Source of the DNA: an archaeon
GTDB lineage: Archaea; SpSt-1190; DYHY01
NCBI GenBank assembly: GCA_043803745.1
Contig: JAZDJS010000019.1
Span: 1 to 64,000 of the forward strand
DNA length: 64,000 nucleotides
Direction: 5' to 3'
This document shows positions 1 to 64,000 of this stretch, piece after piece; the first letter of the stretch is position 1, and the number at the start of each line of letters is the position of its first letter. The position numbers were made by a program, and so were the translations under genes. Below the pieces are notes generated by a model. The model ran no database searches and had not been told where the DNA came from. It was given only the letters and a program-made list of their open reading frames with translations.

Positions 1-116
1 CACTGATGTTCGGCCACCCGGCCCACTTCGTGCGCCTCGGACCTCACTGATGTTCGGCCACCCGGCCCACTTCGTGCGCCTCGGACCTCACTGATGTTCG
101 GCCACCCGGCCCACTT
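1..116. repeat. 44-bp tandem repeat, 2.6 copies, cut off by the window start
   Basis: Unit CACTGATGTTCGGCCACCCGGCCCACTTCGTGCGCCTCGGACCT at 1-44 and 45-88, partial copy at 89-116. Confidence 0.95.
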
Positions 117-117
117 G

Positions 118-166
118 CAACCCAGTTTTTCTTGCAAGAAAACCTCCGTTGACGGGCGTAAAAGAA
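118..166. repeat. ~50-bp element, inverted copy of 3563-3616
   Basis: 145-166 TCCGTTGACGGGCGTAAAAGAA is the exact reverse complement of 3563-3584; similarity extends to the CAACCC end. Confidence 0.85.
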
Positions 167-182
167 CAGTTAGCCTGATAAC

Positions 183-1415
183 TCAACCGCCGCCCAATTT
201 CCCGATCGCTTCCTCGAGTTTCCGCGAGCAGGCTTCGGCGATTTCCCGGTATTTTCCGGCTTCTCCGGAAAGCGCGGCTCCCGCATCTCGTATTGCGCCG
301 AAAAGAAGGCCTGCCCCGGCGCGGATGTTTGCGGGACTGTACTGTCCGGGAGGGTTTGCCCACCATTCCTTGCAGCTCTGCAGTCCCCTGTCAAGTTTGT
401 CGCGCGCGGAAAGATATTCCTCCGGGGCGAGGGCGCGTGAGGCTGCTGAACGATGGACCGACTCTATTGCAACTGCGGTTGCCTCCTTGAGCGCCGAATG
501 AACCGGATTGCGCGGAGAATCCCAAAGCGGAAAGGGGTTCCCGGCAGCGATGTCCTCTTTCGTTGTGCTCCATGAGCCCGGGTTCGTTCTCAGCTCAGGT
601 CTCCCGGGAAACTCCTCAAGAATCCTTGAAAAATGCTCGGGGCGAATGCCGCTAGCCTCGAAAGCCCCGGCATATTCGTCAAGCCGCTCGCGATAGGGCC
701 TTATGTGGTGCCCGATTGTCTCGACATCATATGCGAGGGAAAGGTGCCCGCCCTTCCCGTTGAACCACCCTTCGGTTGCCCGTTTCAGGTCGGAGACATA
801 TCGGGAAAGGTTGTAATCCTTCCTACCAGGCCTGGAAATCGTGAACTCATTGCTCCAGCCGGAGCGGAAGAAAACCGGGAGGCCTTCAACTGTTCCGACC
901 TCGGAATGGGGGATTGACTTGCCTGGATTTGCGGAATCGAAAATTACCGCATCGGTTATTGCAAACCGATAGCCGGCAGCCTTGATGGTTTTTGCAAGTT
1001 CGGCTGAGAACGCCGCTTCCGGGGGGAAAAATCCGGCGGGGTTCCAGGAAGTTCCGAAAACTTTCCGATTCCCCTCCTCGTTAAGCTCAATCTGCCTTCT
1101 TACCTCTCCCTCGCCGCCGGAATGCGAAGAAAGAAGTGTCGGAAGGAGCGCATGGTATGCGGAGCTTCCGGTGAATTCGACTGTTCCCGCGTCAGCCGCA
1201 GAACCCAGGTTGTCTATTATGCCGGACAAGCTGAGCCGCTCGAAATGCCTGACAAGCGAATTGTTTATGTTGACCGCCACCCGGAATTCTGGGTTCCTTA
1301 GGAGCCATTCAGTTACGGGGGCGTAGCATTCCTCCGAAATCCTCGAAATCCAGTAGTCGGTCTGCCACGGCGGCTGGTAGAAATGCCAGAGGTGGCCGAC
1401 GGCGATTTTCCCCAT
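183..1415 (-). CDS. Glycoside hydrolase family 57 protein
   Basis: N-terminal HFYQP, GSSAYHALLP, FFPPE catalytic motif, DVETIGHH, GSWS. Confidence 0.85.
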   Translation of the reverse strand: MGKIAVGHLWHFYQPPWQTDYWISRISEECYAPVTEWLLRNPEFRVAVNINNSLVRHFERLSLSGIIDNLGSAADAGTVEFTGSSAYHALLPTLLSSHSGGEGEVRRQIELNEEGNRKVFGTSWNPAGFFPPEAAFSAELAKTIKAAGYRFAITDAVIFDSANPGKSIPHSEVGTVEGLPVFFRSGWSNEFTISRPGRKDYNLSRYVSDLKRATEGWFNGKGGHLSLAYDVETIGHHIRPYRERLDEYAGAFEASGIRPEHFSRILEEFPGRPELRTNPGSWSTTKEDIAAGNPFPLWDSPRNPVHSALKEATAVAIESVHRSAASRALAPEEYLSARDKLDRGLQSCKEWWANPPGQYSPANIRAGAGLLFGAIRDAGAALSGEAGKYREIAEACSRKLEEAIGKLGGG

Positions 1416-1525
1416 CCCGGCTCTGAGAAGACCGGACGGTTATTTATTGGTTTTTCGGGGGGTTTTAGGACGTTAAACTGACCACTTTCCAGTAGTCTAA
1501 TAAAGGAGGACCCGTTATTCTCCTT

Positions 1526-2233
1526 ATGCCGGACGGAAGGCCGCGCGCAATGGTTGTTTCCCGGGGGATTCGGCCGCAGAAAATCCTTCAGGGAGAATTC
1601 GAACCTCTTCCGGACAGCGTGCTCGCTCTTGAGACGGGCGAGCCTGTTGGAATGCCCGATTTTGTAGTTGGCTATGCTGTGAGGAAGGTCATTGAGGAAA
1701 CGGGCTCGGCAGTCACGTTCGGATTCGGACAAACCGCAAACTCTGCGGAAATTAAGGTATACAGCTTCGATGGAGGGCGCTTTCATGGATACGTTCTCCC
1801 CGAACTTCCGGGCGACCTTTTCGGCTTTGATTTCGCGCTCTTTGAAGATTATGTGGTCAGCCAATTGAGCGCTCCCGAGCGAGGCAAATCCCCTGCGGAA
1901 GAGTTAGGAAAATGGATTACTAGAGTGGATCCTGGGGGAAAAATTTACCTTGTTGAGGAAAGGCTGCTTCGTCCAATGATGTGCGCTCCGCAAAAGTCTG
2001 GCGAGCCTGGCCCGAGAATGGAAGAGTTTTACAGAACGCTACTTGCAGAAGCTGGCTGCGATGTCGAAAGGGACTGGAATTACTCGGAGCTTTCCGTTGC
2101 GCAGGTAGGCTGCGCAATGCACGGGCTTGAAATCCCTCCTTCCGATGCGGAGAAAACCGGATACGTCGAGGTCTTCATACGGACGGAGCGGGGCGCCGGA
2201 ATCCCGAAGAACTTGTCAATCCGAAAAGTGTAG
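1526..2233 (+). CDS. Hypothetical protein, possibly a degenerate methyltransferase-like fold
   Basis: 235-aa ORF filling the gap; weak 'DPGGKIYLVE' motif; start may be at 1550. Confidence 0.55.
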   Translation: MPDGRPRAMVVSRGIRPQKILQGEFEPLPDSVLALETGEPVGMPDFVVGYAVRKVIEETGSAVTFGFGQTANSAEIKVYSFDGGRFHGYVLPELPGDLFGFDFALFEDYVVSQLSAPERGKSPAEELGKWITRVDPGGKIYLVEERLLRPMMCAPQKSGEPGPRMEEFYRTLLAEAGCDVERDWNYSELSVAQVGCAMHGLEIPPSDAEKTGYVEVFIRTERGAGIPKNLSIRKV

Positions 2234-2274
2234 CGATGTAGCGAGAGGCTTCGGCACATTTTTATACGCCCGGA

Positions 2275-3489
2275 TTGAGTTTCTCTCCCGTGAAAAAACT
2301 GACGATATCCCAGGGCGTCTACATCTACACTTTCGTCGACGAGTTTGTCGGGATGTCCCTGATTGTCCTTGCCCCACTCTATTTCCTCTCGCTCGGACTC
2401 TCCCTATCCTCGATAGGCTTCTTCCTTGCGCTTTCCCCGATTGCGTTCGCGGTGCTTAGGTTGTTTCTCGCGGAAATAGCTGATTCGCGAGGGGCTTACG
2501 GTATTGTCAAGCTTGGGGTTGCCCTCCGCACTGCGTCGACGCTGTTTTTCCTGTTCCCGATGAACTTCTTGGTCGCGTCGATTGCAAACGCTTCCGCCGG
2601 GATGGGCGGCTCGCCAATCTGGACCGTCAACAGGAAACTCCTTTACGAAAACGACAAGGAGGAGCGCAGCGGGAAGAAGGCGGCGATCCTCAAGAACGTG
2701 AAAGAGGCGGGCGATGGGCTTGCGAAATTCATCTGCCTTTTCGTCGTTCAGCTCTTCGGCTTCTTCTACACATTCCTCTCGCTTTTCATCTTCTCGTTTC
2801 TCCTAGTAATCCCCGCGAAAATGCTTTCGAAAGCTGACGCCCGAAAGGCGAATGTGCGCGCCGCAAACCTGAGTCTCCGGGAAATATTTTCAACCGTCGA
2901 TTTGAGGAGATATTCCCGGACTTTTTCGAACATCGCCCTTGCGAGTTTGATTGGCCTTGCGGTTGACGGGACAGTCTATTCGTTCACTGTCGCGATTTTC
3001 CTGAAGGAAATAATCAAACTCTCGTATTTCGAGACGGGGTTCTATCTTGCGCTCCTCTCATTGGTGAGCTTCTCATCCTCCGCATTCTTCATCCATTTCG
3101 CGAAAAAGCATGTCTCGAGGACCAGCGCGTTCATTTTCGGGTCGTTCCTCGTCTCCGCCCTTGCAATACTTTACTTTTTCCGCTCGCCTGCCGGGGCTTT
3201 GGCGTTCGTCCTGTTGATAGGAACTGCTGACGGAGTGAGGAACATCTACAATGAAGAGCTGGTTGCTTTTGCAGTCAACTCCGACAGGTTCGCGAGAAGG
3301 AACCCTGCCAAGGCAATTGCCGTGATGGGCTTCTGGGCGCAGGCTTCCAAATCTGTTTCCATTTTCGCTGCGGGAATTATTGCCGATTTTTTCGGCTTTG
3401 GGCCTGTCTTCCTGATTGTCTCCGCGCTCCACATTTTCTATGTCCTGTTCGCGTACCGGACCCTTGCGCCGGTTCAAAAGGCTCAGTGA
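2275..3489 (+). CDS. MFS transporter
   Basis: About 12 hydrophobic segments; motif-A-like 'EIADSRG' and 'IIADFFG'. Confidence 0.8.
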   Translation: MSFSPVKKLTISQGVYIYTFVDEFVGMSLIVLAPLYFLSLGLSLSSIGFFLALSPIAFAVLRLFLAEIADSRGAYGIVKLGVALRTASTLFFLFPMNFLVASIANASAGMGGSPIWTVNRKLLYENDKEERSGKKAAILKNVKEAGDGLAKFICLFVVQLFGFFYTFLSLFIFSFLLVIPAKMLSKADARKANVRAANLSLREIFSTVDLRRYSRTFSNIALASLIGLAVDGTVYSFTVAIFLKEIIKLSYFETGFYLALLSLVSFSSSAFFIHFAKKHVSRTSAFIFGSFLVSALAILYFFRSPAGALAFVLLIGTADGVRNIYNEELVAFAVNSDRFARRNPAKAIAVMGFWAQASKSVSIFAAGIIADFFGFGPVFLIVSALHIFYVLFAYRTLAPVQKAQ

Positions 3490-3494
3490 AAAAC

Positions 3495-3514
3495 GAGTGG
3501 ACTGGATGGGAGTC
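3495..3514 (-). repeat. Duplicated 3' end of tRNA-Ala
   Basis: GAGTGGACTGGATGGGAGTC versus 3618-3637 GAGTGGACTGGACGGGAGTC (1 mismatch). Confidence 0.85.
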
Positions 3515-3620
3515 CCCTACTGGACTTCGGCTAGCGCCTCAGGAACCTGTGGCGCATGAATTTTCTTTTACGCCCGTCAACGGATTTTTTCTTTTTTGAA
3601 AAGAAAAAATGGGTTGGGAG

Positions 3621-3692
3621 TGGACTGGACGGGAGTCGAACCCGTGGCCTCCGCAATGCCAATGCGGCATTCTACCACTGAACTACCAGCCC
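3621..3692 (-). tRNA. tRNA-Ala(GGC)
   Basis: Cloverleaf GGGCTGG/CCAGTCC with G3:U70; anticodon arm CCGCA-TTGGCAT-TGCGG; T-loop TTCGACT; CCA not encoded. Confidence 0.96.
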
Positions 3693-3765
3693 TTGGTTTC
3701 TTTTGAGTTCAGTGGGTTTATATTAGCATTCCTGAGCCATCAGGTGAAGTCCGTGAGCACACGGA

Positions 3766-3789
3766 TACCACTGAACTACCAGCCCTTGG
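3766..3789 (-). repeat. Duplicated 5' end of tRNA-Ala
   Basis: TACCACTGAACTACCAGCCCTTGG identical to 3673-3696. Confidence 0.9.
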
Positions 3790-3846
3790 AGAAAACTTTC
3801 TTTATCTGCTTCTTTAAAGGTTTTGTTTTCAGGAGAATCAGGCCAG

Positions 3847-4311
3847 TCAGCCGGTTTTGGCAATCGCTTTTTTAGCATAGAACTTGACGTGTTCGCTCAA
3901 GTTGTATTTCGGGTTTTCCAGTTCCGAGAGGGAAACCCATTCAAGCCCTCCGGAATTTTCCAAGTCCTCCGCTTTCGCCCCTTTTTTCGGGACTGCGAAG
4001 AAGGTCATTGCGACATGCTCGTGCTTTTCGTTTATCCTGTGCCTGTTGAGGAAAACCGGCGGAACGAGTTCCGAAAATCTTTCTGAAGAAAACTCAGTGA
4101 ACCCGTCCGGCTTTGCAAGTTCAACCTCGAGCCCGGTCTCCTCCTGGACCTCGCGCCTTGCCGCCTCGTTGAAATCCTCCTCCCCTTGCTTTACGTGCCC
4201 TCCGACTGAGAGCCAGATTTTGTATTTGTCATGCAGCCGGAGGAGGACCTTCTTGTCCCTCACGACGAAAACCTCGACAGTGTAATCTATTTTCTCGTTA
4301 ACGTGCGACAT
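3847..4311 (-). CDS. NUDIX hydrolase
   Basis: Nudix box GGHVKQGEEDFNEAARREVQEETGL. Confidence 0.9.
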   Translation of the reverse strand: MSHVNEKIDYTVEVFVVRDKKVLLRLHDKYKIWLSVGGHVKQGEEDFNEAARREVQEETGLEVELAKPDGFTEFSSERFSELVPPVFLNRHRINEKHEHVAMTFFAVPKKGAKAEDLENSGGLEWVSLSELENPKYNLSEHVKFYAKKAIAKTG

Positions 4312-4375
4312 CAGAAAGGGAACTGCAAAAGAAGGTTATCAATTTTTCGCTTCGTCCCATTCTTGCTGGCGCGCT

Positions 4376-4924
4376 TTACTTTTCGACCTTCTTCGTGTCG
4401 AACTTGCCGTGCGTCGCAATCACCTGGGTTTTCGCGGAAAGCCGTATTGCCGCGCGCTTGAACGCTTCCTTTGCAATCTCGAGCATCCCTTCCGGGACCC
4501 ATATGCCCATGATGTATGTGTTGTCCTTGACCATTGCGGCAGTTGACACGGGCTTGCCGAAAGAACGCGCCATTCCGGACTGGAAACGGTCCGCTCCCGC
4601 GCCGGTCGCAAGCGCGTTCTCCCTGAGAACCTGGTGGGGATAGACGAATACCTTCAGGAAATATCCCTCGATTCCGAGCTTCTGGGCGCAATATGCGTTC
4701 GCCGCGACGCGCGCAGCCTCGAGCTGGTTGTGCCGGAGGAACAGCTTCTCCTTCGAAATGAGGATTACCTTGTGCTCGTATATCGCGCGCTTTCCGGTCT
4801 GGAAGGTGTGCATTTTCGAGCCGGGAACCCCCCGGATGAACGCCTTTTTCATCACCCTATGAGCAACCCGTGTGTAAGGTGGATTACTGAACGTTCTTAC
4901 TGCTCTTGCTGGCCGAAGTCCCAT
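4376..4924 (-). CDS. rpl10e: 50S ribosomal protein uL16 (L10e)
   Basis: MGLRPAR, RHNQLEAARVAAN, LRENALATGAGADRFQSGMARSFGKP. Confidence 0.96.
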   Translation of the reverse strand: MGLRPARAVRTFSNPPYTRVAHRVMKKAFIRGVPGSKMHTFQTGKRAIYEHKVILISKEKLFLRHNQLEAARVAANAYCAQKLGIEGYFLKVFVYPHQVLRENALATGAGADRFQSGMARSFGKPVSTAAMVKDNTYIMGIWVPEGMLEIAKEAFKRAAIRLSAKTQVIATHGKFDTKKVEK

Positions 4925-5210
4925 GGGCTTTCAGCCCGGTCAGGGCTTTTAAAAGGTTTTTATCAGGCGGAAATTTCCAGATATATAAACAAAAAAATGG
5001 CCATTAGGGCACATATTTTAATCCTCGGGCTGCTTTATTTGTTGCTGAAAAGGATGGTTTCTTTTGATATTCCTGTCCTGGCAGTCTGCATTGCCTGCGG
5101 GTTTTTCGCAATACTTGCGTTGGTGGGCGGCTTGGGCGGGCGCGGAAAGAAGGAGAATGGTGATGATGACGAGGGTTTTGGGGAGATTGGCGGCTGATTT
5201 TTTTTTCACC

Positions 5211-7880
5211 TCATTTTGCGAATCCGAAGAATTTGAGTATTGCGGAAATCGCTCCTGAGATGAAACTGGCTATTGCCGAGAAAATCCGCGCGAATATGTT
5301 TGCGGGCTTTTGCGGGCTTGGGGTGGCAACGAGATACGGAGTCGGGAGTCCTGTTGAGTTGCCCTTGGAATTTCCGCTTTTGTCTGAGGTGCGCTTTTCT
5401 TCAGAGCAAGTCCCGTTAAACTTTTCAGCCGATGAAATCGCGGACTCCAAACCGGACTTTCCGCTCGCTTTGTCAAGGTCGAGCTCGGTCTGAAGTTTGT
5501 CAATGAGCGCTTTCGCTTCGGGGTCCGAGCAATCGGACCAGAACAAGAAGAGCCGGTCGATCTGGCTTTTCGCCCGGGACAATCTTGATTGTCCCGCCGC
5601 GCTTGAGCCGGAAACTGAGAAGGTTGCCTCGGTTTTCCCCGTTTCTGAGGAGATTATTGAGACGGTCTGTTGCTCGCCCGTTCCGAGCGCAATGAGGGTG
5701 CAGGAAATCTTTTCCGTCCTTCCGGGCTCTATTTTTTCCGGAGTGCAGGAGATTTTCGTCTCGTCATATGAAAGGGTCAAGGTCGAGTTTGTCGGATTGC
5801 CTATCTCTATTGAAACGCTGCCGTTTGTTGGCAGAGTTCCTTCCGGGAAGGAAATTTCTATTTCTCCGCCGTCCGGAACGGTCTGGTTCGGGGCAGATGA
5901 GTTCTGCGCTGGCGCGAATCCACCTCCGCCGCCTCCGGCTGCCGGAACTGTTGTAGTGGTTGTTTCAGCCGGGGGGCTTATTGTGAAAGCGACAGGGTCC
6001 GAGGAGGATGAATCCGAGAATCCGTCGGTTGCCTTGGCAAATGCAAACCAGCTCCCGGTCCCTGGGGTCCAGGAAAAGCTCGTGGAATTCCCAAAGTAAA
6101 GAAGGGTTGCGTTCTCGCCGCTTCGTCCGCCGAGAAGGTAGTATGAGATTGGGTCGGAATCTCCATCGGAGGAAAGGAAGTCAATCGTCCCGTTTGATTC
6201 CCGGGAAATCTGGGGTGTTGAGGGAACTGAATTCAGGAAAACTGAAAATGAGATTTCCGGACTTGCCGAATAGGATTCCCCGTCGGTTGCCCATATCCTA
6301 GCGGAATAGTTTCCCCGGGAAAGATTGGCTGCTGTTGCCGGGGAGTTTGTAGCTGTGTAATTGCCTTTTCCGGGGATTTCCAATACATATGAGAGCGGGT
6401 CTGAGTCTGCATCTGAGGAGGGGGAGAATTCCAAATCAACGGGCGTTTCGTTGAATTGCGTGGAATTTTCAGTCAGGAAATTTGGATTGCTCGGGGGCGA
6501 ATTCTCTATTTCTATTCCTTCCTCCGAATAATCCTCGGAATAGCTTCCAAGGGGGTCTGTTGCCCGCACAAGGCACTTGACCAGGTCGCCCTTGTTGCAT
6601 AGCGGGCTCTCCGAGCAAAGAAAGGTCGAGTTGTCGGAAAACCCGCGGAGGGTCCCATCAGAGGTTGAGAAGAACAAGTAAATTATTGAGAGCGCGTCGC
6701 TGTCATCATCGCTTGTTTCAGCCGAGCAGGAGAATTCCGCCTCGTCCCGGGTTGCCCATGAAGAAAGCAGGGAAATTTCCGTATCAGAAACCTGAGGGGG
6801 GGAATTAGGAACTGCAAATGCGCGGGTTTCGGTTGTAATGTTCCCGCCAGTCGAGCCGGAGAAGGTGAAATTCAGGGAAACTTCGGTCAAATTCCCGGAT
6901 GAGCAGGTTGACGAGCACTCCTTCTCGTTGAGGTTTCCTGTCTCTTCCAAATAGGTTGGCCCGCAAGAAGAAGCTCCGGAAGAGAGAATTGCGCAGGAAA
7001 CCAGGTCCTCCGGGCCGTCGGCATCTGTCGCCCTTGAGCGGGCAACGAATGAATGCGCTGCGGTTGAATTGTCCGTCTGGAACGGCTGGGCTGAGATTTC
7101 CGCCGGAGAATCGTAGTCGGCGCTGCTGGAATTCCTGCTCCAATCGCCTGAGGAAACGCGGCAGCTCCAGTTCGCCGGGAAGCTTGCCTCTGAGAGCGCG
7201 GAGAAGGAGCATTCCGTCGCGTTCAGGCAGGTCCTTGAGCCGGAAAGGTTCTGCCAGATTTCTCCGTTCCTAAAGAATGAAAAGTTCGTCGTAAGGTCCG
7301 CGCCGGAAAAGTCGGTGGTGATGTTCGCCGAGCAGGTCAGGAAGTTTCCGCTTCTTTGGAGGCTTGGCTCGGAAATGTTGATGAAATAGTAATCTATGGT
7401 TAGGGAGAGGTTCTGTGACCAAGCTAAGTAGCCGGGATTGTTCAATTTATTGGGATAAATTAACAGCGCAATTAGAGAATTGTCTAGCTTTTTGACGTCT
7501 ATTACACAAAAAGAGTTAGAATCGCAAACAATTCCTTGGCTGTGTGCTATTGGAGTTGTAGACCAATTAACAGATGTGTCACTGAAATTATATTTCCATC
7601 CCGGTGGTGATTGAATGGCTTCTGATTGAAGAAGAAATTTAGCAACAGTTAAGTTAGTTTTGGAAAATGTTATTCCCGGCAACATAAACAAAGCGGTTGT
7701 ATTTGATTGCGGATAGCCAATACCCGCGCCTATTGCACAATATTTTGCAGGAGGATTGAAATTTGATGGGCAAGCGCCCCATACAGTCAGGTTTGATGCA
7801 AAAAGTGTGATTGACGGTGCGAATCCAAAAACCACAACAACCGAAAAAATTGTCAAAACAACTACAAAAAAGCCCTTCAT
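5211..7880 (-). CDS. Large secreted or surface protein with Ig/FnIII-like repeats
   Basis: Signal peptide; repeated NSPP...SDxDxDxLSY motifs; Thr/Gly linker; many N-x-S/T sites; C-terminal amphipathic anchor. Confidence 0.8.
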   Translation of the reverse strand: MKGFFVVVLTIFSVVVVFGFAPSITLFASNLTVWGACPSNFNPPAKYCAIGAGIGYPQSNTTALFMLPGITFSKTNLTVAKFLLQSEAIQSPPGWKYNFSDTSVNWSTTPIAHSQGIVCDSNSFCVIDVKKLDNSLIALLIYPNKLNNPGYLAWSQNLSLTIDYYFINISEPSLQRSGNFLTCSANITTDFSGADLTTNFSFFRNGEIWQNLSGSRTCLNATECSFSALSEASFPANWSCRVSSGDWSRNSSSADYDSPAEISAQPFQTDNSTAAHSFVARSRATDADGPEDLVSCAILSSGASSCGPTYLEETGNLNEKECSSTCSSGNLTEVSLNFTFSGSTGGNITTETRAFAVPNSPPQVSDTEISLLSSWATRDEAEFSCSAETSDDDSDALSIIYLFFSTSDGTLRGFSDNSTFLCSESPLCNKGDLVKCLVRATDPLGSYSEDYSEEGIEIENSPPSNPNFLTENSTQFNETPVDLEFSPSSDADSDPLSYVLEIPGKGNYTATNSPATAANLSRGNYSARIWATDGESYSASPEISFSVFLNSVPSTPQISRESNGTIDFLSSDGDSDPISYYLLGGRSGENATLLYFGNSTSFSWTPGTGSWFAFAKATDGFSDSSSSDPVAFTISPPAETTTTTVPAAGGGGGGFAPAQNSSAPNQTVPDGGEIEISFPEGTLPTNGSVSIEIGNPTNSTLTLSYDETKISCTPEKIEPGRTEKISCTLIALGTGEQQTVSIISSETGKTEATFSVSGSSAAGQSRLSRAKSQIDRLFLFWSDCSDPEAKALIDKLQTELDLDKASGKSGLESAISSAEKFNGTCSEEKRTSDKSGNSKGNSTGLPTPYLVATPSPQKPANIFARIFSAIASFISGAISAILKFFGFAK

Positions 7881-7915
7881 TCACTAAATTGAGTTACTTG
7901 ATTTAAATTTGTTTA

Positions 7916-8398
7916 CTACTCCGCCTTACCTGAGAGAACTCCAAAGTCTGTGTGGTTCAACCCATTTGACTCGTACTGAATTTGGAGATTAAGGGAATAT
8001 GTTCTTCCGGTATTAACTACGCCAGTAAGACACGAAACGACAAATTGTATAGTATCTTCCTCCTGAACAATTACGTTGGAAAATGCAGTATCACAAGAAC
8101 CCCAGCCATCTGTTGTGTTTATTCTCCAGATTGATATCGGTGAACCTGCTTTATTTTGAAGAACGGCAATTAAAACATTTCCAGAACTTCCTGAAGGTGT
8201 CCCTTGAAATACCCAATCGTTCATTTGTACACTACTAAACCCCGTCGCCCTCTTGTTCGTCGTCCAGCTGGATGGGTTGAAGACTCCGAGCGCGAAAAGG
8301 GCCCCGCCGATTATTACTATAATCAGGATTGCCCAGCCATAGGTAATCAGATATTCTAGAGCGCCTTGTGCCTGTCTTTTTCCGGAAGAGGTGACCAT
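7916..8398 (-). CDS. Archaeal type IV pilin-like protein (class III signal peptide)
   Basis: KRQAQGALEYLITYGWAILIIVIIGGALFALG; start moved to ATG 8398 behind a TATA box. Confidence 0.88.
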   Translation of the reverse strand: MVTSSGKRQAQGALEYLITYGWAILIIVIIGGALFALGVFNPSSWTTNKRATGFSSVQMNDWVFQGTPSGSSGNVLIAVLQNKAGSPISIWRINTTDGWGSCDTAFSNVIVQEEDTIQFVVSCLTGVVNTGRTYSLNLQIQYESNGLNHTDFGVLSGKAE

Positions 8399-8706
8399 TT
8401 CAGCAGGGAAAATGGCGTGTTGGATATATAAAATTTCCCTGATTGGGCTGAAATCTTGGATTTTCTGGTTAGAAATGGGTGTATTTATCCGTAAGAAGCG
8501 GTGATTCAGGCGGGACGGGCTAATCCAAGGAGCTTCCTCGACGCGTAATAGTTCGCAAGGGCAAGTATTATTGCCGCTGCCAAAGCCGGGTAAAAACTTC
8601 CTGGTGTCATTTCTTTGTGTCCCCCTCCTGACAGTAATGCGCATCCGAAGCTTAAATCCCTTTGCCGATGGAAAACCATCTAAAGGTCGGTTTCTGGCGG
8701 GCGAAG

Positions 8707-8982
8707 CTATCTCCGATAAACTCGCTCCCTGTGCCCGAGATTCTCGATGAAAATTGTTTTCTCGCCGTTCAGAAGGAGGATTATCGCGCGATAATCTCCG
8801 ACCCTTAGCTTGAACTCGTCATAGCCGACTAGCCGGGAAAGAAACCTTGCTGGATTCTCCGAGCCTGCGACTTGATCAAGCTTTTCAATTATCCTCTCCG
8901 CATCCGGCCTGTCTATCTTGGAAAGCTCCGAAAGCGCATGGCTTGACCAGAGGATTTTCCATTCCGAAGCGTTTCCCGCCAT
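8707..8982 (-). CDS. relE: RelE/ParE family toxin
   Basis: KLRVGDYRAI and GHRERVY motifs; lies just downstream of an antitoxin. Confidence 0.88.
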   Translation of the reverse strand: MAGNASEWKILWSSHALSELSKIDRPDAERIIEKLDQVAGSENPARFLSRLVGYDEFKLRVGDYRAIILLLNGEKTIFIENLGHRERVYRR

Positions 8983-8992
8983 TTCCGGCAAG

Positions 8993-9235
8993 TCAAATCC
9001 CCAGTTTCCTTTTAGCCTCTTCCTGGGTGTGGGTTTCCTCTTTTCTCCGCAGTTGGATTCTTGCGTTGAGGATTCCGATTCGGAAATCTTCGGTATATTC
9101 CCCTTCCTCATCCCCGGCAGGGACAAGGGAAACCAGCTTGTTCAGGAGCTCGTCATAGGTTTCCCTTTTCGAGCCCTTCAGTTTTGAGAGCTTTTCCCTT
9201 GTTTCAGCAAGTATCTGGATTGTTGTGTAGGCCAT
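8993..9235 (-). CDS. RHH-type antitoxin
   Basis: TTIQI..ETREKL....ETYDELL; GTGTATAA direct repeats upstream. Confidence 0.8.
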   Translation of the reverse strand: MAYTTIQILAETREKLSKLKGSKRETYDELLNKLVSLVPAGDEEGEYTEDFRIGILNARIQLRRKEETHTQEEAKRKLGI

Positions 9236-9471
9236 TATGCGCTCGTGTATAACAAGTGTATAAAAGACTTTGCCTGCCTGCGGAATTGGGCGAAATTCGG
9301 AGAGCTATGGACTTTTTGGAATGACGCGAAAAAATCGGACCTATTTTTCATTTGGGCGAGGTTTGTATTAATCTAATATTGCGTGGCTGTGCAAAAAATT
9401 TGAGTCAATTATTGTTCTGCTGAAATAAACGAAATTTAGAGCGCCATGAAATTCGAGTAAAGTGCGCGAAT

Positions 9472-9510
9472 AAAAAAAGAATGCCCGGACCCCTCCTGGG
9501 GTCCGGGACA
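9472..9510 (-). terminator. Hairpin plus T-tract after the S-layer gene
   Basis: CCCGGACCCC-TCCT-GGGGTCCGGG stem followed by a T run on the minus strand. Confidence 0.7.
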
Positions 9511-9549
9511 TTTGACCTTTGTGGTGTCTTTGTGTCGTCGTGTGTGCTT

Positions 9550-11751
9550 TTACTCAACGGTCAGGCTGCTGAGCTCCTTGCCCGTGACTGTTACTTCAGT
9601 CTTTCCGGCAAGTGCGTGCTTGTCGTAGTTTGCGAGGACATAGGCTGCTGCGCGTGTGTTGTCAGCATCCCATCCAGCTACTACAACTACTGCCTTTCCT
9701 GCTGAGAGCCCGCCATCGACCCAGAAGAGCTTGCCAACGCCGCTGTACGTAGCCGCGCTTGCATATACCCCTCCGAGAGCCTTGACGAGGCTGTTCACGG
9801 ACGGACCGCCAACAAGGACCATGTTCATGTCCCTGTCAGTGACCTCGGTGTCAAGAACTGCAACCGGTGCAGAGATTGGCACTTTGGACATCGTTGTTGC
9901 GCCGTCAACAGTGATTGCGTCGATCTTGACCTTGGACAGGAGTCCTGTCTGGCCAGCTGCAATCTGTTCCTGTATTGTCGTGTCCTTTCCGAGAATGACC
10001 ACATACTTGTTCGGCTCGCTCGGTACTGAGAACCTTACCCGTTCTGCCTTGAGATCCGTCTTGGGGGTCTCGATCTTTACACCAAAGTCGGTGTAGTACG
10101 GATATTCAAAGGTTCCCTTTGTCGTTGCAGACGTTATGCTGCCCGTGTATACCAAGTCGTTCGAGTTCGGGTCGCCTGTTCCCTGTGCAATCTGGCTTAC
10201 GTCGCCGGATGCGAGGGTGACTGTCGCGTAGAACAGTTCGCTTGACGTCCCATCTGTCTTGGTCACGTTAACTGTAACGTTCGCAAGGGTCGCTGAGCTC
10301 GGGACAATTCCAATCCGTACCTTCGTGTCGCTGTAGGTCAAGACAAGCAGGTTCGAGCTGTTCGAAACCGCTAGGTAGCTTGCCGTAGCGTCAGTTGTGT
10401 CCGGATAGAACGTCAGTGTCGAGGTCAGCGTTGCTCCGGCATATGCCGTGTCTAGGTATACGCCCGTTGTTCCGTCGTTCTTGATGTCCGTCCCGTTTAC
10501 AAGCTGTGCGACATCTGCCTTGGGGAACACAAACTTGAGTCCCGCCGCGGATGTGTCTCTTAACGTCGAGTTGTCCCTGTAGATGTTCGGACTTGTTTCC
10601 TTCGTGATTGCAAAGCCCGTTACGAGCGATGAATCAGGTACAAGCTGGCTGTCGACCTTGAGGTCGAATCCGCCGAACAGTCCAGAAAGCTTCTCTCCAG
10701 GTGCGAGGAACGATGTCGAGCTCGGTGTGTACGCAACCGTAAAGGAGGTCAGTGTCGTCGCAGTCGAAGTGAGAGTCAGTAACTCCCAGTTCGCTTCTCC
10801 GAGGAACTTCTCCCCTGTACTTATGTCGTCCGAGAGCTTGTTTCCGACTGTTAGCGTCGAGAACATGCTTGTGTCACTCATCCTGAAGATGTCTGTTGCC
10901 TTGAGTGCAATCCCTGCAACGGTCTTTTCTACGCCGCTGTCAAGTACTGCGCTGTCCGTTGTGCTTCCGGTCGTTACTGTTACGTACGCCTTTGCACCGT
11001 TCGTGTCAGCTCCCTTGAATGTGACTGTTGCGCCACTCGCGGAATCTGTGAACGTCGGGTTGTCTAGGCTTACAGAGTGCTTCGTTCCAGCTGAAACGGT
11101 CACACTGTCTGTTCCGACTGCTTCAAGGGTGATTTCCTTCCCTAAAAGGTCGAAAACAACATCGCCAAGGGACTCGTTAAAGACGGTGTCGAAGACCATC
11201 TTAACTTTCAGCTCGGATGAGGGTACCTTTAGGTAGAACTTACCCGCTGCTGCGTCTGAGTCGCCTCTGGCAACCTGTATTCCAGAAGAATCGATTTCGA
11301 TTTCCTGGTGTGCCGCGATTTCTGTCGTTGTGTCCTTGTACTTGAGGTCGCTTCCAGTCCATTTCTTAAGTGCAGAGAACCTGTTGTTCTTCAGGGGGAG
11401 CTTTCCGCTAAAGTCGTCAGCATCATATACTTGCTGTCCGAGCAGAACTTCTCCTCTTATTCCGTCTGCGCTTGAAACGGAGACTGTTGCCTTACCTGTT
11501 CCCGTAGCAGTACCTGCCGTAAATGCCGACTGACCGAGTGCAGCCGCGATACCGATCGCGCCTACAACGTCTGCTGGCATTGCGTTGGCACCAACTACTA
11601 GCTTCCCGTTAAACGCACCGTTCTGGACGAAGGGTGCTGGAAAGCCGCCAAAGTCCGCTGCAAATGCTGCACCGGCAACTGTTGCACCCAGCATTGCTGC
11701 TGATGCCACTGTTGCGGCGACTGCCCTTGCAACTGCTTTTACGCCATTCAT
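9550..11751 (-). CDS. S-layer protein (Methanococcales/Thermococcales/DPANN type)
   Basis: MLGATVAGA, PAPFV, VVGANA..DVVGA N-domain; LVGGPSVNSL and VVAGWDADNT C-domain; GGAGG RBS. Confidence 0.9.
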   Translation of the reverse strand: MNGVKAVARAVAATVASAAMLGATVAGAAFAADFGGFPAPFVQNGAFNGKLVVGANAMPADVVGAIGIAAALGQSAFTAGTATGTGKATVSVSSADGIRGEVLLGQQVYDADDFSGKLPLKNNRFSALKKWTGSDLKYKDTTTEIAAHQEIEIDSSGIQVARGDSDAAAGKFYLKVPSSELKVKMVFDTVFNESLGDVVFDLLGKEITLEAVGTDSVTVSAGTKHSVSLDNPTFTDSASGATVTFKGADTNGAKAYVTVTTGSTTDSAVLDSGVEKTVAGIALKATDIFRMSDTSMFSTLTVGNKLSDDISTGEKFLGEANWELLTLTSTATTLTSFTVAYTPSSTSFLAPGEKLSGLFGGFDLKVDSQLVPDSSLVTGFAITKETSPNIYRDNSTLRDTSAAGLKFVFPKADVAQLVNGTDIKNDGTTGVYLDTAYAGATLTSTLTFYPDTTDATASYLAVSNSSNLLVLTYSDTKVRIGIVPSSATLANVTVNVTKTDGTSSELFYATVTLASGDVSQIAQGTGDPNSNDLVYTGSITSATTKGTFEYPYYTDFGVKIETPKTDLKAERVRFSVPSEPNKYVVILGKDTTIQEQIAAGQTGLLSKVKIDAITVDGATTMSKVPISAPVAVLDTEVTDRDMNMVLVGGPSVNSLVKALGGVYASAATYSGVGKLFWVDGGLSAGKAVVVVAGWDADNTRAAAYVLANYDKHALAGKTEVTVTGKELSSLTVE

Positions 11752-12137
11752 TTTTGTTTTCCTCCGACTATTTTTTTGTCGTTTGTCCGCTTCTCGCCAA
11801 GCCCTTTATTAGGTTTTTGGCAAATAATACGCTTATCAACGAACTTATAGTTCGTCGGATGCCGAAGATGGCATCATACGGTGTATTATTTGCGCATTGG
11901 TTTCGGCCATTTACCGTTCCGTTTTGCCTCTGCCAGCCAAGTTCTCCTGTTGGGATGTATCCCTTTGGAGTTGGTTGGCAGTTTTCAATAGAGGGCTTTG
12001 CTTTCCGAAACGAGACTTGGTTATTCGGCTGACCTGCTTATTTATGCCTATCTTCAAAAAGTTCGTCATTCGGCTAACAAAACATAGGCAAAATACGACA
12101 GTTAGTTGACCATTCTGGAATGGTCCTTCTGAGTCTA

Positions 12138-12548
12138 TTAGGAAGCGCGAAGGGGTTTACGATATTGCGCAAATTCGTCCGCAAGTCCGGCTTCCTCAAG
12201 CGCGAGATCATACCCGACTCGGGTACAATATGGCATTTCAGCATAATAGTCTTCCTTAATACGCTGGCTGATTCTCCGGCCATTCCGAGCAAGCCGTTTC
12301 CTTGCTTTTTGAAGGGCCTCAAGAGTATCAGTGCCTGCAGAAGTCACGCCCCGTAAGACCACTGAAGACAGGAGTGAATATACCGTTGCTTGCGGGACAA
12401 GTTCGTGGACAATTTCGGGAGCTTCCGGGTCGAGGAAAATCGATGCTGCAAGTCCGGCTGCAAAAATTCCTGCCGAGACATAGCCGGCAAGAGTCGCGCG
12501 GTTTCTTGTCGCTGCAAGCAGATAGTCTCTGAAGGGGCTGCTTTTCAT
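12138..12548 (-). CDS. Hypothetical membrane protein
   Basis: Two hydrophobic segments; ATGA overlap with the upstream gene. Confidence 0.6.
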   Translation of the reverse strand: MKSSPFRDYLLAATRNRATLAGYVSAGIFAAGLAASIFLDPEAPEIVHELVPQATVYSLLSSVVLRGVTSAGTDTLEALQKARKRLARNGRRISQRIKEDYYAEMPYCTRVGYDLALEEAGLADEFAQYRKPLRAS

Positions 12549-13000
12549 TGATTTTCAGGCTTCTTCTCTTGGTGTTGTTGCTGGTCCAAAAGCCCGGCTT
12601 CGCGCAATCTCTGGAACATTGCCCGGTTCTGGATTTTCAGGACGGCGTTCTCTTGGGCAATTGTGTGGAGTATTGCCGAGACATCCCCGACAATGTTCTG
12701 GATTTCCCCGGCTGAAACCTCCACCTTTTGGGGGGAATTGACAACAATTGCCGAGGGGCCGAAATTAAGGACAATCGAAAGGAGCGTTTCGAAATCCTTG
12801 AATTTCATGCCAACGTCCGCAAGGTTTGAGAAGAACTCGTCCCTCTCCTCCGTTTCAGTGAATTTCTTTTCATAAACCTTGGCGCCTTCCTGCTCCTCAA
12901 GGGCGCTTATCAGCTTCTTTATCGCTTCCTCAACCTTTTCCTTGGGGGCGCCCTGCGCCTCTATAATGAGCCTTGCGTCAATTTCAGGTTTCTCTGCCAT
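12545..13000 (-). CDS. Conserved archaeal hypothetical protein
   Basis: IIEAQGAPKEKVEEA and FGPSAI motifs; TATA box about 25 nt upstream. Confidence 0.75.
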   Translation of the reverse strand: MAEKPEIDARLIIEAQGAPKEKVEEAIKKLISALEEQEGAKVYEKKFTETEERDEFFSNLADVGMKFKDFETLLSIVLNFGPSAIVVNSPQKVEVSAGEIQNIVGDVSAILHTIAQENAVLKIQNRAMFQRLREAGLLDQQQHQEKKPENQ

Positions 13001-13033
13001 TGTTTCCTGGGCCCTCCCATCCGGTATAAAACT

Positions 13034-13585
13034 TTATCTGGATTGTTTCCTTCCGACGGACAAACTGGCAAGGAAGCCTATCGCAAGGAATCCTGTCAGG
13101 GCCATTACGGGGATAGTGACATAGCCGAATCCGGCGAATCCGATTGAACTGCAGGAGCTGCCAATTGTTGGGTTTGAAGGGCAGAACGGGCTGAAACTCG
13201 CTGAAAGCTGGAGATAAATGTGGTAGAGGGAAACTGCTGCCCCGCCAAGGACGAGAGGCAGGACAAATCTGAAGTGTTTCTTCCCCTTTGCAATCAGGGA
13301 AAACAGGAGTATTGCCGGAATCGGATACATTAGCGCCCTCTGGAACCAGCAAAGGTTGCAGGGCGCTAGGCCCAGTATTTCCGAGAGAAAGAGGCTTGAG
13401 ATTGTTGCGAACAGGGAAACTAGAACGGCGAGGATGCTTGCGTTTTTGGAGAAAAAGGACAAGAGCTTCACGACGATTTTCGGCTTGTTCGGGAGAACGC
13501 GCGCGGCGAATCCTGCGGCAAGACCCGCCTGGGCAAGGATTGTGAGAAGGGAAAGGATGGACTTGGAAAGTTCGTAAAGATCCAT
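13034..13585 (-). CDS. dsbB: Disulfide bond formation protein B (BdbC-like)
   Basis: PCNLCWFQRALMYP, second Cys pair, GYVTIP; start moved to MDLYEL. Confidence 0.9.
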   Translation of the reverse strand: MDLYELSKSILSLLTILAQAGLAAGFAARVLPNKPKIVVKLLSFFSKNASILAVLVSLFATISSLFLSEILGLAPCNLCWFQRALMYPIPAILLFSLIAKGKKHFRFVLPLVLGGAAVSLYHIYLQLSASFSPFCPSNPTIGSSCSSIGFAGFGYVTIPVMALTGFLAIGFLASLSVGRKQSR

Positions 13586-13619
13586 TGCGCAAGCGGGAAG
13601 CGGGAATTTCCGGCTTTTA

Positions 13620-14168
13620 ATGAAAACGGGGGGAAGCCCGAAAAAGCTTATAGCCAGGATTGCCTGGTTTTGGCTTGTGGCTGGGAACGTGCGCCCCCTT
13701 GAAAAGGGTGACCGAGTATATGTTTTCGTTACCGGATTTGGATGGCGCCCGGATATGGAAAAGCCGGTCGGAAAAACGTATGGCAGTGGCTCTGCTGAGC
13801 TTATTGCGGAAAGCCCCGTTATCTTCCCTCCGGATGATTTCGACGACGCGGCAAGGTTCAAGGTCGAATACAGAAGCGAGATGGAAAGGGAAATCTTCGA
13901 AGCGGTTCTGCGGGCGTCTCTTGGAGGGGCGCTTATTTCCTACAAGGTGCTTGACGAGCGCCTGGTAGATCCTGCAAAAACGATTGTCTGGAGGGTTGCG
14001 GAAACCGAACCTGAACTGGCGCTTGAGCCGGTAAAGTCGGTTGAATACACAACGCGGCTGGTTTTTTTCCAGGAGGTCCCGCACCGCAGAGAGAAAAAAA
14101 GGATCATTCGAGTAACTTACAAGGGGCTTGAGGAGCACCCGGACGTCCTGATTGCCTCGATGTACTGA
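13620..14168 (+). CDS. Hypothetical protein
   Basis: 182-aa ORF divergent from dsbB, with typical codon usage. Confidence 0.6.
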   Translation: MKTGGSPKKLIARIAWFWLVAGNVRPLEKGDRVYVFVTGFGWRPDMEKPVGKTYGSGSAELIAESPVIFPPDDFDDAARFKVEYRSEMEREIFEAVLRASLGGALISYKVLDERLVDPAKTIVWRVAETEPELALEPVKSVEYTTRLVFFQEVPHRREKKRIIRVTYKGLEEHPDVLIASMY

Positions 14169-14214
14169 TTGACGGACTGACGGACTGACAACTTTTTATA
14201 CCCTTGATTAAGGA

Positions 14215-14405
14215 ACGAAGATAGGTCACTAGCGCACAAGCCGGTACCTGTGTCCGCGGACACGGACCTCCCGTTCGGTCGGGAGCGTTTGAAAAAGTGC
14301 CGCCTTCGCAATGGGTCAAGAATAAAAGCAAAGGCTTGAGGACGGATGTCGCGACATCCGGACGAAATGCATGGCAAGGGGCATTTCGCCGGCAAAACCT
14401 TGCCG
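14215..14405 (+). ncRNA. Candidate structured RNA or long tRNA leader
   Basis: TATA box near 14193 followed by five or six consecutive hairpins up to tRNA-Thr; no credible ORF. Confidence 0.45.
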
Positions 14406-14406
14406 T

Positions 14407-14479
14407 GCCACCATAGCTCAGCTGGTAGAGCGGCAGTTTCGTAAACTGCAGGTCGTGGGTTCAAATCCCACTGGTGGCT
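14407..14479 (+). tRNA. tRNA-Thr(CGT)
   Basis: GCCACCA/TGGTGGC acceptor stem; GCAGT-TTCGTAA-ACTGC anticodon arm; TTCAAAT T-loop. Confidence 0.96.
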
Positions 14480-14754
14480 CCTTCCCTTCGGTCAGTCTCC
14501 ACCGGACTTCGCTCTTTCATTGTATGGTTGCTCAGCCACTGGTGGCCGCAGGTCCTCTGAGGAGGACTCCTTTTCCCTTCGGTCAGTCTCCACCGGACTT
14601 CGCTCTTTCATTGTATGGTTGCTCAGCCACTGGTGGCCGCGGGAGGTCCTCTGAGGAGGACTCCTTTTCGCTTCGGTCAAGAGCCCCCGGACCTCGCCCT
14701 ATTTCGGTTCAATTGTCGGTTCGGCCACTGGTGGCCGCAGGTCCTCTGAGGAGG
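14480..14754 (+). repeat. Three ~91-98-bp repeat units, each carrying the tRNA-Thr 3' end
   Basis: CCACTGGTGGC at 14536, 14627 and 14725, each followed by GGTCCTCTGAGGAGG. Confidence 0.92.
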
Positions 14755-14767
14755 GTTGAAACAGCGG

Positions 14768-15238
14768 TTAAAGTTCGGCGGTTTCGTACGCGCCAAGTAT
14801 TTTTTTTGCCGCGGCACCAAGTTTGGAATCAGATGCGGCATCTTGCCAAATGCCGTTGAGCTTAAGCGTTAGGGGGTGTTTTTCGCCCAAAATGACGTCT
14901 GAAAACAGCGAGGCGTCCTCTGCAACGTCGAAGGCTATTTGGCTTGACATTTTTTTGCGGGCAAACCGGACCGAGATGTTTCTCAGGGAATCCATTGCTT
15001 GGGAAAAATCCCCTTCCCCTTCCGTCCGGATTTTTACGGGAAGGTCTGGATATGCGGCAACGTGTTTCAGAACGCCCAGTGCATCGTAGACCTGGTCTTC
15101 GCGCGAATAGCCCGCTCCGGGGAGGAGGGGCTTGAGTATTATTTCGGTGTAAGCTCCCGGCCCATCGGCAGCCTTGACTTTTTTGACTTTGGATGAAATG
15201 CTTGTGCCTTCAAAACCGGCCATACGTTTAGCAGACAT
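14768..15238 (-). CDS. Hypothetical protein
   Basis: 156-aa ORF, no recognised motif. Confidence 0.6.
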   Translation of the reverse strand: MSAKRMAGFEGTSISSKVKKVKAADGPGAYTEIILKPLLPGAGYSREDQVYDALGVLKHVAAYPDLPVKIRTEGEGDFSQAMDSLRNISVRFARKKMSSQIAFDVAEDASLFSDVILGEKHPLTLKLNGIWQDAASDSKLGAAAKKILGAYETAEL

Positions 15239-15339
15239 GCTTGATTAATAAGCACGTCCAGTTCTTGCAAAAGGAAGATCTTCCGTCCGGAGGAAGTACA
15301 AATCCTTGCGGGCCGGATTTCTGAGGCGGATAGGAAAAC

Positions 15340-15750
15340 TCACTGAATCAACCCAGCATAATCGGCTCTTGCGAACCGGCTGCTTTTTTCCGCTGCCTGC
15401 TTCTCAGCGCCTTCCAACGCGGGCCAAGAATAGGTTACCACGCCTTGGATTTGAGCAACAGGGGTTTCTTCCGTCAGGACATATGGCTGGACGGGAGTCT
15501 GGATTGCCGTTTTTTCGGGGAACAGAGCGTTTATCGAAAAGACGTTCGCAACATCCGCAAGTCCTGCGTTTCTCTTTGGGCCTGTCGTGGTTATTATGTT
15601 CGCGTTAAGGGACTCGGTCTGAAGAAGCTCGAGTCCTGCCCAAGAATAGGGGCTGTTTGCGTTGCCGTTGCTGTAGGGACCCTTTCTTTCAGGAACCTGC
15701 CGGTAGTCGGGTTTTGCCCTATTACTCGCACATCCATAACAGTTTGGCAT
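15340..15750 (-). CDS. Hypothetical protein
   Basis: 136-aa ORF; TATA box (TTATATAA) about 25 nt upstream. Confidence 0.55.
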   Translation of the reverse strand: MPNCYGCASNRAKPDYRQVPERKGPYSNGNANSPYSWAGLELLQTESLNANIITTTGPKRNAGLADVANVFSINALFPEKTAIQTPVQPYVLTEETPVAQIQGVVTYSWPALEGAEKQAAEKSSRFARADYAGLIQ

Positions 15751-15828
15751 TCGACTTTATTGCCACTTTTGAGTTTATATAAGTTCCTCTTGGGAAAAAG
15801 TTAAATTGCTGGCAGACTTTTCTGGCGA

Positions 15829-16482
15829 ATGGTTGGATTGAATCTGACTCTTGTCGGCGATTTGGAACCTGTCGGGGAAATTGAAAGTGCGATCCTTGAA
15901 TATCTCAAAGCTCCCGGGGAAGCGCCCTTGGAGATTTCCGCCGCCGGTTCGCCAATCGGGAGCATTTCCTATTTTGACAATGAAGACACATTCCAGCTTA
16001 TGTTCGCCCCTTCTGAGACAAGCCTCCTTGCGGAATCGGCGAAAACCCTTGATTTCGGAAAACTCGAAGTTGACGTTGGGGGGGCGTGCAAGGTCGGCTT
16101 TTGCAAATATGATGTTGAAAGCCTTGGCAGACACCTTTACTACGGATGGCAGCAGGTCCTTTCCCTTGACATTTCAAAACCTCCCAAAGGGCAAACTCCT
16201 AAAATTGAAAGGGACGGGCGTTCCTTTTCTGAAATCCCTGCACGAAAGCTTTTCAACGAAACCCAGAGAGCGGTTTATCTTGCGGGGAATGACGAAACGC
16301 CGGAAGTGGTTGGCAAGCTCTTCGGGCTTGAAGAGGGGTATGATTTCGACCTCAGGATGAAGGGGACTCGCAAACTGGGAGTTCCCGGACTCCCCGTTGA
16401 GGGAACTGCAAAGGTCTTCGCGCAGGTCCTTGTCGCGTTCAGGGAGAACTGGGTTGCGAACTACCTTGAGCCGGCAATCTGA
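15829..16482 (+). CDS. Hypothetical protein
   Basis: 217-aa ORF with typical codon usage. Confidence 0.6.
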   Translation: MVGLNLTLVGDLEPVGEIESAILEYLKAPGEAPLEISAAGSPIGSISYFDNEDTFQLMFAPSETSLLAESAKTLDFGKLEVDVGGACKVGFCKYDVESLGRHLYYGWQQVLSLDISKPPKGQTPKIERDGRSFSEIPARKLFNETQRAVYLAGNDETPEVVGKLFGLEEGYDFDLRMKGTRKLGVPGLPVEGTAKVFAQVLVAFRENWVANYLEPAI

Positions 16483-16613
16483 AATGCATATGCCCTAATT
16501 AGCAAGAGCCGCGCAAGCAGTTCATGTGAGGTGCTCTTCCTCCCAATGCTGAAGGATTTTTGCTGGCGCCGCAACTGAGCGTTTTATAAACAAAGTTTCC
16601 CCTTGCCTCGGGA

Positions 16614-17750
16614 ATGGCTTTCCCAATCGACCCGGTTTTCCTCGCATGGATTGCCGGGCTTGCGCTTTTCATCTTCATCTTCCGGAAGAACGTGGAAATC
16701 CAGTTCCCGATTTTCCTCCTGAAAAGCAAGAGCCTCGGGGAACTAATCTACAAAAAGTCCCGGAAGCTTGAGCGGGTCATCGGCCCGCTCGCCGACTTTG
16801 GCGTTCTGGTCGGCTTTGTGGGGATGGTTTTCGTTGTCTACTTCCTCGGGAAAAGCCTCTGGCAGGTCCTCCAGCCTAACGGGATTGGGTCAGTCTCGAT
16901 AATAATTCCGGGAGTCCGTGTCCCGGGCAGCCCGGTTTTCCTTCCATTCACATACGGGATTATTTCAATTGCGCTCCTCGCAATCGTCCACGAGCTTGCG
17001 CACGCAATTGTCGCCTCGTGCCACGGGGTGAAGCCGAAAAGCGTCGCGCTTGCGCTCTTCCTTTTCATCCCCGCTGCGGGAGTTGAGATTGACGAGAGGA
17101 AGCTTGCCCGACGTCCCCTGAGGACGAAGCTTCGCATTTTCGCGGCGGGAAGCTTCGCGAATTTCCTCACCGCACTCCTCGTTCTCGGGCTTGCGGGGCT
17201 TGTCGCGTTCGCGGCAAAGCCACATTTCACCCCGGCGGGGACGGAAATCCTGACCGTTGCCCAGGGCGCGCCAGCCGAAGGAATGTTGCTTCCCGGGGAT
17301 GTTGTGACTGCGATTAACGGGCGGAGCGTCCTGAACCTTTCCGATTTCGTCTCTGTTGCCGGCGAGCTCAAACCGGGCGATTCTCTTGAAATTGAAAAGG
17401 TTGGAGGGACCCGGGTGACTGTTGTTGCGGGTCCGCGGGAAGAGGATCCAACAAAAGGCAGGCTAGGGATTACCACGAGGCAATCCGTTTCCTTCGATTC
17501 AGTTGGAAAAATCCTTCTTTGGCTGCTAGGGCTGTTCAATTGGGTTTTCAGCCTCAATATAGGTGTAGGGATAATCAATCTCTTCCCTTTCCCGCTTATG
17601 GATGGCGGAAGGATGTTTGCAGACGTAACAAAGCATTATTTCGGGAAGGAACGGGGAAATCTCGTCAATAAAGTCGCTTTTTTCATTTCGGCACCCCTTT
17701 TAGCCTTTAACATACTGATTCCGATTGTCAAGGCAGTGTTTTTCAAATAA
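16614..17750 (+). CDS. Site-2 protease (M50) with PDZ domain
   Basis: HELAH, AAGSFAN, NLFPFPLMDGG, PDZ segment LLPGDVVTAING. Confidence 0.92.
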   Translation: MAFPIDPVFLAWIAGLALFIFIFRKNVEIQFPIFLLKSKSLGELIYKKSRKLERVIGPLADFGVLVGFVGMVFVVYFLGKSLWQVLQPNGIGSVSIIIPGVRVPGSPVFLPFTYGIISIALLAIVHELAHAIVASCHGVKPKSVALALFLFIPAAGVEIDERKLARRPLRTKLRIFAAGSFANFLTALLVLGLAGLVAFAAKPHFTPAGTEILTVAQGAPAEGMLLPGDVVTAINGRSVLNLSDFVSVAGELKPGDSLEIEKVGGTRVTVVAGPREEDPTKGRLGITTRQSVSFDSVGKILLWLLGLFNWVFSLNIGVGIINLFPFPLMDGGRMFADVTKHYFGKERGNLVNKVAFFISAPLLAFNILIPIVKAVFFK

Positions 17751-17894
17751 AAGTGAACGAACCATTCTCAAGTAGACAGTTATATATATAAAGTAGAAAG
17801 GGACATTATATATCCTTACTGATGCAAAAGAACAATTTTGTTCAATGCGCTGGTAAATCTTGGCAAAAGAACAGACGGTAGGAGATGAAGGAAT

Positions 17895-18428
17895 ATGGCT
17901 CGCTCTTCAGGAACTATGGCAATTAAGGAATTCGAGAACCCCTATGCTCAGGAACTCCTCGCGGAACTTGGCGGGGCTAAAAGCATTGACCTTGTTGGTG
18001 TTCTGAAACGGCACAAGGAAGTTGACGAGTTCAAGCTCGCGGACCGCCTTAAGATGGATGTCAAGGCGGTCAGGAGAATTCTCTATCGCCTCTACGAGAA
18101 GAAGCTCGTTTCCTTCAGGAAAATGAAGGACGAGACCCGTGGCTGGCACGTTTATTTCTGGAGACTTGAGCCCGGAAAAATAAACATCTTGATGAGCGAA
18201 CGGAAAGACAAATCCGTCGGGGATCTCAGGGGCCAGCTTGATTATGAAAAGGGGAACCAGTTCTACAAATGCGAGAACGGGTGTATCCGCGTCATTTTTG
18301 AGAATGCATTCGAGCATAACTTCATTTGCAGTGAATGCGGCGGGAAACTCGCTTTTTTTGACAATATTGCGGTGATAAAGCAGCTCCGCGAATACATTAA
18401 CCAAAAGGATGCCGTCATCGGCGGATAG
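17895..18428 (+). CDS. tfe: Transcription factor E (TFE-alpha)
   Basis: wHTH VRRILYRLYE..L..F and GW..YFW; zinc ribbon CENGC...FICSECGG. Confidence 0.93.
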   Translation: MARSSGTMAIKEFENPYAQELLAELGGAKSIDLVGVLKRHKEVDEFKLADRLKMDVKAVRRILYRLYEKKLVSFRKMKDETRGWHVYFWRLEPGKINILMSERKDKSVGDLRGQLDYEKGNQFYKCENGCIRVIFENAFEHNFICSECGGKLAFFDNIAVIKQLREYINQKDAVIGG

Positions 18429-18849
18429 TTGGCGGAAATTATTTAGCCTGTTCGGTCGGCTGGACGGGATGGATTGGGGAAAGCTTGCGGTAGCTGTCTC
18501 GGTTTTCGTTCTTGCCCTGCTGGGTTTGGCGCTGATTGAGAAATCTTTCAGCGGAAACGTCGGTTGTACTGAGGAGGCGAAGGTCTGCCCGGACGGTTCT
18601 GCGGTCGGACGGATCCCGCCTAACTGCGAGTTTGCGCCCTGTCCAACTTCCAACTCCGGCACCGGGGCCTGCTCAACCGATTCCGACTGCGTTCCCGCAT
18701 CCGACTGCCATCCGAGCTCTTGCATCAACCAGGCATACTACAAGCCGTCAAACAGGGCATGCACAGCGGTTTGCATGGGGCCCCTTGACTGCGGAGCCGG
18801 GACGTGCGAATGCATTGTGGGAAAATGCTCGGTTGTTTCCTTGAGCTAA
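18409..18849 (+). CDS. Cys-rich membrane-anchored protein (eight-cysteine-cluster type)
   Basis: TM helix, then CTEEAKVCPDGSAVGR..PNCEFAPCP and CSTDSDCVPA.DCHP..C; start may be 18469. Confidence 0.75.
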   Translation: MPSSADSWRKLFSLFGRLDGMDWGKLAVAVSVFVLALLGLALIEKSFSGNVGCTEEAKVCPDGSAVGRIPPNCEFAPCPTSNSGTGACSTDSDCVPASDCHPSSCINQAYYKPSNRACTAVCMGPLDCGAGTCECIVGKCSVVSLS

Positions 18850-18863
18850 TTTGATTGCGCAGT

Positions 18864-19658
18864 CTAGGAAAGCCCGAAACCCTTCCTGACGAGCCAGTCA
18901 AGGAGTTTTTCCGGCAGGAACGCCTTTAGGAAAAGCAGGATTCCCGTGGGGCCTGCGACGACATACCTCGCTTTCGGATTCCGCGCGGTTGCGGCGGAAA
19001 ATATTGCGCGCGCAATCTCCTCGGGAGCGAGTCCGTATTTTTCGAACCGTTCCATTATCTTTTCGCGCTTCAGGTAGTAATCCCCGTACGGAGACCCCTT
19101 GCGACCGAGAGCGCCCCTGGAAATTCCCGACGCATATTTCGAAAAGTTCGTCCTTATTGGGCCCGGCTCGACAATCGCAACCTTGACCTTGAACGGCGCA
19201 AGCTCGCTCCGCAGGGAATCCGAAATCCCCTCGACAGCGAACTTTGTCCCTGCGTAAATGGAACCGAAAGGAAACCCGATTTTCCCGGCAACCGAGCTTA
19301 CGTTCACTACAATCCCCTTGCTTTTCCTGAGAAAGGGAAGCGCGTATCTGGTTGCCTCGACAAGCCCGAGGACGTTTGTCCGAAACTGCTCCTCGACCGC
19401 CCGGGGCGGGACATCCTCAAGGGCGCCGAAAAGCCCGTAGCCCGCGTTGTTGACAAGGCAGTCAAGCTGCCCTTGTTCTTGCGAAATCCTTGAAACGACC
19501 TTTCCGATTGAGGAAAAATCGCAGACATCAAGATAGACCATCCTGCAGCCGGGCACCCGCACTTTCGTTTTCCGGAAGCCGGCATAGACAATCCAGCCCC
19601 GCTTGGAAAATAGTTCGGCTGCTGCAAGCCCGATTCCGCTCGAGGCCCCGGTAATCAA
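18864..19658 (-). CDS. Short-chain dehydrogenase/reductase
   Basis: TGASSGIG, NNAG, YAGTK. Confidence 0.93.
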   Translation of the reverse strand: MITGASSGIGLAAAELFSKRGWIVYAGFRKTKVRVPGCRMVYLDVCDFSSIGKVVSRISQEQGQLDCLVNNAGYGLFGALEDVPPRAVEEQFRTNVLGLVEATRYALPFLRKSKGIVVNVSSVAGKIGFPFGSIYAGTKFAVEGISDSLRSELAPFKVKVAIVEPGPIRTNFSKYASGISRGALGRKGSPYGDYYLKREKIMERFEKYGLAPEEIARAIFSAATARNPKARYVVAGPTGILLFLKAFLPEKLLDWLVRKGFGLS

Positions 19659-19678
19659 TACAACTTTTTTCTCAGCCG

Positions 19679-20326
19679 TCAGAGAAGCTCAGCTCCCTTG
19701 AGATATTCGGGAAGGTTGCCGACTCCCTCGATTGTCTCGACTCCGGCCAGTTCAAGTTCCTCTTTTCCATGGCCGCCGCCAAGAACCCCGAGGGCAATGC
19801 ATCCTGCGTTCCGCGCGCCGACCGCATCAAGCGGAGCGTCCCCGATGCAGACCGTTTCGGCCGGCTCGACCCCGAGTTCCCTGCAGACGTGGAGGAACGG
19901 CGCGCCGGTAATCTTCCCCTCGGGGAAATCGGCAGCTGAAGCAAGCGAGGAAAAGTGGTGCAGGATTCCCGCTGCCGAAAGGTAGTGCTTCATGTTCGGG
20001 AGCGGCCCGCCGGAAACCGCGCCGATTTTTATCCCGCGCTTCTCGAGGAAGACTATTGTCCCGACAACCCCCTCGAAAATCGGGAAAGCGGGGACCTCCC
20101 TTCGGAAGGTTTCCTGGAGGCAGCGGTCTATTTCCTCGGGATTCTTCTCCGGCAAAAGCTCCCTCGCAAGCTGGGCGGGGGATTTTCCCAGGTGCTTTTT
20201 CAGCTCGTCCGGTTTGAGGAAGAGCCCGAATTTTTCGAACACCCCGGACCAGAGGCGGGTGACTATTTCCGCCGAATTCAGGAGGGTTCCGTCAATGTCA
20301 AAGATGACTGCTTTGATTTTTCCCAT
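19679..20326 (-). CDS. HAD family hydrolase
   Basis: IFDIDGTL and IGDAPLDA..ARNAG; start moved to MGKIK. Confidence 0.9.
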   Translation of the reverse strand: MGKIKAVIFDIDGTLLNSAEIVTRLWSGVFEKFGLFLKPDELKKHLGKSPAQLARELLPEKNPEEIDRCLQETFRREVPAFPIFEGVVGTIVFLEKRGIKIGAVSGGPLPNMKHYLSAAGILHHFSSLASAADFPEGKITGAPFLHVCRELGVEPAETVCIGDAPLDAVGARNAGCIALGVLGGGHGKEELELAGVETIEGVGNLPEYLKGAELL

Positions 20327-20489
20327 CCTTGCGCGAGCCCGGCCCGATTCAATTATAAAACCGGCGCTTTTCCGGAAAGGTGGAAATTGAAAGGAAGAAG
20401 GCACTTTTCGCATTAAGGAATCTTGAACGCTTCGTTCCGATAGGTAGGAGAGGATTTTTTATTTAAGCCCGGCTTCCGGCTCTCGCCTG

Positions 20490-21065
20490 ATGGAGGAAAA
20501 GAAACTCGGCCTGCTTCTCCTTTCCGGGGGGATTGATTCGCCGGTCGCGGGCTTCCTTGTCAAAAGAGCCGGCTTCCGGCTTGCGGCGGTGCATTTCTCC
20601 TCAGAGCCCTTCGTTGGCCCTGAAATCGAGGAGAAATGCGGCGTGCTCGCAAAGAAAATCGGCGCGGAAGAATTCCTTGCCGAAAACGTCGGGAAGGACC
20701 TCGAGGAACTGGCGAGCAAATGCAAATATTCCCTATATTACGTCCTGCAAAAGAGGCTTCTCCTGAGACGAGCCGATAAAATCGCCGGAAAAATCGGCGC
20801 GGATTTCCTCGTCACCGGAGAGAACCTCGGACAGGTGTCGAGCCAGACTCTTTCGAACCTTGCCGTGATAGATTCAGCCACGCGCCTTCCGATTGCCAGG
20901 CCCCTGATTTCCTTCGACAAAGAGGAGATTATCGCAATCGCCCGAAAGCTCGGAACTTTCGAGATTTCCAAAGGACCCGAAGCCTGCTGCGTCCTCGGAC
21001 CCAAGCATCCGGCGACTTTTTCCAATATTGGGCAGGTCTTAGAAGAGGAGCAAAAGTTAAAATAG
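20490..21065 (+). CDS. thiI: ThiI-like PP-loop sulfurtransferase lacking a THUMP domain
   Basis: LSGGIDSPVA, TGENLGQVSSQTLSNL, RPLI.FDKEEI, CC...PKHPAT. Confidence 0.8.
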   Translation: MEEKKLGLLLLSGGIDSPVAGFLVKRAGFRLAAVHFSSEPFVGPEIEEKCGVLAKKIGAEEFLAENVGKDLEELASKCKYSLYYVLQKRLLLRRADKIAGKIGADFLVTGENLGQVSSQTLSNLAVIDSATRLPIARPLISFDKEEIIAIARKLGTFEISKGPEACCVLGPKHPATFSNIGQVLEEEQKLK

Positions 21066-21086
21066 GCGCGAATCTTCCCAGTCGCC

Positions 21087-21377
21087 ATGCCGAAAGTGAC
21101 GTTTTCCGACGAGGGTGGAAGGGAAGTTGAGGCGGAACCTGACGAGCCGCTGATAACCGTGTGCAAGAAGAACGATTCCAAGCTCGTGTTCGGCTGCGAG
21201 GCGGGGGTCTGCGGGACATGCATGATAAACGTTCTCGAGGGCGCAGGGAACCTCTCAGCCCCGGAGGACCAGGAGAAGGACTCGCTGATAATGTTCTCGG
21301 CGAAGGAAGGCCAGCGCCTTGCCTGCCAGTGCAAGGTGAAAGGTGACGTTAAGATAGAGAAGGCTACTGATATCTGA
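21087..21377 (+). CDS. 2Fe-2S ferredoxin
   Basis: FGCEAGVCGTC...RLACQC. Confidence 0.92.
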   Translation: MPKVTFSDEGGREVEAEPDEPLITVCKKNDSKLVFGCEAGVCGTCMINVLEGAGNLSAPEDQEKDSLIMFSAKEGQRLACQCKVKGDVKIEKATDI

Positions 21378-21388
21378 GGCGGGCGGAA

Positions 21389-21934
21389 ATGGCTGAGAAT
21401 AGAAAAGAGAATTTCTTTCCCGTCGAGCTTGATTTCGCGAATGTCGGCGGGTGTCTTTTCACGTCGCTCTTCGTTCTCGGGAACATAATCTTCCCCTGGC
21501 TTGTCCACACAATACCCCAGGGCGGGCTAAAGTTCCTGCCTATCTACTTCTTCGTCCTTGTCAGCTCCTACAAGTTCGGGTGGAAGGTCGGGATCCTGAC
21601 AGCCGTCCTTTCCCCGATTGCGAACACCATTCTCACCGGGATGCCTCCGGCGGCAATGCTTCCGGCAATCCTTGTGAAGGGCGCTGCGCTCGTCCTTGCC
21701 GCATCAGCGGTTTCCTTCGGGACGAAAAAGCTCTCCATCTTAAACCTCGGGCTTGTTGTCATCGGCTACCAGGCGCTCGGGACTTTTTTCGATGCTGCCT
21801 ATTCCGGAAGCGTGCAGAAGGCTCTCTCGGATTTCGCGCTCGGGTGGCCCGGGCTCCTGATCCAAGTTTTCGGCGGATATGCTATCCTGAAGCTTCTAGG
21901 GACATACAGGCCTTTGGGAAAATCTGCGGCTTAA
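21389..21934 (+). CDS. ECF transporter S-component
   Basis: LPIYFFVL, SP..N..LTGMP, GWPGLLIQ; about 6 TM segments. Confidence 0.8.
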   Translation: MAENRKENFFPVELDFANVGGCLFTSLFVLGNIIFPWLVHTIPQGGLKFLPIYFFVLVSSYKFGWKVGILTAVLSPIANTILTGMPPAAMLPAILVKGAALVLAASAVSFGTKKLSILNLGLVVIGYQALGTFFDAAYSGSVQKALSDFALGWPGLLIQVFGGYAILKLLGTYRPLGKSAA

Positions 21935-21940
21935 GCCCAC

Positions 21941-22540
21941 TTAGACCAGTTTGGCCCTTTTCGCAAATTCCTCAATCTTTCCCCAGTCAAGGTTCTTGAA
22001 ATAAGCCTCGATATACGATTTCCTGTCGCTTCCGAAATCTATGAAATAGGCATGCTCGTAAACGTCAAGGGCTGCAAGCGGGATTGTCCCCCATACCCCG
22101 CCCTGGTTATGGGCATCTCCGGTATAGTTGTGCAGGCGCCCGTCAGAGGGGTCGTAAGCGAGGATTGCCCAGCCCCTTGCGCTCATCCCGCAGGCGGCGA
22201 AATCCTCTTTCCAGGAATTAAAGGAGCCAAAATCCCTTTCAAGGAGCGTGATTATCTTCCCCTTAGGCGTCCCGTCCCCGCCGAGAATCCCGAAGAATAT
22301 CTCGTGCAATATCTGGCCGTTCGCCGCGAAGGTTTCCTGCCGCTTCAGCTCCCCGAAATCCGAATGGGTTGCGTTTGCTTTCGATCTGTCCGCGGTTTTC
22401 AGTGCGGATTCGATCTCGTTGCGCTTGTTGACGTAACCGGTGTAGAGCTTTCCGTGGTGTATCTGGTTTGTCTTGTCGGAAATCCCCTGGAGAGTCCCGA
22501 AGGTGAGCGGCTTTGCCTTGTGTGCATTTTCGTTTTCCAT
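21941..22540 (-). CDS. sod: Fe/Mn superoxide dismutase
   Basis: HHGKLYTGYV, LHEIFF, DVYEHAYFID. Confidence 0.95.
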   Translation of the reverse strand: MENENAHKAKPLTFGTLQGISDKTNQIHHGKLYTGYVNKRNEIESALKTADRSKANATHSDFGELKRQETFAANGQILHEIFFGILGGDGTPKGKIITLLERDFGSFNSWKEDFAACGMSARGWAILAYDPSDGRLHNYTGDAHNQGGVWGTIPLAALDVYEHAYFIDFGSDRKSYIEAYFKNLDWGKIEEFAKRAKLV

Positions 22541-22597
22541 GGAAGATTAGGGCGAACCCGGTTTAAAAGGGTTTCCCTCTGCTACCTGGTACACTTT

Positions 22598-23524
22598 CTA
22601 TACCTTGCTGCTCGTCGAGATTCCGGAAATGAACGAGAGCCCGAAGGAGCGCCCGAAGGTTGCCGCGAACTGCCCGACCAATCTCTCCCAGTCGGTTGCT
22701 ATCGAGATTTCGCTTACCATGCATGCTTCGCAGTTCGAGATTTCCTTCGCCTCCTCTATTGCCGAATCCTCGTCGCCGAGGGAATCCGCAAGCCTGAGGG
22801 AAATCGCATCCCGCCCGAGGAAAACCTGCCCCTGGGAAAGGTTGAGGAGCTCCTCGCGGGAGAGCCCCCTTGCTTCTGAAATCCCGGAAATGAACTCCTC
22901 GTGGACCTTGTCGACAAGCTCCTGGAACTGCTCCTGCTCCTCAAAAGTCAGCGGCTTGGAAAGCGAGCCGGCATCCTTGTACTTTCCGGCCTTCGTCGTG
23001 GTTATGTTGACCCCTATCTTCTCAAGGAGTTTCGAGGCATCTATTGTCTCGGAAATGACTCCGATCGAGCCTACTATCGCGAGGGGGGAGACGATTGTCC
23101 TGTTCCCGGATGCGAGGAGCCAGTAGCCTCCGGAGGCTGCGACGTCCGTCGAGAAGGTGACAACGGGCTTTTTCCCTGCAAGCGCCCTTATCGAGTTCGC
23201 AAGGTCAAGGGTTCCCGCGGCATCCCCGCCGGGGGAGGAGACTTCGATAACGACCGCGGATACTAGCGGGTCGTCCCCGAGTTCCGAGAGTATTGAGCGC
23301 ACGCGCCTGCGGTCTATTTCAGCATAGCCCCCGAGAGCGCCCGCCGAGCCGATTGTCCCCTCGAGCCGGAGGAGAACTATCTCCTTCGGGGTCGAGACCT
23401 CCGGGAGCTTCATTGAGACGAGGACAAACACCAGGGAAAGCGAGAAAATCCCGAGCATAACAAGCAGAATCGTCATAATCCTTTTCCTCAAAAACGCCAT
23501 TGTTTCCTTCTCATCTCCATTCAA
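22598..23524 (-). CDS. sppA: Signal peptide peptidase A (S49)
   Basis: SSPGG, AASGGYW, GSIGV, GKYKD. Confidence 0.93.
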   Translation of the reverse strand: MNGDEKETMAFLRKRIMTILLVMLGIFSLSLVFVLVSMKLPEVSTPKEIVLLRLEGTIGSAGALGGYAEIDRRRVRSILSELGDDPLVSAVVIEVSSPGGDAAGTLDLANSIRALAGKKPVVTFSTDVAASGGYWLLASGNRTIVSPLAIVGSIGVISETIDASKLLEKIGVNITTTKAGKYKDAGSLSKPLTFEEQEQFQELVDKVHEEFISGISEARGLSREELLNLSQGQVFLGRDAISLRLADSLGDEDSAIEEAKEISNCEACMVSEISIATDWERLVGQFAATFGRSFGLSFISGISTSSKV

Positions 23525-23906
23525 CCGTCCGTGTTCTCGTAAGCTTCTCCGTATATCTCTGCCGCTCCTTGCCGATTATCACCGGGAGCGAGTCGAGCAT
23601 CAGGAAGGGAAGCGCTGCTTTTGTCAGGTTCCTGCCGAGCGCCTGGAGTGGGTTCAAGTTCCCGCTTGCCAATGTGGAAACCGTCCGTATTCCGAAAATC
23701 ATCTTCCCGAGGCTCTGGCCGGAAAGCAGGTCGCAGAGGGTCCAGTAAATCACGGATGACGCCGAGAGGAAAAGCGAGACAAGCAGGGCGAACATCCCCC
23801 TTTCCGGGATTTTCAGGAAGACCGAGATCGGGAAGGAGGCTATTACGGAAAGGACCAAGTTGTCGACTAAATAGGCTCCGACCCGCCTTCCGAACAGCTC
23901 GTTCAT
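23511..23906 (-). CDS. RDD family membrane protein
   Basis: RRVGAYLVD, GQSLGKMIFGIR, RQR; start moved to MNELF. Confidence 0.85.
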   Translation of the reverse strand: MNELFGRRVGAYLVDNLVLSVIASFPISVFLKIPERGMFALLVSLFLSASSVIYWTLCDLLSGQSLGKMIFGIRTVSTLASGNLNPLQALGRNLTKAALPFLMLDSLPVIIGKERQRYTEKLTRTRTVEWR

Positions 23907-23960
23907 CTGAGCTGGGCCCCCAGGGGGAAGATTTATTAGTTTGTCGGATTTCCCCGCAAT

Positions 23961-25256
23961 ATGCTTGACATAAGGTTCATTCGCGAGAATCCGGATGCGG
24001 TCAGACGGGATCTGGAGAGACGTGGCGGGGACGGCTCGCTTCTCGCGCTTCTTGAGAAAACCGTTGAAAACGACAAAACAGCTCGGCAGTTGAATGTACA
24101 AGTCGAGAACCTGCGGGCGGAACGGAACCGGATTACGGAGGAGATTTCGCAGGCGAAGAAAGCCGGGGGCGCAGCGTCAGCCAAGACCGTTGCGCGGAGC
24201 AAGGAGGTTCCTGCGGAGATAAAGGGTTCCGAGGAAAATCTCAACCTGCTCAAGAACGAGCTCCATGAGGCTCTTCTGCGCCTGCCGAACACCTTGCACG
24301 AGTCGGTTCCGTTCGGAAAGGATGATTCCGAGAACTCCGTTGTACGGACCTGGGGCGAGGCGCGAAAGCATTCCTTCGAGCCAAAGGGCCACGAGGAAAT
24401 CCTCCTCAGCCTCGGGATGCTTGACCTTGAGCGGGCTGCCAAGATTTCCGGGTCGCGGTTCTATTTCATGAAAGGCGACCTCGTCCTCCTTGACATGTCG
24501 CTGCAGAGGTTCGCGGCAGACCTCCTTATCGAGCGCGGATTCACGGTTGTAAACCCCCCTGCAATAATGGGGCATGAAGCATACATGGGAGTAACTGACC
24601 TGGGGACCTTCGAGGAAATGCTTTACAAGATAGACGGCGAACCCGCCTATTTGATTGCGACAAGCGAGCATCCCCTCGGCGGGATGATGATGGACGAGAC
24701 GCTCCTTGAAGGGGAGCTGCCGCTGCGGCTTGCCGGGATAAGCCCCTGCTTCAGGAAGGAGGCTGGCGCGCACGGGAAGGATACGAAAGGGATTTTTCGG
24801 GTCCACCAGTTCAACAAGATAGAGCAGTTCGTCTTCTGCAACCCGAACGAATCCTGGAAAATCCATGAGGAACTGATTGACAATGCCGAGGAGATTTTCC
24901 GGAGGCTTGAAATCCCGCACAGGGTGGTGAACGTCTGCACAGGCGACATCGGGACTGTTGCTGCGAAGAAATACGATCTTGAGGCATGGATGCCCGTCCA
25001 GGGGAAGTACAGGGAAATGGTCTCCTGCTCGAACTGCACGTCCTACCAGGCGGTCCGGCTCAACGTCCGCTTCAGGAAGGCTCCCGGGACGCCGTCGGAA
25101 TACCTGCACACGCTCAACTCGACAGCGATTGCGACAACGAGAGCGATTGTCGCGCTAATCGAGAATTTCCAGACAAAGGACGGGACAGTCAATCTCCCGA
25201 AGGCGCTCTGGGGCTATGTTGGAAAAAGGGAGCTTGCCCCGATAGAGAAAAGGTGA
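23961..25256 (+). CDS. serS: Seryl-tRNA synthetase
   Basis: MLDIRFIREN, ATSEHP, FRKEAG, FRVHQFNKIE, HTLNST. Confidence 0.97.
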   Translation: MLDIRFIRENPDAVRRDLERRGGDGSLLALLEKTVENDKTARQLNVQVENLRAERNRITEEISQAKKAGGAASAKTVARSKEVPAEIKGSEENLNLLKNELHEALLRLPNTLHESVPFGKDDSENSVVRTWGEARKHSFEPKGHEEILLSLGMLDLERAAKISGSRFYFMKGDLVLLDMSLQRFAADLLIERGFTVVNPPAIMGHEAYMGVTDLGTFEEMLYKIDGEPAYLIATSEHPLGGMMMDETLLEGELPLRLAGISPCFRKEAGAHGKDTKGIFRVHQFNKIEQFVFCNPNESWKIHEELIDNAEEIFRRLEIPHRVVNVCTGDIGTVAAKKYDLEAWMPVQGKYREMVSCSNCTSYQAVRLNVRFRKAPGTPSEYLHTLNSTAIATTRAIVALIENFQTKDGTVNLPKALWGYVGKRELAPIEKR

Positions 25257-25261
25257 AAGAA

Positions 25262-26212
25262 ATGCCCGGACCGAAGATATTCGTTTTCAGCTCAGTTCCA
25301 AAGACTGAAGGCGACTTTCCTAGGCTTTCCGCGCTTGGGAAGGTCTCAGTTGTCATTGGCCAAAAGCTTTCGGAAGAGGCGACAATCGAGCTTGGGAAGG
25401 AAGCGGAAATAATAGTTGCGGGGCCCTCGACAATACCGAAATTCTCGGAAAGGCTTTTTTCCAGCCTTCCCAGCCTGAAACTTGTCTGCACGATGACTGT
25501 CGGGGTCGGCTGGCTCGACCTTGGGGCTGCGAAAAGGCGCGGGGTTGTCGTGAGCAACGCAAAGGGCGCGAACACGGAATCCGTTGCGGAGCATATCTGG
25601 GAAATGATACTTGACCTCTCAAAGCGGGCGAGCGAATTCTGGTGGGACGCGCGAACGAAGGGCGCTTGCAGGTTCCAGGAATACAAGGGTAGGGAGGTTT
25701 ACGGCAAGACTATTGGAATAATAGGCCTTGGGAACATAGGGACGAAGGTTGCGCGGATTGCCGGAGGCTTTGACATGCGGGTGATTGGTCTAAACAAAAG
25801 CGGCAGGCCCGTTCCTGGTGTTGAGCTCGTCACTTTTGAGAAACTTTTGAAGGAGAGTGATGTTATTGTCCTGGCTGTCCCGACATTGGAAGAAACCCTT
25901 GGCTTGATAGGGGAGAGGGAAATCTCCGAAATGAAGGACGGCGTTATTGTCGTGAATTGCGCTAACGAGGATATTGTCAACAAGGACGCTATTGTCGCCG
26001 CGGTCAGGAGCGGGAAGGTTTTCGGCTACGGGGTTGAGACCGATCTCATGCAGCCTATTCCGAAGGAAGACCCATATTTCACCACCCCGAGGATTTTCGC
26101 ATGCCCCGCTAACGCATTCAACACTTCCGATTCCGACAGGAAAATCCTTGATGTTACTGCTGAAAACATCTCAGGCTTCCTTTCCGGAGAGCCGAAGAAC
26201 CGGGTTGCCTAG
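25262..26212 (+). CDS. D-isomer-specific 2-hydroxyacid dehydrogenase family protein
   Basis: SVAEH, GKTIGIIGLGNIG; the usual catalytic R and H positions look altered (NCAN, PANAF). Confidence 0.85.
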   Translation: MPGPKIFVFSSVPKTEGDFPRLSALGKVSVVIGQKLSEEATIELGKEAEIIVAGPSTIPKFSERLFSSLPSLKLVCTMTVGVGWLDLGAAKRRGVVVSNAKGANTESVAEHIWEMILDLSKRASEFWWDARTKGACRFQEYKGREVYGKTIGIIGLGNIGTKVARIAGGFDMRVIGLNKSGRPVPGVELVTFEKLLKESDVIVLAVPTLEETLGLIGEREISEMKDGVIVVNCANEDIVNKDAIVAAVRSGKVFGYGVETDLMQPIPKEDPYFTTPRIFACPANAFNTSDSDRKILDVTAENISGFLSGEPKNRVA

Positions 26213-26263
26213 CCTTGCCAAAGTAACCCGAACTTATTTAAACTAACTCCGGCTAATTCCTCC

Positions 26264-26527
26264 GTGGCAAGGCAGATAGCAATGAACCTGACGGTGAACG
26301 AGTATGCCAGCCGGGTCCTTGGCGTAATCAAGGAGAGATACGGCCTGCGGGACAAGGCTGCCGCGCTTGAGAAATTCGCGGAACTTTACGGTACGGAGTT
26401 CGTCGAACCTGAAGTGAATGAGGAAACTGTCCGGGAAATAGTGGAATCCTGCAATGCCCACGTTAAAAAGCACGGAATGAGGAAGCTGTCCCTGAAGGAG
26501 CTTGACCGGCTCTCGGGAGCAGATTAG
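26264..26527 (+). CDS. Antitoxin (DUF2683-like)
   Basis: RVLGVIKERYGLRDK..EPEV; upstream of a RelE toxin. Confidence 0.75.
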   Translation: MARQIAMNLTVNEYASRVLGVIKERYGLRDKAAALEKFAELYGTEFVEPEVNEETVREIVESCNAHVKKHGMRKLSLKELDRLSGAD

Positions 26528-26531
26528 GGAT

Positions 26532-26813
26532 TTGGACCAGTTCACCTTCGACCTTTCCGATCACCTGAGGGAAACCCTGGGGAAACTTGCGAAAAAGGAT
26601 CGGAAAAGGGCTCTGATTCTCAACAAGAAAATCAGGGAAATAATTTCAAGTCCCTCGGGAATTGACCATTACAAGAACCTGAGGCATGATCTTTCGGATT
26701 ACAAGCGGGTGCATATTGACTCGAACTTTGTCCTTTTTTTCAGGGTTTTCCGGCGGGAAAAACACATCCTTTTCGAGCGGCTTGAGCATCACGACCGGAT
26801 ATACCGAAAATAG
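26532..26813 (+). CDS. relE: RelE/StbE family toxin
   Basis: YKNLRHDL, KRVHI, HHDRIY; TTG start. Confidence 0.85.
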   Translation: MDQFTFDLSDHLRETLGKLAKKDRKRALILNKKIREIISSPSGIDHYKNLRHDLSDYKRVHIDSNFVLFFRVFRREKHILFERLEHHDRIYRK

Positions 26814-26863
26814 GGGAAACTTCCCCTCCCAACGAATAAATAGCCGGTTTCCTTCTTCCTGGC

Positions 26864-29064
26864 ATGGCCGAGCCCTACTCCCTGATAATTGCCGAAAAGC
26901 CGAACGCTGCCGGAAAAATCGCCCAGGCTCTTGCGGATGGGGGCGTCAGCATACAAAAGCACGGAAAGGTCTCGGTCTTCGAGCTTTCCCACAAAGGGAA
27001 AAGATTGTCGTTGTCTCGGCAGTCGGGCACCTCTACGGCCTTGCCGAGAAGGACAAGGGAAGGTGGACATACCTAGTCCTTGAAACCAAGTGGGTTCCCG
27101 TCTGGGAGTCCAACAAGGGCGCCGGCTTCGCAAGGCCGTATCTTTCGGCAATCCAGAATTTCTCCGAGGGCGCTAGCGAGGTTTACAACGCAACAGACTA
27201 TGATGTCGAGGGCGCCGTGATAGGGTATAACATCCTCAAGTTCGCCTGCGGAAGGTCGGACGCCCGCAGGATGAAATTCTCAACCCTTACCGCGCGGGAG
27301 CTCCAATTCGCTTTCGAGAGCGCGGCAGAGCACCTGGACTTTCCCCAGATCGAGGCGGGGCTTGCAAGGCATGAATTGGACTGGCTCTATGGGATAAACC
27401 TTTCGCGCGCCCTTACCCTTGCGATAAAGAAGGCTGGGAGATGGCAGGTTCTTTCGACCGGGCGGGTCCAGGGTCCCGCTCTTGCGCTCCTTGCAAGGAG
27501 AGAGCGGGAAATCGCGGCTTTCAAGCCAACCCCCTACTGGCAGATCGAGCTCCTTACTGAGAAATCCCGGCAGGGAATAAGCGCGCTCCATGTCGCTGAC
27601 AAGCTCTGGGACAGGAAAACGGCTGATGAAATAATCCGGAAAACCTCCGGGGCTGAGAGTTGCACCGTTTCAAATATTGAAAAGAAAACCTATTCCCAAG
27701 CGCCCCCGACGCCCTTTGACCTGACAAAGCTCCAGACCGAGGCATACCGGCATTTCGGTTTCGCTCCGGCGCGCACGCAGTCGATTGCCCAGGCGCTCTA
27801 TGAAAAGGCGCTCATAAGCTATCCAAGGACGAGTTCGCAGAAGCTTCCAGCGCGCCTGAACCTCAGGGAGATTCTTGTCAGCCTTTCCAGGCAGAAGAAA
27901 TATTCCGAGCCTGCCGGGATGCTTGCAGCCAAGGAGGGATTGAGACCGAACGAGGGGAATAAGGAGGATCCGGCGCATCCCGCAATACATCCGACCGGCG
28001 AGAGGCCGAAAAGCCTCACTGAAGAGCAAGGCAAGCTCTACGACCTAATTGTCCTCCGGTTCCTAGCCGTTTTCGGCGAGCCTGCCGAGAGGGAGACTGT
28101 TACTGCAACCTTCGATGTCAATGGCGAGCTTTTCTCGGCAGCGGGACACACTACGACAAAGGCCGGATGGATTGAGCTCTATGGTCCCTATGCAAAGTTC
28201 GAGGAAAACACGCTTCCCGCCCTGAAGAAGGGGGAACCCCTTCCGGTGAATTCAATAAACCTCCTTTCCAAGGAAACCGAGCCCCCGCCAAGGTATAACG
28301 AGGCAAGCCTTATCCGGGAGCTTGAGAAGGAAAATCTCGGGACGAAGGCAACTAGAGCCGACATAATCCGGACTCTCTATTCCCGCGGCTATGTCGCCGA
28401 AAAGAAGATTGTCGTAACTGAACTTGGCATGGCTGTTGTCGAATCCCTTGAGAAGAACGCTCCGAAGATAATCTCCCCGGAGCTCACAAGGGAGCTCGAG
28501 GGAGAGATGGAGAACATTGTCGCGGGCAAAACTAAACGGGAGAGTGTTATCGACCGGGCGAAGAAGGTCCTTGTCGAAACCCTCGAGGGCTTCCGGGAAA
28601 AGGAGAAGGAGGTCGGAGAAATCCTGCTCAAGGGCCTTCAGGTAACCCAGAAGGTGAAGGAAACCCTCGGAGCCTGCCCGTCCTGCGGCGGGACGCTCAA
28701 GATTGTCTTCAACCCAAAAACGAGGAAGAAGTTCGTCGGCTGCTCCGGCTATCCTACCTGCAAGAATGCATATCCGCTCCCCTCCGGGTTGATTGAAACG
28801 ACTGAGAAGGTTTGCGAGTTCTGCAGGGCGCCGGCGATAAAGGTGATCCGGGCAGGTAAGAGACCGTTCGTGATGTGCCTGACAGTTGAATGCGAATCGA
28901 AGAAGGATTGGGGGAAGAAAAACCCGCCCGGGACAGGCAACGAAAAAAGAAGCGCTGCGGCCATATTGACAAGTGTTCCGAACAAGGAAAGAATCCAGCT
29001 GGTCGATGAAGAAGGTGAGAAGGATACTTCTTCGGCTGACGAAGGGATTGGAGAAGAAAAATAA
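26864..29064 (+). CDS. topA: DNA topoisomerase I (type IA), with a 1-nt frameshift near 27000
   Basis: IIAEKP in one frame; AVGHLY, DYDVEG, STGRVQ, SYPRT and zinc ribbons in the -1 frame. Confidence 0.9.
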
Positions 29065-29087
29065 AAACTCCTTCCCCGCTCACGCGC

Positions 29088-29762
29088 TCAAACTGAAAGG
29101 GAAATCAGGTTCCCCCTCGCCTTCTCCGCGGAGGCATAGTTGTCAGGGTCTTTGTATGCGTTCCCTCTTGCCGAGATTCCCCGGTAAATATTCCCTGCGC
29201 GGTGGACCTTGCTGCACACCTGTCGGGCTTCAACTATCCGTTCCGCAATTCTCCTGCGTCTCTCAACTGCTTCGTGCGGAGTCATGCTTCGCTCCTCTTC
29301 CTCGCCGACGACTTCAAGCACGGTCCGCCCAGTCTCGTCCCAGGCAAGCTTCAGGGGCGCCGTGTATTTTTCTCCGGTGAGGGCGAGGACTGCCTCCTCT
29401 AATTCCGGTCCTCCGCTCACGCGCGCCTCTTCCAGGACTGCCTTTTGCAGGCAGGCGGCAAGGTATGCATCCGCTTCCGGAACGTACTTGATTTCAAGGC
29501 GGTATTTGGCAGATGGAGCTATTTTTTCCAGCTCGGCGTTGAGCCCGGCAAGGACCTCGGAGCGGGGCGCTTCAGCTGAAGCTGAATAAATCTCTCTGTC
29601 TGCGTGGATTGCCTGAAGCCTTTTTTCCGGACCAATCTTAAGGTGGACTTTCCTGACCGGCGCAGGTTTTTCCCTGGTGCTCGAACTGCTTCCCATTCCC
29701 GGCTGCCAGAATCCGGGGAGGATTACCAGGGCAAGCAGGATTGCTGCCGCAAGTTCCATCAT
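29088..29762 (-). CDS. Hypothetical secreted or membrane-anchored protein
   Basis: N-terminal hydrophobic segment; 224 aa. Confidence 0.6.
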   Translation of the reverse strand: MMELAAAILLALVILPGFWQPGMGSSSSTREKPAPVRKVHLKIGPEKRLQAIHADREIYSASAEAPRSEVLAGLNAELEKIAPSAKYRLEIKYVPEADAYLAACLQKAVLEEARVSGGPELEEAVLALTGEKYTAPLKLAWDETGRTVLEVVGEEEERSMTPHEAVERRRRIAERIVEARQVCSKVHRAGNIYRGISARGNAYKDPDNYASAEKARGNLISLSV

Positions 29763-29881
29763 TTCCCTACACCCTCCCGGTTCTTTCCGCTTACGTTGCC
29801 AGCCAGAATTGCCGCGGAAATTCCCTCGGAAGCTCCGTAGGCAGTTCTAGCTGACTTTTTCTTTCCCGTATTTTCATTCAT
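29759..29881 (-). CDS. Small hypothetical protein (40 aa)
   Basis: MNENTGKKK...; ATGA overlap with the next gene. Confidence 0.35.
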   Translation of the reverse strand: MNENTGKKKSARTAYGASEGISAAILAGNVSGKNREGVGK

Positions 29882-30162
29882 TTTTTTTCGTTCCTTTTTT
29901 CTCTGTTGTTCCGACTGACAAAAACAAATCAGTTCAAACTCCGGTCTGCAGCCTACTTGGCTGAAGAATCAAGACAGTCCCTTTCGGAAGGCTCTCGCAA
30001 TCCTTAGTCAGAAACCGCAATCCTTAGCGGAGTTGTTTTTCCTAATCCGCGAAGGAGAAGGTGCCGCTAAATGAGAATACCTGCTTCAATTCAGCACCTG
30101 ATTTTTCCATTTGACAGTATTGCCTACTCGTCCTATTTTAATTTTCCGGTGTAACTGGGCGG

Positions 30163-30693
30163 TCACACTTTTCCGGTCCTCGCGTTCGTCTGGTTGGCTG
30201 GCGCTGCTCCCGCCTCAAGCATAGCAATACAATATTTATCGTGGATGAAAGCGCTGGCTGCCGGGGAAATTTCTGCCAGCAACCTGGGATATATTTCGGA
30301 TGGCTCCCCCGTAACTGAACTTGCTTCATCGGCAAGCAGCGCATATGCCAAAGCGGTTTTCGTCGGGTCGCCCCGTCCCATTAGGGCGGGGACATATTCA
30401 GGGTGGGTGTTCCCAAATCTCTCCATTCTCCCCTTGACAAGGCAATTCGAAAGATATCCGGATGCCTTTTCGTCAATCGCGAGAACTGAAATGGCTTTTC
30501 CGTTTCTGGCGTAAGTTCCAAGAAGGAAATCAGAAAGCTCCCGCAGGACGGTGTAGTCTGCTTTTCCATTGGGGATTTCTCGAACCTGCTCTCCGTTGCA
30601 GACAATTGTGATTGCTTTGCTGGTTTCAGCTATAGCTATCACTACTGTGCCAGGAATTTCTTCAGCCGGTCTTCTCTCTTCCGTTTCTGCCAT
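30163..30693 (-). CDS. Hypothetical protein
   Basis: 176-aa ORF. Confidence 0.6.
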   Translation of the reverse strand: MAETEERRPAEEIPGTVVIAIAETSKAITIVCNGEQVREIPNGKADYTVLRELSDFLLGTYARNGKAISVLAIDEKASGYLSNCLVKGRMERFGNTHPEYVPALMGRGDPTKTALAYALLADEASSVTGEPSEIYPRLLAEISPAASAFIHDKYCIAMLEAGAAPANQTNARTGKV

Positions 30694-30825
30694 TTTTCTT
30701 CAGTCAGTTCGAAACGCGGTTCTCCCGTGGTCAAGGTTCATTGGCATTCAGACGGCTGCCTCCCCTTGATTTTTTTTCTCGCTCTTCTATTCTTTCTTAC
30801 TCTCCTTTCCCCCTCCCCTTCTCAA

Positions 30826-31122
30826 CTACTGATTCAGGAACACGTTCTCCCTCGCAACATTGAGTCTGTATCCGTGGACGCGTCCGAAAGCCTCCATGTT
30901 TATCTGGTAGGTCTGGGACTGCTTCGGGTTCTCGTGCCTGTGGGACGCGAGAGCCTTGACTATTTCTCCCACAAGGACAGCCTCCGACCCAATCATCTCA
31001 TCCGGATTCTCCGCGAATTGGAAATACCCCGCCTCGCGGAGGGCTGCGGAAACATGGTCCTTGTGCGCCCAATCTGACGCAGCGACCGGCCCCTTTGCCC
31101 CCAACTTGAAGTAGTATGGCAT
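30826..31122 (-). CDS. Hypothetical protein
   Basis: 98-aa ORF with GAGG RBS. Confidence 0.55.
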   Translation of the reverse strand: MPYYFKLGAKGPVAASDWAHKDHVSAALREAGYFQFAENPDEMIGSEAVLVGEIVKALASHRHENPKQSQTYQINMEAFGRVHGYRLNVARENVFLNQ

Positions 31123-31134
31123 CCGGACCGCGCC

Positions 31135-31305
31135 TCACTCCGCCTCCCCTATTCCTCCCCCGCCATCTTCCTCAAGCTCGGGCGGGACCTGCACTTCCAT
31201 TCCCATTGAAGCCTCTAGAGAGCTCGCCAGGAGGTCGAACTGCATCTTGTTAAGGGAGAACTCCTTCGCCCCAACAACTATCTTCACCATTCTGTTTCCT
31301 TCCAT
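31135..31305 (-). CDS. Small hypothetical protein (56 aa)
   Basis: MEGNRMVKIVVGAKEFSL...; AAGGAG RBS upstream. Confidence 0.45.
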   Translation of the reverse strand: MEGNRMVKIVVGAKEFSLNKMQFDLLASSLEASMGMEVQVPPELEEDGGGGIGEAE

Positions 31306-31816
31306 TTTGTTTTCTTCTCCTTATTCTGTTTCTTCTTTCTACTGGGGAAAAATAAATGTCCTGGGTTGACCTGAGAATCAAACACGGGCTTGATTTTTTC
31401 AGCCAGCCCCTTCCTTCAAAATTTGCGTTTTTTCACGCGCCCTATTGTCCAAGATGACTTGGAGTTTCGGACGCGCTTATTCCCGCGTTTCCCTTTCCTC
31501 AGAACTTGAGGAAATCGGTTCCGCCAATGACACGGACCTGTTTTGTATTGTCCGGCATCCGGCGGAAACAGACGTGGTTTTCCCCTGTAAGGGAGATAGA
31601 CCAATAGCTACCTGGATTGGATAGAACCTGCTGACTTCCAGATAGCTGTTCCATTTCTGGGATGTATTGCCCCCTCATCCTATTTTAATCTTTCCCTGGG
31701 CGCAATTCTGTACCTACTGACGAAATATCGCGCAATTTTCGTGGGATGGTGTATTACCGCAATTTTTCAGAAGAGCTTTAAAAAACGGGCGTCTGATTGG
31801 AACGGGCAAATACGAA

Positions 31817-32896
31817 ATGGACATCGAAGAGAGAATCAACCTGATCAAGCAAGTCGGCGAGGAAATCCTGACTGAGGAAGAGCTTCGGGAGCTTTTGCAG
31901 AACAAGAAGACGCCGATAGCCTACGACGGCTTCGAGCCCTCCGGACAATTGCACATTGCCCAGGGCCTCCTGAGGACGATAAACGTAAACAAGATGACGC
32001 AAGCCGGATGCAGGTTCAAGATGTGGGTTGCCGACTGGCACGGCTGGGCGAACAACAAGATGGGTGGCGACCTGGAGAAGATCCAGCTTACGGGCAAATA
32101 CCTGATAGAAGTCTGGAAAGCCTGCGGGATGGACTTGAAAAATGTAGAGTTCGTCTGGGCTAACGATGCAATCCCCAGCAGGGAATACTGGAAACTCGTC
32201 ATGCAGATAGCTAGGAATTCCACACTCAACAGGATAATCAGGTGCGGGCAGATAATGGGAAGGAAGGAAAGCGAGGTAATGCAGGCATCGCAGATCCTCT
32301 ACCCTTGCATGCAGGCGGCCGACATCTTCTATCTCAAGGCGGACATCTGCCAGCTGGGACTGGACCAGCGGAAGGTGAACATACTCGCACGGGAGCTCGG
32401 CCCGAAGCTCGGCTTCTGGAAACCGGTTGTCGTGAGCCACCACATGATGATGGGCCTTGGCAAGCCGCCTGCAAGCACCGGGGGCGATGCAATTGAAAAG
32501 GCAATTGAGATGAAAATGTCCAAGTCGAATCCGGACAGCGCGATATTCATGACTGATTCGCGCGAGGATATTGCGAGGAAAATAAAGAACGCATTCTGCC
32601 CGGAAAAGCAGGTTGCGGAGAACCCGGTCCTCGAATACTGCAGGTTCATCCTTTTCGAAAAGTTCAAAACGCTGAAGATAGAGAGGCCGGAGAAATACGG
32701 CGGGAATTTAGAAATCGCAAGCTATCCTGAACTTGAAAGTCTTTTTGCGGGCGGGAAGCTTTCCCCGGTAGACCTGAAGGGCGCCGTTGCCGACCACCTT
32801 GACAAGCTCGTTTCCCCGGTAAGGGAGCATTTCGAGAAGGACAAGCACGCAAAAGAGCTAAAAGAGCAAGTTGAGTCTTTCCAGGTAACTAGGTAA
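31817..32896 (+). CDS. tyrS: Tyrosyl-tRNA synthetase (archaeal type)
   Basis: YDGFEPSG, HIAQ, YPCMQAAD, GLDQRK, KMSKS. Confidence 0.96.
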   Translation: MDIEERINLIKQVGEEILTEEELRELLQNKKTPIAYDGFEPSGQLHIAQGLLRTINVNKMTQAGCRFKMWVADWHGWANNKMGGDLEKIQLTGKYLIEVWKACGMDLKNVEFVWANDAIPSREYWKLVMQIARNSTLNRIIRCGQIMGRKESEVMQASQILYPCMQAADIFYLKADICQLGLDQRKVNILARELGPKLGFWKPVVVSHHMMMGLGKPPASTGGDAIEKAIEMKMSKSNPDSAIFMTDSREDIARKIKNAFCPEKQVAENPVLEYCRFILFEKFKTLKIERPEKYGGNLEIASYPELESLFAGGKLSPVDLKGAVADHLDKLVSPVREHFEKDKHAKELKEQVESFQVTR

Positions 32897-32899
32897 GGA

Positions 32900-33271
32900 C
32901 TAGATTCTTCCGGATTCCGCAACAGTCCGTTTTTCCTTGACTGCTCCGGTGTTAATTGTCGTCTTGGGCTCTATCAAGATAACGTGAACCTCTTTTTCTG
33001 CAACCGGTTTGTGTTCAACACCCTTCGGTATGACGACAAAGTCCCCCTCGCCAAGTTTCAGGTCCGCTTTTCTCAGCTTGATTGTCAGCTTCCCCTTCAC
33101 GACAAGGAACAATTCGTCTTCGTTCGCATGGTCATGCCAGACGAATTCCCCTTTGAGTTTGGCAACTTTTATGTGGGAATCGTTCAGATCCCCTATTATC
33201 TTCGGGGACCAGTGCGTTCTGAACAAGGAAAGCTTCTCCTTGACGTTTACGACCTTCACATCCATTTTCAT
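32900..33271 (-). CDS. Cupin domain protein
   Basis: GEFVWHDH.NEDELF, VIPKGVEHKP. Confidence 0.92.
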   Translation of the reverse strand: MKMDVKVVNVKEKLSLFRTHWSPKIIGDLNDSHIKVAKLKGEFVWHDHANEDELFLVVKGKLTIKLRKADLKLGEGDFVVIPKGVEHKPVAEKEVHVILIEPKTTINTGAVKEKRTVAESGRI

Positions 33272-33343
33272 TCTCGTTCCTCCGGAACCTCGCTTTGTGG
33301 CGCCCTGTATAAAACGGCATTGCCTTTTTAGTCAACAGAATGG

Positions 33344-34516
33344 TTAGCCGATTTTCGCCCTGTCGTCAAGGACTATTCCGGTGAGCTCGCCGACCGGGAC
33401 GTTGTAGAAGTTCCCCTCGCCGATTCCGGAAAGCTCCCTTGCGAGTTTCTCCCCTTCCTCGACAAGCCCGATTCCGGCAACCGAGATAGTTATCCCGGCG
33501 GCCGATGCCTTCTCAACCGATTCGCGCGCATCCTCGACTGGCTTTTCCCCCTCGGTCGGGAGGGCGTCCGTGATAAGGAGGATGTGTTTTGCCGATTCCC
33601 GGTCAAGGGCCCGAAGTATTTCCGCCGCAAGGAAAACCGCTTTTGCAATCGATGTGGTGCCCCCGGGGGTAAGGGAGACTATTTTCTCCGCGAAATACGG
33701 GACGTCCTCGGAATCCGAGAATTCGCAAATCAGTTCCGGCTCCTTCCTGAAGGCAATGACGGCAACCCGGTCAAGGGTCCCTATTGAAACCGCCGCAAGC
33801 CCGATTGCCGCGCGCTTGCAGGAATCGAGCTTGTCCCCCTTCATGCTTCCGGAGGAATCCAGGACGAAGACGAAATCGACGCCCGTCCTCTTCGTCATTT
33901 CCGAGGAGCGCAGGTCCTCCCTGATTATCCTCCCGTGCCCCCGCTTTGCGGCAACCGAGACCGTCCGCCTGATAGAGATCCGCTTGTAGCTGTGCCCCCT
34001 GGAATATGGAAGGGCTAGCTCGGTCCGTTCCTCAAAGCCGGAGGATTTCGCCGGATGGGTCCCGTGCCCGAGGCGGGAGAGTATTTCCAGCTCGTCCCGC
34101 AGGGTTTCCTCCGCGATTTCCTTCAGAGCCTTTTTGGTGAGGGCGCCGCCTTCTTTCGTGACATATCCCTCCGAGGAAAGGAGCTTTGAGCGCTTTTCAA
34201 TCCTCTCGGAAATCTGGCTGACCCGTTCAAGCTTCCCTTCTGAACGGCGGAGCTCGGAAATCGGCAGGCCTGTGAGGTCCTTGAGGATTTCGTCCCCATA
34301 TGTCCCGATAGCTGAATCGAGGTCGAAGACAATTGATCTTGCGACGAAAATCGCGTTAATCCCGGAGAGCCCGCGGTTGGCCATCTGCCTCAGGAGGGGC
34401 CCGAAGCTTTTCGTTTCCTTTTCGGGAATCTGCGAATCCTTGCTTGAAAATTCCTGCTTCTGCTCGCCGGAATCCTCGTCCTCGGATCCCCCGGATTTCT
34501 CGCCCGGGGGGATTAT
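33344..34516 (-). CDS. vWA domain protein with acidic linker; ChlD-like C-terminal part, predicted -1 frameshift extension of the upstream ATPase
   Basis: MIDAS motif DSSGSM, TPGGTT, LLITDA; frame stays open 44 codons upstream of ATG 34384, into the end of the ATPase gene. Confidence 0.85.
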   Translation of the reverse strand: MIPPGEKSGGSEDEDSGEQKQEFSSKDSQIPEKETKSFGPLLRQMANRGLSGINAIFVARSIVFDLDSAIGTYGDEILKDLTGLPISELRRSEGKLERVSQISERIEKRSKLLSSEGYVTKEGGALTKKALKEIAEETLRDELEILSRLGHGTHPAKSSGFEERTELALPYSRGHSYKRISIRRTVSVAAKRGHGRIIREDLRSSEMTKRTGVDFVFVLDSSGSMKGDKLDSCKRAAIGLAAVSIGTLDRVAVIAFRKEPELICEFSDSEDVPYFAEKIVSLTPGGTTSIAKAVFLAAEILRALDRESAKHILLITDALPTEGEKPVEDARESVEKASAAGITISVAGIGLVEEGEKLARELSGIGEGNFYNVPVGELTGIVLDDRAKIG

Positions 34517-34522
34517 TTTGGG
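34486..34522 (-). promoter_or_regulatory. Predicted -1 programmed ribosomal frameshift signal
   Basis: C_CCA_AAA heptamer in the zero frame, TAA, 5-nt spacer, stem CCCCCGGG/TCCGGGGG. Confidence 0.75.
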
Positions 34523-35523
34523 ACTTGCTGAGCAATCAAGGAATCGACAACTTCCGCCGGCTCTATCGAATGCCGGAATTTCGGGGAAAGCTTTATCCGG
34601 TGGTCGAGAACTGAATGGACGACTTCGAGGAGGTCGGACATCTCCGCCTGTTTCCTTCCGTTCGAAAGCGCCTGCCCCTGCACCCTTTCGTAAAGGCCTA
34701 TCGTCGCCCTCACGCCGGCGGGTCGCTCAATCCGCTCGTCTGCCCGGGTTGCCCGGACAATCGAGACTATTGCGGAAAGGACCTTTTCCGGAACCTTCAC
34801 GCCCTCTATCTTCGCGGACTTCTCCTCGGCGATCTTCTTCTCGGTTTCCGGGGTTTCGGGGAAATCCATCTTTATGAAATCGAGCCGGTCAAGAAGGGCC
34901 TCCGAAAGCTTCTCGGTGCCGGCGGACTCCTTCGGGTTCATCGTTGCAATCAGGATGAAATCGGTCGGGTAGTCGACCTCATAGCCGCTCACCGTGACGC
35001 GACCCTCCTCGAGAACCTGCAGGAGCGAATTCTGGAGCCGCTCAGGGCACCTGTTGATTTCATCGAAGAACAGGATGCCTCGGTGGGCGCGGAGGATCTT
35101 CCCCGGGGTGAACGCCCGCGAATCGCGCGGCCCGAATTCAAGCGCCTTGACCGGGTCAATGTCGCCAAGGAGGTCCTCCGGCTGGAGGTCCGGGGAGCCC
35201 TGGACCCGGATGAACCGCTTTATTCCGGGCGACTTTTCCGAAGCAAGCTTCTCCCCTTTCGCCTTCCTTTTCAGGCAGACCGGGCACACTGGATCGGCGG
35301 GGTCGCAGTTGAAATCGCATCCGGAAACGACCGGGATTTCGGGAAGGAGTCTTGCAACGGACTTGGCTAGCGTTGTTTTCCCAACGCCGGGATATCCGAG
35401 GATTGCGAAATGCCTCCCTGCGAGGATTGCCGAAATCGCTCCCTTCTTCGCGCCATCCTGCCCGAATATTTCGGGAAACGGGTCCTTATTTTTGGAAACT
35501 ATTGTCTTCTGAAAAGCGTCCAT
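34513..35523 (-). CDS. ChlI/MoxR-like AAA+ ATPase
   Basis: PFPEIFGQ, Walker A GYPGVGKT, CDFNCDP, Walker B FFDEINR, ATMNP, LLDRL. Confidence 0.92.
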   Translation of the reverse strand: MDAFQKTIVSKNKDPFPEIFGQDGAKKGAISAILAGRHFAILGYPGVGKTTLAKSVARLLPEIPVVSGCDFNCDPADPVCPVCLKRKAKGEKLASEKSPGIKRFIRVQGSPDLQPEDLLGDIDPVKALEFGPRDSRAFTPGKILRAHRGILFFDEINRCPERLQNSLLQVLEEGRVTVSGYEVDYPTDFILIATMNPKESAGTEKLSEALLDRLDFIKMDFPETPETEKKIAEEKSAKIEGVKVPEKVLSAIVSIVRATRADERIERPAGVRATIGLYERVQGQALSNGRKQAEMSDLLEVVHSVLDHRIKLSPKFRHSIEPAEVVDSLIAQQVPK

Positions 35524-35662
35524 TCCGGAAGCTTCCGGAGCCCTCTTTTATTTGTTTGGCTTCCTGTCCGAAAGGGCTCCGGAGCGGGTTCCCGGTTCGG
35601 TTCCTAGTTGGGTTCCTTTTTTGGGCGCTCAGTTTTAAAAACGAGAATGGGCCCATTTTCAG

Positions 35663-36289
35663 ATGGCAGGGAAGAAACTGAAGGCATCCGGCAAAGGTAA
35701 GAAGACGGAGGCTGCAAAACTCGTCCTGATTTTGGGGCCTTCCGGAGTCGGGAAAACCGCGGTAATCACAAGGGCAATCGAGGGCATGCCCGACTGCGTT
35801 GTCGTTAATTTCGGGCATCTCACGCAGCAGATGGTCGGGGACAGGGACAGGTTCAGGCGTGAAGCAAGTCTTGCGGACGCGAGGAAAATGCAGACCGCAG
35901 TTGCGAGGAAGCTCGAGGGCATGAGGAAGAAGGCCAAAGGGATTTTCATCGTGACATCCCATGCAGTGATGTTCCGCCCGTCAGGATTCTGGCCTGGATT
36001 CCCAAGATGGATTCTTGACGAGATTGACCTCAGCTCAATAGTCTTGATTTCCGGAATCCCCGAGGAAATCGCTGCAAGAAAGGCTGCGGATGCCGCTGCC
36101 GGAGTGAAGGACGGGCGGACACGGGACGAAACTCCCTTGGTGACAATCCTTGCCGAGCAGGAGATAGGGCGCGGGGCCGCATATGCATATTCGGCATATT
36201 CCGGGGCGGTAATCAAGGAGATAGTCAACAAGCAGGGGCTTCTTGACGAGGCTGCTTCCGACCTGAGGAAGGCGCTTGAGAAGCTTTGA
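35663..36289 (+). CDS. adkA: Archaeal-type adenylate kinase
   Basis: GPSGVGKT, VVNFG, DRDRFR, GFWPGFP, RTRD. Confidence 0.8.
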   Translation: MAGKKLKASGKGKKTEAAKLVLILGPSGVGKTAVITRAIEGMPDCVVVNFGHLTQQMVGDRDRFRREASLADARKMQTAVARKLEGMRKKAKGIFIVTSHAVMFRPSGFWPGFPRWILDEIDLSSIVLISGIPEEIAARKAADAAAGVKDGRTRDETPLVTILAEQEIGRGAAYAYSAYSGAVIKEIVNKQGLLDEAASDLRKALEKL

Positions 36290-36746
36290 TATGACTGGGA
36301 AGAGGGCGACCAAACAGCCAAAGCTTCTCGGGAAACGCGGGAAAATCTACCTTGTTGCAATGGCAATTGTCGAATGCAAAGGCAAAAAGCTGCTTTTAGC
36401 GAAAAGGTCGGACTGCCTGCTCTGGAATTTCGTCGGGGGAACGGTTGACTTTGGCGAGAATTCTTGGGAAACCGTCGCGAGGGAGGTTTTTGAGGAGACT
36501 GGGATACGGGCGCGCCAATCCGAGTTCAGGTTCCTTTTCGCCCAGGAGACGATAAGGCCGGAAAACGACCTCCACGCAATCTTCCTTGTCTACAAGCTTT
36601 CCCTGGGGGATTTTCCGGTTCTCAGGAAAAACGGCGAGAGCCTGGAATTCGGCTGGTTCCGTCCCGGAAAACCTCCGAAAGGACTGACGCCCGGTACGCG
36701 GGACGCGCTTGGAAATCTCTTGGCTGGGAAAAGCCGGACTGATTAA
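36276..36746 (+). CDS. NUDIX hydrolase
   Basis: GGTVDFGENSWETVAREVFEETGI. Confidence 0.88.
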   Translation: MRSFDMTGKRATKQPKLLGKRGKIYLVAMAIVECKGKKLLLAKRSDCLLWNFVGGTVDFGENSWETVAREVFEETGIRARQSEFRFLFAQETIRPENDLHAIFLVYKLSLGDFPVLRKNGESLEFGWFRPGKPPKGLTPGTRDALGNLLAGKSRTD

Positions 36747-36806
36747 TTCCCGCTTTTTTTCGCGAAAGTTTATATCTGCTTTCCCGGATATCCGCCCAAG
36801 AAACCA

Positions 36807-37589
36807 ATGGAACGCGCGATAAGGGACTGCCTGATTGTGATGATGAGCTGCGCAATTGCAGTTTTCCTCATCCCGATATCCGAGGAGAACCTGCTTTTCT
36901 TCTCCAGAAGCGTTCAGATAGTCTGCCTGATTGTTGCGGCGACTTTCTCCTATGCCTCAATACGCAAGTACAGCATCAGCAGCCTCCAAGGGAAGATTCT
37001 TTTCCTGCTTTTCGGCACATATTCCTTCCAGGTCATAACCGCTTGTTTCAGGTTCTATAACGAGGTCGTTCTCGGGAAGCTTCCTTCCTTGGTTGACCCC
37101 GTGCTTGCAATCCGGCAGGGGGCGATGTATGCGTTCCTCCTCCTGGGGGTGCTTATCGGCGGTCCCTTCCTGAGAAAGACAATGAAAGCGCCCTCCAAAT
37201 CAATGATTGCGCTGCCTGCGGCTTTCCTTGTGATTTCCGTTGCAGGATGCGCCGTTGCGTTCCTGAACGGAGTCCATTTGGGGAGCTTTTCTGAGCTCTT
37301 CTTTTTCCTTGTGATGCCTGTTGGGATGAATGCCGGGCTTTGGATCCTCTGCTCTTTCACCGCAAGTTTCGAGGGAGGCAAGCTCCAGCGTCCCTGGCTG
37401 CTCCTTGCACTGGGCATTTTCACCCAGCTTTCCGGCGACCTTGCTTTCAACTTAACGACCCGGATGGGCGTCTATTCGGTCGGCTCGGCAATCGACCTTG
37501 TCCAGATCGCCGGCTATCTCCTCGGGATATATGCCGTTTCCAAGTTCATATCGGTCATTGAGAATATCGAGTCCCAGCCGTTTTTCTGA
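36807..37589 (+). CDS. Multi-pass membrane protein (sensor-like TM domain)
   Basis: About 8 TM segments; PSLVD and YSVGSAIDL...GY motifs. Confidence 0.75.
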   Translation: MERAIRDCLIVMMSCAIAVFLIPISEENLLFFSRSVQIVCLIVAATFSYASIRKYSISSLQGKILFLLFGTYSFQVITACFRFYNEVVLGKLPSLVDPVLAIRQGAMYAFLLLGVLIGGPFLRKTMKAPSKSMIALPAAFLVISVAGCAVAFLNGVHLGSFSELFFFLVMPVGMNAGLWILCSFTASFEGGKLQRPWLLLALGIFTQLSGDLAFNLTTRMGVYSVGSAIDLVQIAGYLLGIYAVSKFISVIENIESQPFF

Positions 37590-37646
37590 ACAAAGGCGGC
37601 GAATCATTAAAGCCTGGGAAGAACCGGTTTTCCCGATTGGAAGAAA

Positions 37647-38033
37647 ATGGAAATGATGATAACTAGGATAAATCCGGCAGATTCCCCGAAGGTCATAGGC
37701 CCCTATTCCCAGTGCGTTGCTTCTGGGAACTTGGTATTTTCAGCCGGCCAGATTGGGATTGACCCGAAAACCGGGAAGCTTGTCGATGGAGGTTTCGCAA
37801 ACCAAGTGCGTCAGACCCTTGAGAACCTCCGGACAATCCTTTCTGCTGCGGGTTCGGGTCCTGAGAAAGTGTTGAAGGCGACAATCTACTTCACTGACCT
37901 TTCGAACTACAAGGAATTCAACGAAATCTACGCGGCGTTCTTTTCGGGCAATTTTCCCGCACGCGCGGCAGTCCAAGTCTCGGCTCTTCCGGCTGGCGCT
38001 CTTGTCGAAATCGACATAATAGCGACCCGCTGA
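37647..38033 (+). CDS. ridA: RidA/YjgF family deaminase
   Basis: IGPYSQ, AGQIG, FPARAAV, LP.GALVEID. Confidence 0.93.
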   Translation: MEMMITRINPADSPKVIGPYSQCVASGNLVFSAGQIGIDPKTGKLVDGGFANQVRQTLENLRTILSAAGSGPEKVLKATIYFTDLSNYKEFNEIYAAFFSGNFPARAAVQVSALPAGALVEIDIIATR

Positions 38034-38072
38034 AAACAATTTTAAACCCTCGGAAGCTTCTGAACTCCGAAA

Positions 38073-38143
38073 GCGGCCATAGTCTAGTGGCAGGATATGA
38101 GCTTCCCAAGCTTAGGACCCGGGTCCGAATCCCGGTGGCCGCA
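38073..38143 (+). tRNA. tRNA-Gly(CCC)
   Basis: GCGGCCA/TGGCCGC acceptor stem; TGAGC-TTCCCAA-GCTTA; atypical T-loop TCCGAAT; TTTAAA box upstream. Confidence 0.9.
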
Positions 38144-38338
38144 CTCGCCCCTCCCTTGGAAAAATGGTCCTCAGGCCATCCAGTCGAGACAGGACATCCG
38201 AGGGGCTCGTGGACTTCTCCAGTGCCGAGGCACGGATCCTCTGAGGAGGAGCCTCCTTACCGGGCAGCTCAGCCGCACCAGAACTCCCCGAAGGACGAAC
38301 TGAATTCATCGCAGGCTGTGGAAAGTTATATAAACTAA

Positions 38339-38356
38339 AGTTAACATATATTAACT
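38339..38356. promoter_or_regulatory. Inverted repeat, putative operator of the MNT-HEPN module
   Basis: AGTTAA-CATATA-TTAACT between the TATA box and the ATG. Confidence 0.5.
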
Positions 38357-39010
38357 ATGGTTAACATCTCAAAACTTGGGCTGAACTACCGCCAGGCAAA
38401 CAGACAAGGGCCTGGGAAGGTAGTTCATGTGAGGCGCTGTGCATCCCGCCCGCACGCGGAAAGGGATCATCTGGCGTCGCAACTAACTCGGCTGCAGCAT
38501 AGCATCCTCCGCCAGTTGTTCATCAAGGCTGGAACTGCCCTGACTGCCAGAGCCATTTCCCTTGCGTTGAACGTGTCGCAGCCTGCAGTGTCAAAGGCGC
38601 TTCCTAGGTTGCAAAAGGAAGAGCTGGTTTTGGTTGCAAAAGACAGGGCGACAAAGCGACTTGCCATCCAGCTCAACCGGGAAAACCCTCTCGCAATAGG
38701 GCTAAAGCGGGCGGACAACCTAAAGCAAATCTACGAGTCAGGGCTTTCCCAGTTCGTACAGGATAATCTTGCCGGATCGGTCGTCATCCTGTTCGGCTCG
38801 TATTCGCACGGAGAAGACGCTACCGCGTCAGACATTGACCTCGCCGTCATCGGACTGAAAGAAAAGGAACTGGACCTTGCGGAATTCGAGAAGAGGCTTG
38901 GCAGGGAGATAATCATGAACTTTTACGAGTCTTTCGGAAGAATAGACAAACCCTTGTTGGGAAACGTATTGAGTGGAATTGTGCTCAAGGGAGCGGTGGA
39001 ACTGCAATGA
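38357..39010 (+). CDS. HTH plus minimal nucleotidyltransferase (MNT) antitoxin
   Basis: HTH SQPAVSKAL; LFGSYSHGEDATASDIDLAV. Confidence 0.88.
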   Translation: MVNISKLGLNYRQANRQGPGKVVHVRRCASRPHAERDHLASQLTRLQHSILRQLFIKAGTALTARAISLALNVSQPAVSKALPRLQKEELVLVAKDRATKRLAIQLNRENPLAIGLKRADNLKQIYESGLSQFVQDNLAGSVVILFGSYSHGEDATASDIDLAVIGLKEKELDLAEFEKRLGREIIMNFYESFGRIDKPLLGNVLSGIVLKGAVELQ

Positions 39011-39438
39011 CCCTAAAAGAATTCAAGGAGTATCTCAAGACCGGCGTCGTGAAGAAGCAGGCAGCCAATAAGAACAGGGCGGCATCCCTGGTTAACGAAG
39101 CGGAAGAGAAGAAGGAGTTTCTAAAAGTCGCCTTGAAGAGCATTCCGACTGACCGGATGAACCCGAACTTTGTAGTTGAATCCTGCTATGACATCGTCAT
39201 GGAACTCGTGAGGGCGAAGATGTTCCTCTCGGGCTTGAACGCAAGTTCGCACGAAGCGGAGGTTTCCTACATGAGTGAACTCGGCTTTTCCGAGGCGGAC
39301 GTAAGGTTTGCCGACGACTTGAGATATGGAAGGAACGGAATAAAGTATTACGGCACAACCCACACGAAGGAGTTTGCCGAAAAAACGCTCGAGTTCATGA
39401 AGAAGGTTTATCCCAAGCTCAAGGAATTGCTGCGCTGA
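39007..39438 (+). CDS. HEPN domain protein
   Basis: SHEAEV, RNGIKY; ATGA overlap with the MNT gene. Confidence 0.78.
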   Translation: MTLKEFKEYLKTGVVKKQAANKNRAASLVNEAEEKKEFLKVALKSIPTDRMNPNFVVESCYDIVMELVRAKMFLSGLNASSHEAEVSYMSELGFSEADVRFADDLRYGRNGIKYYGTTHTKEFAEKTLEFMKKVYPKLKELLR

Positions 39439-39517
39439 AAACGGCTCTGTGTTTTTTGTGAGGGACCGCCCAAATCCCAGTTTTACGAATAGCTCTCCTA
39501 GACGCCGAGGACATACT

Positions 39518-39539
39518 GCCGCAGGTCCTCTGAGGAGGA
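39518..39539 (+). repeat. 22-bp copy of the tRNA-associated motif
   Basis: GCCGCAGGTCCTCTGAGGAGGA identical to 14545-14566; core also at 38237-38250. Confidence 0.9.
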
Positions 39540-39576
39540 TTTTTAGACACGCCCTCGGGGCCTCTATATGACAGAG

Positions 39577-40824
39577 TTATTCGAAAGGCAGGACTTCCAA
39601 TACCCGCTCTCTTGTTATCTCGCCGCCGGATACAAACAGCTCTCTAAGGGTCTCTACCTCAATCTTGTAGCTCTGCAGCTTGTTCTCCAAAATAAACAGC
39701 AGATTCTCTATCGTTATGAGGCTTATGGACTTGAGCCTTCCTGAATCTAGTTTGAGTTTCGTTAATTGCTCTGATTGTTCGCTAAATCCGCTAGAGACTA
39801 CCAAGAAGTGCGTTTCCAGACCTCTATTTTCGTGTTCTTTCAAGAAAGACCGAGAGTAATCTAGTATTGCCCTAGAGTCTTGTGTGTTTATCCGATAGTC
39901 CCTGCTACCTCTGGCCTTGCAGTCAACCAATATGGCATATTGAGTTTCGCTACCATATCCTTTAGCGATAAAGTCGGGATTTACTCCTTTCCCGGCACCC
40001 AACTGTTCCACTTTGTAGCCCAGCATTTTGAAAAGTATTCCTACCTTGCGCTCGAATTCCGCCGGGTTGCCCTCACTAACCGAAAGAGCCACAACATCCG
40101 AAAGTATGGGTGGTATGTAGCTGGCATCTGGCACGGCTGCCATTTGGATAGTTACAGGAGCTTTCCGTTCAATATTCTCATTCCGGGGCTTTTCTTGTTT
40201 TATCTTGTTGAAAAGATACCAAAAGAAAAGGTCGGCGTCTATGAAGTTCGCAGCAGGAAATCCGTTCTCTCTCAAAACATCCCTTACCAATCCGATGGCA
40301 TTAATGCATTCTTGATATGCCTCTCCATTCTTCAGCGGATATTTGAAATAAGAGGGCTGTAGAATGTCGAAACCTAACCAAGGCAAAACGGTCTTTGGTT
40401 TGTCGTTCCATAGGCAATTATTTTCTGGAGAGATAAAATGCAACATCTCCGTAATTGCTGAAGGACCGAGGCCTTGTATGTTCTTTCTAAAGTTGTCATA
40501 TCTTTTCGATAGATGCACCGATTCATTGTATAGGAGATCTTTCAAATTCTCCAATAGCTTATCTAGGCCGTTCTTTCCAATTATCTCATTGTCGAAGTAC
40601 CATTTCTTATTAGACCACATTTGACTGGCCCACAAAGATTCCCATGCTTTCTGGAGTTCGGTTTGTGAGAGCGTTGGAAGTTTTTCTTTCGATAGTAACC
40701 TTGCAATTTCCTCACCGTGCTCTCTGTGCTCTTTTCGCTCATTGCTGCCTTTACCAGACAACCACTCTTTGAATCCCCTCAGCTCAGAGATAACTCGGTC
40801 CTTCTGTTCTTGTGAAAGCAGCAT
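39577..40824 (-). CDS. Putative restriction nuclease with C-terminal FokI-like PD-(D/E)xK domain
   Basis: FERKV..LGY...PDF...VDCKA...FLVVSSGF; visibly lower GC than the flanks. Confidence 0.75.
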   Translation of the reverse strand: MLLSQEQKDRVISELRGFKEWLSGKGSNERKEHREHGEEIARLLSKEKLPTLSQTELQKAWESLWASQMWSNKKWYFDNEIIGKNGLDKLLENLKDLLYNESVHLSKRYDNFRKNIQGLGPSAITEMLHFISPENNCLWNDKPKTVLPWLGFDILQPSYFKYPLKNGEAYQECINAIGLVRDVLRENGFPAANFIDADLFFWYLFNKIKQEKPRNENIERKAPVTIQMAAVPDASYIPPILSDVVALSVSEGNPAEFERKVGILFKMLGYKVEQLGAGKGVNPDFIAKGYGSETQYAILVDCKARGSRDYRINTQDSRAILDYSRSFLKEHENRGLETHFLVVSSGFSEQSEQLTKLKLDSGRLKSISLITIENLLFILENKLQSYKIEVETLRELFVSGGEITRERVLEVLPFE

Positions 40825-41006
40825 AAGCCGGAAATCTGTCGTTAAAATATAAGCATTAGTCATGATATAGCAAGATTTCTCCCTGCGCAACAGACCGCCC
40901 ATTGCACTCCGGACACATCAGTCCAAGGCGCCTTGGATTTGTGCGATTTTGGCTAGGAAACTTCAAATTCCTTGGGATTTCCCTTTCAGATAGGAAGTGC
41001 GTCCTC

Positions 41007-41795
41007 TCATGCGTAGAGGGAAACCACTATCACGCAGAAGGGGTCGCCCATCCCGGAGCATTTTACTTCGACCGCGCTCACGGCCTTCCCGTAAAACTGG
41101 GAGAAGAACCCTTCCACAAAACCGGTCTCCAGATAGCACATGTTTATCCCAACGGGAGGGAGCCCGGACGCCGAAAGGGATTCCCGCATGTTTATCCTAA
41201 GCATTTCGTTCCGTCCCTCGCCTTTCTCTATCTCGAGCATGCCTAGGCCCAGTTCCCTGAAAAGCTTTGTCAGGATCCCGCCAACGGTTTCGACTGAAAT
41301 GGCGCCTGCTTGAGAATATATCGCCGTTCCCAGGCGCTTCCCCGCCTCCTTGAGGGCTCTGCTTGCCGCGTCAAAGCCCATTTTGTTGAACAGCACGGAA
41401 TAGATGAGTGTCCTGAAGACGTCTATGTGGACCCGCTCTTTCAATTCGCTTCTGAGCTTTTCCGGATTGGATATCAGGACGTTTGTTGGCCAGATTGAGT
41501 CATATAGCTCCACCTCCGAGATTGCCTTGCCTATGTCCCCCTTGAAATTTAGCGAAAGGAGGAAGGCCGTAAGGGCTGTGAGGAGTTTGAGACGGGATTT
41601 GTCCTCCCGGAGCCCCTCTTCCTGGTACATCGTGACCCATATCTCGCCTTTTTCGGTTATGATGACCTTCAGGCCGCTGCCTAGTTCCCCCCAGAGGGTT
41701 CCTGAAGCAAGCTCCCGCGCGTTTGTCAATTTTGGCTTTATCTCGTCAAGGTTCAGCCGCTCTCCGAGCTCGAGGGCATATGTCACAATTCCCAT
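41007..41795 (-). CDS. V4R domain protein
   Basis: GLGMLEI, CYLETGFVEG, EVKCSGMGDPFC. Confidence 0.85.
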   Translation of the reverse strand: MGIVTYALELGERLNLDEIKPKLTNARELASGTLWGELGSGLKVIITEKGEIWVTMYQEEGLREDKSRLKLLTALTAFLLSLNFKGDIGKAISEVELYDSIWPTNVLISNPEKLRSELKERVHIDVFRTLIYSVLFNKMGFDAASRALKEAGKRLGTAIYSQAGAISVETVGGILTKLFRELGLGMLEIEKGEGRNEMLRINMRESLSASGLPPVGINMCYLETGFVEGFFSQFYGKAVSAVEVKCSGMGDPFCVIVVSLYA

Positions 41796-41844
41796 GTTCG
41801 TTTGCGGGCGCGCTTACAATAAAAGATTTGTCGTCCCAAGGCGG

Positions 41845-42612
41845 CTATTTGGTCTTCCGCAAAAAGGCGGGTCTTCTGAATTTCCGGGAATCGGAAAGGA
41901 CTTTGGTCTTGACAAACTTGCCGTCCCTCATTTCGTGGAGGATGTTTGCGAACCTCACCGGAGACTTTCCGCTGAGGATTGCCGGGACAATGAAATCAAG
42001 GTCGGGTATCCTCTTTTTCTTCAGCATCTCTGAGACTGTCATGAAAGAGTTTTTTCCCTCCCTTTGGCTGCGAATTAGCTTCCCCCGCGGGTTGCTCCCA
42101 AGATACCAAAAGCCGACCGCATGGTGGACGCACTTTCCGCTCTCGGCGTTCAGGGTTACTAAGTTAGTTATCAGCTTGAGATTCAATTCAGCCTCAAGTC
42201 CTGTTTCCTCAAGAAGCTCGCGTCCAGCCTCGCCCTCGGGCTCGCTACCAAACCGGACCTTTCCGCCGACAACCCCTAGATAGCCTAGGAAGGGTTGATT
42301 TGCCCGCTCTTTCAGGAGAATCCGGCTCCTCCCGGGTCCCTTGGCAACGAGGACATATGCGCAGACAATCGGGTAATTCGCCCTCTCCCCAGTGCTGCCC
42401 TCGATTTTGCTCATAAGCTCCATTCCCCGGTCGGTCAGGCAATAGGATTTTCCGGGCGTCTTCTCAATTATTTTCCGGGAAAGGAGGTTCCCGAGATGGT
42501 ATGCGAACTTGCTTGAGGGCAAAAAGCCGCCGCGCAGCTCGTTATATGAAAAGCCCTTTCCCGTCTTGAGCTTCTTTAGGATTTCCCGCTCAATCCTGGA
42601 TTTCTCAGCCAT
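41845..42612 (-). CDS. wHTH-NUDIX fusion protein
   Basis: SSKFAYHL...YCLT; GGKVRFGS....GRELLEETGL. Confidence 0.85.
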   Translation of the reverse strand: MAEKSRIEREILKKLKTGKGFSYNELRGGFLPSSKFAYHLGNLLSRKIIEKTPGKSYCLTDRGMELMSKIEGSTGERANYPIVCAYVLVAKGPGRSRILLKERANQPFLGYLGVVGGKVRFGSEPEGEAGRELLEETGLEAELNLKLITNLVTLNAESGKCVHHAVGFWYLGSNPRGKLIRSQREGKNSFMTVSEMLKKKRIPDLDFIVPAILSGKSPVRFANILHEMRDGKFVKTKVLSDSRKFRRPAFLRKTK

Positions 42613-42709
42613 AATGCCCTTTGGGAAATCCGGGCGGTTTTAAAGACAAATGTAAAGGAATGTTGACAAGGGGCAGAATGCTTATTACGGGCCGCTACCT
42701 GGTAAGATT

Positions 42710-43207
42710 ATGAATTCCCGGCGGAAAATTCATTTCCGAAAGGATGCTTTTGTGAAGAAAATCATCTCGGCTTTCGCAATCGCAATCCTTGGATTCGTTT
42801 TCCTCAACATGGCCTTTCTCCTGGACGCGCTCTTCCAGGGCGCAATCGACCGCCTCATCAGGCCCTTTGCCCAGGGAGAGTTCAACATGGAATTGTCTTG
42901 GTTCCCGCCTCTGAAGCACTTCTTCTTCGTTCTCCTGGTTTTCGGGCTCTTCTTCCTTGCCGTCAAATCAAAGCTTAACCTTCTGCTGAAGGCTTCCCTT
43001 GCAACAGTCCCGCTTGCAACGGCCTTCGTGACAATTGGGATTTTCCTTCATCGATGGCCTGTTTTTTCCTATCTTTCCGGCGCGCTTTTCGGAACCGGGG
43101 TCTTTCTTTACCTTAAGAGAACAAAGCAGCCCTGGCAATACTACTGCGCCCTCCTCCTGACGGGAATTGCAATGTTCCTTGTCGCAGTTACTGGGACTGA
43201 CATCTGA
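42710..43207 (+). CDS. Hypothetical membrane protein
   Basis: About 5 TM segments. Confidence 0.7.
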   Translation: MNSRRKIHFRKDAFVKKIISAFAIAILGFVFLNMAFLLDALFQGAIDRLIRPFAQGEFNMELSWFPPLKHFFFVLLVFGLFFLAVKSKLNLLLKASLATVPLATAFVTIGIFLHRWPVFSYLSGALFGTGVFLYLKRTKQPWQYYCALLLTGIAMFLVAVTGTDI

Positions 43208-43255
43208 GTGTCTGGTCAGATGAACATTTAAGCCACTCTTGAGTGAGTTGATGGA

Positions 43256-43978
43256 ATGCCAGTTTCCGCTGAAGAGGTCAGGGATATTTACAACCGGGTT
43301 GCGGAGGCTCATCATGCCAAGCTTCTTGACTTGGCTGACAGCGCATGGAACGCTGCCGAGAGGCACGCAATGCTCGAGCTTATCGGGGATTGTTCCGGGA
43401 AATCGGTTGCAGACATTGCATGCGGCTCGGGAATAATTACCCCGGAACTTTTCAGGCTCGGAGCTGCAAGAGTTGCCGGGATTGATTTTGCGGAGGAACA
43501 GGTGCGGATAGCTGCAAGAGGGAATCCAAAGGCGCTTTTCGCTGCCGGGGATGCCCTTGCCCTCCCACTCGCAAGCGGGGAATTCGATCTTGCGTTCAGC
43601 TCATATTTCATACACTATCTCAAACCGGAGGAGCTTGCGGAACATTTCAAGGAGGTTGGCCGAATTTTGAAACCGGGGAGCGCCTATCATTTCTCAACTG
43701 ACAATCCGAAATATGTCGACTGTCTTCTTGGGGCTGAGGGGAAAGGGAGCCGGACATATGACTGGGAAATGAACAGCAAGGGAACTCTCCTTTTCAAGAT
43801 GACTTCATATCTGCATTCTCCGGAGGAGCTTGCTATCGCAGCAAGGGCCGGAGGTTTTGGGCCCCTCTCCTCTTCGGAACCTGGCCCTCCGGAATTCCTG
43901 AGGGAGCTTGCCCCGGAATATTACGGGTTCGCATCGAAGGTTCCGACTCTGATAATCTGGAGTGCTGTGAAGGGTTGA
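43256..43978 (+). CDS. Class I SAM-dependent methyltransferase
   Basis: ADIACGSG, GIDF, GDALALP, RILKPG. Confidence 0.9.
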   Translation: MPVSAEEVRDIYNRVAEAHHAKLLDLADSAWNAAERHAMLELIGDCSGKSVADIACGSGIITPELFRLGAARVAGIDFAEEQVRIAARGNPKALFAAGDALALPLASGEFDLAFSSYFIHYLKPEELAEHFKEVGRILKPGSAYHFSTDNPKYVDCLLGAEGKGSRTYDWEMNSKGTLLFKMTSYLHSPEELAIAARAGGFGPLSSSEPGPPEFLRELAPEYYGFASKVPTLIIWSAVKG

Positions 43979-44030
43979 ATGACCCCTTTTGAGGGGAAAT
44001 TTATAAGCGGAACTTCATTCTTCCGCTCCA

Positions 44031-44894
44031 ATGCCAAAAAAGGGCGAACTCAAAGCAGTAACAATCTATCTTCCTCCCGGCTCAATTGAGCAGTTGAACG
44101 GCGAAGGAGGGGAGGAAGGATTTGATGAGGATGCGGACGAGGATGTTTATTCGGGAGAGAAATGGTATGACCCAATTGAGTTCAGGACATTCCCAAGCAA
44201 AAGGTTTCCTGTTGAGCTGAAGCTTGAGGGGGCTGAACTTTCAGCTCTGGAGTTCGACGAGGATGACGAAACCCAGGGCATGTTCAATCCCGCTTCAACT
44301 GAGCCTGATTTGATAGCCGAGCGGCTCACTTTTCTTGAGAAATTGCGGAAAAAATATTCCTCGGACGCAGCATACCGGCTTTTTTACGACGAAAATGGCG
44401 GCTATTCCCTTGCGGAATCAAGGAAGGGGAAACTAAGGGTCCTCCTCAAAGGAGGGGTTGAGGATTTCCAAGCTCTTTGGAAGGAGTTCAACGACATTCT
44501 TGAGGATGCTGCAGGGGTTTTCATAGGGAAAGCTGAGATCGATTTCCCAACTAGCTACAAAGGCTATCTTCTCCCTGACGATTTCCTGAAAATGCCTGCG
44601 AATGTCGAGCGGTCAAGGGGCGGGGACAAATACTGCCTGTTCGTCCAGAAAGGCGGCAAGCCGGACCTGGCAGCCCTTGGCGAGCGTTCTTCTTGGCAGA
44701 GTAGAGACAATAGAAATTTGTGGATAAAGTCGGAAGGAACCCTTGGCGAGGTAATGGACTATATTGTCTATGGGGGCTTTGCAAATTCCGCTGCGGAAGA
44801 CCTGAATTTCAAATGCCTTGCAAGATATGGCTCCGACGCATCGCAATATCAGCCCGTTGCTGCGGATTTTGCTGGAGGAGGGAAAAAGAAGTGA
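44031..44894 (+). CDS. Hypothetical acidic protein
   Basis: 287-aa ORF; TTTATAA box upstream. Confidence 0.65.
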   Translation: MPKKGELKAVTIYLPPGSIEQLNGEGGEEGFDEDADEDVYSGEKWYDPIEFRTFPSKRFPVELKLEGAELSALEFDEDDETQGMFNPASTEPDLIAERLTFLEKLRKKYSSDAAYRLFYDENGGYSLAESRKGKLRVLLKGGVEDFQALWKEFNDILEDAAGVFIGKAEIDFPTSYKGYLLPDDFLKMPANVERSRGGDKYCLFVQKGGKPDLAALGERSSWQSRDNRNLWIKSEGTLGEVMDYIVYGGFANSAAEDLNFKCLARYGSDASQYQPVAADFAGGGKKK

Positions 44895-44895
44895 A

Positions 44896-45534
44896 ATGGT
44901 AGGAAGAACTGGCTCAGACAAGTCAATAAAAATGTTCCGCCTTCTTTTCGAAAACACATTTCTAAATGCTGGCAGGACATATGAGGAAATGGGGGAGATT
45001 GCCGGATATGGCAGGCACGCAATACAGCCCTGGCTTGATTACAACGGGAGCGTTGTCGAGGACGAGCGCGCTCAGGTCTGGAAGCTTAACCCGCACGGGG
45101 TCCTGACCCTTATGAGGCTTTCCGGCTTTAGGAAGAATTACTCGCCTGAAGAAAGGAAAATGGTAACTGATTACCTTGAGCAATACCGCAATCCGCTTGA
45201 GGTTGGGGATGTCATTCTTGACGAGCAAACCCCCCATTCGTTTGAATTTGACGAGGTTGTCGAACTTGGGGCATCGAAAGTTATCCTAAGGGGCTGGACG
45301 GTTCCTAGGGGAGATGACCTAACTGACGCTTCAAGGATAACTCAGTATGTCCACGAAAGCGACTGGGACCGGGCTCTTTACGAATACCGCCTGCCCGGAA
45401 GCAAGCCGACACCAATGCTTGGGAATTCGGCTTTAATTGAACGGATAAGGAAGTCCGCCAACAGGAAGCCGACCGAAGACATTCTCGCCGGCTTGGAAAA
45501 GGCATACAAGGATATTCCGGTTTCCGAACGCTAA
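44896..45534 (+). CDS. Hypothetical protein, possible N-terminal HTH
   Basis: RTYEEMGEIAGYGRHAIQPWL; adjacent to the upstream stop codon. Confidence 0.6.
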   Translation: MVGRTGSDKSIKMFRLLFENTFLNAGRTYEEMGEIAGYGRHAIQPWLDYNGSVVEDERAQVWKLNPHGVLTLMRLSGFRKNYSPEERKMVTDYLEQYRNPLEVGDVILDEQTPHSFEFDEVVELGASKVILRGWTVPRGDDLTDASRITQYVHESDWDRALYEYRLPGSKPTPMLGNSALIERIRKSANRKPTEDILAGLEKAYKDIPVSER

Positions 45535-45543
45535 GGTTCGATT

Positions 45544-45596
45544 AGCTCGACTTCAATCCGTTTCCTTCCGCCGCCGGGAGCCTTTCCCTTGGAAAT
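45544..45596 (-). repeat. 53-bp duplicate of the alaX 3' end
   Basis: Matches 46313-46365 with 2 mismatches. Confidence 0.92.
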
Positions 45597-45618
45597 CCCG
45601 ATAGGCCCAGTCAAGTTG

Positions 45619-46257
45619 TCAACGCAACGCCAACTCTATCGGTTCTGAAATTGTTTTCAGATATTCTTCGGCCTCCGCAAGCTCCGGAGGGAAATTTGTG
45701 ACTGGAATGGATGCGCCCACCCTCCTGACGGTCGTGACAAGTGCGCCATCCCTGTTCCCAAGCTCGTAGAGGGATTCGTCTTTCAGAAGCAAGGGTATCT
45801 TCTCTCCTGGAGAAAGCGCAAGGTCCCTGTGCCTCTCGCAAGTATATCTCTCGAGCACGGCATCGCCGGAAATCGAATATCCGCTCCCGGAAAGCTCCCC
45901 GTAGTAACCCAGCCCGACGTCTGCCAAAAGCCAATCTTGGGGCTTCCTTGCCGGAGGCTCCGGTGATTTGGTTTTCGGGAATATCGGGAAAACATGCTTT
46001 TCGAAAAGTCTGCCATCGGATCCGACTACACCCCAACCGCCATAGTTTGCAACAACCCAGCAGGCAAGCTCAAGGCAGTCGCCCCGGGAAGCTATTCCGC
46101 CGTCGGTTCGGTAGAACTGGGGGATTATTATCGAGAGATTCCCGTCCATTGTGGGAGGCGTTCTCTCCCGCTTCCCCTCGAAGAAGCTTGCGCCAAGGAC
46201 AAGCCCCTTTCGCTCGGCAGCCTCCCGAATCAGCGCAAGGTATGACGAGTCAGCCAC
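45619..46257 (-). CDS. Hypothetical protein between the alaX-end direct repeats
   Basis: 212-aa ORF with its own TATA box near 46280. Confidence 0.65.
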   Translation of the reverse strand: MADSSYLALIREAAERKGLVLGASFFEGKRERTPPTMDGNLSIIIPQFYRTDGGIASRGDCLELACWVVANYGGWGVVGSDGRLFEKHVFPIFPKTKSPEPPARKPQDWLLADVGLGYYGELSGSGYSISGDAVLERYTCERHRDLALSPGEKIPLLLKDESLYELGNRDGALVTTVRRVGASIPVTNFPPELAEAEEYLKTISEPIELALR

Positions 46258-46305
46258 AAGGTAATCTGGCCTTTTTCATTTATAAAATTACCCTTTCCAA
46301 GTGGC

Positions 46306-47001
46306 CTAAACAAGCTCGACTTCAATCCTTTTCCTTCCGCCGCCGGGAGCCTTTCCCTTGGAGATTTTCAGTTCTCCTATCTCCCCGGTGCTTTTGACAT
46401 GCGTCCCCCCGCATTCCATTTCCCAGCTCCCGAGGCGCCAGACCCTTCTTGTCCCGGCCTCCTTGCCGCTTTCCGGGGCGCCGGTCCAGGGGTTCACGCC
46501 GAATCCCTCCCTCTGCTCCTCGCGGATCTCTATCGGGAGGTTCTTTGAAATCAGCTCTTTTGCTTTCCCGTTTATTTCCGGAAGGATTTTGGACAAGTCG
46601 AGTTCCCGCTTGAAAAGATAGTCGCTCCTATCCTTTCTCTCGTCAACGTTCCCGGATGTTCCGGTCATCTCCGGGTCGAATTCCTTGAAAAGGAAATAAA
46701 CGATGTGAGCTGCCGAATGAAGTCGCATTATCCTGTGGCGCCGCTCCCAGTCAAGCTCAAGCCCCACCTCCTGCCCCGGTGAGAATCTGTTCCCGGGGAC
46801 AATGTGGCAGAGCGCGCCTTCCGGAGTTTTCCCCCCTGTTGCTGGCATGAGCCCGCCCATTTTTCCGGTGTCCGGAACCTGCCCGCCGCCGCCCGGGAAG
46901 AATATTGTCCTGTCAAGGAAAACGAGGTCCCCCTCGGTTCTGACAACCTTCGCTGTGCATTCCTTCAGATATGGCTCCTGCCAGAAAATCGGGATTGTCA
47001 T
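46306..47001 (-). CDS. alaX: Alanyl-tRNA editing protein AlaX
   Basis: TIFFPGGGGQ, MRLHSAAH, CGGTHV. Confidence 0.92.
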   Translation of the reverse strand: MTIPIFWQEPYLKECTAKVVRTEGDLVFLDRTIFFPGGGGQVPDTGKMGGLMPATGGKTPEGALCHIVPGNRFSPGQEVGLELDWERRHRIMRLHSAAHIVYFLFKEFDPEMTGTSGNVDERKDRSDYLFKRELDLSKILPEINGKAKELISKNLPIEIREEQREGFGVNPWTGAPESGKEAGTRRVWRLGSWEMECGGTHVKSTGEIGELKISKGKAPGGGRKRIEVELV

Positions 47002-47041
47002 CCCTTGGAGGGAAATCCGAAGGATAAATGTTTTCTCATTC

Positions 47042-49043
47042 TCAGGGTTTGTATGCTTCGATTGTTATGAAAATGGGTTCAAGCCCCGGAAGCGGGAATT
47101 CCCTCGTCAGGAATCCTTCCGCGCGGGCGGCTTCCAGGAATTCCGCGAGCGAGACGGGCCCGTTGCTCTTGACCCCGTCGGTTCCGGGAGGTATTTGTGT
47201 TCTTGAGAATACGAAAAGCTTCCTCCCTGCGTGGTTGGCTTGCTTCAGGAAAGAATCGCCGCCGGGGGAAATGAACCCTTCCGCGCGGGCGGCTTCCAGG
47301 AATTCCGCGAGCGAGATGGGCCCGTTGCTCTGTCTGATTCGGGGAGGCGCCCGCACGCTTGAGGAGGTGGAAAGCTGCCCTTCCGGTCCGTTAAGGACAG
47401 CTGAGTAGTTGGTCTGCCTCAGGAAAGCGTTATCCCCTTGGGAGAAGTGCGAAATCGCCACGCCCGCCCTGCAATCCGAAAAGTATATCCTGCCGGAAAA
47501 TTCTTGCAGGAAGGAATCGAGCCTGGAGTAGTCCTCCTCGCTCAGGACCAGCCTTTCGACGCTTTGCGGATAGTTCATGAGGAACTGCATTGTTGCGAGG
47601 AAATATGCAAGAACGACGAGTCCCTTCATCCTTTCGGAGAGGCGTATTCCGGTCGAGATTGAGAGAACCGCTCCGGCAAGGAGAAGGAAGAGCGGGCTGA
47701 ACGCGAGCAGGTCGTTTTTCTGCGGGATGTCGTAGCTTATTGAGGAGAGCGCAAACATCAGGAGGAACAGAATTATGAAGAAAAGGGGCGCCCTTTCTGC
47801 CCCGGGAAACTTCTTTCCAGGTGGACGCACCAGGAGGATTGCCGCGGCAAGGAGCGCCAGAAGCAGGAAAATTTGGGCTAGCGCATTGCTCGCCCCCGAG
47901 AGGGCGGAGAGGTTCTCGATTCGAGCAAGGAAATTCCCGATTGAAAAGGCGGAGAACTCCTGGCTGCCGTGTTTAATGACGTAAAGGATGAAGCGCACGG
48001 TCGATATTTCGAATGCGGCAATGTTGTAGACGAAGAAGGGAAGGCTACCGAGAACGACGAAGCAGGCAGTCCGGAGGAAAGTGGACAGCTTGATTCCTGG
48101 AAATCCGAACGCGACCAGATGCGCGGCTCCGAAGGAGGCAAGGAAGGTGAGGGAAAAAAATCTTGTTCTGGATTCCTATCCCGGCGACTATTGAGAGAAG
48201 CACAAGCAGGCGGATCCCGCCTTCCTTCCTGAACTTGAGGAAAAGCCAGGCGAAGGTTGCTATGAGAAAGCTTTGCATCGAGGATTCCTTCACTAATATG
48301 CGCACAAACGGGAAAAGGAAGGTTATTCCGGAGACCCCGAGAATCACCTCCGCGGTTCCCTGGCCGAACGCCTCCTTGCAAGCCTTGAAGATGAAGAAAA
48401 CGCAGAGAGCTGAGAGGATTGCCGCATAGATGTTGTATGCTGAAACGTCCTTGCCGGAAATATTCGAGATTGTGTTGAGGAAAATCGAGAAAAAGGGCCC
48501 GACCCGGGGTTCGCTCCCATGCCATGCCCCCATGAAGCAGGCGGCCGGTCTTCCCCCTGCAAGGGAAAGCCACCAGAAAAATTCGCTGTCAAGGGCCTCC
48601 TTGAGGTTCTCCCTGAGTGAAAGGATGAAAACCGCGGCAAGGATCAGCTTGGCGTAATTCCGCGATATGAGCCGCGTAAGCGGGGGGATGAAGAGAATCG
48701 CGGCAGCTCCGGCGGAAAGGATTGCCGCCGCAAGGGCGACCGCTGCGTTCGGGGGGAATGTGCCGGCCGAAAGAAGCCCTTCAGAAAGGGAGATTATTTC
48801 GGGGAGGTAGAAAAACAGGATGCTGGCGGTAACGGCAATTCCCAATAGTTTCCCGGGCTCGGCGGGCTTCTTGCCCCTCCGCGCAGCCACAAAGGGGCAG
48901 ACGAAAAGTGCGCCGATGAAGGCCAGGAAGATGAAAGCATAGCCCCTGATTAAAAACCAGTTTCTTCTCGGGAAGGTGTACATTATCAATAACAGGGCAA
49001 GTATTGAAGCAAGAATGCGCAGCGCCTTTCCTATCTCCGCCAA
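47042..49043 (-). CDS. GT-C/ArnT-like membrane protein, split by a 1-nt insertion at about 48151-48160
   Basis: Paralog of 57808 (EPRVGPFF, GIGIQNKIFF, PFFVYN); the frames join if one base is removed from the T7C3 tract. Confidence 0.7.
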
Positions 49044-49104
49044 ATAGTATCTTGAGCGCACTGAGGGGAATGTATTAATATGTTTATTGCCAAGATTCCC
49101 GCAG

Positions 49105-49653
49105 ATGGAGAAAACATCGATACGGATGAGGCTCCTCGTCGGAGGGGCGATTGACGGCTGCCTCACCGCGACGGGCGTCGCCTTCGGAGCGGCTTTCGCG
49201 ACGGCGGACACGAAGCTCGTCATAATCGCGATCCTCTCCGCCGCATTCTCGAACATTGTCGCGTCAACCTTCGCAACAGTCACGGGCCAGCTCGCGGAAG
49301 CGGCTTCCTGGACGAAAACCCTCGGGGAGAAGATGCGAATGCGGAAAGATGCCGTTGAAACCCTCGGGGTCGTCAGGGAGTTCCGGGAGGAGGCAAAGAC
49401 GAACTGGCTTGTCGAGGGGGCGGGAATCGTCGCCGGATCCGCTCTGCCCGCGCTTCCGTTCTTCTTCCTTCCCACGATGACTGCGATAGTTTTCTGCGGG
49501 GCGATTTCCGCGGTAATCCTTTTCGTCGTCGGGGCTCTTATCGGTTGGCTCCGGAAGGAAAACTTGTTAAAGTACGGTCTTATTGTCGTTGTGGTCGGTC
49601 TCGTGACCGCGGCGATAACAAGGTCAATTGAACTGATTGTGGAGTTGATTTGA
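49105..49653 (+). CDS. VIT1/CCC1 family transporter
   Basis: GAIDGCLTATGV, GSALPALPF. Confidence 0.8.
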   Translation: MEKTSIRMRLLVGGAIDGCLTATGVAFGAAFATADTKLVIIAILSAAFSNIVASTFATVTGQLAEAASWTKTLGEKMRMRKDAVETLGVVREFREEAKTNWLVEGAGIVAGSALPALPFFFLPTMTAIVFCGAISAVILFVVGALIGWLRKENLLKYGLIVVVVGLVTAAITRSIELIVELI

Positions 49654-49657
49654 GAGA

Positions 49658-50146
49658 ATGGCAAACCATTTTGTAATCTGCGGATGCGGAAGGGTGGGGG
49701 AACGGCTTGCGACTACCTTGACTGCTCATGGCGAGAACGTGACAATCATCGAACGGGACCATGCGGTTGTGGAGACGGAAATGAAGAATCCCCGGTTCGA
49801 AATACTCGAGGGGGATCCCAGGAATCCCGTCGTCCTCCAGGCCGCGGGAATCGAAACTGCGAAATGGATTGCTTCGGTCACTGCCGATGACAAGACCAAC
49901 ATGATTGTCTGCACCCTTGCGAAGAAGCTGAACAAGAGCATCAAGGTTGCGGTCCGCGTTAGTTCCCAGGAGGACCTTGACGTTTTCATGAAGCTCGGAG
50001 TCGACCTCATGGTCTTCCCGGAAATAGTTGCGGGGATCCAGCTTGCCGAAGCAATCCTTGAGAAGGCAACTCCCGAACACCTTGCAACTGTCGCAAGCCA
50101 GGACGAGGTCAACAAGAAGCACGACAAGCTTCTGAAATTCTTCTGA
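49658..50146 (+). CDS. trkA: TrkA-N (RCK) domain protein
   Basis: ICGCGRVG, GDP....L..AGI, DKTN, VFPE. Confidence 0.82.
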   Translation: MANHFVICGCGRVGERLATTLTAHGENVTIIERDHAVVETEMKNPRFEILEGDPRNPVVLQAAGIETAKWIASVTADDKTNMIVCTLAKKLNKSIKVAVRVSSQEDLDVFMKLGVDLMVFPEIVAGIQLAEAILEKATPEHLATVASQDEVNKKHDKLLKFF

Positions 50147-50147
50147 G

Positions 50148-50732
50148 TCATGAGGGGGGGAAGAAAAGGTGCTCGATCAGGACCTTTGCTCCTATTCCCA
50201 TTAGGACGACTCCTCCCGCAAGCCCGGCCTTTTCCTTCAGGCGTTTCCCGAACATGTGCCCGAAATACGCGCCGGAAAGCGTGATTGCGAAATTCGTTGC
50301 GGCTATTATCGCTGCGGACAGGACTATTGGAAGCCCAAGGAACGCTATTGTCATCCCGATTGCAAGCGCGTCAATGCTCGTAGCGACGGCGAGCGAAAGG
50401 TATTCGGCTAGCGAGAATCCTGAAGTTTTTCCCAACTTAGCTGTCCCTGGAGCGGAGTCGAGCGCCATCTTCCCCCCGACAACGGAAAGGAGGATGAACG
50501 CAATCCAATGGTCGATGTTCGCGACAACTTGTTTAGCGGAAACTCCCGCGAAATATCCGAGCAAGGGCATGAAGAAATGGAATGCCGAAAAGAGGGCGGC
50601 GGGGAAGATGGAGGTCGCGAGCACGCCTCTGCCCTTTTGCAGTCTGGTCCCGAGGGCTGCTGCAACAGAGAAGGTGTCGAGGGAAAGGGCAACCCCTATC
50701 AGGAAAACCGTCACAGCATACTCAATTGCCAA
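50148..50732 (-). CDS. mntP: Manganese efflux pump MntP
   Basis: ALSLDTFSVA, FMPLLG, DHWIAF, ATSIDALAIG; TTG start. Confidence 0.9.
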   Translation of the reverse strand: MAIEYAVTVFLIGVALSLDTFSVAAALGTRLQKGRGVLATSIFPAALFSAFHFFMPLLGYFAGVSAKQVVANIDHWIAFILLSVVGGKMALDSAPGTAKLGKTSGFSLAEYLSLAVATSIDALAIGMTIAFLGLPIVLSAAIIAATNFAITLSGAYFGHMFGKRLKEKAGLAGGVVLMGIGAKVLIEHLFFPPS

Positions 50733-52428
50733 TTTCCGAATCCTCCGGAATCCCCAAAAAGTCCGCCAGCTTTTTGACCGAATCCCCCTCGGAGATGAAT
50801 TCTGAGATTCTCCTGACCGGCCTTTTCGCAAGCAGCTTCACGATGTTCCGCTTCCCTATTCCCGGAAGCAGCTCGAGGATTTCCCTCGGGGCGGAATTGA
50901 TGTCAACCCCCTTCGGAACGCCGGTTACGGAACGCTTTCCCCAGTCGACTATTCTTACGTCAAGGGTCGCGCCAATCGGGATTTCCGCGGGGATTCCGAC
51001 AAGGAGCGGATATGAACCGAGTGGCCTCGCGAAGGTTATCTTTCTTTCCTGGTATTCGACGTGCACCTGCGGGATTTCCGTTCCGGCCGGCGCAACGCGC
51101 CTGAGCATCGCCCGGTCGATATTTTCACGGACCTTGAACTTGAAGGAGGCGAACTCGCGGGAATGCTTGACAACGAGCTTGCTCCCGAACTTGCCCATCC
51201 TTGTCCCGGGGAGGGGCATCACCTGCCTCAGGTTTATCCTCCTGACGACTAGCCCCTGTTTGACGAGGTTTTCAAGGAAACGGTAGTTTATCTTGAACGA
51301 TTCCTTCGTCTCGCCTTTCAGGCCGCCGATGAAATTCAGGCCCGGGAGGAGCTTGGGGAGGCTTTTTCCTTCGCGCCATCCGCCGGCTTCGTTGACGAGC
51401 CTCACTGCAAAGAGCGCCTCTTCAGAGTCAACCTTGAGGTTGTTTTCCCTGATTACGATCGGGTCGAGGTTTTCGAGCCCGAACGCCGCGATATCCCCCG
51501 GCGTGTCGTATTTCGCTATTGTCGAGGCAACTTTCCGCGATTCTTCCGGATGGAGGAAAATCGTCTTCGGGTTCACGTTGTCAATGTGCAGGACTGTCAG
51601 GTTCGGGGCAGCGCGCCGTATTCCCGAGAATAGCGCCTCGATTGCCTCGGGATTCGGCCTGGGATATTCCTGCCTTCCCGCGCCCTCCCCCATGTATGCG
51701 AAGAGGTCCGGCTGGTCGCCGATGCGGAAGGCGTGGACTCCGAGCTTGGCAAGCGCGGCAACCTCGGCAACTATCCCCTCGACCGGCCTGAAGTCGGGGG
51801 GGCCTTTCCCCATCTCGGAGCAGAAGGAGCAGAACCCTGAAACGAATCGCGGGCAGCCCCGATAGGATTCGATTTCGGCAAGGAGATAGCCGGTGTTCAT
51901 CTGCCCGATTATCGCGGCGCCCCTTCTTGCGAATTCCTGGAGCTCGGGCGAGCTTCGGGAAATTTTCTCTAGTCCCGTTGCGCTGCCATCGCGGACGAGC
52001 TTGTGGACAACCGCCTCGTCATCTCCCTTGCAGATTATGTCAAACGGTTCCCTGACAATTTCGGTGGTTTTCCCGCCCTCGCTTCCGAAGCCGAACCTTG
52101 CGGCGGGGCCGGAGAGGACCCGGAACTTCACGTGCCTCAGTGCTTTTGCAATCCCGATGATTTCCCCGGCAGTCGCGATCTCGCCCCCCACGTATTTTCC
52201 GGGAACGGTCATCCCGACTATGAAGACCGCGATCTCGAACTTCCCGTCGATGTCCTGGATTTTCGTCCGACCGCTCCTGAAATCGTCGATTGTCCTGTAA
52301 ACGACCCGCGCCTTTCCGTCAGCGGACCAGACTGCGCCCGCGATATAGCGGGGATATTTCCCGATGTAGGGGGGGACGTTGAAGCATGTAGGCTCGTCGG
52401 AATAGCCGTTGACAATTAGGACGTCCAT
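50722..52428 (-). CDS. Radical SAM protein with TRAM and HhH domains
   Basis: GYSDEP, RGCPRFVSGFCSFC, HIDNVNP, RPLGSYP, LPGIG. Confidence 0.9.
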   Translation of the reverse strand: MDVLIVNGYSDEPTCFNVPPYIGKYPRYIAGAVWSADGKARVVYRTIDDFRSGRTKIQDIDGKFEIAVFIVGMTVPGKYVGGEIATAGEIIGIAKALRHVKFRVLSGPAARFGFGSEGGKTTEIVREPFDIICKGDDEAVVHKLVRDGSATGLEKISRSSPELQEFARRGAAIIGQMNTGYLLAEIESYRGCPRFVSGFCSFCSEMGKGPPDFRPVEGIVAEVAALAKLGVHAFRIGDQPDLFAYMGEGAGRQEYPRPNPEAIEALFSGIRRAAPNLTVLHIDNVNPKTIFLHPEESRKVASTIAKYDTPGDIAAFGLENLDPIVIRENNLKVDSEEALFAVRLVNEAGGWREGKSLPKLLPGLNFIGGLKGETKESFKINYRFLENLVKQGLVVRRINLRQVMPLPGTRMGKFGSKLVVKHSREFASFKFKVRENIDRAMLRRVAPAGTEIPQVHVEYQERKITFARPLGSYPLLVGIPAEIPIGATLDVRIVDWGKRSVTGVPKGVDINSAPREILELLPGIGKRNIVKLLAKRPVRRISEFISEGDSVKKLADFLGIPEDSEIGN

Positions 52429-52502
52429 TAGCTGCGCTTTGGCGGAACCCAATAAAAAGACGTACGGTTCCGGCCCAAATAGCAATTTTTTTTAACCGGG
52501 GC

Positions 52503-54320
52503 GTGGGCGCGAAGGGAATGGCAATGAAAGCTGTCGGGGACCGGAAAGAGCTGATAGGGCTCTATCTAGCTTTCTTCAGGGACCGGAGAGCGCACAGGGT
52601 CTGCCAGAACGTTCCGCTCGTTCCCCAGAACGACCCGACAGTCCTTTTCACAACCGCTGGAATGCATCCGCTCGTCCCGTTCCTCCTCGGGCAGCCGCAT
52701 CCGCTCGGGAAGCGCCTCGCCAACGTCCAGAAATGCATAAGGACTACTGACATTGACAACGTCGGGGACAGCACGCACCTGACCTTCTTCGAAATGCTCG
52801 GGAACTGGTCCCTCGGGGATTATTTCAAGAAGGACGCAATAGAATACAGCTTCGACTTCCTGACCAAGTCCCTGGGGATCCCAGTTGAAATGCTTTCCGT
52901 GACCTGCTTCTCCGGCGATTCGGACGCGCCAAGGGATTTGGAGGCTTCCGGAATATGGGAGAAAGTGGGAATTCCAAAGGAGAAGATAGCTTTCCTTCCG
53001 AAGGAGGACAACTGGTGGGGACCTGCCGGAAAATCCGGACCCTGCGGACCTGACACCGAGATGTTCTGCTGGGTCGGGTCTGGCGCTCCGCCGGAGGAGG
53101 CGAGCGCAACCGACCGCTCTGGCTGGATGGAAATCTGGAACGACGTTTTCATGCAGTTCAACAAGTCCGAGGACGGCTCATTTTCCGAGCTTGCCCAGAA
53201 GAACGTTGATACCGGAATGGGTGTTGAGCGCACTCTTGCGATTCTCCAGGGGAAGACGGACGTTTTCCTTACGGGCTGCTTCTCCCCGATAATCGGAAAA
53301 CTTGAGGAGCTTTCCGGAAGGATGTATTCGGAGGGCGGGGAAACGCAAAAGGCAATGCGGATTGTCTCGGACCACGTCAAGGCGGCCGTCTTCATTCTTT
53401 CCGAACGCGCTGTTCCCGGGCGGATTGGGAGAGGTTACGTTCTCCGGCGGATAATCCGGCGGGCGATAAGGTATGCGCGGAACCTCGGGATCGGCAGCAG
53501 GTTCGCCAGGAAGGTTGCCGAAACGGTTTACCCGATTTATTCGGATTACGAATATCTTGCGGAAAACAGGGAATTTGCCATGAAGGAGCTTGAGGAGGAG
53601 GAAGAGCGGTTCTCCTCCGTAATTGAGCAGGGCATGAAATACTTCGAGAAGGTGAAACGCGAGTCTTTGGACAGGAAAATAGACGGGAAGACCGCTTTCC
53701 TCCTTTACCAGTCGTTCGGCTTTCCGATTGAAATAACCGAGGAGCTTGCGAAAGAGTCCGGGCTTTCCGTCGATTTGGCTGGCTATGAGGCTGAGGCTTC
53801 CCGCCATCAGGAGCTTTCGAGGACCGCGAGCGCGGGGGCGTTCAAGGCAGGTCTTGCCGACAGCTCAGCCGAGACAACCCGGCTCCACACCGCAACGCAT
53901 CTCCTTCTGGCAGCCCTGAGAAACGTCCTGGGAAACCAGGTTGAGCAGAGGGGAAGCAACATCACTCCCGAGCGCCTGAGGTTCGACTTTTCCCATGGCG
54001 AAAAGCTCTCCGCAGACCAGCTGAGGAAGGTCGAGGAAATTGTCAACGGGAATATCTCTGCCGCGCTTGAGGTAAGGCGGGAGGAAATGCATCCTTCCGA
54101 GGCATTGGCATCGGGCGCGATCGGGATTTTCGGGGAGAAATACGGGGAGATTGTCTCCGTTTACTCGGTTGTCGGAAAGGACGGCTCGTTTGCAAGCAGG
54201 GAAATTTGCTCGGGTCCGCACGTTTCGAACGCTGGCGAGCTCGGAAAATTCAGGATTGCGAAGGAAGAGGCTTGCGCGAAAGGCATCAGGCGGATAAAGG
54301 CGGTTTTGGGGCCCAAGTGA
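52503..54320 (+). CDS. alaS: Alanyl-tRNA synthetase lacking the C-Ala domain
   Basis: LFTTAGMHP, FEMLGNWS, DTGMG.ER, HTATH, CSGPH; ends right after GIRRIKAV. Confidence 0.95.
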   Translation: MGAKGMAMKAVGDRKELIGLYLAFFRDRRAHRVCQNVPLVPQNDPTVLFTTAGMHPLVPFLLGQPHPLGKRLANVQKCIRTTDIDNVGDSTHLTFFEMLGNWSLGDYFKKDAIEYSFDFLTKSLGIPVEMLSVTCFSGDSDAPRDLEASGIWEKVGIPKEKIAFLPKEDNWWGPAGKSGPCGPDTEMFCWVGSGAPPEEASATDRSGWMEIWNDVFMQFNKSEDGSFSELAQKNVDTGMGVERTLAILQGKTDVFLTGCFSPIIGKLEELSGRMYSEGGETQKAMRIVSDHVKAAVFILSERAVPGRIGRGYVLRRIIRRAIRYARNLGIGSRFARKVAETVYPIYSDYEYLAENREFAMKELEEEEERFSSVIEQGMKYFEKVKRESLDRKIDGKTAFLLYQSFGFPIEITEELAKESGLSVDLAGYEAEASRHQELSRTASAGAFKAGLADSSAETTRLHTATHLLLAALRNVLGNQVEQRGSNITPERLRFDFSHGEKLSADQLRKVEEIVNGNISAALEVRREEMHPSEALASGAIGIFGEKYGEIVSVYSVVGKDGSFASREICSGPHVSNAGELGKFRIAKEEACAKGIRRIKAVLGPK

Positions 54321-54357
54321 CATTTCGTTTTTAAACCGCTGGACCGGGGGGCTTCCC

Positions 54358-54718
54358 GCCGAAGGAAGGAAGCGGGCCGCCGGTGTCGAGAGCTTAGACT
54401 CGAGATGCTGAGGAAGGTCCCTCCACCCGTAAAATGCGAGGTTAACGGCCTGTCAGGGAAACCTGACGAAAGGGAACAGAAAAGAATTCCGAAAAGCGGA
54501 GCAATGAAGCCCTCTGAGCGTCGAAGCTTTCCGGAAATGAAACATACTCTTTCCGCAGGGTGCAACTCTCGTTAGAGGGGCGCTGGAGTGAAATCCAGTT
54601 CTTCCTGGGGACGCAAGTCCTCTACGGAAGAAAGTCGAATGCCTGCAATCCGGATGTGCGCTCAGAAAGCGCGCGACAAAGAACGGAGAAACACAAGGGG
54701 GACTAATCCTCCTTCGGC
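54358..54718 (+). ncRNA. rnpB: RNase P RNA
   Basis: P1 GCCGAAGGAAGGA/TCCTCCTTCGGC; CR-I GAGGAAGGTCCCTCC pairing with CR-V ACACAAGGGGGACTA (P4 with bulged U); ACAGAAA; GGTGCAA; TTTTAAA box upstream. Confidence 0.88.
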
Positions 54719-54760
54719 ACCTGCCCATTTTCCTAGATTAAGTTTAGGCAGGCGCCTGCA

Positions 54761-54827
54761 GATTTCGCTGATGCTCAACCTTCGGCCCTTCGCATTCTGC
54801 TCGGACCTCGGATTTCGCTGATGCTCA
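54761..54827. repeat. 17-bp direct repeat flanking a 33-bp insert
   Basis: GATTTCGCTGATGCTCA at 54761-54777 and 54811-54827. Confidence 0.85.
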
Positions 54828-55535
54828 TCCGAATCCTTCGAAGAAAATCCTCTTCTTGGAGATTTTCATCTTCTTGGAAAGGATCGCGACAATGTCCTTC
54901 ACAAAAATGTCCGAGCCGCAGACGAAGAAAAAGCCCCTTTCCGCCTCTTCAGGGAGGATTGCTGCACTGAGCTTCTCGGAATCAAGCCGCCCGGTCGGGC
55001 CCCGATAGCCCCTTCCGGTCTTTCCGGTCAGGGTCGTGAAAAGGCGTAGCTTCTTCATTTTCTTCAGCTCCGGAAGGAAGGGAACATCCTCATAGTCCCG
55101 CTCGCTATAGACGAACGTTGTCGCGCCTATCGGGAACTTTTCCCTGGCAATTGCCCTTATCGCGCTGGTGAACCCGGCGGATCCGATTCCTCCGGCAATG
55201 AAAACGACCTTCTTTCCGGCAAACTTCTTCCCGTCGAAAACGAACTTCCCGAGGGGGCCAATTCCGGCTATCCTTCCGCCCTTTTTTATTTTCCAGAGAA
55301 GCTCCGTGAACTCTCCCTTGAGCCGGAAAGTCACCTGGATTTCCCTTTCCCCCGGCGGGCTTGCGATTGTATATGATCTGCAGAGTCCCAGCGGCTTTCC
55401 GTTCGCCGGAAGATAGAGGTTGAGGAATTGGCCTGGCAGGAAATTGATTCTCCTTTCCGGCACAAGAAAGAGTGTTTTGCACGTTTTCGTCTCGCGCTTG
55501 ACCCTTGCTACCGTGAAGTTCTGGAGGCGCGCCAT
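54825..55535 (-). CDS. FAD/NAD(P)-binding oxidoreductase (FNR-like)
   Basis: FLPGQF, RSYTIAS, GPLGKF, IAGGIG, VCG, FEGF. Confidence 0.9.
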   Translation of the reverse strand: MARLQNFTVARVKRETKTCKTLFLVPERRINFLPGQFLNLYLPANGKPLGLCRSYTIASPPGEREIQVTFRLKGEFTELLWKIKKGGRIAGIGPLGKFVFDGKKFAGKKVVFIAGGIGSAGFTSAIRAIAREKFPIGATTFVYSERDYEDVPFLPELKKMKKLRLFTTLTGKTGRGYRGPTGRLDSEKLSAAILPEEAERGFFFVCGSDIFVKDIVAILSKKMKISKKRIFFEGFG

Positions 55536-55595
55536 TTTCCGTTGGGCATCCTAAGGGAACTGTTTAAAAAAGTCGCTTCCTTCCGGAGGTCGAAA

Positions 55596-56954
55596 ATGCG
55601 CGGAAAGCTCCTTCTGGTGAGGCCGAAGCTTGATTACTTGAGGAAGGGGCGCTTCAATTCGGTTTCCTCAAGGCCTCCGATGAACCTCTTCTATATCGGG
55701 GCGTTCCTCGAGGAAAGGGGGCATTCGGTCGAGGTTGTTGATTATGAGTTTGAACGGTTTTCCCCGGAAATTTTCAGGAAGAAACTTGCGGAGTTCCGTC
55801 CAGATTTCGTCGGGGTTGGGATTGGCAGCTCCTCGGAAATGTCGTCAGCCGAGCTTTGCGGGATTGCAAAGGGGCTCGGAATCCCGTCAATTGCCGGGGG
55901 GGCGTATGCAACGACTTGCCCTGAGCGGGTGATGGACGTGACGGGCGCTGACTATTGCATCGTCGGGGAAGCTGAAGGTCTCTTGGACGGGCTCCTTTCT
56001 TCGTCGGGACCGAAGGGAAAGGGGATTTTCAGAGAAGCCGTCCTTCCGAAAAATCTTGACCGGTTCGGCTTTCCGGACCGTTCCCGCGCTGAATTCCAAA
56101 AGTATTCCTCCTGCTTTTCGGCGGGAATACCGAAAAAGACTGCGTTCATAACGGCTTCCCGGGGTTGTCCTTACTCCTGCACGTTCTGCATTTCCCCGGT
56201 GATACATGGGAAATCCTGGCGCGCAAGGAGCGTCGATTCCGTCATCTCGGAAATCGAGAATTGCGTTTCCGCCGGTTACCGGCACGTCCAGTTCGACGAC
56301 GACATATTCGGTTTGTCCCGGAAATGGTTCCTGGATTTCTGCGGAAATATGAGGAAAACCGGCCTTGCGGGGAAGGTCAGCTGGGATTTTTCGACAAGGG
56401 CCGACCTTTTCGATGATGACCTTGCGCTGGCTGCGAAAAGTTCCGGCTGCGTGAAGGTCTGCATCGGGGTCGAGTCCGGGAGCCGACGGATTCTCTCTGG
56501 ACTGCGGAAGGGGATAACTCCCGGAACGGTCAGGCGCGCCTTTTCGCTTGCGAAAGAGTCCGGGCTTATGACTGAAATGTTTCTCATTGTCGGGAATATC
56601 GGGGAAACCCGAAAGGATCTGGAGGCAACTGAAAAGCTTCTCTTCGAAATAGATCCGGATCTTCCGGTGATAAACGTCTTCTCGCCCCTCCCGGGAACCG
56701 CCGAACACGTCCGGGCTGTCAAAGGAGGTTTCCTGCGGGGAGCTGCGGAGCCCCTCCGCGGTTTCTTCTCAAATGAATATTCCCTTTCAGGCCAGCATCT
56801 TTCCGGGAAAGAGGTGATTTCCTTCCGGGATTCCCTTTGCAGGAAATTTTACCTGAGGCCTTCCTATATCTTCAGGCGGGCTGCTGCGATAAGGTCATTC
56901 GGGGATTTGGAATACAATCTTGGGGCGGCGCTGTCCGTCCTCGGCTTGAGGTGA
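55596..56954 (+). CDS. B12-binding radical SAM protein
   Basis: GGAYAT, GEAE, SRGCPYSCTFC, FDDD, GVESGS, PLPGT. Confidence 0.92.
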   Translation: MRGKLLLVRPKLDYLRKGRFNSVSSRPPMNLFYIGAFLEERGHSVEVVDYEFERFSPEIFRKKLAEFRPDFVGVGIGSSSEMSSAELCGIAKGLGIPSIAGGAYATTCPERVMDVTGADYCIVGEAEGLLDGLLSSSGPKGKGIFREAVLPKNLDRFGFPDRSRAEFQKYSSCFSAGIPKKTAFITASRGCPYSCTFCISPVIHGKSWRARSVDSVISEIENCVSAGYRHVQFDDDIFGLSRKWFLDFCGNMRKTGLAGKVSWDFSTRADLFDDDLALAAKSSGCVKVCIGVESGSRRILSGLRKGITPGTVRRAFSLAKESGLMTEMFLIVGNIGETRKDLEATEKLLFEIDPDLPVINVFSPLPGTAEHVRAVKGGFLRGAAEPLRGFFSNEYSLSGQHLSGKEVISFRDSLCRKFYLRPSYIFRRAAAIRSFGDLEYNLGAALSVLGLR

Positions 56955-56960
56955 CTTGAA

Positions 56961-57752
56961 TTGCTGATCGAACTTGCGAAAGCCGCCGTGCTTGGGGTTG
57001 TCGAGGGCGTTACTGAATTCCTTCCGATATCCTCGACAGGTCACCTTCTTGTTGTTTCGGGGCTCCTGAACTTCCCGGAAGGAAAAGCTGCCCGGGACAG
57101 CTTCGACATTTTCATCCAGCTTGGGGCGGTTCTTGCAGTCCTTCTCTATTACCGGAAGGATTTCTTCGGGAAAGGGGCGGGCGCCCTTTGGAGGAACCTT
57201 GCGCTCTCGTTCCTTCCGGTTGGAATCGTCGGCTTCCTCTTCGGCAGCGCAATCAAGTCAGCCCTGTTTTCCCCGCTTGTTGTCGCAACATCCCTCTTCT
57301 GCGGGGGAATCGTCCTTTTCCTGGTTGATGACGGAAAACGGTCCGGCAGGAAGGTCCGCCTTTCACCCAGGGATTTTCTTGCGATCGGATTTTTCCAGGT
57401 TTTCGCGCTTGTGCCGGGAGTCTCCCGCTCGGCCGCCGTTATTGTCGGCTGCCTGCTTCTGGGGCTTTCGAGGAGGGATTCCGCGAAATATTCCTTCCTT
57501 CTCGCGGTCCCGACCCTAGGGATTGCGACCGTTTACGAGCTTTTCTCGGCTTTCCGCTCCAGGGTGTTTTCGGCAGCCGATTTCCCCGCGCTCTCCGTCG
57601 GATTCGCGTTCTCGCTCATTTTCGCGGCAATTGCTGTGAAATTCCTGATTGGTTTCGTTTCATCCTCGAAAAACCCGTTCCGCGCATTCGCAATATACCG
57701 GGTTGTTGCGGGGATTTCGCTCCTGGCTCTCGTTCTTTCGGGCTTTCTTTGA
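56961..57752 (+). CDS. uppP: Undecaprenyl-diphosphate phosphatase (BacA family)
   Basis: VEGVTEFLPISSTGH, IQLGA, PGVSRS. Confidence 0.93.
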   Translation: MLIELAKAAVLGVVEGVTEFLPISSTGHLLVVSGLLNFPEGKAARDSFDIFIQLGAVLAVLLYYRKDFFGKGAGALWRNLALSFLPVGIVGFLFGSAIKSALFSPLVVATSLFCGGIVLFLVDDGKRSGRKVRLSPRDFLAIGFFQVFALVPGVSRSAAVIVGCLLLGLSRRDSAKYSFLLAVPTLGIATVYELFSAFRSRVFSAADFPALSVGFAFSLIFAAIAVKFLIGFVSSSKNPFRAFAIYRVVAGISLLALVLSGFL

Positions 57753-57807
57753 TTTCCCGTGAGCAGAGAAACAGATATAACGCGCGTCAGCGCCGTTCCT
57801 CCGGAAA

Positions 57808-59304
57808 ATGGCTCCTCGAAAGCCCGCAGGTTTTTGGGTCTTTGCCCTCGTTGCCGCATCCTTCCTTTTGTCCCTTCTGCACAGTTTCAGGGAGGGATAT
57901 TTCACGGAGATTTACTACGGCCTCGCTCTCTCCGACAACTTGTTTGACGGCTATCTTGGCATGTGGAAGGGAAACGACCCGAGAATCGGTCCCTTCTGGC
58001 CCATTTTCCTGAAGGTTTCCCGTGTTTTGGCTGGGCCGGCCTCAACGGTCTCGGCATATTTTGCGTTCGCAGTTGTTTCCGCGCTTGTTTCCTTCCTCAT
58101 CTATCTGCTCCTGAAAGACTTCTTGGACAGGAAGCGCGCTCTCCTTTTCGGCGGATTTTTGCTCGTTTCCGCGTTCTTCCCCTTTGCCGACAAGAACTAC
58201 AACGAGCTCGGAATCCAGGCCCTTCTCTCCCTGCTTTTCATTTTCATTCTTTTCCAGGCGGCCAAAACGGGAACTGTGCGCCTTGTTTCCCTTCTCGGGC
58301 TTGTCGCCGGAATCGGGATAATGAACAAGATTTTCTTCCTGGCCTTTCTCGTTGCCGCAGGGATTTCCTGCCTCCTTTCCGGAGTTGTCCGGTTCCGCGC
58401 GCTCGTCTCCGGCCGGGAACGTCTGGTCGTCTTCCTGCTTTCCGCAATTGCCGGACTCTTTCCATTCCTCGTTTACAACCTGACCGCCGGGAAATTCGGA
58501 ACAATTGGAGCCGTTCTGAAGACCTTTTCAGGTGGCGGCCGGATTTCTTCGGTCAGCTCCATTCCCCTTGCGCTTCTGGAACGGGCGGGCAACCTAACGG
58601 AGCTTTTGAGGCTTTCCCCTGAGAAGGCCTGTTTGCTTCTTGCGTTCTTTCTCCTCTACATCTTCTCAATCGCACGGGCGCCGTTCAAGGATCTCCTTAT
58701 CCGGCGGAAATTCCTGTTCTGGCTCTGGCTGTCTCTCCTCGTGTTCTTTCTCTCAATTTTCAACTATCATCAGTATCTCTGGAAAGTGCACTTGTCCGCG
58801 ATTTCGTTCTCCCTCACGCTTTTCTGCGGGTTCCCGTTTCTTTCCCTCTCGGAAAAGCGGGCTCGCCTCGCAATGAGGTGCCTTGCCTTGGCCGTCCTGG
58901 TGCTCCTCTTCAGCTTCGAGTCGGTTCCTCCCTTGGTGGCCTGGGCTTCCGGAGGGAACGTTTTCATTGACCGGACCCTGGGAATTGCCGGCTTGCAGAA
59001 GGAGGTTGGCTTTTCCAAAGCATATGTTCAGGAACCTTACACGATGGGGCTTTTCTCGGAAATTTTCGGGGAGGGTGTCGAGCTTGTTTTGCTGGGCTCA
59101 GCTGAAGACGCACGTTCGCTTGTTGAAGCGGGAGATGAGCAGGTCTTCTTGCTCGCGCAAACCGGCGACGGTATACTTCCGACCGATTCCGTAAGGCGTG
59201 CGGTGAAGGAAGCTGCTGACGAATCGGGCTTGGAAGTTGAGGAGCGCGTTTTCCCTGAGCCGATTTTTCCGGTCACATATCTCAGGGTGTTCCGCCCGGC
59301 ATAG
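57808..59304 (+). CDS. GT-C/ArnT-like membrane protein
   Basis: About 11 TM segments; DPRIGPFW, GIGIMNKIFF. Confidence 0.7.
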   Translation: MAPRKPAGFWVFALVAASFLLSLLHSFREGYFTEIYYGLALSDNLFDGYLGMWKGNDPRIGPFWPIFLKVSRVLAGPASTVSAYFAFAVVSALVSFLIYLLLKDFLDRKRALLFGGFLLVSAFFPFADKNYNELGIQALLSLLFIFILFQAAKTGTVRLVSLLGLVAGIGIMNKIFFLAFLVAAGISCLLSGVVRFRALVSGRERLVVFLLSAIAGLFPFLVYNLTAGKFGTIGAVLKTFSGGGRISSVSSIPLALLERAGNLTELLRLSPEKACLLLAFFLLYIFSIARAPFKDLLIRRKFLFWLWLSLLVFFLSIFNYHQYLWKVHLSAISFSLTLFCGFPFLSLSEKRARLAMRCLALAVLVLLFSFESVPPLVAWASGGNVFIDRTLGIAGLQKEVGFSKAYVQEPYTMGLFSEIFGEGVELVLLGSAEDARSLVEAGDEQVFLLAQTGDGILPTDSVRRAVKEAADESGLEVEERVFPEPIFPVTYLRVFRPA

Positions 59305-59440
59305 CGCGGATAACGCCGGCAGTTTCCTTGTCCGATTGGGGGCCGGAGAACGCGGAGGTCCTTTTCACCCTCTCCGGTGTCGGGAGCTGATGGCCGCTTT
59401 CCGGCGAAGGGATAAATAAGCTGGCTTGCTTCTCCCGCCA

Positions 59441-59728
59441 ATGACAGGAAGGAAGAAAAAAACGACAGTCGGCGTTCCGCTTGACAATAAGCTCCTCAAG
59501 AAGCTCGACCTCTTTGCCGAAGCTTCAAAGATTGACCGCAGGACGGTGATCAGAAATGCGCTCCAGGATTACGTAGAAGCTGCGAAGGATGCATTGGTCG
59601 ACTATGCAGTAAAGGGCTATGTCCAGGGAAAACTCGAGAAGAAGGAGTTCCTTGAGATTTCCCAGTTCGAATCAGTTCCCGAGAACGTCGAGGATGCCCG
59701 GGAGAAATTCCTTCTCCGGAAGAAATGA
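59441..59728 (+). CDS. RHH/CopG family protein
   Basis: TVGVPLD..LLKKLD....DRRTVIRNAL. Confidence 0.8.
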   Translation: MTGRKKKTTVGVPLDNKLLKKLDLFAEASKIDRRTVIRNALQDYVEAAKDALVDYAVKGYVQGKLEKKEFLEISQFESVPENVEDAREKFLLRKK

Positions 59729-60084
59729 GCTCGCTCATTCTCCCGCTTGCAGCATACTTTCTCGCCTGCTTTGCAACCTATCTTGCCGTTTCCATTGTGA
59801 TTAGTTTCTTCAGGTCGATTGGACGGAAGAGAGAGGCGGGCTTCTCGGCTGCGGCGAAGCTCTCGGCCAAGAACGCCCTTTGCGCAACCCTTCTTTTCGC
59901 TCTTCTCGGGCTTGTACTTTTCCCCTTGCTTCTCCCCCGAGTTGCAACTGCAGAGGCGAACAGCGTGATCGGCTCGATAATACTCATCGTTCTTCTCGGG
60001 ATTTTCGGGATTTTCGGGTTTGCGATTCTCTCGGCGCTTGCCTTTCTCGTGAAAACTATTGTCGATTCTTGGAAACTTGGATAA
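59725..60084 (+). CDS. Hypothetical membrane protein
   Basis: 3 TM segments; ATGA overlap. Confidence 0.65.
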   Translation: MSSLILPLAAYFLACFATYLAVSIVISFFRSIGRKREAGFSAAAKLSAKNALCATLLFALLGLVLFPLLLPRVATAEANSVIGSIILIVLLGIFGIFGFAILSALAFLVKTIVDSWKLG

Positions 60085-60091
60085 GGCAAGT

Positions 60092-60892
60092 TCAATAGTT
60101 GTAGATGAAAAGCTCCTTTCCCCGCGCGGCGGAACCCTGCTTGTAGTTGTTCATTCCGTACTGGAGCGTCCATTCCTTGATTTTCGCGGACGGGAAAAGC
60201 GCCCTGACCTCCGGGGAATCGTCGTAGGTTATCAGCCATCTGTGCCTGCAGGCCGAAACCAGTTTCGAGAATCTGGGGTGGTCGAAGCCTAAATGCAGGT
60301 CGCCCTTCTTCCCGTAAAGCCTAGATTTCGTTTTCGACAGGTATGGCGGGTCAAGGAAAATGAAAACCTGCTCCCCAGGGGCTGCAAGGGATTTTCCGTA
60401 ATCGTCGTTGGTTATTTTCACGCCGGAAAGGAGCTTTCCCGTTTCTTCAAGCCGGCTTACCGATGATTCCGTGAACCTGCCCTTGAACGCCTGCTCGGAA
60501 TAGCCGCCGGATTCGATTGTTCCGGAGAAGGTTATTCTATTCAGGATGAAGAACCTTGCTGCCCGTTCGAAATCTGATAGTTTCACCGGTTTCTTCGTCA
60601 GCTTTCCGAACAGGGCGCGCCCGTCCTTTTCCCGTTCCTTGACGTGCCTTATCTCCGAAACTAGTCCGGCGTTCTCGTCCCGGAGGAATTTCCAGAAGAG
60701 GAAGAGGTCTTCATTGATGTCGTTTATCCAGAATTTCCTTTCAGGAAAGCGCGATTTGAGCGCAAGGAAACTCGAGCCTCCGCCGACGAATGGCTCTCGG
60801 AACTCCCGGAACTCCGGGACGAGCGGCAGAATCTGGGGGAGGGCCCTGGATTTTCCGCCCGGATACCTGAGGGGGCTTCTTGCGGGATTCAT
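60092..60892 (-). CDS. Dam-like (D12 class) N6-adenine DNA methyltransferase
   Basis: LRYPGGKS, EPFVGGGS, INDIN, FLDPPY. Confidence 0.92.
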   Translation of the reverse strand: MNPARSPLRYPGGKSRALPQILPLVPEFREFREPFVGGGSSFLALKSRFPERKFWINDINEDLFLFWKFLRDENAGLVSEIRHVKEREKDGRALFGKLTKKPVKLSDFERAARFFILNRITFSGTIESGGYSEQAFKGRFTESSVSRLEETGKLLSGVKITNDDYGKSLAAPGEQVFIFLDPPYLSKTKSRLYGKKGDLHLGFDHPRFSKLVSACRHRWLITYDDSPEVRALFPSAKIKEWTLQYGMNNYKQGSAARGKELFIYNY

Positions 60893-61009
60893 TTGGAAGG
60901 AAACTTCCGGCCGGGTATTAAGGGTTTCTGCCCTGTCTTTCCCGGAAGCCGCTGTTTCAACAATCCCTGAAAAAGTTATAAGCTGGCTTTGCATAAATCC
61001 CCTTGATAA

Positions 61010-61804
61010 ATGGCTTCTCTCCAAAAGGCGCCGAGTTCGTTCGCGGACGATATTGTCTTCGGCCTCGTCACGCTTGTTGCGATTGTCTCCATTTTCTCAT
61101 ATTCGATGGACTTTGACCGGGCGTTTTTCGGGAAGGTTGCCGAAGTCCTTGCGCTCGGGATTCTCCTTTTCGCGGCAATCAGGCTTCAGCTGCTCGATGC
61201 CAAGCTGGGCATGCCTTTCGGGAAAACCCTGCTCCTCTGCTTTTCGGGTTTTCTCGTGCTTGTGGGGTTCGGGGTTTTTGCGTTCGAGGAAATCTACCGG
61301 CCCCTGAAATTCTCGACGGTTTCTCCGGCGGATCTTTTCATTGGAGCCGGCTTTGTCCTTTTTGTGGTCTTCCTCCTGAAGACCTTCTTGCCCCTCTTCG
61401 CGGCATATAGCCTCAGAGACCAGAAACAGGTCATCGCCCTCGGTCTCTATCTTCTGATACTTTCCCTGACTGCGTCTTTCCTCTACTCGAAGAGATTCCT
61501 TTTCGAAAATGCGGGGTTTGTCGCCGTTTTTTATGTTGCCCTGACCGTGCTTACCTTGATTCTCACGACCGGGCTTGCAATCTATATTGACGAGGGCCTC
61601 CTTTACATGCCGATTGTCCTTACGTCAATCGCGTTCTTCCTGATTTCCGCCGCGACCCTACAGTATTGCGCGAAAATAATATCGAGCGGATTCAGGACCG
61701 GGGGTGCCGAGGATTTCCTCTGGATTTTCGGATTCTTGCTTCTTGCGGTCGCTAAGACAATCGAGCTCGAGATGCTGAAGGGCATAGATGCTGCGGGCAG
61801 ATAA
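61010..61804 (+). CDS. Multi-pass membrane protein, paralog of 36807
   Basis: About 8 TM segments; SPADLF and FRTGGAEDFLWIFGF motifs. Confidence 0.75.
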   Translation: MASLQKAPSSFADDIVFGLVTLVAIVSIFSYSMDFDRAFFGKVAEVLALGILLFAAIRLQLLDAKLGMPFGKTLLLCFSGFLVLVGFGVFAFEEIYRPLKFSTVSPADLFIGAGFVLFVVFLLKTFLPLFAAYSLRDQKQVIALGLYLLILSLTASFLYSKRFLFENAGFVAVFYVALTVLTLILTTGLAIYIDEGLLYMPIVLTSIAFFLISAATLQYCAKIISSGFRTGGAEDFLWIFGFLLLAVAKTIELEMLKGIDAAGR

Positions 61805-61837
61805 GGGTTGTTCGACAACTGCGCGCTTTCTTGGGGC

Positions 61838-62065
61838 TCAGAACTCGACGCCTTCGTCGTGCTTCTTCGGGTCTTTCTCGGTCCGGAAGGAGAACCGATT
61901 GTCTTTTTTGCTCTGCTCAAGGCGCTTCCTTTCAGCCTCGGCCTGCTCCTCCTTCTTTGAGCCGCGCGTGATTTTGTTCTTGGCAAGCCATTCCGAGACG
62001 AGCTGCTTTGTTCCGGTGAACCTCTTCCGTCCCTGCTTGTCAAGATAAGTAGTTTCTTCCGTCAT
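61838..62065 (-). CDS. Small charged hypothetical protein
   Basis: 75 aa; TATA-like box about 27 nt upstream. Confidence 0.6.
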   Translation of the reverse strand: MTEETTYLDKQGRKRFTGTKQLVSEWLAKNKITRGSKKEEQAEAERKRLEQSKKDNRFSFRTEKDPKKHDEGVEF

Positions 62066-62119
62066 GATTCAGATTGGAGGGGATTGGGGGTTATAGAGGG
62101 AACGGTTTCTTCCAAATAC

Positions 62120-62557
62120 TTACCTTGATTTCCGCTTCAATTGGGCGAGGATTTCCTTTCCGCACGAGTTCCAGAACTCCAATATGTCTCTTGCCTGGTC
62201 TGTTTTGACGAGGTATCCGCTGTAATTCGCCTTGTGCCGCACTTCTCTGAACGTTTCAAGCATTGCGAGCCGGAAGGTTTCCTTCAAATCTTTGAAATCC
62301 AAGAGCGCATCCATTTGGATTTCATGGGAGAGTGTTTTGAGCCCGAGGAGGGCAAATCGAGCCTCGCCAAGGCACCGTATTGACTCGTAAAGCTCCCTGA
62401 AAACGACTGTCGCGCTATTTTCCGTAAGTTCCAACGTTTCCACGAACTGTGCGTTCTTTTCTGCAGAGTCAATCAAATCCCTTGCCTTTGGAACGTCTGG
62501 GGAAACTGTTGAAATCTCGCCCCGTCTCTCAAGCTCGCGAATTCTCCTCTTTTCCAC
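62120..62557 (-). CDS. HEPN domain protein
   Basis: SHEIQ, RHKANY; overlaps the MNT gene. Confidence 0.78.
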   Translation of the reverse strand: MEKRRIRELERRGEISTVSPDVPKARDLIDSAEKNAQFVETLELTENSATVVFRELYESIRCLGEARFALLGLKTLSHEIQMDALLDFKDLKETFRLAMLETFREVRHKANYSGYLVKTDQARDILEFWNSCGKEILAQLKRKSR

Positions 62558-63137
62558 TGGATTCGGCCTCTAGGAACCCGGACAAGACTATGCCGTTGGC
62601 AATGCTTGCGAAAAGGTTCCTGTCAATCGCGTTCCGGTCGAATAAGTGTATTTGGATTGCCTTTCCGCTAATCTTCTCGAACGCGGAGAGCTCCTCCAAG
62701 CAGGTTATTTTGTGCCCACCCGTCCCGGGACGTTCTATTGCAATGTCAATATCCGAACCAGTCGTGTCTTCGCCCCGCCGGAAGCTTCCGAAAAGGATGA
62801 TTGACCTGGGGCTGGCATATTTGTCTTTCAGGAACTCTACAAGGCCGCTCTGGTAGATGAAATTCAGGTTATAGACGAGCTTTGCTTTGAGGAAATTGAA
62901 GCTTTCCCGGTTCGCGCATATCCGCCAGATGCTTGAGAGCTTCTCGACCCTGACGTAGCCTGCAACCAAAAGGTACTTGACGATTCCGGAAAGGTTTCCC
63001 TTGGAAACTGAAACTTCCCTTGCAAGGTCGTTCAGGGAAACCTCCTTGTCGGGGTATTTGCAGAAGAACTCGAGGGTTTTTTGAAGGCTGGAACTGACGT
63101 AGATCTCCCGGTACTTTTTCGGAGTAATCGGTTTCAT
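62529..63137 (-). CDS. HTH plus MNT antitoxin
   Basis: SLNDLAREVSVSKG; LFGSFRRGEDTTGSDIDIAI. Confidence 0.88.
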   Translation of the reverse strand: MKPITPKKYREIYVSSSLQKTLEFFCKYPDKEVSLNDLAREVSVSKGNLSGIVKYLLVAGYVRVEKLSSIWRICANRESFNFLKAKLVYNLNFIYQSGLVEFLKDKYASPRSIILFGSFRRGEDTTGSDIDIAIERPGTGGHKITCLEELSAFEKISGKAIQIHLFDRNAIDRNLFASIANGIVLSGFLEAESSGKEENSRA

Positions 63138-63353
63138 TTCAGAACAATCGTTCTAAAAGAGGACCGCTTATAAGTTTTTTGGGGGGTTGTAGAGGGGGTG
63201 GTTTTTGAAGGAAACCGAACGCCCGCTCTTCGTTTTGGGGCGGAATATCGGAAAGTTGGTCCGTCCCAACAATTACATATTCGCGGCCCCAGTATCTTCC
63301 CGATGGGATTCGCAGCCACCAGCTATTTAAGCCAAGTAAGACCAATCTTACCC

Positions 63354-63638
63354 ATGGCAAAGATGGCGATGACCCGGCTGAGCTCGAAGGGGCAGATAGT
63401 TCTTCCGGTCGAGATAAGGAAGGGGTTCTCTGACGGGACGGAGTTCGTCCTGATAAGGGACAAGGACGATATTGTGATAAGGAGGGCTGACAAGGCGACA
63501 AAAAGGCTTCTAGAGGACCTCGAGTTCGCAAGGAGGACTGAGAAGGCCTGGAAGCAGATAACTTCTGGAAATTACATCGAACTATCCGAAGGCGCGTTCA
63601 AGAAGAAGCTTCGCAAATGGGTTGAAAAGGGACGATGA
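63354..63638 (+). CDS. AbrB/MazE family antitoxin
   Basis: TRLSSKGQIVLPVEIR; start moved to MAKMAM. Confidence 0.88.
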   Translation: MAKMAMTRLSSKGQIVLPVEIRKGFSDGTEFVLIRDKDDIVIRRADKATKRLLEDLEFARRTEKAWKQITSGNYIELSEGAFKKKLRKWVEKGR

Positions 63639-63886
63639 GCCTGCGCATAAGATATTCTTCCGACTTTAATTCGGCGTTGGCTAGGATGAAGGACGGTTTT
63701 ACGAAAGAAAGGATTGAAAAACAAATTTTGAGGATACTTGAAAACCCAGAGGTTGGCAAGCCAATGAGATACAACAGAAGGGGGACTAGGGAAGTGCGGG
63801 TCGGCTCCTTTAGGCTCTCGTATTATTATGAAAAAGAAGTGGGACTACTTTTCTTCCTCGACTTTTATCACAAGGACTGGCAGTGA
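63635..63886 (+). CDS. relE: RelE/ParE family toxin
   Basis: NPEVGKPM, REVRVGSFRLSY, YHKD. Confidence 0.88.
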   Translation: MSLRIRYSSDFNSALARMKDGFTKERIEKQILRILENPEVGKPMRYNRRGTREVRVGSFRLSYYYEKEVGLLFFLDFYHKDWQ

Positions 63887-64000
63887 AGATTGCCTCGGTC
63901 CACGGCGAGGAGTGGGGAGTTATAGAAGGGATGGTTCCAAACAATCGCCCGGTTGCGCGCCTCAGGAAAGCCGAAGAATCCTTCTTGCCTTCACAACGAA

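Follow-up and report, generated by a model that had tools for sequence, protein, structure and literature searches.

The locus analysed here lies on the minus strand of a 64,000-nucleotide stretch of archaeal DNA (the window, in what follows). It encompasses an ORF for a ChlI-like AAA+ ATPase and, in the -1 frame, an ORF for a vWA domain protein that lacks a start codon near the junction, and the question that it raises is whether these are two genes or one. The probable answer, judging from the locus and its relatives, is a single recoded gene of the fs-chlD type, in which -1 frameshifting would yield a short ATPase and a long ATPase-vWA protein. Such programmed -1 frameshifting had been proposed in the earlier note on this DNA, and the proposal is now supported by conservation of the signal in the same genus, by slippery sites in split relatives, by the existence of fused orthologs and by constraint on the linker.

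Table 1. Features of the predicted recoded gene (positions in the window; G001 is the genome of another species of the same genus)
Feature	Position	Strand	Basis
Slippery heptamer C_CCA_AAA, X_XXY_YYZ register; P-site CCA->CCC, A-site AAA->AAA	34516..34522	(-)	Sequence; identical in G001
Zero-frame stop TAA adjoining the heptamer; terminates the short product, could also pause the ribosome	34513..34515	(-)	TAA kept in G001
Zero-frame ORF, ChlI-like AAA+ ATPase, 336 aa (short product)	34513..35523	(-)	Pfam and solved relatives
Putative stimulatory hairpin, 8-bp stem CCCCCGGG / UCCGGGGG, 7-nt loop, 5 nt past the heptamer	34488..34510	(-)	Folding
-1 frame codons 1-44: acidic, Pro/Gly-containing linker without ATG/GTG/TTG	34385..34516	(-)	Sequence, alignment
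Rest of the -1 frame: helical domain and vWA domain	33344..34384	(-)	Pfam VWA, AF2

Re-reading of the window sequence bears out all coordinates and sequence statements of the earlier note. The heptamer stands in register directly before the stop, the final codons of the ATPase ORF (C-terminus ..QQVPK) being GTC (34524-34522), CCA (34521-34519), AAA (34518-34516) and TAA (34515-34513); the sequence at this site contains CCCAAAATAA. After a 5-nt spacer, TAATC (34515-34511), comes the stem (34510-34503 paired with 34495-34488), which consists of 7 G-C pairs and one G-U pair and encloses a loop of 7 nt (34502-34496). From 34516, the -1 frame reads IIPPGEKSGGSEDEDSGEQKQE.. and remains open through the vWA domain to the stop at 33344, that is, for 390 codons, which gives predicted products of 336 and 336+390 = 726 aa, in agreement with the sizes of 336 and about 726 aa claimed previously. 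The first ATG, GTG or TTG of this frame is codon 45 (ATG 34384), none being present between the upstream stop of the frame and this position, and this ATG is the only candidate independent start for the vWA part; as the frames are arranged, linker codons 1-44 are reachable by frameshifting only.

The earlier note had taken the short and long products for ChlI-like and ChlD-like subunits, and the domain searches agree. The ATPase contains a Walker A motif (GYPGVGKTT), a Walker B motif (LFFDEINR), an AAA lid domain and the ChlI-type insert LLPEIPVV..FNCDP.. with four cysteines. It matches the Pfam families Mg_chelatase (76.8 bits; cut-off 20.3), AAA_3 (80.2 bits) and AAA_lid_2 (32.1 bits), and its closest solved relatives are the ChlI structures 8osf (E 1.4e-21) and 6l8d (E 1.3e-20), with an alignment that spans the insert. 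The -1 product, for which the AF2 model has a mean pLDDT of 80.7, starts with disordered residues 1-35 (pLDDT about 30), followed by a helical domain (residues 39-148) and a vWA domain (residues 214-374; Pfam VWA, 55.4 bits, cut-off 23.8) in which the MIDAS motif (DSSGS .. T .. D) is intact. Met45, which is encoded by ATG 34384, lies inside the predicted helix 39-47. The top fold matches of the vWA part are to the VWA domain of NorD in NorQ-NorD complexes (9qh8_G, E 1.4e-10, 277 columns). The best-scoring NCBIfam family for both halves is TIGR02442 (putative cobaltochelatase), with 116.9 bits for the ATPase half and 60.8 bits for the vWA half (the latter at profile positions 417-614 of 641), below its cut-off of 779.45 bits; the respective scores for TIGR02031 (ChlD/BchD equivalog), 82.7 and 34.8 bits, are likewise below the cut-off of 499.55 bits.

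If the locus is a single recoded gene, most ribosomes would translate the AAA+ module and terminate at the TAA, releasing the 336-aa ChlI-like ATPase. A fraction of the ribosomes would slip by -1 on C_CCA_AAA, where the hairpin, 5 nt further on, would stall them, perhaps together with slow termination at the adjoining stop. The slip might occur in tandem (tRNA-Pro moving from CCA to CCC and tRNA-Lys from AAA to AAA) or might involve the peptidyl-tRNA-Lys alone on the A4 run, and both routes would lead to the same junction, ..QQVPK-IIPPGEK... The shifted ribosomes would then read the acidic disordered linker, the helical domain and the MIDAS-bearing vWA domain, producing the 726-aa ChlD-like protein. 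The ribosome is the likely site of the shift because the run of only four A's is too short for transcriptional slippage, which is accordingly rejected for this locus. The precedents of BchI/BchD, CobS/CobT and NorQ/NorD lead us to expect that the two forms, which share one active AAA+ module, assemble together into rings, with a subunit ratio set by how often the ribosomes slip, and that a client protein would be bound by the vWA/MIDAS arm. What the analysis shows is the anatomy of the sequence, its conservation, the coding constraint and the identity of the domains; slippage and its frequency, the assembly of the two forms and their function are what we infer.

The arrangement corresponds to that of canonical -1 PRF, with an in-register heptamer, a spacer of 5 nt (5-9 nt required) and a stable downstream structure. 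Among the 1683 mechanical ORFs of at least 150 aa in the genome, an X_XXY_YYZ heptamer directly precedes the stop in 20, and C_CCA_AAA occurs in frame 22 times in all; taken alone, a heptamer before the stop is not beyond chance. Codon usage alone predicts that 'P K stop' is spelled CCA AAA TAA in about 0.8% of cases: CCA accounts for 1223 of 12202 Pro codons in the genome, fewer than any other, AAA is the minor Lys codon (5151 of 13551), and TAA is the least used stop, with 94 of 479 ORFs of at least 300 aa. A heptamer within the last four codons coupled with a -1 frame open for at least 100 codons is found in 17 of the 1683 ORFs, 11 of which have a start codon at codon 0 (ATGA-type overlap), and the combination of a heptamer at the stop with a long start-less -1 extension is found in this ORF only. 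The genome encodes both tRNA-Pro(UGG) and tRNA-Lys(UUU); the latter contains an intron and is found once ARAGORN allows introns, which removes a 'missing tRNA' explanation.

Of 6000 windows of 32 nt drawn at random from the genome, only 0.22% fold as well as the 32-nt segment that holds the hairpin (-16.0 kcal/mol). With longer segments of 60 or 91 nt, the signal weakens (z -0.8 with mononucleotide shuffles and -2.7 with dinucleotide shuffles), and at 60 nt the fold is unremarkable (z -0.8 and -1.0, mononucleotide shuffles). In G001, there is a hairpin at the same place, with a 6(+2)-bp stem and a folding energy of -12.4 kcal/mol, which is equalled by 1.97% of random windows. The core of the stem, CCCCC/GGGGG, doubles as codons of the -1 frame for Pro-Pro (Ala-Pro in G001) and Gly-Gly, and protein constraint could therefore account for part of the stem conservation; a fused ortholog (G003, see below) has no such stem at the aligned position. 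No T-run follows the hairpin, which led us to reject it as a transcription terminator, and an Rfam search of positions 34200-34800 with E up to 1 produced no matches.

Conservation of the signal was traced in the phylum, which has 17 species representatives, and beyond it. The proteins of G001 are 74% (ATPase) and 69-71% (vWA) identical to those encoded in the window, and synonymous divergence between the two is saturated (dS 1.3 in the linker and 2.6 in the rest). Nevertheless, G001 retains C_CCA_AAA_TAA_TC identically; the preceding codon differs (Val GTC versus Leu CTC, both C-ending). All five split loci in the phylum (those of the genome under study, G001, G002, G006 and G008, which represent three genera and are not independent) are in the -1 relation, and all five contain a slippery run at the junction: C_CCA_AAA in two, A9 in one (G002, in GTA_AAA_AAA_AAT_TAG) and A10 in two (G006 and G008). 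Heptamer, stop and hairpin are shared with G001, and G002, G006 and G008 have their A9 or A10 runs at the same junction. Transcriptional slippage is possible in these A9 and A10 relatives. In G006 and G008, a GTG of the vWA frame overlaps the TGA stop, and these two could be coupled separate genes. In-frame fusions without a slippery site are found in four closer relatives, namely in G003 (746 aa), which belongs to the same family as the genome under study and is its closest relative outside the genus, and in G004 (751 aa), G029 (838 aa) and G052 (854 aa); in the ATPase tree, the pair with C_CCA_AAA is nested within the fused forms.

The exact signal, that is, heptamer, stop and hairpin, is present in one other genome, G001, and its conservation is accordingly that of two related sequences. 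A metagenome scan with the -1 product (9 relatives in 591 stretches, none with more than 37% identity) revealed no further carriers. The search with the ATPase alignment recovered at least 52 relatives in at least 600 stretches; among the matches listed, there are four good orthologs, none from the same phylum, and Woesearchaeota MAGs are the source of the nearest orthologs with a name. Orthologs of this Woesearchaeota type, which form a sister clade, have +1 'shifty stop' junctions, namely CCC_TGA, CTT_TGA_C and GGG_TAA.

The main alternative is that the ATPase and the vWA protein are products of two separate genes, the former ending at the TAA and the latter starting at ATG 34384, either through internal initiation or thanks to a promoter of its own, with the heptamer and the hairpin being incidental. 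This ATG is the first canonical start of its frame and is preceded, at a distance of 3 nt, by GAGG, but the latter is absent in G001. The distance from the stop to the ATG is 129 nt, which is too far for the usual termination-reinitiation coupling. The intervening 44 codons are open, and the linker that they encode aligns with the in-frame linker of the fused G003 protein. In comparison with G001, the dN/dS of the linker is 0.30, a value for 44 codons with saturated dS, that of the remainder of the -1 frame is 0.083, and the differences in the linker are distributed over the three codon positions as 16/11/22, with only a mild third-position bias; on this evidence from alignments, purifying selection acts on the linker as it is read in the -1 frame. 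Furthermore, Leu42, which is located upstream of Met45, is invariant in all eight orthologs, and Met45 itself is kept in the fused proteins as well and falls within a predicted helix. The AAA+ and vWA components of related machines are distinct proteins, as in the NorQ-NorD complexes that provide the top fold matches, a heptamer before the stop is by no means unique in this genome, and the GTG-stop overlap in G006 and G008 suits separate genes; against this stands the placement of a slippery run exactly at the junction of every split locus in the phylum, all of them in the -1 relation. We consider independent initiation at 34384, and with it the two-gene arrangement, unlikely.

A combination of both routes would result in three products, with the frameshift giving the 726-aa fusion and ATG 34384 giving some free vWA protein. 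All the evidence for frameshifting, together with the start-like context at 34384, is compatible with this scheme, but the context is not conserved in G001, and a protein starting from Met45 would lose half of the helix 39-47 along with the invariant Leu42; we accord this scheme a low probability. That the gene is decaying or recently broken, by a one-base deletion in a fused ancestor or by an assembly error, such that the downstream part is no longer made, is suggested by the in-frame fusions in G003 and G004 and by the nesting of the split pair among fused forms, but is highly improbable given that the same split and site recur in an independently assembled genome of another congeneric species at saturated synonymous divergence, that both halves are intact, without internal stops over 336 and 390 codons, that purifying selection on the vWA part is strong, and that the break coincides exactly with a slippery heptamer, behind which a hairpin follows.

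Frameshifting at a single locus as the source of both subunits has precedents in print, as the earlier note stated. For 'magnesium chelatase' fs-genes, which are reported also from archaeal genera, -1 frameshifting of 10-63% in E. coli reporters has been described (Antonov, 2013, NAR, PMC3711429), and fs-chlD genes are described also in genomes that lack the large subunit or the pathway (Kuznetsov, 2022, PMC9227772). According to these accounts, fs-chlD genes resemble the present locus in that a ChlI-like AAA+ ORF is followed by the ChlD linker and vWA domain in another frame, with -1 as the commoner direction, a slippery site and downstream structure, in-frame fused orthologs and archaeal occurrence; some carriers likewise have neither the large subunit nor the chlorophyll and B12 pathways. 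The tested and most cited sites in these accounts are poly-A runs of A7-A11, whereas the site described here is C_CCA_AAA that abuts the stop and is followed by a G+C-rich hairpin. Further differences are that the proteins of the present locus fall well short of the NCBIfam cut-offs for ChlD/BchD and for the putative cobaltochelatase family and that the split pair has its place among fused forms. The mechanism is already published for this family, and the locus is a new example, not a new mechanism. We found no description of C_CCA_AAA in the chlD family in the passages of the literature that the search covered.

The signal itself resembles that of classical bacterial -1 PRF (dnaX, IS3/IS911 type; PMC4066793), in which a stem likewise follows an X_XXY_YYZ heptamer after about 5 nt and both a short form and a long trans-frame form are made; those systems are bacterial, whereas the present host is an archaeon. 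In E. coli, as distinct from archaea, C_CC.A_AA.G is reported to be the most efficient heptamer, and C_CC.A_AA.A is counted with the motifs that are prone to shifting and under-represented (Sharma et al., 2014, PMC4066793). According to a 2021 review, only one case of -1 PRF, fucA1, has been experimentally demonstrated in an archaeon (PMC8211752). This gene, which encodes the alpha-L-fucosidase of Saccharolobus solfataricus, similarly comprises zero-frame and -1-frame ORFs, a slippery heptamer and a putative stem-loop (PMC8211752, PMC1616953); it belongs to another protein family, and only its full-length product is described as functional, whereas at the present locus both products are expected to be subunits. 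If confirmed, the locus would be a clear-cut example, from an archaeon, of -1 frameshifting at a classical heptamer with a hairpin, and one with a compact, easily mutated slippery site. In annotation, the ATPase and vWA ORFs should be merged into a single recoded gene instead of being listed as an 'ATPase' and a 'hypothetical vWA protein'.

Within one phylum, the AAA+/vWA junction has A9 or A10 runs in some genomes, an in-frame fusion in others and, nested among the fusions, a heptamer-stop-hairpin signal that may be newly arisen; the sister clade has +1 junctions. Tentatively, one recoding signal at this junction might have repeatedly given way to another without loss of the output of two products. 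Selection would then strongly favour a constant ratio of short to long form in an orphan machine without a chelatase, the original job of which may have been protein remodelling or metal-cofactor delivery.

No large chelatase subunit had previously been noted in the window, and a search of the 90%-complete genome (1.23 Mb), which could still encode one in its missing part, for CobN/ChlH (PF02514) gave no matches; the control search matched 5 of 14 reference genomes. ALAD (PF00490) and PBG deaminase (PF01379) were also without matches in this genome, with the controls matching 11 of 14 reference genomes. As neither CobN/ChlH nor these early tetrapyrrole genes were found, the client is probably not a tetrapyrrole chelatase subunit. 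Recoded chlD-like genes in organisms without the large subunit or tetrapyrrole synthesis are a puzzle already in print, to which the locus contributes a further instance; this puzzle points to another, probably older, client of the AAA+/vWA motor.

Comparison with known complexes bears on what this client might be. NorQD inserts iron into NO reductase. Like BchI/BchD (ChlI/ChlD) and CobS/CobT, the products described here have a ChlI-type AAA+ domain with the LLPEI..FN.DP insert, an acidic Pro-containing linker and a C-terminal vWA domain with MIDAS; the differences are the absence of matches to ChlH/CobN, ALAD and PBG deaminase in the 90%-complete genome, the scores below the family cut-offs and the presence in the long form of the same active AAA+ module as in the short form. 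The likeness to NorQ/NorD, a MoxR-type AAA+ ATPase with its VWA partner (PDB 9qh8, 9qh6, 9qhd), consists in an AAA+ ring and a VWA adaptor that acts on a client, but these are encoded by separate genes, sequence identity is about 20%, and the ATPase described here is ChlI-like, not NorQ-like. By these analogies, the most fitting view of the complex would be that of an orphan AAA+/vWA remodeller or a chaperone for metal cofactors. ORF-by-ORF BLAST of window positions 25001-44000 against the 12-18 kb around eight orthologs yielded no candidate client gene that travels with the pair; the neighbours that are shared, among them a 359-aa ORF and a 208-aa ORF, are shared only inside the same family.

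The two frames of the minus-strand locus are probably joined by a programmed -1 frameshift. Read directly, the ATPase ORF ends with GTC CCA AAA TAA, and the -1 frame, which from 34516 reads IIPPGEKSGGSEDEDSGEQKQE.., stays open for 390 codons to 33344 and has its earliest ATG, GTG or TTG at codon 45 (34384); the predicted products would be proteins of 336 and 726 aa. The heptamer register, the stem, the start-less -1 frame and the product sizes described in the earlier note were all correct on re-reading. The stem core coincides with conserved Pro and Gly codons, the exact heptamer-stop-hairpin signal was found in two genomes only (this one and G001, from the same genus), and an Rfam search of the junction (34200-34800) matched no family. 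The A/T-rich box upstream of the ATPase ORF is a possible archaeal TATA box; if it is one, the ATPase mRNA would be leaderless or nearly so.

Features of the locus, its neighbors and related loci (split and fused refer to the two halves)
Feature	Position	Strand	Remarks
Zero-frame ATPase ORF	35523 to 34513	minus	336 aa
Heptamer C_CCA_AAA	34522-34516	minus	X_XXY_YYZ register, adjoins stop
Predicted 8-bp stem	34510-34503 with 34495-34488	minus	7-nt loop, begins 5 bases past heptamer
Four-Cys motif CDFNCDPADPVCPVC	35275-35320		ATPase residues about 69-83
A/T-rich box AAATAAAAG	35545-35553	minus	22-30 nt upstream of ATPase ATG
Neighbor ORF, 123 aa	32900-33271	minus	small, housekeeping-looking
Neighbor ORF, 359 aa	31817-32896	plus	syntenic within own family only
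Neighbor ORF, 208 aa	35663-36289	plus	syntenic within own family only
Neighbor ORF, 156 aa	36276-36746	plus	small, housekeeping-looking
Possible second junction, 270-aa ORF	contig C11: 1576-2389 (0-based)	plus	C_CCC_CCG two codons ahead of stop
G001, same genus			split, -1; CTC CCA AAA TAA TC; heptamer, stop and first spacer bases as here
G002, same family			split, -1; GTA AAA AAA AAT TAG
G006, G008, same class	L007:1235-1644 (G006); L006:1311-1720 (G008)		split, -1; GCA AAA AAA AAA C.A GCG TGA
G003, same family			fused, 746 aa; slippery site and comparable stem absent at aligned place
G004, same order			fused, 751 aa; without a visible slippery site
G029, G052, other lineages			fused, 838 and 854 aa
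+1 clade	L031:3047-3466; L032:3814-4233; L033:3748-4167; L034:3760-4179
+1 clade, continued	L083:1778-2037; L085 and L086:1781-2040

Chance expectation was assessed with 1683 mechanical ORFs of at least 150 aa from the 1.23-Mb genome. An X_XXY_YYZ heptamer of some kind directly precedes the stop in 20 of them, and there are 22 in-frame instances of C_CCA_AAA in total; the heptamer by itself is unremarkable. The -1 frame is open for at least 100 codons beyond the stop in 324 of the 1683 ORFs, and 17 of these 324 have a heptamer within the last four codons. Among these 17, 11 have a start codon at codon 0, that is, an ordinary ATGA-type overlap, and the ATPase ORF alone combines a heptamer at the stop with a long start-less extension; this combination is unusual. 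The 32-nt hairpin window folds with -16.0 kcal/mol, a value matched by 0.22% of 6000 random genome windows, the fold over 60 nt is unremarkable (z -0.8), and that over 91 nt has a z of -2.7. In the C11 ORF, a second possible frame junction, the -1 frame is open for 198 codons with its earliest start at codon 32.

In ORFs of at least 300 aa, CCA is the rarest Pro codon (1223/12202), AAA is the minor Lys codon (5151/13551) and TAA is the rarest stop (94/479). Despite this codon usage, Pro-Lys-stop is spelled CCA AAA TAA in both this genome and G001, and the codon before CCA differs between the two, yet ends in C in both. ARAGORN identified tRNA-Pro(UGG) and also a tRNA-Lys(UUU) with an intron. 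The latter, as well as tRNA-Tyr, tRNA-Trp and tRNA-Ile(UAU), was detected only with introns allowed; therefore several tRNA genes of this genome carry introns.

Clear orthologs of the -1 product are present in eight other genomes (E 1e-54 or better), and the frame relation of their halves was set by tblastn with both halves (table). The five split loci, including the present one, come from three genera only, so that kin are not independent. The G001 stem, of 6(+2) bp, is located in the same place (-12.4 kcal/mol, matched by 1.97% of random windows). The more distant genes of G023 and G046 are fused too. Within the phylum, the gene is present in 7 of the 17 species genomes of the collection, counting this one. 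In G008 and G006, where the mechanical ATPase ORFs are extended far at the N-terminus (459 and 564 aa), GCG_TGA follows two codons past the A10 run and a GTG of the -1 frame overlaps that TGA; these loci could use slippage, GTGA-type coupling, or both.

The 44 linker codons between the stop and ATG 34384 have a dN/dS of 0.30 (dS 1.3) between this genome and G001, and the other 346 codons a dN/dS of 0.083 (dS 2.6). The linker is alignable to the in-frame linker of fused G003, and Leu42, upstream of Met45, is invariant in an 8-sequence alignment. Met45 is retained in the fused proteins as well and falls within a helix (residues 39-47) of the AF2 model; a GAGG lies 3 nt ahead of this ATG and is not conserved in G001. 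These patterns argue that the stop-to-ATG region is translated, and since it contains no start codon, a frameshift would be needed. The comparative evidence supports, with fairly good confidence, the frameshift reading of the earlier note.

The zero-frame product matches the Pfam families Mg_chelatase, AAA_3 and AAA_lid_2, among solved structures it is closest to ChlI (8osf, 6l8d), and its ChlI alignment covers the ChlI-type insert LLPEI..FN.DP. The -1 product carries a vWA domain with DxSxS..T..D (Pfam); its AF2 model (mean pLDDT 80.7) consists of a disordered region (1-35), a helical domain (39-148) and a vWA fold (166-390), and the best matches in a fold search with this model are NorD VWA domains of NorQ-NorD complexes. 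The best NCBIfam family for both halves is putative cobaltochelatase TIGR02442, with positions 2-193 of 641 matched by the ATPase half and 417-614 by the vWA half, at scores (116.9 and 60.8 bits) far from the cut-off of 779 bits; the cut-off of ChlD/BchD TIGR02031 is likewise missed by both. The four-Cys motif within the ChlI-type insert could form a small zinc knuckle; it is kept in six of seven aligned orthologs (G002 is without the whole segment), and it is absent from cyanobacterial ChlI.

The 'magnesium chelatase' cluster described by Antonov et al. (2013, PMC3711429) comprises 23 -1 frameshifted genes spread over six genera, Methanocaldococcus and Methanococcus among them, with known fused homologs and with 10-63% frameshifting on A7-A11 runs in E. 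coli reporters. According to Kuznetsov et al. (2022, PMC9227772), frameshifted chlD genes are present in archaea, proteobacteria and actinobacteria, +1 shifts are rarer than -1, the usual signal is an AT-rich slippery site followed by a structure downstream, and some carriers are without the large subunit and both pathways, the function of the complex being unclear there. Accordingly, the locus counts as a new case within this already known recoding family. It differs in using a classical heptamer-stop-hairpin signal instead of poly-A, and its particular point is that it is nested among fused orthologs. In bacterial data, as opposed to the archaeal host here, C_CC.A_AA.G ranks first among heptamers for efficiency in E. 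coli, and C_CC.A_AA.A belongs to the motifs that are both under-represented and prone to shifting (Sharma et al., 2014, PMC4066793). Neither CobN/ChlH nor ALAD and PBG deaminase were found in the 90%-complete genome, and control genomes responded in these searches. Comparison of 25001-44000 with 12-18 kb around the eight orthologs revealed no neighbors in common with orthologs outside the family, and none of the four neighbor ORFs, all of them small and housekeeping-looking, resembles a client or chelatase subunit gene.

A 19-row tree of the ATPase, with a midpoint root only and two long-branched outgroup rows, places all seven genes from this phylum in one group (support 87/87), within which the A10 pair branches first, followed by the A9 locus, fused G004, fused G003 and the C_CCA_AAA pair, with the last two forks supported at 100/99 and 99/98. 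The C_CCA_AAA pair is nested past G004 and G003, and thus the heptamer-type split seems to have arisen inside a fused background. Among the matches listed, a separate clade has its halves in a +1 relation; its members are three MAGs of Woesearchaeota, a further MAG with the label Methanosarcinales, and three contigs from metagenomes, of which two are identical at the junction. The ATPase frames of this clade end with CCG_TGA_C, CCC_TGA_C, CCC_TGA_T, GGG_TAA_C and, in three loci, CTT_TGA_C, which are 'shifty stop' contexts resembling the RF2 site. In L031, an ATG is located within the overlap as well.
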